Origin: Planctomycetota bacterium
Lineage (GTDB): Bacteria; Planctomycetota; Planctomycetia; Gemmatales; Gemmataceae
Length of the DNA: 35,909 bases
Reading direction: 5' to 3'
Assembly (NCBI GenBank): GCA_029777335.1
Contig: JAKOSN010000207.1
Location: 1 to 35,909, forward strand
In this document: piece after piece, positions 1 to 35,909 of the stretch
Layout: every line of letters begins with the position of its first letter
How positions within the stretch are numbered: the first letter of the stretch is position 1
Made by a program: the position numbers and the translations under genes
Notes under the pieces: model-generated
Databases searched by the model: none
The model's input: only the letters and a program-made list of their open reading frames with translations
Told to the model about the DNA's origin: nothing

Positions 1-8816: not shown

Positions 8817-10415
8817 CTATTCTTCCTCAACCAGGATCTGCTGATCGGCCTTCACATTCCTGCGCGTGAGAGTCTTTCCTCCTGGCAGCCGCACCACGAC
8901 ATCGACCGCCTTTTCGTCGCCCAGGCCAAAATGGCAAAGGGCGGGCTGTCCGGCGGCGAAGCCGTAGCCGGTCGCGAGCTCCTGAAAGCCGAGTAATCCC
9001 TCCGCCCGCGCGCTTGTTCCCGCGCTATAGATCTTCACCTGGGCGCCTATTCCCATCCGATTCATCTTCTTGCCACGAACGGCGACCTTCAACCAGTGCC
9101 GTTTTGGACTGTCGTTGTGGAGCAAACGGCAGTGATTGCCCTGAAACCAGTTGACCAGAAAGAGATCCATGCGGCCGTCGTTGTCGTAGTCCGCCGAGGG
9201 ACCCGTGGGATAGTACACCATCGGCCCCTTGATCGGTTGGGGAGGAACGAAACGAGGCATACCGTCCTTGACTCCCAGATGCCGGTAGATCAGCGGGGTA
9301 ACCTTCCCCTTCGCGTCGAGCCAAGCCGCGGAGACGTAAATGTCCGGCCAGCCGTCGTTGTCGAAATCCTGGATCTCACAATGGGGACATTTCGTGGGAA
9401 CCGTCTCGCCCAGACCCACTTCCTGGGTGACATCGCGAAATTGGGGGATGCCGTCCTTCAACCCCTCGTTCAGAAACACCTTGTTGCGCGCTTTCTGGCC
9501 GTGAATCGACAGGACGAGATCGAGCCTGCCGTCGCGATTCAAATCGCCGAAGCACGCGCCGCAGGGCCAGTCTTCCCGGTCGAGCGGCTTCCAGGCGAAC
9601 ACACCCTGAGGAGCTTCACGATACTTGCCATCCTTCTGGCTGAGAAAGAGGCGATTACTGTGAGGGACAAAGAGATCGGGTCGGCCATCGTCATTGAGAT
9701 CGGCGCAGGCCAACCCCAGCCCATACAGATCCTCGGGGAGTCCGGCAGATCGGGTGACATCGACAAATTTCAACCCGCCCTGGTTGCGCAGCAATGCGCA
9801 GCGCGGCGCAGGTGTGAAGCGATCCTCGACAACAAAGAGGTCGAGGAGGCCGTCCTGATCGAAGTCGAGCACCCCCACATTGCGCGCCGTGAAGAGAGAC
9901 TCGGGGCAGGCGCCACTGGCGCGGGAAATATCGACGAGTTTCCCCTGGTCGTTACGAAAGAGCTGACAGTGGAGAGTCAGTTCGGGCTTCTTCGCCTTCG
10001 TTTTGGCGTTGTTGGCGACATAGAGTTCGAGGGTGCCGTTGTTGTCGAGATCGGCGAACACCGCTCCCGACGTGCGGCCCCGGGATTCGACGGCGGGGAG
10101 GGCGACGCGAGTAAAAGTCCCATCGCCCCGATTGCGGAAGAGACGATTGGTGATAGGCCCGGACGCGGGTTTGTACTCGGCATCGGGGCGGTCACAGAAG
10201 CCCCCCACATAGAGATCGACCAGACCATCGCCATCAAAATCGCCCCAGGCGGCGCCGTGGCCCATCAGCCCGGCCAGCGGTTCCAGCAACCCAGCCGTCT
10301 GGGTGGTTTCGGTGAACACGAGCCGGTCGTTCGACTCCGAGGGATCGCCAGGGGCGGCCAGCCATCCAGTGCCAAGGAGCAGGATGCTGCCGAGGAGCCA
10401 GCGGAACGTTGTCAT
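8817..10415 (-). CDS. CRTAC1-family protein with FG-GAP/VCBS-like repeats and ASPIC/UnbV domain, secreted
   Basis: - Signal peptide MTTFRWLLGSILLLGTGWLAAP
- Repeated Ca-binding-like motifs: DFDGDGLVDLYVGG, DLDNNGTLELYVAN, DFDQDGLLDLFVV, DLNDDGRPDLFV, DLNRDGRLDLVLS, DFDNDGWPDIYVS, DYDNDGRMDLFLVN
- C-terminal UnbV-like segment. Confidence 0.8.
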   Translation of the reverse strand: MTTFRWLLGSILLLGTGWLAAPGDPSESNDRLVFTETTQTAGLLEPLAGLMGHGAAWGDFDGDGLVDLYVGGFCDRPDAEYKPASGPITNRLFRNRGDGTFTRVALPAVESRGRTSGAVFADLDNNGTLELYVANNAKTKAKKPELTLHCQLFRNDQGKLVDISRASGACPESLFTARNVGVLDFDQDGLLDLFVVEDRFTPAPRCALLRNQGGLKFVDVTRSAGLPEDLYGLGLACADLNDDGRPDLFVPHSNRLFLSQKDGKYREAPQGVFAWKPLDREDWPCGACFGDLNRDGRLDLVLSIHGQKARNKVFLNEGLKDGIPQFRDVTQEVGLGETVPTKCPHCEIQDFDNDGWPDIYVSAAWLDAKGKVTPLIYRHLGVKDGMPRFVPPQPIKGPMVYYPTGPSADYDNDGRMDLFLVNWFQGNHCRLLHNDSPKRHWLKVAVRGKKMNRMGIGAQVKIYSAGTSARAEGLLGFQELATGYGFAAGQPALCHFGLGDEKAVDVVVRLPGGKTLTRRNVKADQQILVEEE

Positions 10416-10594
10416 GAGGGAGACTCCAGCGACCAGCGGGGAGGATCTCAGGCCCCGAGTGTCGCCCTGCGCGACAGGCGAGTAAAGGGTTTTTCTGAAA
10501 ATCGGTGCGGAACGGCGCTGGCTCGCCAGAAGTGCAAGGGACCGCTATCATAGAGACAGATTGTCTGGTCAGGCCCCGTGAAGCCGAGGTCCTC

Positions 10595-11059
10595 ATGCAA
10601 CCGACCGCTTCTGCCGCTGCTGAGCGTCCAGCCCGCATCCTGATTGCCGACGATAACCCTCAGGGCGTCGAGCTGCTGGAAGCGTATCTGAGCGGGACAG
10701 ACTACGAGCTGCAAACCGCCTTTGATGGAGAGGAAACGCTGGCGCGCGTGGCCGAGTGGCATCCCGATCTGATTCTGCTCGATGTCATGATGCCCAAGAT
10801 TAGCGGGTTTGAAGTGTGCAAACGGCTGCGCAGCGACCCCAGGACGAGCGACATCGCCATTCTCATGGTCACCGCGCTGGATCAGAACAGCGATATCGAT
10901 CGCGCCATCGATGTCGGGGCAGAGGATTTTTTGAGCAAACCGATCAACAAGGCGGAGTTACTGTTGCGCGTGCAATCGCTGCTGAAGAGTCGGCGTTACA
11001 CCCGGGAAATGGATCGGACCCTGGCGCACATTGAGGCAGTGGAGCGAGGCACTCCATGA
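10595..11059 (+). CDS. Single-domain response regulator (CheY-like receiver)
   Basis: REC motifs: ILIADDNPQGVELL...DLILLDVMMPKISGFEVCKRLR...ILMVTAL...SKP. Start chosen at ATG 10595 (MQPTAS...) rather than the track start at 10505. Stop overlaps the next start (ATGA at 11056-11059). Confidence 0.8.
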   Translation: MQPTASAAAERPARILIADDNPQGVELLEAYLSGTDYELQTAFDGEETLARVAEWHPDLILLDVMMPKISGFEVCKRLRSDPRTSDIAILMVTALDQNSDIDRAIDVGAEDFLSKPINKAELLLRVQSLLKSRRYTREMDRTLAHIEAVERGTP

Positions 11060-12246
11060 CGCTCCCGCGGATCGTCGTGCAACCCGGGCGCGTGCGACCG
11101 TTTTTTGGCCGGCATCCCTGGGTGTTCGCGGGGGCCATCGCCCGCGTGGAGGGAGATCCCGCCGACGGTGCCGAGGTCGATCTGGTCACGCCCAGCGGGA
11201 CGTTCATCGCGCGGGGACTGTATAACAGCCAGAGCAAGATTCGCGTTCGTCTTTATAGCTGGGAGGAAAGGACCTCCCTCGATCGAGACTTCTTCGCCGC
11301 GCGCCTGCGCGCGGCGATTCGGTGGCGTCACGACGTACTCGGGTGGCAGGGGCCCGAAACGGCGTGTCGGCTGGTCTTTAGCGAGGCAGATGGCCTCTCG
11401 GGCTGCACCGTGGATCGCTACGACCGGTGGTTGGTGGTTCAGTTCACTTCCCTGGCGCTGGCGCAGCGACGCGATCTGATGGTGGATCTCCTGCGGGAGA
11501 TCCTGGCTCCCGAGGGGATTATGCTGCGCACCGAGAAGGGGATTCGCGACCTCGAAGGGCTGGACCTTCACGATCAACTCCTGTGGGGCGAGGTGCCTGC
11601 CGAACCGATCAGGATCCGCGAGGGACCAGTGGTGTTCCGGGTCCATCTCCGCGAGGGGCAGAAAACGGGGTTCTACCTCGATCAGCGCGACAATCGACAA
11701 CGGGTGGCCGCGCTGGCGCGCGGCCGCCGGATGCTCGATGCGTTTTGCTACACTGGCGGGTTTGGGCTCCACGCAGCGCAGGCAGGCGCGCAGGCGGTCG
11801 AGGGGGTGGATGTCTCCGAGCCTGCGCTGGAACTGGCGCGGGGGAACGCGCACTGCAACAGGCTTGACAACCTGGAGTTCATTCGTAGGGATGTCTTCAC
11901 TCATCTGGCTGAACGAGCCGAGGCTGGTGAGCGATTCGGTCTGGTAGTGCTCGATCCCCCCAGGTTCGCACGAACGCGCGAAGCGATCGGGGAGGCACTC
12001 CGCGGGTATCGTCGGCTCCACGCTCTGGCCCTGCGGCTGCTCGAACCGGAAGGAATTCTGGTGAGCTGCTGTTGTTCCGGGTTGATCACCGGCGAGATGC
12101 TCACACTGATGCTGGCGGAGTTGGCCGCTGAAATGGGGCGAGACATTCAGTTGATGGAACAGCGCGGCGCGGCGGCTGATCATCCGGTGTCGGTCTCATG
12201 CCTGGAGTCGAACTATTTGAAATGCCTGATCAGTCGAGTCCGGTAA
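11056..12246 (+). CDS. Class I SAM-dependent rRNA methyltransferase, RlmI-like (PUA-like N-domain plus Rossmann MTase)
   Basis: - N-terminal region RIVVQPGRVRPFFGRHPWVFAGAI matches the start of RlmI/RlmK-type methyltransferases
- MLDAFCYTGGFGLHAA: SAM-binding motif I
- VVLDPPRFAR: motif IV, DPPxF
- LVSCCCS. Confidence 0.8.
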   Translation: MTLPRIVVQPGRVRPFFGRHPWVFAGAIARVEGDPADGAEVDLVTPSGTFIARGLYNSQSKIRVRLYSWEERTSLDRDFFAARLRAAIRWRHDVLGWQGPETACRLVFSEADGLSGCTVDRYDRWLVVQFTSLALAQRRDLMVDLLREILAPEGIMLRTEKGIRDLEGLDLHDQLLWGEVPAEPIRIREGPVVFRVHLREGQKTGFYLDQRDNRQRVAALARGRRMLDAFCYTGGFGLHAAQAGAQAVEGVDVSEPALELARGNAHCNRLDNLEFIRRDVFTHLAERAEAGERFGLVVLDPPRFARTREAIGEALRGYRRLHALALRLLEPEGILVSCCCSGLITGEMLTLMLAELAAEMGRDIQLMEQRGAAADHPVSVSCLESNYLKCLISRVR

Positions 12247-12350
12247 ATTCCTGAAACCGGTTGGTGCCAGGGCGGGTACTGCCAGGACACGGTCCGCCAG
12301 AGTGATCGTCCGAACGGATACATTCTCTTTCCTAGAGGTAGAGTCACACA

Positions 12351-13340
12351 ATGCTATCTCACCGTCGTCTGTGGGTTCGCGTTCTGAGCCTGACCTTGCT
12401 GGCTACCCTGGTGGCCAGCCCTGCTCGCGCCATCGAGATCGACAAGTATCTCCCGGCGGACACGGAAACCCTGGTCGTTTTTAACATCAAGCAACTCCTG
12501 GGCTCTGCGCTCGTCAAGAAGTACGGGATGAAGCAGCTCGAGGAAGCAATGAAGTCACAGGACGAAGCGACCAAGATCCTCAAGGATCTGGGCTTCAACC
12601 CCCTGAAGGATCTGGACAAGATCATGATTGCGGGGCCGTCGTCGGGCGAAAAAAGCAAGGGGCTGGCCATTATTCGTGGGCGTTTCGACGTCGACAAGTT
12701 CAAGAGCCAGGCGGAGAAGTTCGCCAAGGATAACAAGGATGTCCTGAAGATCATCAAGATCAAGGATGGGCAGGGCGGCGATTTCACCGCCTATGAAGTC
12801 ACCCCGCCGATGCAGGAAGATCCGATGTTCATCGCCCTGGCTTCCAACGACACCATTCTGGCCGGCGCCTCCAAGGAATATCTCGCCGAGGCAATGCGGG
12901 TCAAGGGAGAGAAGAAGCCGACGCTCAAGAGCAAGGCGTTCACGGCCTTGCTGGACCGGGTCGATGGACAGCAGACGATGTCGATGGTGTTGATGGGCGA
13001 TGTCCTCACCAAGGGCCCGCTCGCCGATCTCCCCGTTGCCGATATGCTCGCCAAGGTGCGTGCGGTGGCGGGCGGCTTCACCGTCACCGACGGCATCAAG
13101 GTTGAGTTTGCCATCACCGCCAAGGATGCCGACGCGACCAAGGAGATCAAGGAAGCGATCGACAATGGCGTGAACCTGGCCCTGGGCGCCCTGGCCTTTG
13201 GCGCTGGGCAGCAGAAGGAACTGGCTCCGGTGCTCGAGATCATCAAGAGCGTGAAGACCACCACCAAGGACAAGACGATCACTGTCAAGGCGGCTCTCAG
13301 CGCCGAAACTCTGGGGAAATCGATCATTCAGGATCAGTAA
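12351..13340 (+). CDS. Secreted Lys-rich hypothetical protein, paralog A of a tandem pair
   Basis: - Signal peptide MLSHRRLWVRVLSLTLLATLVASPARA
- Clear paralogy with the next gene: LPADTETLVVFNIKQLLGSALVKKYG / IPAETEQVIFINVRQMLDSPLVKKHG, LGFNPLKDLDKIMI / LGLDPLKDIDSVLI, AIIRGRFDVDKF / VVVRGKFDLSKI
- No family recognised. Confidence 0.75.
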   Translation: MLSHRRLWVRVLSLTLLATLVASPARAIEIDKYLPADTETLVVFNIKQLLGSALVKKYGMKQLEEAMKSQDEATKILKDLGFNPLKDLDKIMIAGPSSGEKSKGLAIIRGRFDVDKFKSQAEKFAKDNKDVLKIIKIKDGQGGDFTAYEVTPPMQEDPMFIALASNDTILAGASKEYLAEAMRVKGEKKPTLKSKAFTALLDRVDGQQTMSMVLMGDVLTKGPLADLPVADMLAKVRAVAGGFTVTDGIKVEFAITAKDADATKEIKEAIDNGVNLALGALAFGAGQQKELAPVLEIIKSVKTTTKDKTITVKAALSAETLGKSIIQDQ

Positions 13341-13360
13341 GCCCGCGTTGAAACGCAACA

Positions 13361-13395
13361 GAACCGCAGGTGCTCCTCGCCTGCGGTTCGTCCGC
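13361..13395 (+). terminator. Hairpin between the tandem paralogs: gaaccgcagg (13361-13370), 9-nt loop, cctgcggttc (13380-13389), then gtccgctttgt
   Basis: Seen in sequence: perfect 10-bp inverted repeat 20 nt after the stop. The U-tract is weak (UUUGU), so it may only attenuate. Confidence 0.45.
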
Positions 13396-13440
13396 TTTGT
13401 AAGGATTGACTATTCTCTCCTCGTGGAAAGGAATGACTCC

Positions 13441-14385
13441 ATGTTCCGACTGTGCAAACCTGCCGCGTTGGCCCTGCTCCTCCTCGCGGTGCCCCTCCAG
13501 GCCGCCGATGTGGATCCGTTCATCCCGGCGGAGACCGAACAGGTTATCTTTATCAATGTCCGCCAGATGCTCGACTCGCCCCTGGTGAAAAAACATGGTC
13601 TGGAAATCCTCAAGGATGCCATGGCCAAGGATCCCAACGTCAAGCAGATGCTGACAACGCTCGGACTCGATCCGCTCAAGGATATCGACAGCGTGCTGAT
13701 CACCAACAAGGGGACCGAGGGCGACAAGGTGCTGGTCGTGGTCCGGGGCAAGTTCGATCTGTCCAAGATCGAGCCGACCATCGAGGCCGTCGCCAAGAAC
13801 AAGCCGGGCGAGGTGAAGATTTCCAAGGATGGCAAGCTCAAGATCTACGAGACGGCTCAGCAGGGCAAGCCGCTCTTCTCCACCTTCCTGGACGGCAATA
13901 CCATCGTGGCCACCACCACCAAGGGGTTGCTCGTGGACGCCGCTGCCAAGAAGCCGGCCAAGCTGCACAAGGATCTCGCGGCAGCCCTGACGGCGGTGAA
14001 CTCCAAGCAGAGCATGTACATGGTCGCCGTCGTGCCCGACGAGGTCAAGAAAATGCTGGCCAATCAGGAGGCGGCTGCCAACCTGGCGCCGAAACTCCGC
14101 GTGCTGACCGCCAGTGTCGCGGTCACCAAGGACGTCGCCATCAACGTGAAGATCGAAACCGACGATGAGAAATCGGCCGAGGAACTGGGCGACCTGGCCA
14201 AGCAGGGCAAGGCGTTGATTCAGTTTGCCGCCGCCAACAACGACATGCTCAAGGAAGCCAAACCGTTGATCGATGGTGTGCTCAAGAGCATCGATATCAA
14301 GACCACCAAGAACAGCACCAGCGTGAGCATGAAGCTTAGCGCGGAGCTGATTGAAAAGGCGATGGAAAAGCTGCCCAAGCAGTAA
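13441..14385 (+). CDS. Secreted Lys-rich hypothetical protein, paralog B of the tandem pair
   Basis: Start moved to ATG 13441 (MFRLCKPAALALLLLAVPLQAAD signal peptide), preceded by GGAAAGGAA. The track start at 13348 would add an unlikely 31-aa leader. Homologous to paralog A along its full length. Confidence 0.75.
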   Translation: MFRLCKPAALALLLLAVPLQAADVDPFIPAETEQVIFINVRQMLDSPLVKKHGLEILKDAMAKDPNVKQMLTTLGLDPLKDIDSVLITNKGTEGDKVLVVVRGKFDLSKIEPTIEAVAKNKPGEVKISKDGKLKIYETAQQGKPLFSTFLDGNTIVATTTKGLLVDAAAKKPAKLHKDLAAALTAVNSKQSMYMVAVVPDEVKKMLANQEAAANLAPKLRVLTASVAVTKDVAINVKIETDDEKSAEELGDLAKQGKALIQFAAANNDMLKEAKPLIDGVLKSIDIKTTKNSTSVSMKLSAELIEKAMEKLPKQ

Positions 14386-14410
14386 GCCTCTTGCCGGAGC
14401 GATCTGCTCG

Positions 14411-14468
14411 GAGCCCGCAGGGGAACGTGGTGGCCACCCGCCGTCCCCCTGCGGGCTCGCTTTTTTTC
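14411..14468 (+). terminator. Strong rho-independent terminator: gagcccgcagggg (14411-14423), 21-nt loop containing palindrome ggtggccacc, cccctgcgggctc (14445-14457), then GC plus TTTTTTT
   Basis: Seen in sequence: 13-bp perfect stem followed by a 7-T run, 26 nt after the paralog B stop codon. Confidence 0.85.
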
Positions 14469-14580
14469 ATCCGACAAGAAGCAAACGCGGCCAGAATCCC
14501 CCGCCCCTCTTTTCCGCCGACCCTTCCCGCCCTTCAATAACCTCAGGGAGATCCGCGGTGGCAACGCAAGGGGATCGATC

Positions 14581-17500
14581 ATGTATTTCGGCATCGGAGC
14601 GCGGCTCGGCGTGCTGGCATCGGCGCTGATCATTGCCAGCACATGGATCGTCTCCGACCTGGCCCAGAATAGCTCGCGCAAGGTCCTCCTCGAACACGAG
14701 ATGGCCGACCTGGCCGACGACGCACGCCTGCGTGGCTACGCCCTGGTGCGCGGGGCTCGTTCGCTGCGCGAGAGTTTGATGCAGCAGGCCACCCATCTTG
14801 AATTGCAGGAGATGCTACGCTCGGCGACCGAGCAGCAAGGACGCTTTCAACCGCTCATTCGTGCCGAATTTCAGCGCTTTCTGGCCACGCATCCGGACTA
14901 TCTGCAAATCGAATTTGTGCCGCAGAATGACAGCGGGTTTGAGCCCATCCACGTTGCGCGAACCAGCCTCGAGGGTGTCTCGTGTCAGGTGGTGATTCGG
15001 AGTGATCACCATGCCCGCTATCTGCCCGAGGTCTTCGCTCCGCAGGGGCGGGACCCAGCGCCCGGAGAGGATCCGGGGCTGGCACGCGGGGAGCCCCTGC
15101 TCTCCGAGGTGCGCAAAAACGACGATGCCCGACTCAATGGTAAGCCGGTCCCGGTGATGCGTGCCGGGGTCCGCCTCTACACGCGCAAGCCGGGCATGCT
15201 CATCTCGCCGCGCCGCCTGGCCGGGGCGCTCATTATCACGCGCAATTACACGGACCTGTTCCAGGAAGTGTCGAGCTTTCCGCGTGCGCTGGTCTATGTC
15301 ACCAACCAGGAGGGAAACCTGCTGGTCAGCCCCGATCGGCGCGAAACCTTTACCTTTGAACCCGATAATCATCCGAGTCGGCGCGTGCAGGATGAACTCT
15401 TCCCGCAACTGGCTCCCTATTATGCGCGGGACGATGCAGGGCTCACCACGGAGCAGATGCGCGCGGTGGATACCGGCACCAGTTACACCACGGGGCTGAG
15501 TTGCACCAATCTCAAGAAGTTCTGGCACCTCCCTCGCGACGAGCACTATTACCTTCTGGTGTTGCGTGTGACCCTGTCTCATGAGCAGTGGTGCCAGGCG
15601 GACGAGGTTCAGGCTCGATTGCGGGCGCGCTTTGCCCAGATCCAGCGCGAGGCCGAGAATCCCACCCTGCTGTTCAGTTCGCGCGTGGATGATCAGACTC
15701 CCACTCTCCATGTGCGCAGCGATAACAAAGAGGAACTGGAGCAGATTGGGAAAACGCTGGAACAGGAGTTTCCCGGGGTCCTGGAGGCGCGAACGGTCAT
15801 TGATTGCAAGAAGTACGTCGTGCATTTCTATCGGATGATCTACATGGGGAATGGCGGAGAGGTCGATCCACACAAGCGCTGGTTTGGCCTGATCTGGGCC
15901 AGCGCCGTCGAGGAGATCGTCTCGGACATCGAGGAGCAGGGCAAGGTGATGTTGCGCTACACCTTTGTCCTGGTATGTGCCGGCGTTCTGCTCGCCTTTC
16001 TCCTCTCGCGTTTGCTCAGTCGCCCACTGGTGAACATGACCAAGGCGACCCAGGAACTGGCGCACGGCAATTTCAACGTGCAAATGCCGACCCATGCCGG
16101 AGGCGAAATCGGTTCCCTGGCGCGGTCCTTTCAGGACATGGTCGAACAGTTACAGCAACGCACCCAGGAACTCCACGAGAAGGAGGCGCGCTTACGCACG
16201 ATTCTCAAGACGGCCGCCGAGGGGATCATCATTCTCAACGACAATTGCCAGATTCAGATGGTCAACCAGGCGGTCGAGCGCATCTTTGGCTACACCGCCG
16301 AGGAAATGAAGGGAAAACCCATCACCCTGCTCATTCCCCGTCAGGCGCTGAACATGGGCGAGGGCGAGGCGATGATGCCTTCGGATTCTTCGGAGAGCAT
16401 CTTGCTGGGGCCGATCCGCAACGTGATTCGCGAGGCCACCGGCACGCGCAAGGACGGCATGACCTTCCCGGTGGAGTTGTCGCTGAGCGAGGTCCCGCTG
16501 GGGGACACCCATCTCTTCACAGGAATTATTCGCGATATTACGGAGCGAAAAAAGGCAGAACAGGAGATTCGCGAACTCAACCAGCAACTCTTTGAGATGA
16601 ACGAGCAACTGGAACTGCGGGTGCGCGAGCGGACGGTCGAACTGGAGCACACCAATGAACAACTCGGTGTGGCACGAGATCGCGCGCTGGAAGCCAACCG
16701 CGCCAAGAGCGTCTTTCTGGCCCAGATGAGCCACGAACTGCGCACGCCGCTCAACGCCGTCAAAGGCTACAGCGAATTGCTCCTTGAGGAGGCGCAGGAT
16801 CGACATCTCGACGATTTTGTCCCCGATTTGCAAAAGATCATCAACGCCGGCAGCCATCTCCTCACGCTGATCAACGATATTCTGGATCTCTCCAAGATTG
16901 AGGCGCAAAAGATCGAACTCCACCCCGAGACCTTCGAGGTCAAGGAACTGATCACCGCCATCACCAGCACCATCGAACCGCTGATCCAGCGGCGGCAAAA
17001 TCGGCTGGTACTCCAGCTGGGGGGGGAACTGGGGTCGATCTACGCCGATCGAACCCGCGTACGCCAGATTCTCTTCAACCTGCTCAGCAATGCCGCCAAG
17101 TTCACCGAAAAGGGGACGGTGACCTTCGAGGTGCTCCGCCAGGCGATCGACGGCCACGACTGGCTGGTCTTCCACGTGCGCGACACCGGGATTGGAATGA
17201 CCGCCGAACAACTGGGCAAGCTGTTCAAACCCTTCACGCAGATCGATTCCTCCACCACACGCCGCTACGAGGGAACGGGGCTGGGGCTGGTGATCAGTCG
17301 GAGTTTGGCCGAGATGATGGGAGGCGAAATTCTCGTCGAGAGTGAGTACGGCAAGGGATCCACCTTTAGCCTGCGCATGCCCGCGGCTCCTTACACCGAT
17401 GCGATCCAGCCCGAGGCAAACGAGACGTCCGAAGTTCCGCAGCCCGGAACGGTCCTGGTTATCGACGATGATCCGGTCGTTCGCGATCTGATGCACCGTT

Positions 17501-18198
17501 TCCTGGAGAAGGAGGGCTATCATGTGGTCACGGTGGGCACCGGGATGGACGGGGTGCGCCTGGCGCGCGAGTTAAAGCCGTTCGCCATCACCCTCGATGT
17601 GATGATGGCCGGGATGGACGGCTGGGAGGTGTTGACGACCCTGAAAGCCAACCCCGCCACCAGTGACATCCCGGTGATCATGGTGACGATCGTCGACGAC
17701 AAGAATCTCGGCTACGCGCTTGGGGCCACCGATTACATGACCAAGCCGATCGATCGCGAACGCCTGATCCGGCTGCTGTTGCGCTATCGTCAGCGCGATG
17801 CCAAACGCGAGGTCCTGGTGGTCGAGGACAGTCCGGAAACGCGGGAGGTGTTGCGGCGCACACTGGAAAAGGTGGGCTGGACCGTGATCGAGGCGGAAAA
17901 TGGCCAGGTGGCGCTGGAGAAATTGCGTGAATCTATCCCTGCGATTCTCCTGCTTGATCTGATGATGCCCGAGGTGGACGGCTTCGAGGTGGTTTTGCAA
18001 ATGCGGCAGAACCCCGCGTGGCGGCATGTGCCGGTCATTGTGTTGACCGCCAAGGAACTCACTGCGCACGATCGCGAAATGCTGAACGGCTCGGTGCTGC
18101 GCGTGCTGCAAAAGGGGCAGGTGTCGTTACAGGAGGTCCTGGAGGAACTACGCGACTTGATGCTGGAAGTCGCCCCGCCTTACGATACCCGATCGTGA
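14581..18198 (+). CDS. Hybrid sensor histidine kinase / response regulator: TM, about 430-aa extracytoplasmic sensor, TM, HAMP, PAS, HisKA, HATPase_c, REC, REC
   Basis: - H-box [19 protein letters not shown]
- N, G1 and G2 boxes: [27 protein letters not shown]
- PAS: [37 protein letters not shown]
- Two receiver domains: [12 protein letters not shown]...[13 protein letters not shown] and [12 protein letters not shown]...[14 protein letters not shown]
- AAGGGG SD 8 nt upstream of the ATG. Confidence 0.9.
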
Positions 18199-18254
18199 CA
18201 GGCGGACGACACCTGCCCTGACGCGGTGCCCTGTCCCTGGCAGCGGCGGGAGTG

Positions 18255-19433
18255 TCAACCCATCACGCCATACGAGTACGGGGTTTTCACCGGATCATTC
18301 TCCTCGAAGCGAGCCACGCGCAATGGGGCGATGTCCAGTGTTTTGGCCTGCCCATCGATCACCAGTTCCGCCATCAACTCTCCCACAATGGGCGACATCT
18401 TGAAGCCATGTCCGCTAAACCCAACGGCGCAGTAAGCCCCTTCCACGCCGGGCAAGCGATCGAGTATCGGATGCCAGTCGGGAGTGATGCCGTAGAGGGC
18501 GCCATAGCCGCCACGCCCAAAGCCACGATGCATGGCGGGATAACGGCGATTCACACGCTGGCGAATCCCCGGCAGCCAGGTGCCATCGGCAGCCTCGTTA
18601 TACTGATCGGGATTTACCGGATCCTGAATCTCCTCACCGGCCAGACTCCCGGCGTGGATCATCTCGCCATGCGTCGGCTTGAAGTAGATTCCCTGCACAA
18701 AATCGCCGTAGACCACCCCCCGACGGCTGAGATCGGTGGGACGGCGGAAGAGTGCGACCTGGGTGCGGCAGGCCTGAACAGGGAGCGGATTGCGAAGAAC
18801 GCGCGTGAGCTGCGCTGCCCATGGCCCGGTGGCCAGGATGAGCGTGCCACACCCGTAGGTGCCTTCGTTGGTTTCCACCCCGGTGATTTTCCCTTTCTCG
18901 GTCAGGAGGTTCTTGACCTCGACACCCAGACGGAGATCGGCCCCGGCGCGCCGGGCCGCATCGGCAAAGGAACTGACCACCTGGACCGCCTCGACGTAGC
19001 CGGCCTCGCTCTCGAAGGCGGCCAGCTCATCGTCTCCCAGGCGAGCGTTGGGGTCGATGTCCATCAGCTCCGCAGCGCTGATGAGCTTGACCTCGATGCC
19101 CAGTTGATGTTGCAGAGCCAGGTTCGCCTCCAACCCGGCGCGGTCGCGTTCGTTCACAATCAGCACCATCCCGGTGCGGGTAAACACAGGAGGTCCGCCC
19201 ACGCGATCGTGGAACTGCTCGAAGACGCGCAGGCTTTGCTGAGCCATCGCCGCGGTCAGCGTATTGGAATAGTGCTGGCGAACAATGGCGCCCGATTTGC
19301 CACTGGAGCCCGCGCCCAGGTAGGTTTTCTCCAGCAGGATCACCTGGCCGACTCGACGCCGTGCCAGGTGGAAGGCGATGCTGGTGCCGATTACACCTCC
19401 CCCCACGATCAGGATATCACCATTCGTGGCCAT
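18255..19433 (-). CDS. FAD-dependent oxidoreductase, DAO family (glycine/D-amino-acid oxidase or sarcosine oxidase beta-like)
   Basis: N-terminal dinucleotide-binding motif DILIVGGGVIGTSIAFHLARR. Length and overall composition are typical of the DAO family. AGGAA SD 6 nt upstream. Confidence 0.8.
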   Translation of the reverse strand: MATNGDILIVGGGVIGTSIAFHLARRRVGQVILLEKTYLGAGSSGKSGAIVRQHYSNTLTAAMAQQSLRVFEQFHDRVGGPPVFTRTGMVLIVNERDRAGLEANLALQHQLGIEVKLISAAELMDIDPNARLGDDELAAFESEAGYVEAVQVVSSFADAARRAGADLRLGVEVKNLLTEKGKITGVETNEGTYGCGTLILATGPWAAQLTRVLRNPLPVQACRTQVALFRRPTDLSRRGVVYGDFVQGIYFKPTHGEMIHAGSLAGEEIQDPVNPDQYNEAADGTWLPGIRQRVNRRYPAMHRGFGRGGYGALYGITPDWHPILDRLPGVEGAYCAVGFSGHGFKMSPIVGELMAELVIDGQAKTLDIAPLRVARFEENDPVKTPYSYGVMG

Positions 19434-19508
19434 CTCGGTTCCTTTTGCGCGTTGATTGGGGCTCTCGACTTCCCTGCCATGATACCATACGTGAGCGCGG
19501 GATCGTGA

Positions 19509-21629
19509 TCACTCCAGGGGAGCCACCTGAACGAGATTATCGAAGAACGTCGCCCCCCCGCCGAGGTCGGTAAGTCGACTGCTCGTGGTCATGTTGCAGT
19601 TCATGCCGTCGGCGGTGTAGCGGCTCCACCAGACGCCGAGGGTCGCCACCACCCCCGGCTGCACGGTCGGACCGACCACTGCCCGCGCCTGAAATCCGCC
19701 GCGTTCATTGAACACGCGCACCAGCTGACCGTGGTGAATCCCTCGTTGCAGAGCGTCGGCGGGATGTATCTCGACGATCGGCTCGCGCGCATCTTCACGC
19801 AACGAGGGAACGTTGACAAAGGTCGAGTTCAGAAACGACGGATGAGGCGGACTCACCATCTGCAGAGGATAGCGACGAGCCAGCTCGGGGTGCGTCTGCG
19901 GATCCTCGTGCGGGGGGACATAGGCGGGCAAGGGATCGAGTCCGCGCGCCTCCAGCGAGGGGCTGAATAACTCGCACTTGCCGGACGGCGTCGCAAAGTG
20001 GCCATGGGCGAAGGGCGTGTAGTCGAGCGGCAGATTCAGACGCAGCGGGCCTTCCTCCAGCAGACGCTCCCGCGTGATCCCCTCGAAAGCTTCCTGGTGC
20101 GGATAGCGTCCCGGCGCCTCAAGGGGGTCCAGGGCGAGGCGGATCAATTCCTCGTCGCTCACGTCGAACAATGCGCGTTCAAAACCCATGCGTTGGGCCA
20201 GCAGGCGGAACACCTCGGTATTGCATTTCGCCTCACCCAGCGGGGCGATCGCTGGTTGATTGATCTGCACATAGAGATGGCCATACGCGCCGTGAATGTC
20301 CCAGTGCTCCAGCTGCGTGGTCGCCGGCAGAACGATGTCGGCATACCTGGTTGTGTCGGTCGGGAATTGTTCGTGAACCACGGTGAACAGATCGGTGCGC
20401 GCCAGCCCTGCGCGAACGCGGTGCTGATTGGGACACACGGCCGCGGGGTTGGAGTTCCAGACATAAAGGGCACGCACAGGTGGACCGGCGAGTTCACCAT
20501 GGAGTGCCTCGCCCAGCTGAACCATGTTCACCGTGCGCGTTCCCGGCGGAACCAGATCCGGGCGCGTCAGGCGATCATCTCGCAGAAACGGGTTCTGGCC
20601 CGAGGTGCTCAGCAAGGCGCCGCCGCCCGGATAACGCCAGGCGCCGATGAGCGCGGGGAGGCAGGTGATGGTTCGCACCGCCATCCCCCCCCCGCCATGC
20701 CGTTGCAACCCATAGTTGAGGCGGATAAACGACGGCCCGCGGCGCTCCTCCCTCGAGGTGGCATAGAGCCGGGCGAGGTCCTCGATATCCTTGACCGGGA
20801 GAGTTGTGATCGCCGACACCTTCTCGGGGGAATAGTCGCGCTCCACCCGGTCGCGCAGCTCATCGCCTCCAAGACAAAAGCGATCCAGATAGTCCTGATC
20901 GTGCCATCCTTCACGCCAGATCACGTGCATCATCCCCAGGGCGAGGGCGGCATCGGTGCCGGGGCGGATGGGAAGCCACCAATCGCTGCGTGCGGCGGTG
21001 CGACTCCGGTGCGGATCGATGGTGATGATGCGTGCCCCTTCGCGGCGCGCCTTCACCATCAGAACCCACAGGTGGGAATTGGTGACGCTGGTATTCGAGC
21101 CCCAGTTGATAATGGTGCGCGCCTTGACCACCGTATCGGGATCGACAAAGGCGCGCGTTCCCAGGGTCACGAGACAGCCGGCGATTCCCGCAGTGGCACA
21201 GATGGTGCGGTCCAGCAACGAGGCACCCAGGCGATGGAAGAAGCGAAAGCCGAGGCTGCCGCCCTGAAGCTGGCCCATGGTGCCGGCATAGCTGTACGGC
21301 AGGATTGTCTGGGGGCCGTCGGGGGACTGGGCGAGCGCACCGAACGTGCGTGCAATCGTGTCGAGCGCCTCCTCCCAGGTGATCCGTTCAAAGCGCCCCT
21401 CGCCCTTGGCGCCAACGCGCTTCAGCGGCCATTGCAAACGCTCCGGGTGATAGACTCGTTCCAGGTAACGCGCCACTTTCTGGCAGAGGAATCCCCCGGT
21501 GAAGGAGTGGTCGGGATTGCCGCGCAGGTCCACGGCCCGACCCGCCTTGACGGTGACGACAAGGGAACAGGTATCGGGACAGTCGTGGGGGCAGACAGCG
21601 CGAACGAGGTGCGGGGCCTGAGTGATCAC
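19509..21629 (-). CDS. Molybdopterin (bis-MGD) oxidoreductase catalytic subunit with N-terminal 4Fe-4S domain (formate dehydrogenase / assimilatory nitrate reductase-like). Start revised to GTG 21629 (MITQAPHLV...). The track start 21650 would put the GGAGG SD inside the ORF.
   Basis: Cys cluster CPHDCPDTC...GGFLC near the N-terminus. Molybdopterin oxidoreductase signatures along the length. GAAAAGGAGGATCGATCG precedes the GTG at 21629 with 8-nt spacing. No in-frame TGA, so no Sec in this enzyme. Confidence 0.8.
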   Translation of the reverse strand: MITQAPHLVRAVCPHDCPDTCSLVVTVKAGRAVDLRGNPDHSFTGGFLCQKVARYLERVYHPERLQWPLKRVGAKGEGRFERITWEEALDTIARTFGALAQSPDGPQTILPYSYAGTMGQLQGGSLGFRFFHRLGASLLDRTICATAGIAGCLVTLGTRAFVDPDTVVKARTIINWGSNTSVTNSHLWVLMVKARREGARIITIDPHRSRTAARSDWWLPIRPGTDAALALGMMHVIWREGWHDQDYLDRFCLGGDELRDRVERDYSPEKVSAITTLPVKDIEDLARLYATSREERRGPSFIRLNYGLQRHGGGGMAVRTITCLPALIGAWRYPGGGALLSTSGQNPFLRDDRLTRPDLVPPGTRTVNMVQLGEALHGELAGPPVRALYVWNSNPAAVCPNQHRVRAGLARTDLFTVVHEQFPTDTTRYADIVLPATTQLEHWDIHGAYGHLYVQINQPAIAPLGEAKCNTEVFRLLAQRMGFERALFDVSDEELIRLALDPLEAPGRYPHQEAFEGITRERLLEEGPLRLNLPLDYTPFAHGHFATPSGKCELFSPSLEARGLDPLPAYVPPHEDPQTHPELARRYPLQMVSPPHPSFLNSTFVNVPSLREDAREPIVEIHPADALQRGIHHGQLVRVFNERGGFQARAVVGPTVQPGVVATLGVWWSRYTADGMNCNMTTSSRLTDLGGGATFFDNLVQVAPLE

Positions 21630-21831
21630 CGATCGATCCTCCTTTTCCACTGATTGTGGAAGGAGAAGAGGCGATTGTCAATCACTGCGGTGGCTTCCCC
21701 GCGGACCGGCCCTGGTTTCATCGCGGTGGCATCATAAAATGAGCGACGTGGACCGCCACACGGCCGGCCCGGCGCGCTCGCGTTGAGCTGTCGGCTGAAT
21801 GCTTCTCAAGATCCCGGAAAGCCGAGACCGT

Positions 21832-22287
21832 ATGCAAAAGACACTCGTTTTGCTCAAACCCGATTGTGTACATCGCCGTCTGGTGGGGGCGCTCCTCCAA
21901 CGCTTCGAGCAGAAGGGCCTGCGCATCGCCGCGATGAAGATTCTCCAGGCCAGCACCGAACTGGCGCAGAAGCACTACGCGGTGCACCAGGGGAAGCCGT
22001 TTTACGAATCGCTGATCACCTTTCTGACTGCCGGTCCCACGGTGGCGCTGGTGCTCGAAGGGCGCGAAGCGGTGGTGGTGGTTCGGAACCTCATGGGGCC
22101 GACCGATGGCGCCAAGGCTCCCCCGGGATCGATTCGCGGGGACCATGCCATCAGTATTCAGAACAACCTCATTCATGGGAGCGACAGCCCCGAGAATGCG
22201 GCAAGCGAGATTGCTCTCTGGTTTCGCCCCGAGGAACTGGTGCATTACCAGACGGTGGATGCCGCCTGGGTTGCCGGTAGCAACTGA
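21832..22287 (+). CDS. ndk: Nucleoside diphosphate kinase
   Basis: MQKTLVLLKPDCVHRRLVGALLQRFEQKGLRIAAMK...NLIHGSDSPENAASEIALWF matches the conserved Ndk signature, including the active-site His region NxIHGSD. Start taken at ATG 21832 rather than the track start at 21799. Confidence 0.9.
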   Translation: MQKTLVLLKPDCVHRRLVGALLQRFEQKGLRIAAMKILQASTELAQKHYAVHQGKPFYESLITFLTAGPTVALVLEGREAVVVVRNLMGPTDGAKAPPGSIRGDHAISIQNNLIHGSDSPENAASEIALWFRPEELVHYQTVDAAWVAGSN

Positions 22288-22530
22288 GCAACTTCCTGGG
22301 AGCGCGCCGTCGCCCGTGGGTGGCGGCTCTCCCTGGTCAATCCTTCTGTGAAGGTCGTCGAGGCGCGCGAGAGCCATCTCACGGTGATTTTCTGGTTGAA
22401 GGGGGATTGATTGGCAGGTGGATCTGGGAATGCCCGTGCGAGTGGGAGTGAGCACGAGGCTGGCGGCGGTCTTCCCCGTGCGATAACCGGCTTGGGGTGA
22501 ACCCCATCACGGCGCTGCAACACAATGAAT

Positions 22531-22579
22531 ACCCTCCCCCGCGAGCAGGAACTCCCGGCTCGCGGGGGAATGGGAGGGT
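22531..22579 (-). terminator. Long imperfect hairpin 14 nt downstream of the stop of the minus-strand gene at 22593. Inner stem: cccccgcgagc (22536-22546), 11-nt loop, gctcgcggggg (22558-22568). Outer stem: accct(ccc), 3-nt bulge, (ggg)agggt.
   Basis: Seen in sequence: about 19 bp pairing potential. In minus orientation it is followed by AUUCAUUGUGUU. Probable terminator or RNA-stability element for the 143-aa gene. Confidence 0.5.
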
Positions 22580-22592
22580 TGGGTTATGAGGC

Positions 22593-23021
22593 TCAGGCGA
22601 CTCCCACGTCCTTCTTGACGCGCGAATACCAGTTGGAGAAGAGGCCGGTCTTGACCTTGTAGCTGTTGTCGTCGATCACCTCGATGACCATACGCTTCAG
22701 CTGGACCTCGTTCTTCTTGCCCTGCGTGGCCTTCTTCGCCATGGCGACGCAATCGTTAAATTCCTTCTCGTCGATCTTGCCATCGTTGCTGGCAAAGGTT
22801 TCGATGAGATCCTTGATCTGCGAAAGAACCTTGCTTTCCAGGACGTAGCCGTTGCTCTCACACACCTGAGCGAGGGCGGAGCGGGCCGAATCGACGGTCA
22901 CGCCGGCCTGCAAGGCAATCTGGAGGATTTCACGTTCCTCGTTCTTGTCGATGTACTTGTCGTCGTAGGCACGCAACTTGACCTGTTCGACAAACTGCCG
23001 TTTCACTTCATCCAGCGTCAT
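22593..23021 (-). CDS. Hypothetical cytoplasmic protein (143 aa, Lys/Glu-rich, no signal peptide). Function unknown.
   Basis: Start placed at ATG 23021 (MTLDEVKRQF...) because AGGAG lies 8 nt upstream. The track GTG at 23030 would abut the SD. Codon usage is lower in GC than the neighbouring genes. Confidence 0.65.
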   Translation of the reverse strand: MTLDEVKRQFVEQVKLRAYDDKYIDKNEEREILQIALQAGVTVDSARSALAQVCESNGYVLESKVLSQIKDLIETFASNDGKIDEKEFNDCVAMAKKATQGKKNEVQLKRMVIEVIDDNSYKVKTGLFSNWYSRVKKDVGVA

Positions 23022-23047
23022 GGAAGCCACTCCTTACTTTGCAGAAG

Positions 23048-23067
23048 GTGAGAATCGCTTTTCTCAC
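23048..23067. promoter_or_regulatory. Inverted repeat GTGAGAA-N6-TTCTCAC in the 5' leader of the 143-aa gene
   Basis: Seen in sequence: gtgagaa tcgctt ttctcac, located 27-46 nt upstream of the ATG at 23021. Candidate operator or leader hairpin. Confidence 0.3.
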
Positions 23068-23240
23068 TTCACCTGAGCTGTTGTATTCTCTCCGAAACAG
23101 TCAGAGGACTGACAGTTGGTACACTGAGTAGTTCGTTAACCCACGCGGTTTATTTTGGAGAAACTCGCCTGATTATACCCGGCGGCAAGGTGTCATCAAC
23201 GATGGAGTTGGATCGCGCAAGGAATTCTCGGGGGAAGAAA

Positions 23241-23275
23241 AAAGCCAGCCAGGCAACGGCGCCTGGCTGGCTTTG
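23241..23275 (-). terminator. Rho-independent terminator for the minus-strand gene ending at 23318: gccagccaggc (23244-23254), loop aacggc, gcctggctggc (23261-23271). Preceded on plus by AAAAAA, which is a U6 tract on the minus strand.
   Basis: Seen in sequence: perfect 11-bp stem with adjacent A/T runs, most convincingly oriented for the minus strand. Confidence 0.75.
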
Positions 23276-23317
23276 GTGAGTGCAGGACCGAGAAGCGTCA
23301 ACAAGACAATCCCGAAA

Positions 23318-23878
23318 CTACTTGAGGATCTTGGAGAGATCCTTGACAATTGCCTCGACATCCGAGGACTTCATTTCGCCCTTACGGAAGGCATAGTTGG
23401 CCTTGATTGCCCGGTTGACGTAGAGAACGACAGTGACGTCGGCATCCTTGGCTACCTTGTGGCCCTTCGGGCCGGCGGGGTTATCCATCGCCAAGACGGT
23501 TTGCTTGAGGTTTTCCTTCTTGGCAAGTTCTTTCAGCTTCGGTTCGAGTTCGTCGGTATCCTTGGTGAGGAAGACGACAAAACTGCCCATCCGTTGCTTC
23601 TTGTTGGCCGCAGTGGCCTCATCGAGCTTCTTGACCAAACTGGTCAAGCCGGGGGTGACTTCGCGAGCGAAGACCATCGCCACCGGATTACCACCGTTCT
23701 TTCATACCAAGCACACTTTACCGCCCGCGTCGGGGCCGGTCACATGGAGTGGGTTGAAGGCAGGAACACCTTTGTCGCCCGGCTGTAAGCCGGACTTTAC
23801 GGGCTCCGCTGCGATCAGTGCGCCGCCGAGCAGCATCACCGTCATCAGCGTCGCCCCGGACAGGTAACGCGCATACAT
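23318..23878 (-). CDS. Candidate secreted selenoprotein. ATG at 23878, a 58-codon signal-peptide-bearing N-terminus ending ...GGKVCLV, an in-frame TGA at 23704-23702, then a 121-aa ORF (KNGGNPVAMVFAREV...KILK) in the same frame. Predicted CxxU motif (C-L-V-Sec). The alternative is a disrupted pseudogene or two separate genes.
   Basis: Seen in sequence:
- GGAGG lies 10 nt upstream of ATG 23878
- The N-terminus MYARYLSGATLMTVMLLGGALIAAEP is a typical Sec signal
- The frame is continuous through a single TGA
- Cys sits exactly 3 residues before the TGA
- The downstream segment can form hairpins, e.g. cuucg-cucg-cgaag about 35 nt after the UGA. Confidence 0.45.
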
Positions 23879-24057
23879 GTGCGATTAACCTCCAGGGTAG
23901 GATACGGTCCCGCAAGCACCATTAGTTTTCTTATCATCCCGCGAGACACCCGGCAAGAGGGCAAGGAACTGGACGATCGGTTTCTTCCCTGGCACTCGGT
24001 TTTCCCGGCTTCACGCCTCCTCTTTTCCTAGCCTGGATCTCCTCGCATAATGGAAGG

Positions 24058-24357
24058 ATGACCAGGAAAGCACGGGGTGAGCGAACCATTCGGCTCGAAC
24101 GCTCCCCGAAACTCGATGGGATCGGCATTTTCAGTGTGCGCGCCGGCACCACCCGTGCCTATTATGTGCTGCACGAAATCCCCTGCGCCATTGGCGGACG
24201 GGGGTTTGCTGTTCATCGACTCGGACTGGGGTCGCTCTACCATGTCCGCATCGGTCCGCCCGAAGATTGTTCTTGCGAATGTCTGGGATTTCTGGCCCAT
24301 GGGCGTTGCCGGCATATCCTCGGCTTGCTGGCCCTGGCACGACGCGACAAGATTTGA
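24058..24357 (+). CDS. Small protein with SWIM-type zinc-finger-like motif (CxCx10CxH). Weakly supported.
   Basis: 99-aa ORF. Motif DCSCECLGFLAHGRCRHI fits the SWIM consensus CxCxnCxH. The start context is poor (GGAAGG abuts the ATG). Lies between the divergent selenoprotein-candidate promoter and the ECF sigma gene. Confidence 0.3.
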   Translation: MTRKARGERTIRLERSPKLDGIGIFSVRAGTTRAYYVLHEIPCAIGGRGFAVHRLGLGSLYHVRIGPPEDCSCECLGFLAHGRCRHILGLLALARRDKI

Positions 24358-24465
24358 CCGCGTCGTTGCTACCGCCGGGGTGCTCCGGCGGTTCAATCTG
24401 ATGTCTTTTGACTGCGAAGCAAGTACAATAAGAACAATTCCCTACGAACCCTTCCGAGATGCACC

Positions 24466-25278
24466 ATGGATGAGCGCCTGCAGCGAATCAATACGATGTG
24501 GAGCCAGGTGCTCAAGATCCCGCAGCAGGGGCTGGACGGAAGCGTCCATCAGAATCTGGACAGCATTGTCACCAATACCGATCTCTTACTGGAGGCGAAT
24601 CGCACCCCCGACCCGGTGCTCTCGCCCATGATGCAAATGGCCCAGCAGGCGCTGATGCAACGCTATCATGGTGCTGTTTATCGCTATTTGCTGGCGGCGG
24701 TGCGCGATCCGCATGTGGCGGAGGACCTTACCCAGGAGTTTGCCCTGCGCTTTATTCAGGGGCGGTTTCGCCATTACTCCCCCGAGCAGGGACGTTTCCG
24801 CGATTATCTCAAGAGCGCGCTCTTTCATCTGGTTGCAGACTTTCGCCGCAAGAGTTGTCGCGAACCCGATCTCATGGCGTCCGACTTCGAGCCGTCGGCG
24901 CGCGAAGAACCAACCTCGGAAGAAGACTCGCTCTTTCTGGACACCTGGCGCAAGGAACTGCTGGCGCGCGCCTGGGAGTCTCTCGCGCGCGTGGAGAGCG
25001 AAACCGGGCAACCGTATCACCTGGTGCTGCGCTACCGCTCGGAGCATCCCGAGCGCTCCTCGCAACAAATCGCCGCGGAACTCTCGCGGCAATTGAACCG
25101 ACCGCTCACCTCAACCAACATTCGCAAGTTGATCGAACGCGCCCGGGAGAAGTTTCGGCAATTCCTGCTGGAGGACCTTCGCCTGTCACTGGGCAATCGT
25201 GCCGAGACCGATCTGGAAGAGGAACTGCAAGCCCTGAACCTGTGGAAGTACTGTCGCGACGATCTGCGCTCCCATTGA
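24466..25278 (+). CDS. ECF-type RNA polymerase sigma factor (sigma-70 regions 2 and 4) with N-terminal extension
   Basis: - Region 2-like: YHGAVYRYLLAAVRDPHVAEDLTQEFALRFIQG
- Region 4-like HTH: YHLVLRYRSEHPERSSQQIAAELS
Start could be later (MWSQ at 24496). Confidence 0.7.
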   Translation: MDERLQRINTMWSQVLKIPQQGLDGSVHQNLDSIVTNTDLLLEANRTPDPVLSPMMQMAQQALMQRYHGAVYRYLLAAVRDPHVAEDLTQEFALRFIQGRFRHYSPEQGRFRDYLKSALFHLVADFRRKSCREPDLMASDFEPSAREEPTSEEDSLFLDTWRKELLARAWESLARVESETGQPYHLVLRYRSEHPERSSQQIAAELSRQLNRPLTSTNIRKLIERAREKFRQFLLEDLRLSLGNRAETDLEEELQALNLWKYCRDDLRSH

Positions 25279-25522
25279 AGCGACCGGTGGAAAGTCCCAC
25301 GCTCCGTCACGCCCGTTCTCCTCCCCGACGAGTCTGCGCGATCCGGTGCTCCTGAAGCCTCGGTCCTTCGTTCCTCCAACTCGGGACGGTCGAGCGCAGC
25401 TTTTTGCAACGACCGCACTTCCAGGGAAAATGGCTCCGATGTATGCTGTCTGCCGTGCGGACATCGGCGACGACGGGGCATGCTGAGGACGAACCGCGAT
25501 TTGCACCGAAAGGGGAACAGGG

Positions 25523-26398
25523 ATGACTTTCGCCAATTTGCTTTTTCTGACCACGCTGGGGCTCCCGGCCGCGGACCACGAGGCGAGCAATCCCGTCTAT
25601 CGCCACCTGCGACAAACCGGCGTGGCGATCACCTCCACCCAGACGATCCCGCTTCCTCCCCCAAGCATGGCCGACGGGTTATCCGCCGAGGGGCAACAGA
25701 AGGTGATCAGGGAGGTCGCAGGGCGCGATTATGCAGTGGCCGAGTTGCTTCGAAAATCGCCGGTGTCCCCGCACATCCTGCGGCTGCGTGACATCACCCC
25801 GGCGGATCCCCAAACTCCTAGGCGCGGCGTCGATGTCTGGTTCATCGCTTATGGCGATCTGAAAACTCTCTCGAAGAAGGAGTTCCTGGAGCGGTTGCAG
25901 AACAGTAATCGCGAGGAGGCGAAGGGGGAACAAATCAAGAGCGAGGCGTTGAAAAAGCGTGGGATTGAAATCAAAAGCGAGGACGACAAACGCGAGGCGT
26001 ATGGCCACCTTGTGTTCAACTTCCTTGATCGGGTTCAGATCAGCACCACAGGGCACACGTTCTGGTCGGAGACCGACGATTCAATCCTGATTGCCAGCGA
26101 ACTCGATCCGCGCTTTGCTCGCGATTCCGACTATCCCAATCAGTGGCGCGCCATCAGCAAGGACCGGCAGGGGAAAAAGGAACTGGGCGAACCCCAACCC
26201 TACCAGGGATCGGGCTACTATCTCAAGATTACCCGCCTTGCCAGCCCGGAAGGCGCTCTCTTTGTGGAGGGGCATGTGATCTTTGCTGAACCAGTCAAGT
26301 GGTTCAACGGCGCCAATCTGCTCCGATCCAAACTTCCCCCGGTGGTGCAGAACCAGGTGCGCGCGTTCCGTCGTGAACTCGGCAAACGCGCGCCCTGA
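25523..26398 (+). CDS. Hypothetical protein downstream of the ECF sigma factor gene (291 aa). Function unknown.
   Basis: AGGGGA SD 7 nt upstream of the ATG. Hydrophobic N-terminus MTFANLLFLTTLGLPAA may be a signal peptide. Lys/Glu-rich central region. No family recognised. Confidence 0.6.
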   Translation: MTFANLLFLTTLGLPAADHEASNPVYRHLRQTGVAITSTQTIPLPPPSMADGLSAEGQQKVIREVAGRDYAVAELLRKSPVSPHILRLRDITPADPQTPRRGVDVWFIAYGDLKTLSKKEFLERLQNSNREEAKGEQIKSEALKKRGIEIKSEDDKREAYGHLVFNFLDRVQISTTGHTFWSETDDSILIASELDPRFARDSDYPNQWRAISKDRQGKKELGEPQPYQGSGYYLKITRLASPEGALFVEGHVIFAEPVKWFNGANLLRSKLPPVVQNQVRAFRRELGKRAP

Positions 26399-26405
26399 AG
26401 GCTCC

Positions 26406-27161
26406 TCAGACGAGATCCGGTCCGCGTCCCTGGGCATGAGCGATAATCGGGATCTCGTGAGTGGGTGTGCGCGGGGTACACAGCCGGGTATCCTCGATGA
26501 TGCGGCCATCGCGAATGCGCACCACTCGCTCGGCTCGCAGGGCGACCTCATCGCTATGGGTGACCACCACCAGGGTCATGCCACGATCGCGATGAAGCGC
26601 GGCGAAGAGATCCAGCACATCGTTGGCGGTCCGGGTATCGAGGTTCCCAGTCGGTTCATCGGCGAGCAGCAGCGGTGGATCGTTGGCCAGGGCGCGAGCG
26701 ATCGCCACCCGCTGACGTTCCCCGACCGACAGACGCGAAGGGAGATGCTGCAGACGGTGGGATAAGCCCACGGTTTGCAGTAATTCAAGCGCCTTCTGAG
26801 CTCGCTGCGCGGCGCGCAACGGTCCCTCGAACATGGGGATCTGCACATTCTCCAGCGCGGTCAAGGTGGGCAACAGGTGGAATGATTGGAAGACAAAGCC
26901 GATCCGCCGCGAGCGAAACTCGTCCAGGTTGCCGTAGGCGTTCAGGGGTTTGCCCTCGAAGCGGATTTCGCCCCGGTCGGGTTCGTCGAGCGCACCGAGG
27001 AGGTTGAGCAGGGTGGATTTGCCACTCCCGCTTGGACCCATGATGGCGACATAATCGCCCCGTGCGATCTCCAGCGAAAGATCGACCAGGGCAGCCACCT
27101 TGCCATCCGGGTAGACCTTGCAAACCCGGAGGGCGGCCAGCAACGGCTCGGATTCACTCAT
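26406..27161 (-). CDS. ABC transporter ATP-binding protein (LolD/MacB/DevA-like)
   Basis: Walker A GPSGSGKST. Signature LSVGERQRVAIARAL. Walker B LLLADEPTGNLD. H-loop VVVTHS. Start at ATG 27161 (MSESEPLL...) overlaps the upstream permease stop in the sequence ATGAGTGA, indicating coupling. Confidence 0.9.
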   Translation of the reverse strand: MSESEPLLAALRVCKVYPDGKVAALVDLSLEIARGDYVAIMGPSGSGKSTLLNLLGALDEPDRGEIRFEGKPLNAYGNLDEFRSRRIGFVFQSFHLLPTLTALENVQIPMFEGPLRAAQRAQKALELLQTVGLSHRLQHLPSRLSVGERQRVAIARALANDPPLLLADEPTGNLDTRTANDVLDLFAALHRDRGMTLVVVTHSDEVALRAERVVRIRDGRIIEDTRLCTPRTPTHEIPIIAHAQGRGPDLV

Positions 27162-28305
27162 GACGCAAAGCCTCCGTGGGCAACCAGTGCGCGGCGCGGT
27201 AGGCAGGGTAGGTGCCACCCACGAGGGCGACCACCAGAGCGGTCACAAATCCCTGCATCATGATCACCGGGGAAACATCCCCGCGGACAAACCCATTTAC
27301 CTCGGGAACAGTTGCCAGCCAGCGCGTCACCAGGACCGCCCCGAGGACGCCCACGACCCCCCCGGCGATGCTGAGTAACATCGATTCCCCCAGGATCATG
27401 CGGACGACCCGACCCTTGCGCCACCCCATGGCGCGCAGAATGCCGATCTCCTTGATCCGTTCGAGAACCGAGGTGATCATCGTATTTAACATGCTGATGG
27501 CGCCGATAAAGGCAGCGATCGCCGAGGTAATCCAGGCCATCCCATGGGCCAGTTGAATATAGAGGGTCCCGGACACGTACTGTTTCGATTCCTGAGCCAT
27601 GATCTTGTAGGGCCGGCCCTGCTCATCCTTGAGGGTCTCGATCTCCTTGCAGACCCGCTCGACCGTTCCCGCCCGATCCTCTGCTGGCTCCAGAACGACC
27701 GAGAATCCTGTGACGCGCCCCTTGCGATCCATCAGACGCTGCAGTTCGTCGAGCGCGATCACCACACCGCCATTTTCGTACACATTGAAGCTCCGAAAAA
27801 TCCCTACCACGCGAAACGGCTCCTGCTGCATCTCGATCGTATCGCCCACCTTCTTGTTGAGGGTGCTGGCCAGGGTGGTCCCGAGCAGGACCTCGTGCGG
27901 ATCCCCCTTCTGCAAGGAGCGGCCGTCCAGCAGAGTGAGATCGTCGAAGAGAGGGGTGTTGGGACGCCAACCATGGATTAGCGCACTGCTGACGCTGGTC
28001 CCGCGGGTAATATCAATCATCTCCAGCAACCCCGGCCAGGCGGTCTTCACGCCGGGAATGTGCTGCAACTGCTCGCAGATCTTCTCGTCCAGATCGCTGC
28101 GTAACTGATCGGCCTGTCCCGCAGCCACCACGACAATGTCGGTGCCGCGATGCTGGAAGCTCTCCACGAACGACGACTCGAAGCCGTAGGAGATACCGCG
28201 AAGCGTGACCATGGTGCCGACGGCGACCGCCACCCCCAGGATGGTCAGCAACGAGCGCGTCTTGCGCCGGGTCAGGTTTTTGATGAGAAAGGTAAGAAAA
28301 TACAC
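27154..28305 (-). CDS. ABC transporter permease, FtsX/MacB family (DevC/LolC-like): N-terminal TM, periplasmic domain, C-terminal FtsX 3-TM bundle
   Basis: Hydrophobic N-terminus MYFLTFLIKNLTRRKTRSLLTILGVAVAVGTMVTL. C-terminal FtsX-like region ...ISMLNTMITSVLERIKEIGILRAMGW.... GTG start with AGGAG SD 6 nt upstream. Starts 3 nt after the preceding hydrolase stop. Confidence 0.85.
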   Translation of the reverse strand: MYFLTFLIKNLTRRKTRSLLTILGVAVAVGTMVTLRGISYGFESSFVESFQHRGTDIVVVAAGQADQLRSDLDEKICEQLQHIPGVKTAWPGLLEMIDITRGTSVSSALIHGWRPNTPLFDDLTLLDGRSLQKGDPHEVLLGTTLASTLNKKVGDTIEMQQEPFRVVGIFRSFNVYENGGVVIALDELQRLMDRKGRVTGFSVVLEPAEDRAGTVERVCKEIETLKDEQGRPYKIMAQESKQYVSGTLYIQLAHGMAWITSAIAAFIGAISMLNTMITSVLERIKEIGILRAMGWRKGRVVRMILGESMLLSIAGGVVGVLGAVLVTRWLATVPEVNGFVRGDVSPVIMMQGFVTALVVALVGGTYPAYRAAHWLPTEALRHE

Positions 28306-28308
28306 GCT

Positions 28309-29184
28309 TCACTCCTGGGTGCTCAAAGCCGGGGTTGCTGCCAGGGTGGGCTCTTTCAGGGTCCCCAGATGCTTCTGAATCAAAGCGACAAAAGCCTCTG
28401 CGTTCTGCAGCGGGGCCAGGTGCTTGGCCCCTGGAACCACGTCCAGGGTGCAGTGGGGGAGATGCTCGGCCAACCAGTCGCGGGTGGCGGCAAAGGGCGT
28501 GTGTTCATCATACAGGGCCACGACCGGTTGGCGAATCGAGGCCAGGCGCTCAGCGGTCAAGCCGGCCACGGCAAAAACGTCGGCTCCACAGGTGGTGGTC
28601 GCCAAACGCGGCAGCTGGGACAACCAGCGGACCGAGGGGGCGCCCATTTCACGCCGAATCGCGCTCATTTGTTCCGCAGTTAACCCTGCCACCAACTGGA
28701 ACAGCGTGGTGAAATCGACCTGCTCTCCCAGTTCCACTCCCGCGACGGCAAAGGTTTGTTTCAGATCGAGCCAGACATTGGTTTCGCCGAGATTGGGCTC
28801 AATGGCGCCGAGTCCGGGGAAGTAGCTGTCCGAGAGAATCACGCCCGCGACGCGCTCTGGATAGAGCGACGCGGCATGCATCGCTACCACGCCGCCAAAA
28901 CTGTGACCGACCAGGTACGCGGGCCCCAACGCCAGGGCCTCGTGCAGCAGGCGAAAATCCCAGGCCATGTCGGCGGAGGTGTAACCACTGGGAGGGGCAT
29001 CGCTCAGGCCGTGGCCGCGCAGATCGTAGGCGGTCACCCGGTAGTCCCCCCCGAGAGTTTCCAGCAGATTAATAAACATCCACACCGCGAGGTTGCTGGT
29101 GACGGCATGGATCAAGACGACATCCGGCCCGTCTCCGGTTTGCTGATAAAAGAAGCTGTTGCCGTCGAGGTTCAGGTGTGGCAT
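28309..29184 (-). CDS. Alpha/beta hydrolase, candidate thioesterase/acyl-hydrolase of the PKS operon
   Basis: Nucleophile elbow VGHSFGG. DVVLIHAVTSN...YDLRGHG is a typical abhydrolase N-terminal region. Lies in the operon between the ACP and the ABC permease. Confidence 0.8.
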   Translation of the reverse strand: MPHLNLDGNSFFYQQTGDGPDVVLIHAVTSNLAVWMFINLLETLGGDYRVTAYDLRGHGLSDAPPSGYTSADMAWDFRLLHEALALGPAYLVGHSFGGVVAMHAASLYPERVAGVILSDSYFPGLGAIEPNLGETNVWLDLKQTFAVAGVELGEQVDFTTLFQLVAGLTAEQMSAIRREMGAPSVRWLSQLPRLATTTCGADVFAVAGLTAERLASIRQPVVALYDEHTPFAATRDWLAEHLPHCTLDVVPGAKHLAPLQNAEAFVALIQKHLGTLKEPTLAATPALSTQE

Positions 29185-29200
29185 GGGTGCTCTCGTGGTC

Positions 29201-29479
29201 TCAGCGCAGATGGGTCTGCAAAAACGCTGCCAGGTCGCCGACGGCGAGGTCCTGCACCCCGCGCTGGCTCATCTGGCTGACGAATTGATGAAAGGGCAAC
29301 TTCTGGCCGTACAGCGCTTCCAGTTTCTCGGCAAGGATGACAGCGTCGATCGAAACCATCCCCAGATCGCCAAAGAAAAGCGTCTCCGGGCCGATGGGAT
29401 CGGAATATTCGCGGCCATTGAAGTTCGCCAGCAACGTGGCGAGGTCGCGTTCAATCTGAAACCGGGTGCGCGTGCTCAT
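29201..29479 (-). CDS. Free-standing acyl carrier protein (92 aa)
   Basis: Start at ATG 29479 (MSTRTRFQIERD...) with AGGAGG 4 nt upstream. Phosphopantetheine-site-like motif FGDLGMVSIDAVILAEKLEALYG. ATG overlaps the TGA of the upstream PKS (ATGA). The track start at 29629 would add an implausible Pro/Arg-rich leader. Confidence 0.7.
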   Translation of the reverse strand: MSTRTRFQIERDLATLLANFNGREYSDPIGPETLFFGDLGMVSIDAVILAEKLEALYGQKLPFHQFVSQMSQRGVQDLAVGDLAAFLQTHLR

Positions 29480-32400
29480 GGGGCCTCCTGTTCGCAGAAG
29501 GTGATCGCCACCAGATAGCCGTTCTCGGCGAAGGTGTAGACACGCAGTGGGGCCCCGCCATGCTCCGGGAGGCGGGGCGCCAGGTTTGCGCTCGGGAGTA
29601 TGCGGACCAGGCCACTTTCCGGATCGCAACTCTCGCTGAATAACTCCGCGACGGCGGTTTGAAGCGCCGAGGCGACCGCTTCCAGTGCCAGGCGTGACCG
29701 GTCCTCGTCATGAGCGGGTCCTGTCAACCGTGTGGCGGCGATTCCCGGGCGCCCCGTCATGCAGGCCACCCCAAAGGACACCCCGTCCCGATGGGTGGTC
29801 GCAACCCGAGGGAAGGGCTCAGGCTCGCTCACCGCACGCCGTGCGCCGTGCCATTGCCCCGGACCGTCGGGGTAGCATTCGATGTCTGCCGGGAAGATGC
29901 GCTCGTTGTGGATCTGGGTCCACAGCAGCCGAGCGGCATCCTTGGCGGTGATCCGCTCGAAAAGCCAGCGGATTTGCTCCGCCTCGGTGCCCGAGAGACG
30001 CCGTTGTTCGCTCAGTTCGCGAGGAGTGAGGCTGACACACCCGGCCGCGCGCCGCATCCCCGCGCGTTGCAAATCGGCCGGCGGTTCCAGCCGCGCCACT
30101 GCCAGGGGGCCGGGGTGACTGCGCATCTGCTGGAGTTTGTCCTCGATCGCCGTCCAGCGCGTGCTGAGGAAGTATTGATCCTTGGGGCCGTGGAAGTTCA
30201 CACTGCCAAACGGGACGTAGAAGCGCCAGTATTTGAGGGAACTCATGCGCGCCCAGAGGCGCCCGTTGGGACCAATCACCTCGATGGTGTGCACATAATG
30301 CCGGGCCGACTCCTCGACGATGCGCCCTTGGACACGCAGTTGTGTGCCTTCGGGCAAGGGGCCGCCAAACATCTCCAGCCGGCCCATCTCAAAGGGGAGC
30401 AGAATGCGCCCCGCCTGGCTTTCCTGCTCCAGGTGCCAGCCACAGAGCGGATGCATGGCAATATCGAGCAGAACGGGATCGAAGAGAAAAGCGGGTTGAT
30501 CCGTCCAGCTAAAAAGCCCCCGGCGCGGAGGCACGACAATTTCGCCGATGGTGCCATCGCGCCCCACCACGCCAAGGGAGAGCACCCCGGTGAAGAGCCG
30601 CCCGTGGAAAAGGCTGTTATACAGCTGTTCCAGCGTGATGCGGCACGGATGCTGATCAGCGAGCGGGAACGGTGTGGGTTCCGGGGCAGGAGGCAAACGG
30701 TCGCCGAGCCGCACAAAGCCCAGGGCTGCCACTCCTGCCTTCTCGCTCAGATCGCGCACCTCCACCGTGAGCAAGGTGACTCCCGGTTCCTCGGGATTTG
30801 CCGGAGCGCTGCGCAGGGTAATCTCCACCTCGCCCACGATTTCTTCGTCGAAGGCCAACCAGCGGTGCAACTTGACCCGATCCAGACCAAGCACCACCTT
30901 CCCCGGGCAGAAGACCGTGGCTGCCTCGGCGATCATTTCGAGGGTGAAGGTCATCGGCATTACCGGCAGGCCGTGCTGGTGCGGATCGACCTTGCTCACC
31001 GTGCGGCCGCCCACCGTGTGCTCATCGGCAAAACGATCGCGGCTGAGATCCATGAGGCGACGCATCACCAGGCGTTCGCCCGGCACATGCTCGATCACCG
31101 TCCCCAGGAGAGGGAGGGGTTCTGGCGCTGGCTCAGCAGGGAGCGGTTCCGCGGGGAGCGAAGCCAGGGGTTCCTGGACGATCAGGTCCTCCGCCGGCGA
31201 CCTGGTCTGAGGACCTCGGGCAAGGTAGAGCTCCATCAACTCGCGTTGCAGATCGAGGAACTGCTCCATCACCTCGAAGTAGCTCGTCATCACCCCCGCT
31301 CGTGCCCCGGCTCCCCCCTGGAGGGTCGGCGGTAGCGACGGCACGATAGGGGAGGGCATCCACTCGATGCGGCGAGGATGCCGACGAACGTAGAGCGGAT
31401 CGAGACGAAGCGGCACCTGGTGCGCTGCCAGCTGACCCAGGACGTGCTGCAACTGGGTCAGTGGGGAACGACGTGGCACATTGAGCGGCAACGCGGCACA
31501 GGTGCGCCCACGCAGAATATCCTCGACAAACGACGAGAGATTGCCACGCGGGCCGGATTCGACAAAGAGACGCACCCCCTCCGCGTACAGATTCTCGATC
31601 AGCTGGGTGAATTCCACCGGTGCGGCCCAGTGCGACACGGTTAACTCGCGCATCGCCTCGGCATCGTGCGGAAAGAGCCTGGCGGTGGTGCAGGAGTAGA
31701 CCGGGATCCGCGGCGTGTGAAACTTCACCCCGGCGAACAACTCGCGCAGGGGAGCGAGCGACTCCGCAAAGAGAGGGGTGTGATAGGGGCGACGGAAGGG
31801 GAGCCGTTCGTGCATGATCCGTCGGGCTTGGAGATCCGCCTCGATCGCTGCCAGCGGGCCAGGTAACCCAACCACCACCGTCTGATGGGGGCAGTTGTCC
31901 ATGGCCAGGAAAACCGTCCCCGCGGGATGAGCGTTGAGCAGGGGAGCAAGATCTGCCTTGCCGGCTCCCACGGCCAGAAGGACAGCTTCGGTCCCCTGGC
32001 CTGCTGCCTCGGCGTGCTGCATCGCCTCCACGGCGCCGACCAGCCGGATAAAGGTTTCGTCGTCGATCTCCACGGCGTCGGCGGCCCACAGCGCCGCAAG
32101 TTCGCCCATGCTGTGCCCGGCGACCGCATCGGGAGAAAGACCGAATGCCCCAAGCAAGCGCCACAGAGCGTAATCGACCATGAGCACACTGCACATGGCA
32201 TTGCCCAGTTGGCGCAGCTCGTTCTCCGCCTGGGCGAATTCCTCTGCGGAAGCGTGGGGAGGCAACTGAAACACCCGACTGAGCGAGCCGCGCGGATGAT
32301 GGGCCCGCCGGGCGGCGTCATCACAACGAGCAAAGGCGTCGGCGACCTCGGGGAAGTGCGCACACAGGTCGCCCGCCATGTTGATATACTGTGCGCCTTC

Positions 32401-32811
32401 CCCCGGAAAGAGGAACGCGATCTTTCCCTGTGGATAAAGAGGCTCCTCAAAGTAGTAGATACCCAGGGAGTCGCGAAGCTGGGTACAGTCGGGCCTGTGC
32501 AGACGTTCTCGGCTGCGCGCCAGGCGTTTTTGGAGCTCCGCCACCGAGCCGGCGACGATCGCCAGGCGTTTCCCTGCCGTGGGGAGGTCGTGGTTGAGCG
32601 TCCACGCCAGGTCTTTCAGATCGACCGTTGGCTCACGCTGCAGAAAGGTTTCCAGCTGCTGCACCAGGGTGAGCAGAGCGGACCGATCTGGCGCGCAGAG
32701 AAGGAACAACTCGCTCTCCCAGGCCGGGCAGGCCGGCGCAGCAGAGACCACGACGTTACTGGGGAGAGTCGTGAAGCGCGGGTGAATCCCGTTGCTGGTT
32801 GTTGCAGGCAC
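29476..32811 (-). CDS. Type I PKS / PUFA-synthase-like protein: acyltransferase domain followed by dehydratase (hotdog) region. Probable start GTG 32811 after the AGAGGAGG SD. The ATG at 32847 overlapping the upstream stop is the alternative.
   Basis: AT motifs FLFPGEGAQY, GHSMGELAALWAA (GHSxG), NCPHQTVVVG, YHTPLF. DH-like segment RFADEHTVGGRTVSKVDPHQHGLPVMP...FHGRLF. Domain order resembles PfaB/PfaC-type secondary lipid synthases. Confidence 0.8.
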   Translation of the reverse strand: MPATTSNGIHPRFTTLPSNVVVSAAPACPAWESELFLLCAPDRSALLTLVQQLETFLQREPTVDLKDLAWTLNHDLPTAGKRLAIVAGSVAELQKRLARSRERLHRPDCTQLRDSLGIYYFEEPLYPQGKIAFLFPGEGAQYINMAGDLCAHFPEVADAFARCDDAARRAHHPRGSLSRVFQLPPHASAEEFAQAENELRQLGNAMCSVLMVDYALWRLLGAFGLSPDAVAGHSMGELAALWAADAVEIDDETFIRLVGAVEAMQHAEAAGQGTEAVLLAVGAGKADLAPLLNAHPAGTVFLAMDNCPHQTVVVGLPGPLAAIEADLQARRIMHERLPFRRPYHTPLFAESLAPLRELFAGVKFHTPRIPVYSCTTARLFPHDAEAMRELTVSHWAAPVEFTQLIENLYAEGVRLFVESGPRGNLSSFVEDILRGRTCAALPLNVPRRSPLTQLQHVLGQLAAHQVPLRLDPLYVRRHPRRIEWMPSPIVPSLPPTLQGGAGARAGVMTSYFEVMEQFLDLQRELMELYLARGPQTRSPAEDLIVQEPLASLPAEPLPAEPAPEPLPLLGTVIEHVPGERLVMRRLMDLSRDRFADEHTVGGRTVSKVDPHQHGLPVMPMTFTLEMIAEAATVFCPGKVVLGLDRVKLHRWLAFDEEIVGEVEITLRSAPANPEEPGVTLLTVEVRDLSEKAGVAALGFVRLGDRLPPAPEPTPFPLADQHPCRITLEQLYNSLFHGRLFTGVLSLGVVGRDGTIGEIVVPPRRGLFSWTDQPAFLFDPVLLDIAMHPLCGWHLEQESQAGRILLPFEMGRLEMFGGPLPEGTQLRVQGRIVEESARHYVHTIEVIGPNGRLWARMSSLKYWRFYVPFGSVNFHGPKDQYFLSTRWTAIEDKLQQMRSHPGPLAVARLEPPADLQRAGMRRAAGCVSLTPRELSEQRRLSGTEAEQIRWLFERITAKDAARLLWTQIHNERIFPADIECYPDGPGQWHGARRAVSEPEPFPRVATTHRDGVSFGVACMTGRPGIAATRLTGPAHDEDRSRLALEAVASALQTAVAELFSESCDPESGLVRILPSANLAPRLPEHGGAPLRVYTFAENGYLVAITFCEQEAP

Positions 32812-32843
32812 GGCTATTCCTCCTCTGCGTTGACAGGTACCCG

Positions 32844-35800
32844 TCACCGTCCGACCGCGAGCGCCTGGGGCGGCTGGGCGAGTTGCTCCGCTCCGCCGGC
32901 GATGATCACCTCGCTCTCGCCCTTGTGTCCGTACAGGAGTTCCTCAACCAGGAACACCGGTCCTTCCTCGGGGGTGATCAACTGCAGCCCGCGTTGCGTG
33001 AGATGTTTCTCCAGGTCGGCGACCATGCCAATGCGCGCCCACGGCCCCCAGGCGATCGAGACCACACGTCCCGGCCATTCGCGGTCGAGTTTCCAGGCGA
33101 GTTTGCTCAGCACTTCATTGGCCGCGGCATAATCGGACTGCCCCTTGTTGCCATAGCGGCTGGCGATCGAGGCGAAGAACACCAGGAATTTCAGGTGTTC
33201 TTTGGAGAGGTGCTCGCTGAGCCAGAAGGCGCTTTCACTCTTGGTGCCGAGGACCCGTTCAAACGATTCGGGCGTCTTGTCCTTCACCAGGCGATCCTCG
33301 ATGATGCCGGCTCCGTGAATCACCCCTTCGAGCCGACCGTGCCGTTTCTCGACCTCGCGGAGCAGGTGGGCAAATGCCTCGGTATCGCGCACATTGAGGG
33401 AGTGATACTCGACCCGTGCCCCGGTCGCGCGAATCCGCTCCAGGTTGCTGCGGATCTCCCGATCCTGGAGGAGGCGTTGATAGGCCGCCTCGACAGCGGA
33501 CGGTACGATGGGCCGGCCTTCCTGCTGCATCCGGGCCATGAGGATGCTCTTGATCGCTCCCGGCTGAGTGAGCGAGGCAGTTTCTGGATCTTCTGTTTCG
33601 ACCGGCAGCGGAGAGCGTCCCACCAGGATGAGCGTGGGCTTGAACCGTCGGGCGATCTCCAGCGCTACCACCGCCGTGACTCCTCGTGCTCCGCCGGTGA
33701 TCAGCACGGTGGAGTCGCGCGTGAGGAGCGGGGTGCCGTTGGACGTCGGAGTCAGCGGAGCCGCCACGGGCTCCCAGGTGACCCGGCGCGTGCCCAGATA
33801 GCCGATCTCCACAGGTCCCTGGCGATCCGCCATCTCGGCCAGCAATTGTTCCGCCAGCTGAGTCGGTGTGCGGGCTTCGAGATTGACATCGACCGCCCGC
33901 ACCAGCACCTCGGGCCATTCCTGCGCCAGGCACTTGGTGAAGCCCAGAATCCCGCCTTGCCCGGCAAAATACGATGCGGGGAGAGGATTCTCGCCAAAGC
34001 CGAAACTGCCTCCCAGTGCCGTCGCGGTCAGCAGGTAGGCATTCCCCTGCTGGGCGCTGGCACGCAGCTGGTCGCCAAGCCCCCGGGCCAGCAGATAGAG
34101 CGATTGCACCTCGCGCCGCAGCCGTTCGGTGGGCGTTTCCTCCGCTCGTGCCTGGGCCAGCGGCAGCAGATGGATCAGGCCAGCAATCGGTCCGACGTCC
34201 TTCTCCAGTTGAGCGAGAAGCGCGAGGACCGCTTGCGGAGATGCAAGATCGGTTTGATAGATATCTCCCTCGGTACTCCTGGGGCCATGGCGGAGGAGGA
34301 CCACTTTCTGGCCCAGGTCGGCCAGGCGATTGGCCATTTCCCGCGCGATGCCTCGTTGATCGTCGGTAAAGAGAATCGCCCCCGGCGCCAGCGAAAAGAG
34401 CGGTGAGGAAGGCATGAGCGCCTCGGCGAGGCGCACCAGCGCCCGTTGGACCTTCCCCTGGACGGGCGGAGTGGCTGTCACGGGGCGGGTTGGAGCCGGA
34501 GGAGTGGCTCGCTCTGCTTTCTTCTCCTCCTTGCAGACGATGCTGGTGAGATAATCGAGGATGCCCCGAATCGTCTTGATGCTCGTCAGCTTTTCCATCT
34601 CCAGCTGATTGGCAAGGTCGCTGTCGCTGTTGTCGGCACCCATCGCCTGGGCGAGTTCGCCAAGAATTTCGACGCGCTTGATCGAGTCGATCCCCAGGTC
34701 TGCTTCCAGGTCCAGATCGGCGCCGAGCATTTCCCGGGGATACCCCGTGCGGTTGCTCACCAGTTCATGAAGCCGCGTGCTCAGCCATTCGCGATCGATC
34801 GCCGGGGTGGCCGAGGGAGTCGCCGCTGGCGGGGGAGGCGGTGTTATCGGGGTGACCGATTCCACCGGCGCCGGCGACTGAGGAGCGACATGGGGCGTGT
34901 TGCCATTGATCGAGGTCGGTGCCGCCGGCGGTTCATTCATGCGTGCGACGATCGAAGCAGGAACGAAGCCGTTCTCGCTCGGCGCGGGCGGCGTTGATGG
35001 AGGGGCTGACACTGCAGGGACACTCGCTGTCCCCTGCAAAAAGCTGGTCATCACGCTCTTTTGTGTGTCCAGGAAACGAGCCATCAAATCCTGAAAACGA
35101 AGCATCACCTGGGCCGCCTCGTCGCTGGCCGGCGCGGCGGTGTGGGGATGAGGGAGCGTACCATTGCTCGCGGGGGTATGGGGGACCGGGTTCGCCATGG
35201 GTGTCGTGGGTCGTGGGGGTGTTGGGACAGTTCGTGAGCTGTGAGCCGCCGTCCCGTTGGAAGTACCGTTTTTCGCCGAAGGAGCAGTGCCGTTCACGAT
35301 TTTCTCGGGGGGCGCCTTGCCTGCCGGAGCTTTCTCTCCCGGCGCCGTGGTCGCAGGGGTCCGCGCGGGAGGCACTGCCTTCTCGCTGCGCGACTGGCCG
35401 AGCAGGAGCGGTTCGGGAGCGTTGTGCGGACGATTGCGCACACTGTTGATGATCCAGCTACTCGGGGTGAGGCGCGGTTGGCCGGTCTCCTGCGCCAGGT
35501 GGGCCAGGTTGAGGACAGGCAATCCTCGCCCTCGGAACACTCGATCCAGCTGAACAGGAACACCGTGGACGAGTAACTGTCCCAGCAGATGCACCAGCTG
35601 AACCAGTCCCGGGCGACCCTTGACATCGGAAGCCAGGGCCAGGTGGGGGCGGTCCTTGAGGATCTGCTGAACCAGGCCAGTGAGGACGGCCTGAGGCCCC
35701 ACCTCCAGAAAGATGCGTGCCCCGGCGTTGTACATCGCCTCGATCTCACTGGCGAAGTGCACGGGTGAGCCGAGATGATCCGCCATCGTTGCCGCGATGA

Positions 35801-35909
35801 TCGCCGGATCGTCGGGATGGGGAGCCGCCGTGGTATTGGAAAACACCGGCAAACGCGGGGCGTGGAACTTGGCAGCGGTGAGTGCCTCGGCCAGCGGAGC
35901 GCGAGCAGC
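32844..35909 (-). CDS. Type I PKS / PUFA-synthase (PfaA-like) protein, 5' partial. Frame stays open to the window edge. In-window domains: C-terminal part of an acyltransferase region, Pro/Ala/Thr-rich linker, ACP, ketoreductase.
   Basis: Seen in sequence:
- no stop between 35852 and 35909 in frame (...AARAPLAEALTAAKFHAPRLPVFSNTT...)
- ACP motif DLGIDSIKRVEILGEL
- KR NADP site VLITGGARGVTAVVALEIARR
- KR catalytic region GQSDYAAANEVL
- KR C-terminal region AWGPWARIGMV
- stop TGA at 32844-32846. Confidence 0.85.
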   Translation of the reverse strand, partial: AARAPLAEALTAAKFHAPRLPVFSNTTAAPHPDDPAIIAATMADHLGSPVHFASEIEAMYNAGARIFLEVGPQAVLTGLVQQILKDRPHLALASDVKGRPGLVQLVHLLGQLLVHGVPVQLDRVFRGRGLPVLNLAHLAQETGQPRLTPSSWIINSVRNRPHNAPEPLLLGQSRSEKAVPPARTPATTAPGEKAPAGKAPPEKIVNGTAPSAKNGTSNGTAAHSSRTVPTPPRPTTPMANPVPHTPASNGTLPHPHTAAPASDEAAQVMLRFQDLMARFLDTQKSVMTSFLQGTASVPAVSAPPSTPPAPSENGFVPASIVARMNEPPAAPTSINGNTPHVAPQSPAPVESVTPITPPPPPAATPSATPAIDREWLSTRLHELVSNRTGYPREMLGADLDLEADLGIDSIKRVEILGELAQAMGADNSDSDLANQLEMEKLTSIKTIRGILDYLTSIVCKEEKKAERATPPAPTRPVTATPPVQGKVQRALVRLAEALMPSSPLFSLAPGAILFTDDQRGIAREMANRLADLGQKVVLLRHGPRSTEGDIYQTDLASPQAVLALLAQLEKDVGPIAGLIHLLPLAQARAEETPTERLRREVQSLYLLARGLGDQLRASAQQGNAYLLTATALGGSFGFGENPLPASYFAGQGGILGFTKCLAQEWPEVLVRAVDVNLEARTPTQLAEQLLAEMADRQGPVEIGYLGTRRVTWEPVAAPLTPTSNGTPLLTRDSTVLITGGARGVTAVVALEIARRFKPTLILVGRSPLPVETEDPETASLTQPGAIKSILMARMQQEGRPIVPSAVEAAYQRLLQDREIRSNLERIRATGARVEYHSLNVRDTEAFAHLLREVEKRHGRLEGVIHGAGIIEDRLVKDKTPESFERVLGTKSESAFWLSEHLSKEHLKFLVFFASIASRYGNKGQSDYAAANEVLSKLAWKLDREWPGRVVSIAWGPWARIGMVADLEKHLTQRGLQLITPEEGPVFLVEELLYGHKGESEVIIAGGAEQLAQPPQALAVGR

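Follow-up and report, generated by a model that had tools for sequence, protein, structure and literature searches.

Positions 23878 to 23318 on the minus strand of the window (the whole stretch of DNA analysed, 35,909 nt) very probably form a single gene for a secreted thioredoxin-fold selenoprotein, in which the selenocysteine (Sec) insertion sequence (SECIS) lies within the coding sequence and a downstream stem-loop, hairpin 2, acts as its SelB module. The core of the original prediction, a secreted selenoprotein made by reading through a single in-frame UGA in a CxxU motif, is supported by homologues that carry Cys at the UGA position, by orthologues that retain the TGA, by a hairpin coupled to the UGA and by a linked selA gene. 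Whether these features amount to a distinct bipartite class of bacterial SECIS (bSECIS), with a spacer hairpin and a distal SelB hairpin, serving a new family, essentially confined to Gemmataceae and planctomycete relatives, with a displaced CxxU, is a further proposal that we think could go either way.

Organisation of the gene

The features of the gene and its immediate surroundings are as follows.

23889–23893, minus strand: Shine-Dalgarno-like GGAGG, 10 nt 5' of the ATG at 23878, read off the sequence
23318–23878, minus strand: proposed selenoprotein coding region in full, a single frame of 186 residues (U is residue 59) closed by a TAG stop
23807–23878, minus strand: predicted Sec-type signal peptide, residues 1–24, from sequence features
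23702–23713, minus strand: C-L-V-U redox motif, Cys56 to Sec59, aligned to the C-L-[YVF]-C of homologues
23702–23704, minus strand: in-frame UGA, proposed Sec codon, from the Cys in homologues and the recurrent TGA
23241–23274, minus strand: intrinsic terminator, a 15-bp stem (9 of the pairs G-C) with a T-tract after it, from a terminator scan

The layout agrees with the original prediction in each of its parts: GGAGG (23893–23889) precedes the ATG at 23878 with a 10-nt spacer, a signal-peptide ORF of 58 codons closes at ...GGKVCLV-TGA (TGA at 23704–23702), and beyond the TGA the frame stays open, unshifted, over another 127 codons to the TAG at 23320–23318, with the C-L-V-U spacing as claimed. 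The segment was also correctly described as locally lower in GC (0.51–0.57 over 22500–24250 versus 0.62–0.66 in the flanks). Currently the coding sequence is split into ORFs of 58 aa and 119/121 aa; the 121-aa ORF at 23318–23683 is the tail of the 23878–23318 frame, and the NCBI annotation covers the 119-aa tail alone (P0001). In an independent Logan assembly of SRR15686344 (L003) the sequence is identical, TGA included.

The N-terminal translation, MYARYLSGATLMTVMLLGGALIAA and then EP..., combines an Arg in the n-region with a hydrophobic core and a site resembling A-x-A, and the consensus of this region across the family is M..R....LA.ALL.G...AAE..KSGPQ. From these sequence features the protein is probably exported, with cleavage likely to fall after L-I-A-A. 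The terminator lies 44 nt 3' of the TAG stop, and the gene (23878–23318, minus strand) would be monocistronic, yielding a secreted mature protein of about 160 aa.

Homologues and recurrence of the TGA form

Some 1,000 homologues were found, each one an unbroken protein of about 185 aa that spans both halves of the split gene. At the TGA column, 116 of the 120 top homologues have Cys, within the motif C-L-[YVF]-C-x-N-G-x-N-P-V-A-M, which is invariant in homologues. Two homologues show a 'W' in this column, and these are TGA codons that JGI pipelines had translated under code 4. The check for Cys at the U position, proposed with the original prediction, thus gave a positive answer, and the outcome named as contrary to it, homologues ending at the same point or present as two genes, was not seen: homologues are continuous across the junction. 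The gene and its homologues form the Sec/Cys pair by which bacterial selenoprotein genes are recognised.

In a DNA pattern scan, at least 120 metagenome contigs and 97 stretches of species-representative metagenome-assembled genomes (MAGs), mostly from Gemmataceae, had TGA at this codon. The 224 occurrences reduce to 208 unique sequences, all from MAGs or metagenome contigs and none from a cultured isolate; near-complete MAGs among the carriers include CAVYEC01, CAVZCU01 and BPJP01. Since the search pattern demanded C-x-x-TGA, N-G, P-V and F-A-R-E, conservation of these elements among the matches is not independent evidence. All TGA forms have open frames of at least 54 codons upstream and 125–142 codons downstream of the TGA, with pN/pS values of 0.49 upstream and 0.37–0.58 downstream; purifying selection acts on the gene on both sides of the TGA. 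The UGA is therefore kept in orthologues with conserved flanks on either side (208 unique forms), and the TGA layout is beyond chance given the Cys column (116/120) and this recurrence. TGA is also the terminal stop of 38 of 205 TGA-form genes, so the carrier organisms continue to use UGA as a stop. The base directly after the in-frame UGA is U in only 3 of 208 sequences, showing that the RF2-favoured U is avoided there. When the window was scanned together with 1 Mb of flanks for an in-frame TGA plus an RGUYU hairpin, additional members of the same family were recovered, and no genes outside the selenoprotein family.

RNA structures downstream of the UGA

Three structures lie downstream of the UGA in the window gene (positions with a plus sign are counted from the UGA).

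23650–23696, minus strand: intervening structured segment, in which the consensus of hairpin 1 (+20 to +54) occupies 23684–23650
23663–23683, minus strand: alternative apex, 1b, with stem G21–A27/U34–C41, loop UGGUCU and canonical spacing
23630–23648, minus strand: hairpin 2, proposed SelB-binding SECIS core, CUUGACC-AGUUU-GGUCAAG, +56 to +74

Hairpin 2 has a 7-bp stem and a loop of the form R-G-U-Y-U (AGUUU in 115 sequences, AGUCU in 59 and GGUCU in 31). Across the TGA forms +56 to +74 is about 99% invariant, including the four-fold sites +62, +65 and +71, and the stem is fully paired in 195 of 208. Within hairpin 2, pS falls about three-fold, to 0.19 versus 0.49–0.63 elsewhere, and rare codons are fixed, namely AGT and TTG (the latter 11% of Leu codons in the remainder of these genes), while synonymous sites beside it are free to vary. 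The constraint on hairpin 2 is one on the RNA itself. Because it is almost invariant, classical covariation is thin (1–3 events); the changes that keep the stem are one compensatory C-G to U-A and several G-U wobbles.

This constraint is coupled to the UGA. The peptide encoded by hairpin 2, L-[TA]-[SG]-L-V-K, is found in every TGA form and in 0 of 116 Cys forms, and the hairpin was absent from all five Cys-form DNAs examined, two tandem paralogues among them. The folding energy at the site is −0.3 to −4.0 kcal/mol in these Cys forms (n=5) versus −10.2 ± 1.1 in the TGA family and −9.2 in the window. The sole TGA form without hairpin 2 is L062 (C-L-Y-TGA), which clusters with the Cys forms; L087 also lacks it and is a chimeric contig. 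No element other than hairpin 2 combines specificity for the UGA with fixed synonymous sites.

Hairpin 1, defined from base-pair probabilities averaged across the family, shows 90.5% pairing of its partners versus 23–42% when these are slid, and compensatory changes in 9 pairs, a count reached by 0 of 500 shuffles. In the minimum free energy (MFE) fold of the window itself, the hairpin 1 segment reaches +8. The hairpin 1 apex (+33 to +44, loop +37 to +40) sits at the canonical spacing and forms in 196 of 208 sequences; its loop is C-N-C-G, encoded by the F-A-R-E codons. As a conserved SECIS, 1b was rejected: it folds in the window (ΔG −7.4 kcal/mol), its full stem occurs in 7 of 208 relatives, because an Ala third position varies freely, and the loop elsewhere is mostly UGAUCU. 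The GC-rich hairpin originally noted after the UGA is present, but its SelB-like form is not conserved across the family.

The bSECIS model of Zhang and Gladyshev, as summarised in PMC13188914, describes an apical loop of 3–9 nt, an upper stem of 4–16 bp and an MFE of at most −7.5 kcal/mol, with a G among the first two loop nucleotides, a typical loop of N1-G-[G|U]-N-N2 in which N1 can pair to N2, and a distance of 16–37 nt from UGA to apical loop. Hairpin 2 agrees with this model in stem (7 bp), loop (5 nt, or 3 nt if R63 and U67 pair), energy and the N1-G-[G|U]-N-N2 pattern, and departs from it in spacing, since its loop begins at +63, 60 nt past the UGA; the hairpin is roughly threefold as far out as the usual bacterial rule permits. 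Only the hairpin 1 apex, which is non-specific, and 1b, which is non-conserved, fall inside the 16–37 nt range. The expectation of a SECIS within 60 nt of the UGA was accordingly not borne out; the conserved SECIS-like hairpin is at +56 to +74. Hairpin 2 probably binds SelB. Rfam searches at gathering and permissive thresholds gave sub-threshold sRNA noise only, driven by the terminator.

We propose that the UGA at 23704–23702 would be decoded as Sec to give a C-L-V-U redox centre, under the direction of a SECIS within the coding sequence whose SelB-binding module would be hairpin 2. Hairpin 1 (+20 to +54) probably acts as a spacer that folds the intervening stretch away. The effective distance from the UGA would then be about 18–20 nt to the base of hairpin 2 and about 25 nt-equivalents to its loop, a shortening that would let SelB, at the mRNA entrance of the ribosome, reach hairpin 2.

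Resemblance to E. coli fdhF is close in several respects: there too the UGA stands at the Cys position of homologues, with a hairpin in the downstream coding sequence, an upper stem of 6–8 bp, an MFE below −7.5 kcal/mol and an apical loop with G-U (GGUCU in the verified fdhF SECIS versus R-G-U-Y-U in hairpin 2). In fdhF, however, the loop G is at +22 rather than at +64, and the window gene differs from both fdhF and the bSECIS model in having a covarying hairpin of about 35 nt in the interval between UGA and hairpin 2.

Predicted fold and relation to known families

The Cys homologue P0007, 59% identical to the window protein, was modelled with AlphaFold2 (pLDDT 91, pTM 0.84). The top Foldseek matches of this model are TlpA/ResA/DsbE/Bcp proteins (4nmu, 1su9, 3gl3 and 3drn; E ~1e-7), with a probability of 1.00 and target-normalised TM-scores of 0.73–0.79. 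Its predicted topology follows ResA one to one (beta3-alpha1-beta4-alpha2-beta5-beta6-beta7-alpha4, plus an N-terminal beta-hairpin region), which points to a TlpA/ResA-like thioredoxin fold with an N-terminal beta-hairpin extension. The window protein would thus share with TlpA, ResA, CcmG (DsbE) and Bcp a thioredoxin-like 'redoxin' fold, preceded by an N-terminal signal peptide, although sequence identity is only 14–18%. Searches with the fused protein against Pfam (E ≤ 1), NCBIfam release 20.0 and PDB sequences returned no match, nor did the Pfam AhpC-TSA, Redoxin, Thioredoxin or Thioredoxin_8 models match it or 117 members, and hhalign against ResA found nothing (probability 0.3); with all of these empty, the fold assignment comes solely from the predicted structure.

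In the model the CxxC/U motif (residues 53–56) lies at the N-terminus of a short helix, before strand 63–68, rather than at the N-terminus of helix alpha1 after the central strand. The canonical W-C-x-x-C slot reads R-E-[VT]-S-P, and the redox pair sits about 15 residues upstream of it, which places the CxxU outside the canonical thioredoxin active site as judged by secondary-structure register, not by coordinates. Before strand 144–150, approximately equivalent by register to the cis-Pro loop, the model has A-D and no Pro. In the window protein, C-L-V-U would accordingly mark the N-terminal end of a short helix immediately ahead of the first core beta-strand, and the protein is probably a thiol/selenol-disulfide oxidoreductase. 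The description as a thioredoxin-fold CxxU protein therefore holds for the predicted fold, and not for membership of the SelW/Rdx, Prx-like or DsbA-like families, to which there was no profile match.

The SelW/Rdx family shares the C-x-x-U order, with Sec C-terminal, and a helix that starts after a beta element; the window protein differs in being larger, predicted to be secreted and with a motif outside the thioredoxin core. The Rdx domain gave no Pfam match at E ≤ 1, and the predicted architecture differs from SelW/Rdx. Thioredoxin-fold selenoproteins of the 2026 catalogue comprise thiol-disulfide isomerase-like (UxxC), TlpA (UGC), Redoxin (UxxC), Prx (TxxU) and DsbA-like families (PMC13188914, Table 1). 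These likewise have Sec in place of a redox Cys on a thioredoxin superfold, but they carry it at the canonical site as UxxC, UGC or TxxU and have Pfam, CDD or NCBIfam models, whereas the window family has CxxU, a non-canonical site and no model. The family thus appears to stand apart from the catalogue selenoproteins (PMC13188914), in a comparison that covered Pfam, NCBIfam and the listed motifs.

The family is large: Gemmataceae from soil and freshwater contribute at least 200 unique genes to it, and one genome often has several paralogues. It is missing from Pfam, NCBIfam and the families of the 2026 prokaryotic selenoproteome review (PMC13188914), and databases now hold it as truncated 'hypothetical protein' fragments or code-4 mistranslations. 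With a 60-nt spacing, SECIS-based predictors would miss hairpin 2 or pick the wrong hairpin. The element offers a concrete example of the 'distinct classes of bSECIS' to which reviews merely allude, and, if truly bipartite, it would break the 16–37 nt rule built into SECIS predictors. If the model is right, the catalytic redox site revealed by the Sec/Cys pair lies away from the canonical position in the thioredoxin fold, suggesting an uncharacterised periplasmic redox activity in Planctomycetota.

Alternative explanations

A pseudogene or sequencing error, in which a Cys codon (TGC or TGT) of a Cys-type gene had become TGA, seems extremely improbable. TGC to TGA takes one substitution, and the family holds an apparent case in L062/L147, where C-L-Y-TGA comes without hairpin 2 and groups with Cys forms. 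A decayed gene is at odds, though, with 208 unique TGA sequences whose frames are intact and under purifying selection on both sides, and with a window gene that has all the features of its clade (the C-L-V context, an exact hairpin 2 and L-T-S-L-V-K-K); the independent assembly has the same base, contrary to a sequencing error. We give hardly any weight either to two separate genes, a 58-aa secreted peptide and a separately started protein of about 120 aa, which is how NCBI and other pipelines annotate the locus (P0001) and which could draw on an ATG, coding for a conserved Met, 27 nt past the TGA. That Met is conserved internally in Cys forms too (A-M-[VI]-F), the homologues of about 185 aa run continuously across the junction, and the part downstream lacks a separate signal peptide. 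The predicted domain, moreover, takes both halves, with the N-terminal strands and the CxxC helix packed on the core at pLDDT 97–98. Read-through of the UGA without Sec, by a near-cognate Trp or Cys tRNA, a suppressor tRNA or a reassigned code, is very unlikely: two members were translated with code 4 by JGI pipelines, but UGA is a genuine stop in 38 of 205 genes of the same family, the recoded site is the redox Cys of CxxC, the hairpin with a SelB-type loop is found only with UGA, and one carrier contig has a linked selA.

The gene could also encode a selenoprotein whose SECIS is a nearer structure, either the hairpin 1 apex (+33 to +44) or 1b (loop +28 to +33), with hairpin 2 then serving another UGA-linked role, such as ribosome pausing, blocking RF2 or stabilising the mRNA. 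In all characterised bacterial SECIS elements the loop is some 20 nt away from the UGA (PMC4605307, PMC13188914), the hairpin 1 apex is formed at 16–37 nt spacing in 196 of 208 sequences, and 1b of the window displays an E. coli-like GGUCU loop 26 nt past the UGA at ΔG −7.4. Even so, we consider a nearer SECIS unlikely: the F-A-R-E codons of the hairpin 1 apex are common to Cys forms and its C-N-C-G loop lacks G-[G|U], the full stem of 1b is confined to 7 of 208 sequences, and UGA-specificity together with fixed synonymous sites is confined to hairpin 2.

Selenocysteine machinery

Searches of the 35,909-nt window gave no selA, selB, selD, tRNA or Rfam match, as the original prediction had stated for selA/selB/selD, and neither tRNA-Sec (ARAGORN) nor selB or selD was found in the window and 1 Mb of loci. 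Gene-neighbourhood clustering showed lineage-level synteny only, with no conserved operon partner or sel gene. Full Sec machinery has been reported for Gemmata obscuriglobus (PMC4807772). On one contig, L115, about 0.9 kb separates selA (PF03841, E = 2e-54) from a TGA-form gene, and there are abundant SelA fragments 63–80% identical to the L115 SelA, including one from a MAG named Gemmataceae. A related contig that holds no member of the selenoprotein family, L226, has a selB-selA operon. A tblastn match to 'SelB' on L175 was rejected as EF-Tu, and half-length SelA matches were rejected as signs of a conserved in-frame stop, being mostly contig-edge artefacts. The L226 selA has an in-frame TAA and the L115 selA an in-frame TAG, each a feature of a single contig.

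Reading frame of the candidate selenoprotein gene

The gene at window positions 23878..23318 (-) was read from the following features.

23893..23889 (-): GGAGG, 10 nt 5' of the ATG at 23878
23878 (-): ATG opening an ORF with a predicted N-terminal signal peptide of typical sequence features (MYARYLSGATLMTVMLLGGALIAA followed by EP)
23704..23702 (-): in-frame TGA after ...GGKVCLV, read from the sequence
23320..23318 (-): TAG stop, 127 codons beyond the TGA
23274..23241 (-): terminator-like 15-bp G+C-rich stem with a T-tract, 44 nt past the gene end

The original prediction of a start with its ribosome-binding site, a signal peptide and a CLV-TGA junction was confirmed as written, as were the continuation of the frame without a shift and the locally lower GC around the gene. 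The stem and T-tract that follow the fused ORF indicate that it is a self-contained transcription unit. An identical TGA is present in the independent Logan assembly of SRR15686344, and the NCBI annotation of the gene is a 119-aa fragment. A 171-aa antisense ORF (23273..23788 (+)), with equivalents in 99 loci, was rejected as a shadow ORF, since its recurrence only reflects the conserved sense frame.

Homologs and recurrence of the TGA form

With U replaced by C, the fused protein had no match to any Pfam or NCBIfam model, and 1,054 homologs were found in a large protein collection. The best 120 of these are almost all 181–190 aa long and cover both halves. In their alignment the TGA column is Cys in 116 of 120, in favour of the original reading of this codon as U, and corresponds to the second Cys of a nearly invariant C-L-[YVF]-C-x-N-G-x-N-P-V-A-M-[VI]-F-A-R motif. 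Cys at this column is what homologs of a selenoprotein classically show. By the Sec/Cys pair alone, a TGC-to-TGA nonsense mutation could not be told apart from this, and further tests were therefore needed. Two homologs show W at this column; their DNA has TGA, translated by JGI under code 4, with intact frames and the C-L-V context seen in the window. The JGI gene calls at L001 482-1030 and L002 229-834 read the in-frame TGA as Trp (code 4), and that on L002 also passes a real TGA stop, giving a spurious C-terminal tail.

A degenerate DNA pattern requiring TGA at the Sec codon, validated locally, was scanned over metagenomes and species-representative genomes. The pattern itself fixed C-x-x-TGA, N-G, P-V and F-A-R-E, so that conservation there is built in, and left the sequence beyond +44 (mRNA nt counted from the UGA) unconstrained. 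Matches came from at least 120 metagenome contigs and, among species-representative genomes, from 97 stretches, nearly all of these in MAGs labelled Gemmataceae, Gemmatales, Fimbriiglobus, Limnoglobus, Gemmata or Planctomycetota; all carriers of the TGA form are MAGs or metagenome contigs. Among the matches listed were 224 TGA occurrences (208 unique over 210 nt), every one open for at least 54 codons before the TGA and for 125–142 after it, and pN/pS was 0.49 upstream and 0.37–0.58 downstream. TGA is the real stop in 38 of the 205 TGA-form genes listed, which argues that UGA is not reassigned in the carrier organisms. The record titles of L127, L137, L155, L162, L185, L196, L134, L208 and L219 name not Gemmataceae but Acidobacteriota, Alcaligenaceae, Bacteroidales, Nitrospirota or Ca. 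Kuenenia; mis-binning, mislabelling or horizontal transfer may be the cause.

A conserved RNA element coupled to the UGA

Column statistics showed that positions +56..+74 (C UUG ACC RGU YUG GUC AAG; window 23648..23630) are ~99% invariant across the 208 listed sequences. Four-fold sites are fixed there (+62 is C in 207 of 208, +65 is T in 206, +71 is C in 207), and other third positions are nearly random (at +38: T 66, A 55, G 49, C 38). The codons used are otherwise disfavoured, TTG making up 11% of Leu codons elsewhere in the same genes, and synonymous divergence across the eight codons is 0.19 versus 0.49–0.63 in the flanks. This stretch, hairpin 2, forms a 7-bp stem (56-74 to 62-68) with an R-G-U-Y-U loop (AGUUU, n=115; AGUCU, n=59; GGUCU, n=31). 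All its pairs form in 195 of the 208 sequences, and rare variants keep the stem (C61-G69 to U-A in L102; A60 to G, giving a G-U pair; C62 to U). The encoded peptide, L-[TA]-[SG]-L-V-K, occurs in all TGA forms and in 0/116 Cys forms; over the same stretch, folding energies are -10.2 ± 1.1 kcal/mol for Sec forms versus -0.3 to -4.0 for five Cys-form DNAs, which include two tandem paralogs of Sec forms. There is avoidance of U, the base favouring RF2 termination, immediately 3' of the UGA: it stands there in only 3 of 208 listed sequences, and a Ser in that position is encoded by AGY in 31 of 32 cases.

Hairpin 2 is missing from only two of 187 unique Sec-form proteins: L087, a chimeric contig, and L062, the sole C-L-Y-TGA sequence, which groups with the Cys forms (a neighbour-joining bipartition unites the other 186 Sec forms). 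L062 is probably a genuine nonsense mutation or a sequencing error in a Cys-type paralog. The window's gene is unlike this example of a real nonsense mutant in the family. The L062 3907 region equals L147 (contigs Ga0194132_10000913 / VGZI01000017.1), and a true Sec form is present elsewhere in its MAG, on L195.

Averaged pair probabilities revealed a long imperfect hairpin (hairpin 1) at +20..+54, one nt from hairpin 2. In a 127-sequence alignment, the two-hairpin structure was 90.5% paired versus 23–42% with partners slid by 1–3 columns, and compensatory changes were found in nine pairs, a result reached by 0/500 shuffles. These pairs lie mostly in the lower stem, such as +20/+54 (GC 38, UA 27, CG 10). 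The hairpin 1 region, too, is more stable in Sec forms (-15.9 ± 2.3) than in the five Cys forms (-8.9 to -11.9).

The bacterial SECIS model comprises a 3–9 nt loop, a 4–16 bp upper stem, an MFE of at most -7.5 kcal/mol, a G in the first two loop positions (mostly N1-G-[G/U]-N-N2) and a UGA-to-loop distance of 16–37 nt, and a subset of genes fails it according to the 2026 review (PMC13188914). The conserved loop G lies ~20 nt past the UGA (PMC4605307); in the E. coli fdhF element (UGA...GGUUGCA-GGUC-UGCACC, verified in 5,419 genomes) it is at +22. Hairpin 2 agrees with the model in all but spacing, its loop starting 60 nt after the UGA, so the predicted SECIS-like hairpin is present and conserved but lies further out than had been expected. 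We infer that hairpin 1 may act as a structural spacer, which would set the base of hairpin 2 at an effective 18–20 nt from the UGA, and that SelB would bind hairpin 2. The window's own sequence also offers an alternative apex, 1b (+21..+41, loop UGGUCU, -7.4 kcal/mol), which has canonical spacing and was kept as a rival functional element. Only 7 of the 208 listed relatives can form the complete stem, since the third base of the Ala codon is free to vary, and 1b is therefore treated as a by-product of the A-M-V-F-A-R codons.

Selenocysteine machinery

No tRNA-Sec, selB or selD was found in the window and ~1 Mb of fetched flanks, in keeping with the earlier statement that the window lacks selB and selD; an apparent SelB match on L175 is EF-Tu. 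On the soil contig L115, a TGA-form gene and the 3' half of selA (PF03841, E = 2e-54; with the FSGDKLLGGPQAG motif) lie ~0.9 kb apart in convergent orientation. SelA fragments 63–80% identical to it are abundant, one being named as from a Gemmataceae MAG. A related 611-kb contig (L226) holds a selB-selA operon whose SelB matches the beta-barrel and winged-helix domains of SelB and shares 32% identity with the E. coli protein along its full length. A full Sec-insertion gene set has been reported in Gemmata obscuriglobus (PMC4807772).

In the L226 selA (9272-10681; nanopore-style contig), an in-frame TAA takes the very place of the conserved Tyr in HTSNY, and the L115 fragment has an in-frame TAG (2467-2469) near its 3' end, past which conserved sequence continues; each could be a genuine lesion or an error of assembly. 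Uniformly half-length SelA database matches were dismissed as mostly contig-edge artefacts (the protein P0135, for example, starts 28 nt from a contig end).

Predicted fold and family placement

An AlphaFold2 model of the Cys homolog P0007 (59% identical to the window protein; 117 sequences) reached pLDDT 91 and pTM 0.84. Its topology comprises the signal peptide, some N-terminal strands, helix 54-58, strand 63-68, helix 73-88, strand 95-101, helix 107-117, strand 124-128, strands 144-150 and 153-160, and helix 167-179. Foldseek ranked secreted thiol-disulfide oxidoreductases (4nmu; ResA 1su9, target-normalised TM 0.79; DsbE 3gl3) and Bcp peroxiredoxins highest, at 14–18% identity. Pfam models detected 0/117 family members, a PDB sequence search gave no match for the family, and hhalign found no similarity to a ResA sequence. 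By secondary-structure register, the place of the canonical CxxC, which follows strand 63-68 and precedes helix 73-88, is taken by R-E-[VT]-S-P, and the family's CxxC/CxxU occupies residues 53-56 at the N-terminal end of the short helix before that strand, an arrangement that argues for a non-canonical redox centre in a fold that is thioredoxin-like by prediction. Tests did not place the protein in the TlpA/ResA, SelW/Rdx, Prx or DsbA families; the original suggestion of a thioredoxin-fold CxxU selenoprotein thus stands for the fold and not for SelW/Rdx, Prx or DsbA membership. The most likely function is that of a periplasmic thiol/selenol-disulfide oxidoreductase with Sec C-terminal in the dyad. 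Gene neighbourhoods gave no clue to the substrate.

The 2026 catalogue lists families with Pfam, NCBIfam or CDD identifiers (PMC13188914); the motifs given for the TlpA-like and Redoxin entries are UxxC or UGC, not the CxxU of the family here. BSepDB and deep-Sep make no mention of Planctomycetes, and no description of the family was found in the literature on selenoproteins in Gemmata, Gemmataceae and Planctomycetota. We rate this, on wholly computational evidence, as probably a new selenoprotein family with an atypical and probably bipartite SECIS, in a comparison that covered the catalogue entries with Pfam or NCBIfam models.

Paralogs and gene neighbourhood

The family has expanded by tandem duplication, with Sec and Cys paralogs side by side and the Cys paralogs lacking the hairpin. 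In several MAGs the TGA form is present as two or three paralogs, some of which are arranged in tandem; those of JANLUE01, VGZI01, JBGQLF01, DASZFN01, DAIOGM01 and JAIEMG01 lie on separate contigs, and L023, L064 and L127 have two copies each. Cys paralogs adjoin Sec forms at L159 2945-3430 and L160 3938-4483. Divergent TGA copies occur at L139 ~4713 and L093 ~1311 (reverse-strand coordinates; motifs CLV*DYGPKPV and CLV*ANKDHPV). Distant paralogs (L157 6092-6709, L189 601-1146, L210 920-1465), 27–32% identical and with C-L-[VI]-S replacing CxxC, adjoin Sec-form genes in Limnoglobus MAGs.

Directly downstream of the gene, window 22593..23030 (-) encodes a 145-aa protein of unknown function (...YIDKNEEREILQIALQAGV...) found at the same position in 19 other loci; ~21 other loci instead have in common an upstream MoxR-like AAA ATPase and a ~970-aa protein. 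The contig also encodes a 713-aa Cys-type molybdopterin oxidoreductase (19509..21650 (-)), NDK, an ECF-type sigma-70 factor, a MacB-type ABC transporter and a PKS module (CurL-like/acyltransferase/PS-DH). The side genes mapped at 19509..21650 (-) and in the region upstream of 25523 (annotation of L003, the SRR15686344 Logan contig) include none related to selenium.

Follow-up and report, generated by a model that had tools for sequence, protein, structure and literature searches.

The window analysed here, 35,909 nucleotides long, is an entire NCBI contig (JAKOSN010000207.1, assembly GCA_029777335.1) from a planctomycete of the family Gemmataceae. Six tightly packed genes, called g1 to g6, occupy one end of it on the minus strand, all of them where the original prediction had located them. 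A seventh gene, g7, lies on the opposite strand and converges on g6, with stop codons 7 nt apart (Table 1). The junctions described earlier can be read directly from the sequence: genes overlap by ATGA at g2/g3 and by ATGAGTGA at g5/g6, and a 3-nt gap separates g4 from g5. The spacing of g3 and g4 is 16 nt, that of g1 and g2 most likely 32 nt, with AGGAGG placed 8 nt before GTG at position 32811. The 1111-aa product of g2 was also given by an independent gene call. A 1123-aa reading of the same gene was discarded: it had no match in an exact-protein look-up, and the 1111-aa start is the recorded one.

Table 1. Genes and domains of the locus, with positions in the window.
Feature	Positions	Strand	Basis
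g1, PfaA-family megasynthase, 3' part, 1021 codons, cut by contig end	32844..35909	-	Pfam, TIGR02813
g1 ACP, phosphopantetheine serine in GIDSI	34611..34775	-	Pfam PP-binding, residues 379-433; motif at residue 406
g1 KR, GARGVTA nucleotide binding, YAAAN catalytic motif	33036..33710	-	Pfam KR, residues 734-958; motifs
g2, 1111 aa: KS-AT linker relic, non-malonyl AT, PKS-type DH, PPTase-like C-terminal domain	29476..32811	-	Pfam
g2 AT	31486..32415	-	alignment with E. coli FabD and g1-type ATs of orthologues
g2 double-hotdog DH, His in EHTVGG, Asp in LLDIAMH	30229..31113	-	Pfam PKS_DH_N and PS-DH; motifs
g2 PPTase-like domain, AcpS/Sfp superfamily, tandem halves	29479..30150	-	family profile search
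g3, stand-alone 92-aa ACP, serine in GMVSID	29201..29479	-	Pfam PP-binding 23.5 bits, cut-off 20.8
g4, cytoplasmic alpha/beta hydrolase, nucleophile motif GHSFG	28309..29184	-	Pfam Abhydrolase_1, E 5e-26
g5, type VII ABC permease, MacB/LolC/FtsX architecture	27154..28305	-	Pfam MacB_PCD 84.8 bits and FtsX 70.7 bits, both above cut-offs
g6, 251-aa ABC ATPase	26406..27161	-	Pfam ABC_tran, E 1e-36; motifs
g7, 291-aa secreted protein	25523..26398	+	signal-peptide-like N-terminus, no lipobox

As predicted, g1 is open to the very last base of the contig, and its KS domain and 5' end lie beyond. They are not recoverable here, because the contig ends and a Logan assembly of this sample extends the sequence by only about 200 nt. 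Within the block, sites resembling promoters or terminators are no commoner than in shuffled sequence, which leaves gene spacing and conserved order as the grounds for co-transcription.

After the C-terminal end of an AT, the retained part of g1 has a linker rich in Pro and Ala, a single ACP, a structural pseudo-KR and then the KR. Pfam (Acyl_transf_1 C-terminal end, PP-binding 30.8 bits, KR E 4e-38) returns the same domains as the PfaA-like AT-linker-ACP-KR fragment proposed before. The truncated protein scores 369 bits on TIGR02813 (omega_3_PfaA subfamily), whose cut-off of 1010.1 bits applies to whole proteins, and the full-length orthologues from two loci (L024 and L025) exceed this cut-off with 1094 and 1112 bits. 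Such orthologues comprise about 2,500 aa in the order ER-like, ER, KS, AT, ACP, KR. Each has a single KS with intact triad, one malonyl-AT, one ACP, a KR and a fused ER, the last assigned via Pfam only, as an NMO-family (PF03060), FabK-like enzyme. For the window gene, KS, ER and 5' end are extrapolated from these orthologues at 40-55% identity and fall outside this contig. The single KS, malonyl-AT and ACP, together with KR, fused ER and membership in the PfaA family, support the iterative secondary-lipid-synthase logic that had been suggested from the fragment.

The composition of g2 as an AT-DH protein is supported by Pfam as well (Acyl_transf_1 E 4e-23, KS-AT linker, PS-DH). Its relatives number 294 in species-representative genomes, and the distant ones are KS-AT-DH-PPT proteins without CLF or FabA-type DH. 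The aligned AT retains the Ser-His dyad (GHSMG, YHT), while GQGSQ is changed to GEGAQ. The malonyl-binding residues Gln63 and Arg117, both retained in g1-type ATs in the same alignment, are lost in the window g2 and 14 homologues, Gln63 being replaced by M, I or F and Arg117 being absent. PfaB, which transfers long chains, lacks the same Gln/Arg pair (PMC12895367), and by this criterion, with the dyad kept and the pair gone, the anticipated PfaB-like character of the g2 AT holds. It is therefore proposed to act on non-carboxylated acyl groups. With 34.6 bits, g2 stays below the cut-off of the PfaB family model TIGR02816 (144.3); it has GHSMG instead of GYSxG and the KS-AT linker relic instead of a pseudo-KS domain.

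The C-terminal tail of g2 belongs to a family whose profile matches B. subtilis AcpS (1F80, E 8e-11); the second half of this profile also matches Streptomyces AcpS and fungal FAS PPT, and Pfam ACPS is found in 10 of 31 homologues. The window tail alone is below every Pfam threshold, ACPS included. The Mg-binding motifs GxDxE and WxxKE(A/S)xxK are degenerate in its second half, where GIAATRLT stands in place of GIDLEKIE and RLALEAVASAL in place of FWCAKEAVAKAL, and judging by these changes the window copy of the domain is probably inactive. The next two genes are what they had been taken for: the PP-binding domain of the small ACP g3 passes its Pfam cut-off, and g4 is identified as an alpha/beta hydrolase by Abhydrolase_1 and GHSFG, with a weak resemblance to type II thioesterases (Pfam Thioesterase E 2e-7).

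Both Pfam and motifs bear out the assignment of g5 and g6 as FtsX/MacB permease and ABC ATPase. Hydropathy places four TM segments of g5 at residues 17-38, 252-281, 300-334 and 343-366, and its periplasmic domain spans about 210 aa. Walker A (GPSGSGKS), signature (LSVGE), Walker B (LLLADEP) and H-loop (THS) of g6 are intact. The narrower label of a DevCA-type exporter did not hold: g5 reaches 16.5 bits on the DevC model TIGR01185 (cut-off 290.35) and g6 182 bits on the DevA model TIGR02982 (cut-off 295.8). The LolC/E equivalog TIGR02212 gives 79.1 bits for g5 (cut-off 362.45) and the LolD equivalog TIGR02211 gives 233.1 bits for g6 (cut-off 307.75). By these scores, g5/g6 are a generic type VII ABC system, neither a DevCA nor a LolCDE equivalog. 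The membrane-fusion component, already noted as missing, is indeed absent, with no HlyD/DevB-like protein within the window. Type VII ABC systems typically have a periplasmic partner whose gene lies close to theirs (PMC12646458).

A candidate for such a partner is g7. Its structure prediction, built with database homologues, is confident, and two methods assign it the helix-grip START lipid-binding fold at full START size. The likeness to START structures is one of fold only (TM about 0.45-0.57 at 4-13% identity), and its nearest structural neighbours are binders of sterols, ceramide, carotenoids or phosphatidylcholine. Searching Pfam, START models included, gave no match at E up to 1, and a profile search of PDB sequences gave nothing below E 1.6. 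Three different arrangements keep the gene next to the cluster, yet this linkage is seen in just about half of the loci that can be assessed. Gemmata obscuriglobus also has the gene, away from any PKS, so that g7 may serve other lipids.

The order g1 to g6 is common to Gemmataceae, Isosphaeraceae, Pirellulaceae and other Planctomycetota. Gene g3 follows g2 in 65 of 72 assessable loci and g4 is in place in 60 of 68; among the loci long enough to judge, g5 is found in 51 of 63 and g6 in 49 of 58. In seven loci an SDR gene and two methyltransferase genes are inserted between g4 and g5, and the ABC genes still stand at the end. The ABC genes thus follow g1-g4 recurrently and are no accidental neighbours, as the proposed coupling of PKS and exporter had implied. 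The original prediction had set its reading against an upstream modular PKS/NRPS and housekeeping Lol genes; the orthologous loci show neither. It had not remarked on the PPTase-like domain of g2, the Gln/Arg loss in its AT, the secreted START-fold protein encoded by g7 or the wide conservation in Planctomycetota. An S49 peptidase gene, located upstream in 34 loci, was dropped as a component, as the window ends before its position and the linkage may be plain synteny. No paper characterising this cluster was found in the searched literature on hglE-KS, planctomycete PKS, secondary lipid synthases and the biosynthesis of hydroxy fatty acids. The cluster is a conserved but uncharacterised planctomycete operon. 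That the window holds its 3' two-thirds, and that the operon makes and exports a long-chain lipid, is in our judgement somewhat better supported than its negation, with the mechanism and product proposed below taken as part of the claim.

We infer that the most likely products are C26-C32 (omega-1)-hydroxy fatty acids. In several planctomycetes, these acids occur solely in bound form, in the non-extractable cell residue. They have been reported in Zavarzinella formosa, Frigoriglobus tundricola and Fimbriiglobus ruber (PMC3327967, PMC7534041, PMC7397252), and all three species have g2 orthologues. Gemmata obscuriglobus is without these acids, and no g2 orthologue from it is among the 120 matches listed, which extend as low as 55% identity and contain matches from its congeners. 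The presence of the cluster therefore agrees with the reported lipids in four of four cultured species, all of them related, the single negative coming from the match list and not from a genome scan; Telmatocola and Limnoglobus, outside these four, have the lipids as well. Pirellulaceae and marine lineages carry the cluster too, and no report of these lipids was found for them. The searched literature contained no gene assignment for the C26-C32 (omega-1)-hydroxy acids.

In the mechanism that we propose, an iterative, fully reducing PfaA-family synthase, whose DH is on g2 and whose ER, KS, malonyl-AT, ACP and KR are all on g1, would use its only ACP to build up a long acyl chain. If the product of the first KR step escaped dehydration, it would become the (omega-1)-hydroxyl. 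The AT of g2 would either load the starter or, like PfaB, off-load the finished chain, probably onto the stand-alone ACP g3, and the cytoplasmic hydrolase g4 would release or transfer the chain. Working without membrane-fusion partner, g5/g6 would then extract the lipid from the inner membrane and pass it to secreted g7 for delivery to the envelope, in analogy to LolCDE-LolA and YbbAP-TesA. We know of no type VII ABC system that flips its substrate across the membrane, and the path of a cytoplasmic product to the outer leaflet is therefore unexplained by this scheme. A mid-chain double bond (for example in C28:1 omega-8) also falls outside what it accounts for. A bolder proposal is that of a new type VII ABC machine, where an extractor without membrane-fusion protein hands a very-long-chain (omega-1)-hydroxy lipid to a START-fold carrier, which crosses the enlarged periplasm for covalent attachment of the lipid to the envelope; we offer it tentatively, as possible rather than probable.

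Several other explanations of the locus have to be weighed. It could be a small-molecule polyketide cluster, with the MacB-type ABC system serving as efflux or self-resistance pump for a diffusible metabolite and with g7 unrelated. MacB-family pumps export antibiotics and peptides (PMC5985334), in genome-mining papers planctomycete clusters of this sort are simply counted under type I PKS or hglE-KS, and tailoring SDR and methyltransferase genes are present in some loci. This explanation is nevertheless unlikely in view of the single KS module with its full reducing set and PfaA-family membership, the PfaB-like AT on g2, the window without any membrane-fusion or TolC gene, and the repeated linkage to a protein of lipid-transfer fold. 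Moreover, most antibiotic clusters are patchy, whereas this one is a near-core trait across families. We likewise regard it as quite unlikely that g5/g6 are a housekeeping lipoprotein-release (LolCDE/LolDF-like) system, merely downstream of an unrelated lipid synthase. The best NCBIfam names are LolD for g6 (233 bits) and LolC/E for g5 (79 bits), and a membrane-fusion protein is absent, as in Lol; yet both scores are under the equivalog cut-offs, tight start/stop junctions bind g5 to g4 and g6, the adjacency persists across several families even with three tailoring genes inserted, and the linked periplasmic protein has a START and not a LolA fold.

The synthase could alternatively be compared to lipid systems with other products. 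Heterocyst glycolipid aglycones of the C26 type carry a hydroxyl at C-25, which follows the same position logic as the (omega-1)-hydroxyl inferred here, and a PKS together with an ABC exporter of the FtsX family is common to both systems. That the locus is a heterocyst-glycolipid-like system, the parallel drawn in the original prediction, and sends out a glycosylated long-chain diol or keto-ol through a DevBCA-type pump is nonetheless very unlikely: the DevC and DevA scores are far under their cut-offs, DevB is missing, and the planctomycete lipids in question are reported as fatty acids freed from cell residue, not as glycolipids. Neither a glycosyltransferase nor a thioester reductase is encoded in g1-g7 or in the g4-g5 inserts of three loci, other flanking genes of related loci having been sampled in L024 only. 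A Pfa system feeding the C31:9 hydrocarbon common to planctomycetes, with a polyunsaturated fatty acid or olefin precursor as its product, is hardly credible. It would suit the place of g1 in the PfaA family and the occurrence of C31:9 in all Gemmataceae examined, and Pfa-like clusters have been proposed as sources of olefin precursors in G. obscuriglobus (PMC3098273). Tandem ACPs, KS-CLF and the FabA-type DH pair are, however, missing, and the architecture matches none of the 20 types of Shulse and Allen. The C31:9 olefin was rejected as product because G. obscuriglobus makes it with no g2 orthologue of its own among the 120 matches listed.

The bolder proposal would, if true, supply biosynthetic and trafficking genes for a signature lipid of planctomycetes and give a START-type lipid-transfer protein a role in lipid transport through the bacterial periplasm. 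The C26-C32 acids are extraction-resistant, characteristic lipids of wetland and soil planctomycetes, and the cluster, conserved phylum-wide, is a concrete and falsifiable candidate for their synthesis, with G. obscuriglobus as natural negative control. The combination of a START-fold carrier and a type VII ABC extractor suggests a route by which a lipid could pass through the planctomycete periplasm, which is unusually large, and would lengthen the short list of periplasmic partners known for type VII ABC systems. To PKS/FAS enzymology the locus adds a PPTase domain that is fused and partly degenerate, and a PfaB-like AT shorn of its KS.

Four known systems invite comparison. In the heterocyst glycolipid system, a Pfa-related reducing PKS produces an envelope lipid of very long chain that bears oxygen at the (omega-1) position, and its synthase, like that of our cluster, is coupled to an FtsX-family ABC exporter (DevBCA-HgdD). 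The cluster differs in lacking a DevB/TolC partner, failing the DevC and DevA equivalog tests, and having a START-fold periplasmic protein instead of glycosyltransferase or reductase genes in g1-g7. With the PUFA synthase PfaA/B/C/D/E it shares g1 orthologues above the PfaA HMM cut-off, a FabK-like ER (PF03060), a second AT without the Gln/Arg pair, as in PfaB, a dedicated PPTase homologue and, as we infer, an iterative mode and a lipid product. PUFA synthases have 3-9 tandem ACPs, KS-CLF and FabA-type DH pairs, whereas g1 of the window has one PP-binding domain (and its orthologues one conserved GIDSI site), KS-CLF is missing and the DH is of the PKS-type double-hotdog kind. The ER of the cluster is at the N-terminus of the PfaA homologue, and the PPTase, degenerate in the window, is fused to the AT-DH protein. 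A stand-alone ACP, hydrolase, ABC system and START-like protein are added, and the architecture is outside all types A-T of Shulse and Allen 2011.

The 4-TM permease with large periplasmic domain and separate ATPase is common to the type VII ABC systems LolCDE-LolA, YbbAP-TesA, MacAB-TolC and FtsEX-EnvC. So is the proposed action, in which a hydrophobic molecule is pulled out of the inner membrane. Absence of a membrane-fusion protein is shared with Lol and YbbAP, and the candidate partner gene is located next door, as for ybbAP and tesA. In contrast to these systems, g5/g6 pass no equivalog HMM and are embedded in a biosynthetic operon, and the START/helix-grip fold of g7 is described for none of EnvC, LolA, TolC and TesA in PMC12646458. 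Although it is bacterial, has a signal peptide, is presumably periplasmic and is without detectable sequence similarity to START/SRPBCC domains, g7 shares the helix-grip fold and the full START size with STARD4/5, CERT, StAR and PC-TP.

All six minus-strand ORFs of the original prediction (g1 to g6, see table) are found in the window, and their tight packing could be read directly from the sequence: g2 and g3 overlap by ATGA, g5 and g6 by ATGAGTGA, and g4 and g5 are separated by 3 nt; the gap between g3 and g4 is 16 nt. In the longest ORF reading, g1 and g2 overlap by GTGA. We take instead a 32-nt gap between them, because an alternative GTG start of g2 at 32811 lies 8 nt past AGGAGG and an independent gene call on the second assembly yields the same 1111-aa product. 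Consensus promoter and terminator matches within the g1-g6 block occur at chance level only. The reading frame of g1 stays open as far as base 35909, where the window ends; the window is the entire 35,909-bp NCBI contig, and the sole other assembly extends it by about 200 nt. Elsewhere on this bacterial contig lies a gene that is vault-protein-like by its domain matches. The sensor kinase and molybdopterin oxidoreductase genes are ordinary neighbours, not conserved with the cluster.

Genes of the cluster, its surroundings and related loci; domains of window proteins g1 to g6 were assigned with Pfam and NCBIfam models
Feature	Sequence	Coordinates	Strand	Content
g1	window		minus	C-terminal end of AT, ACP (GIDSI), pseudo-KR, KR (YAAAN)
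g2	window		minus	KS-AT linker, AT (GHSMG), PKS-type double-hotdog DH with His (EHTVGG) and Asp (LLDIAMH)
g3	window		minus	92-aa ACP
g4	window		minus	alpha/beta hydrolase (GHSFG), weak thioesterase similarity
g5	window		minus	MacB_PCD and FtsX; four TM segments, periplasmic loop of ~210 aa
g6	window		minus	ABC ATPase; Walker A, Walker B, signature and H motifs all intact (motif inspection)
g7	window	25523..26398	plus	291 aa; ends 7 nt from g6 stop on opposite strand
sigma-factor-like gene	window	24466..25278	plus	270 aa; sigma-70 region 2 alone (ECF-like); 245 nt upstream of g7
vault-protein-like gene	window	4742..7249	minus	835 aa; major vault protein shoulder domain PF11978 (89.6 bits), vault repeat PF17795 (36.5 bits)
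hybrid sensor kinase	window	14581..18198	plus	1205 aa; HAMP, PAS, HisKA, HATPase, two receiver domains
molybdopterin oxidoreductase	window	19509..21650	minus	713 aa
inserted SDR/methyltransferase genes	L031	12312..15050		
inserted SDR/methyltransferase genes	L039	14264..16835		
inserted SDR/methyltransferase genes	L070	14571..17069		
inserted SDR/methyltransferase genes	L066, L067, L077, L081			
region of g7 homologue GobsT_57480	L082 (CP042911)	9043..10867		Gemmata obscuriglobus
peptidase S49 gene	L024	463..1566	minus	SppA-like

The missing upstream part can be followed in orthologous loci. Scanning a single genome for each species revealed 294 g2 relatives; the best 80 of them are nearly all from Planctomycetota (Gemmataceae, Isosphaeraceae, Pirellulaceae, Zavarzinella formosa, Gemmata algarum) and share 32-54% identity with it, at most 47% for full-length matches. 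As found by tblastn with the window proteins, the order from g1 to g6 is the same in most of these loci: where enough sequence was available to judge, g3 is present in 65/72, g4 in 60/68, g5 in 51/63 and g6 in 49/58 of them. Their g1 proteins are about 2,400-2,600 aa long, and the Zavarzinella protein is composed of an NMO-like part (residues 1-330), NMO/FabK-like ER, KS, AT, ACP and KR; upstream, 50-60 related loci contain the N-terminal part, the ER and the KS. The KS catalytic triad of the orthologues is intact (DAAC[GA]SS, HGTGT, KSMIGHSK). The orthologous synthase thus carries a full set of KS, AT, ACP, KR, DH and ER, one of each, as expected for an iterative reducing synthase and not for a modular assembly line. 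Assignment to the secondary lipid synthases, as originally predicted, is borne out by this single reducing set and by two full-length g1 orthologues that exceed the cut-off of the PfaA model (1094 and 1112 bits versus 1010.1); the system belongs to the Pfa-related secondary lipid synthases. Of the components that the original prediction proposed to look for upstream, the orthologues contain, besides the KS, an ER and a PPTase-like domain, the last fused to g2, but no KS-CLF. In 34 loci a divergent peptidase S49 gene lies upstream of the synthase gene; it is positioned otherwise in L056 and L059, and the window stops short of the equivalent site.

The two acyltransferases differ when aligned against E. 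coli FabD. The g1-type AT of the orthologues is a canonical malonyl transferase (GQGSQ, Gln63, GHSYGE, Arg117, AFHS). The AT of g2, in the window as well as in 14/14 homologues, retains the Ser-His dyad, but GEGAQ replaces GQGSQ, PYHT replaces AFHS, a hydrophobic residue occupies the position of Gln63 and Arg117 is absent. The same Gln/Arg pair is lost in PfaB, for which structural and biochemical work demonstrates terminal transfer of long acyl chains (PMC12895367), and in this respect g2 is predicted to work like PfaB. On the PfaB family HMM it stays below the cut-off (34.6 bits, cut-off 144.3), and it carries GHSxG in place of the GYSxG of PfaB.

The C-terminal stretch of g2, about 250 aa, has no Pfam match in the window protein. 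When g2 C-termini were combined into a profile, its first half matched B. subtilis AcpS (E 8e-11) and its second half Streptomyces AcpS and the PPT domain of fungal FAS; individually, 10/31 g2 homologues pass the Pfam ACPS model, and for some database relatives the annotation reads transacylase/PPTase fusion. Pirellulales-type copies keep the motifs GIDLEKIE and FWCAKEAVAKAL intact, while the window copy and those of Gemmataceae type have GIAATRLT and RLALEAVASAL instead or lack the motifs by deletion. The domain of the window protein is thus homologous to PPTases by profile comparison and, given its degenerate motifs, probably inactive, in which case the ACPs would rely on a PPTase encoded elsewhere.

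The few relatives of g2 outside planctomycetes belong to Nitrospiria, Pseudonocardiaceae, Solirubrobacteraceae and Thermoanaerobaculales. In the first three groups (L073, L075, L078, L080), and in the Planctomycetota locus L081, the homologue is a protein of ~1,520-1,650 aa, within which a KS was detected in L073, L075 and L078; in Thermoanaerobaculales (L079) the ORF has 1,123 aa, and the KS lies just upstream of it. This accounts for the N-terminal linker relic of the window protein: as it keeps just the KS-AT linker while distant homologues contain the KS, the comparison indicates that the KS was lost from g2 in the planctomycete lineage. Adjacent g5/g6 are missing in these distant relatives except L081, which argues that coupling to the ABC system is a planctomycete trait.

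By architecture, the transporter encoded by g5/g6 is a type VII (MacB/FtsX-fold) ABC system. It stays below the cut-off of every equivalog model scored: LolC/E (79 bits, cut-off 362), LolD (233, 308), DevC (16.5, 290) and DevA (182, 296). The window contains no HlyD/DevB-type gene, in agreement with the membrane-fusion component already reported as lacking, and no TolC-type gene. Taken together, this leaves the proposed "DevCA-type" exporter unsupported as family membership. Functional linkage of the export genes to the synthase, by contrast, is supported: start and stop codons overlap, the position of the ABC genes is conserved, and they still close the block in seven loci where g4 and g5 are separated by three extra genes, for an SDR and for two SAM-methyltransferases whose N-termini are Trm112-like zinc ribbons. 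The inserted genes suggest lineage-specific tailoring of the product.

Convergent to g6 lies g7, coding for a secreted protein with a START-like fold by predicted structure. Its short N-terminus is hydrophobic and lacks a lipobox, and its sequence has no match in Pfam or PDB. Not counting the window and its second assembly (L001), g7 homologues adjoin the cluster in 21 related loci, convergent past g6 in 10, co-directional past g6 in 3 and ahead of g1 in 8; linkage is not universal, being found in 19/39 loci with both flanks available. In E. coli, all four type VII ABC systems pair with a periplasmic partner (EnvC, LolA, TolC or TesA), and tesA adjoins ybbAP (PMC12646458). A secreted protein with predicted lipid-binding fold, encoded beside g5/g6, fits this pattern by analogy. 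The G. obscuriglobus homologue has no PKS within 10 kb; it is directly preceded by a 311-aa gene without Pfam matches. The sigma-factor-like gene upstream of g7 in the window is not conserved in related loci.

Saturated and mono-unsaturated (omega-1)-hydroxy C26-C32 acids, "only residually bound", have been described in Telmatocola sphagniphila and Zavarzinella formosa, making up ~41% of residue fatty acids in Zavarzinella, whereas G. obscuriglobus lacks this series and has residue-bound omega-OH-C24:0 instead (PMC3327967). Acids of this series also occur in Frigoriglobus tundricola (PMC7534041) and in Limnoglobus roseus and Fimbriiglobus ruber (PMC7397252). Orthologues of g2 are present in Zavarzinella, Frigoriglobus and Fimbriiglobus. 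The best 120 matches of the Gemmata algarum g2 orthologue, down to 55% identity, include these three genera, Gemmata sp. G18, JC673 and Urbifossiella; none of the 120 (at least 55% identity) lies on the 9-Mb G. obscuriglobus chromosomes, which do carry the g7 homologue. For this species, Shulse and Allen gave just another, different Pfa type. Lipid reports and presence of g2 orthologues are thus concordant in 4/4 species, these being interrelated and the single negative indirect. We infer the residue-bound (omega-1)-hydroxy acids as candidate product of the cluster. The (omega-1)-hydroxyl would arise if the product of the first KR step, formed on an acetate starter, were left undehydrated and subsequent cycles were fully reduced; the residue-bound lipid would have to exit the cytoplasm, a task for the ABC system and the putative g7 carrier.

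Of the original interpretation, PfaA-like/PfaB-like logic and export coupling therefore stand, and DevCA and Hgl kinship do not. This sequence family is already in public genomes and the system itself is uncharacterised: the literature searched mentions such clusters only where genome descriptions tally "type I PKS" or "hglE-KS". A planctomycete PKS as such will not surprise the specialist; the value lies in a concrete, testable tie to a signature envelope lipid and to a new periplasmic lipid-carrier arrangement. Three features appear to be undescribed: the fusion of AT, DH and PPTase, a type VII ABC system that is embedded in the cluster and has no membrane-fusion protein, and the START-fold partner. 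Compared with known systems, the architecture is unlike any of the published types A-T; it differs from PUFA synthases in having no tandem ACPs, KS-CLF or FabA-type DHs, and from the heterocyst system, whose Dev and Hgl components are missing here.
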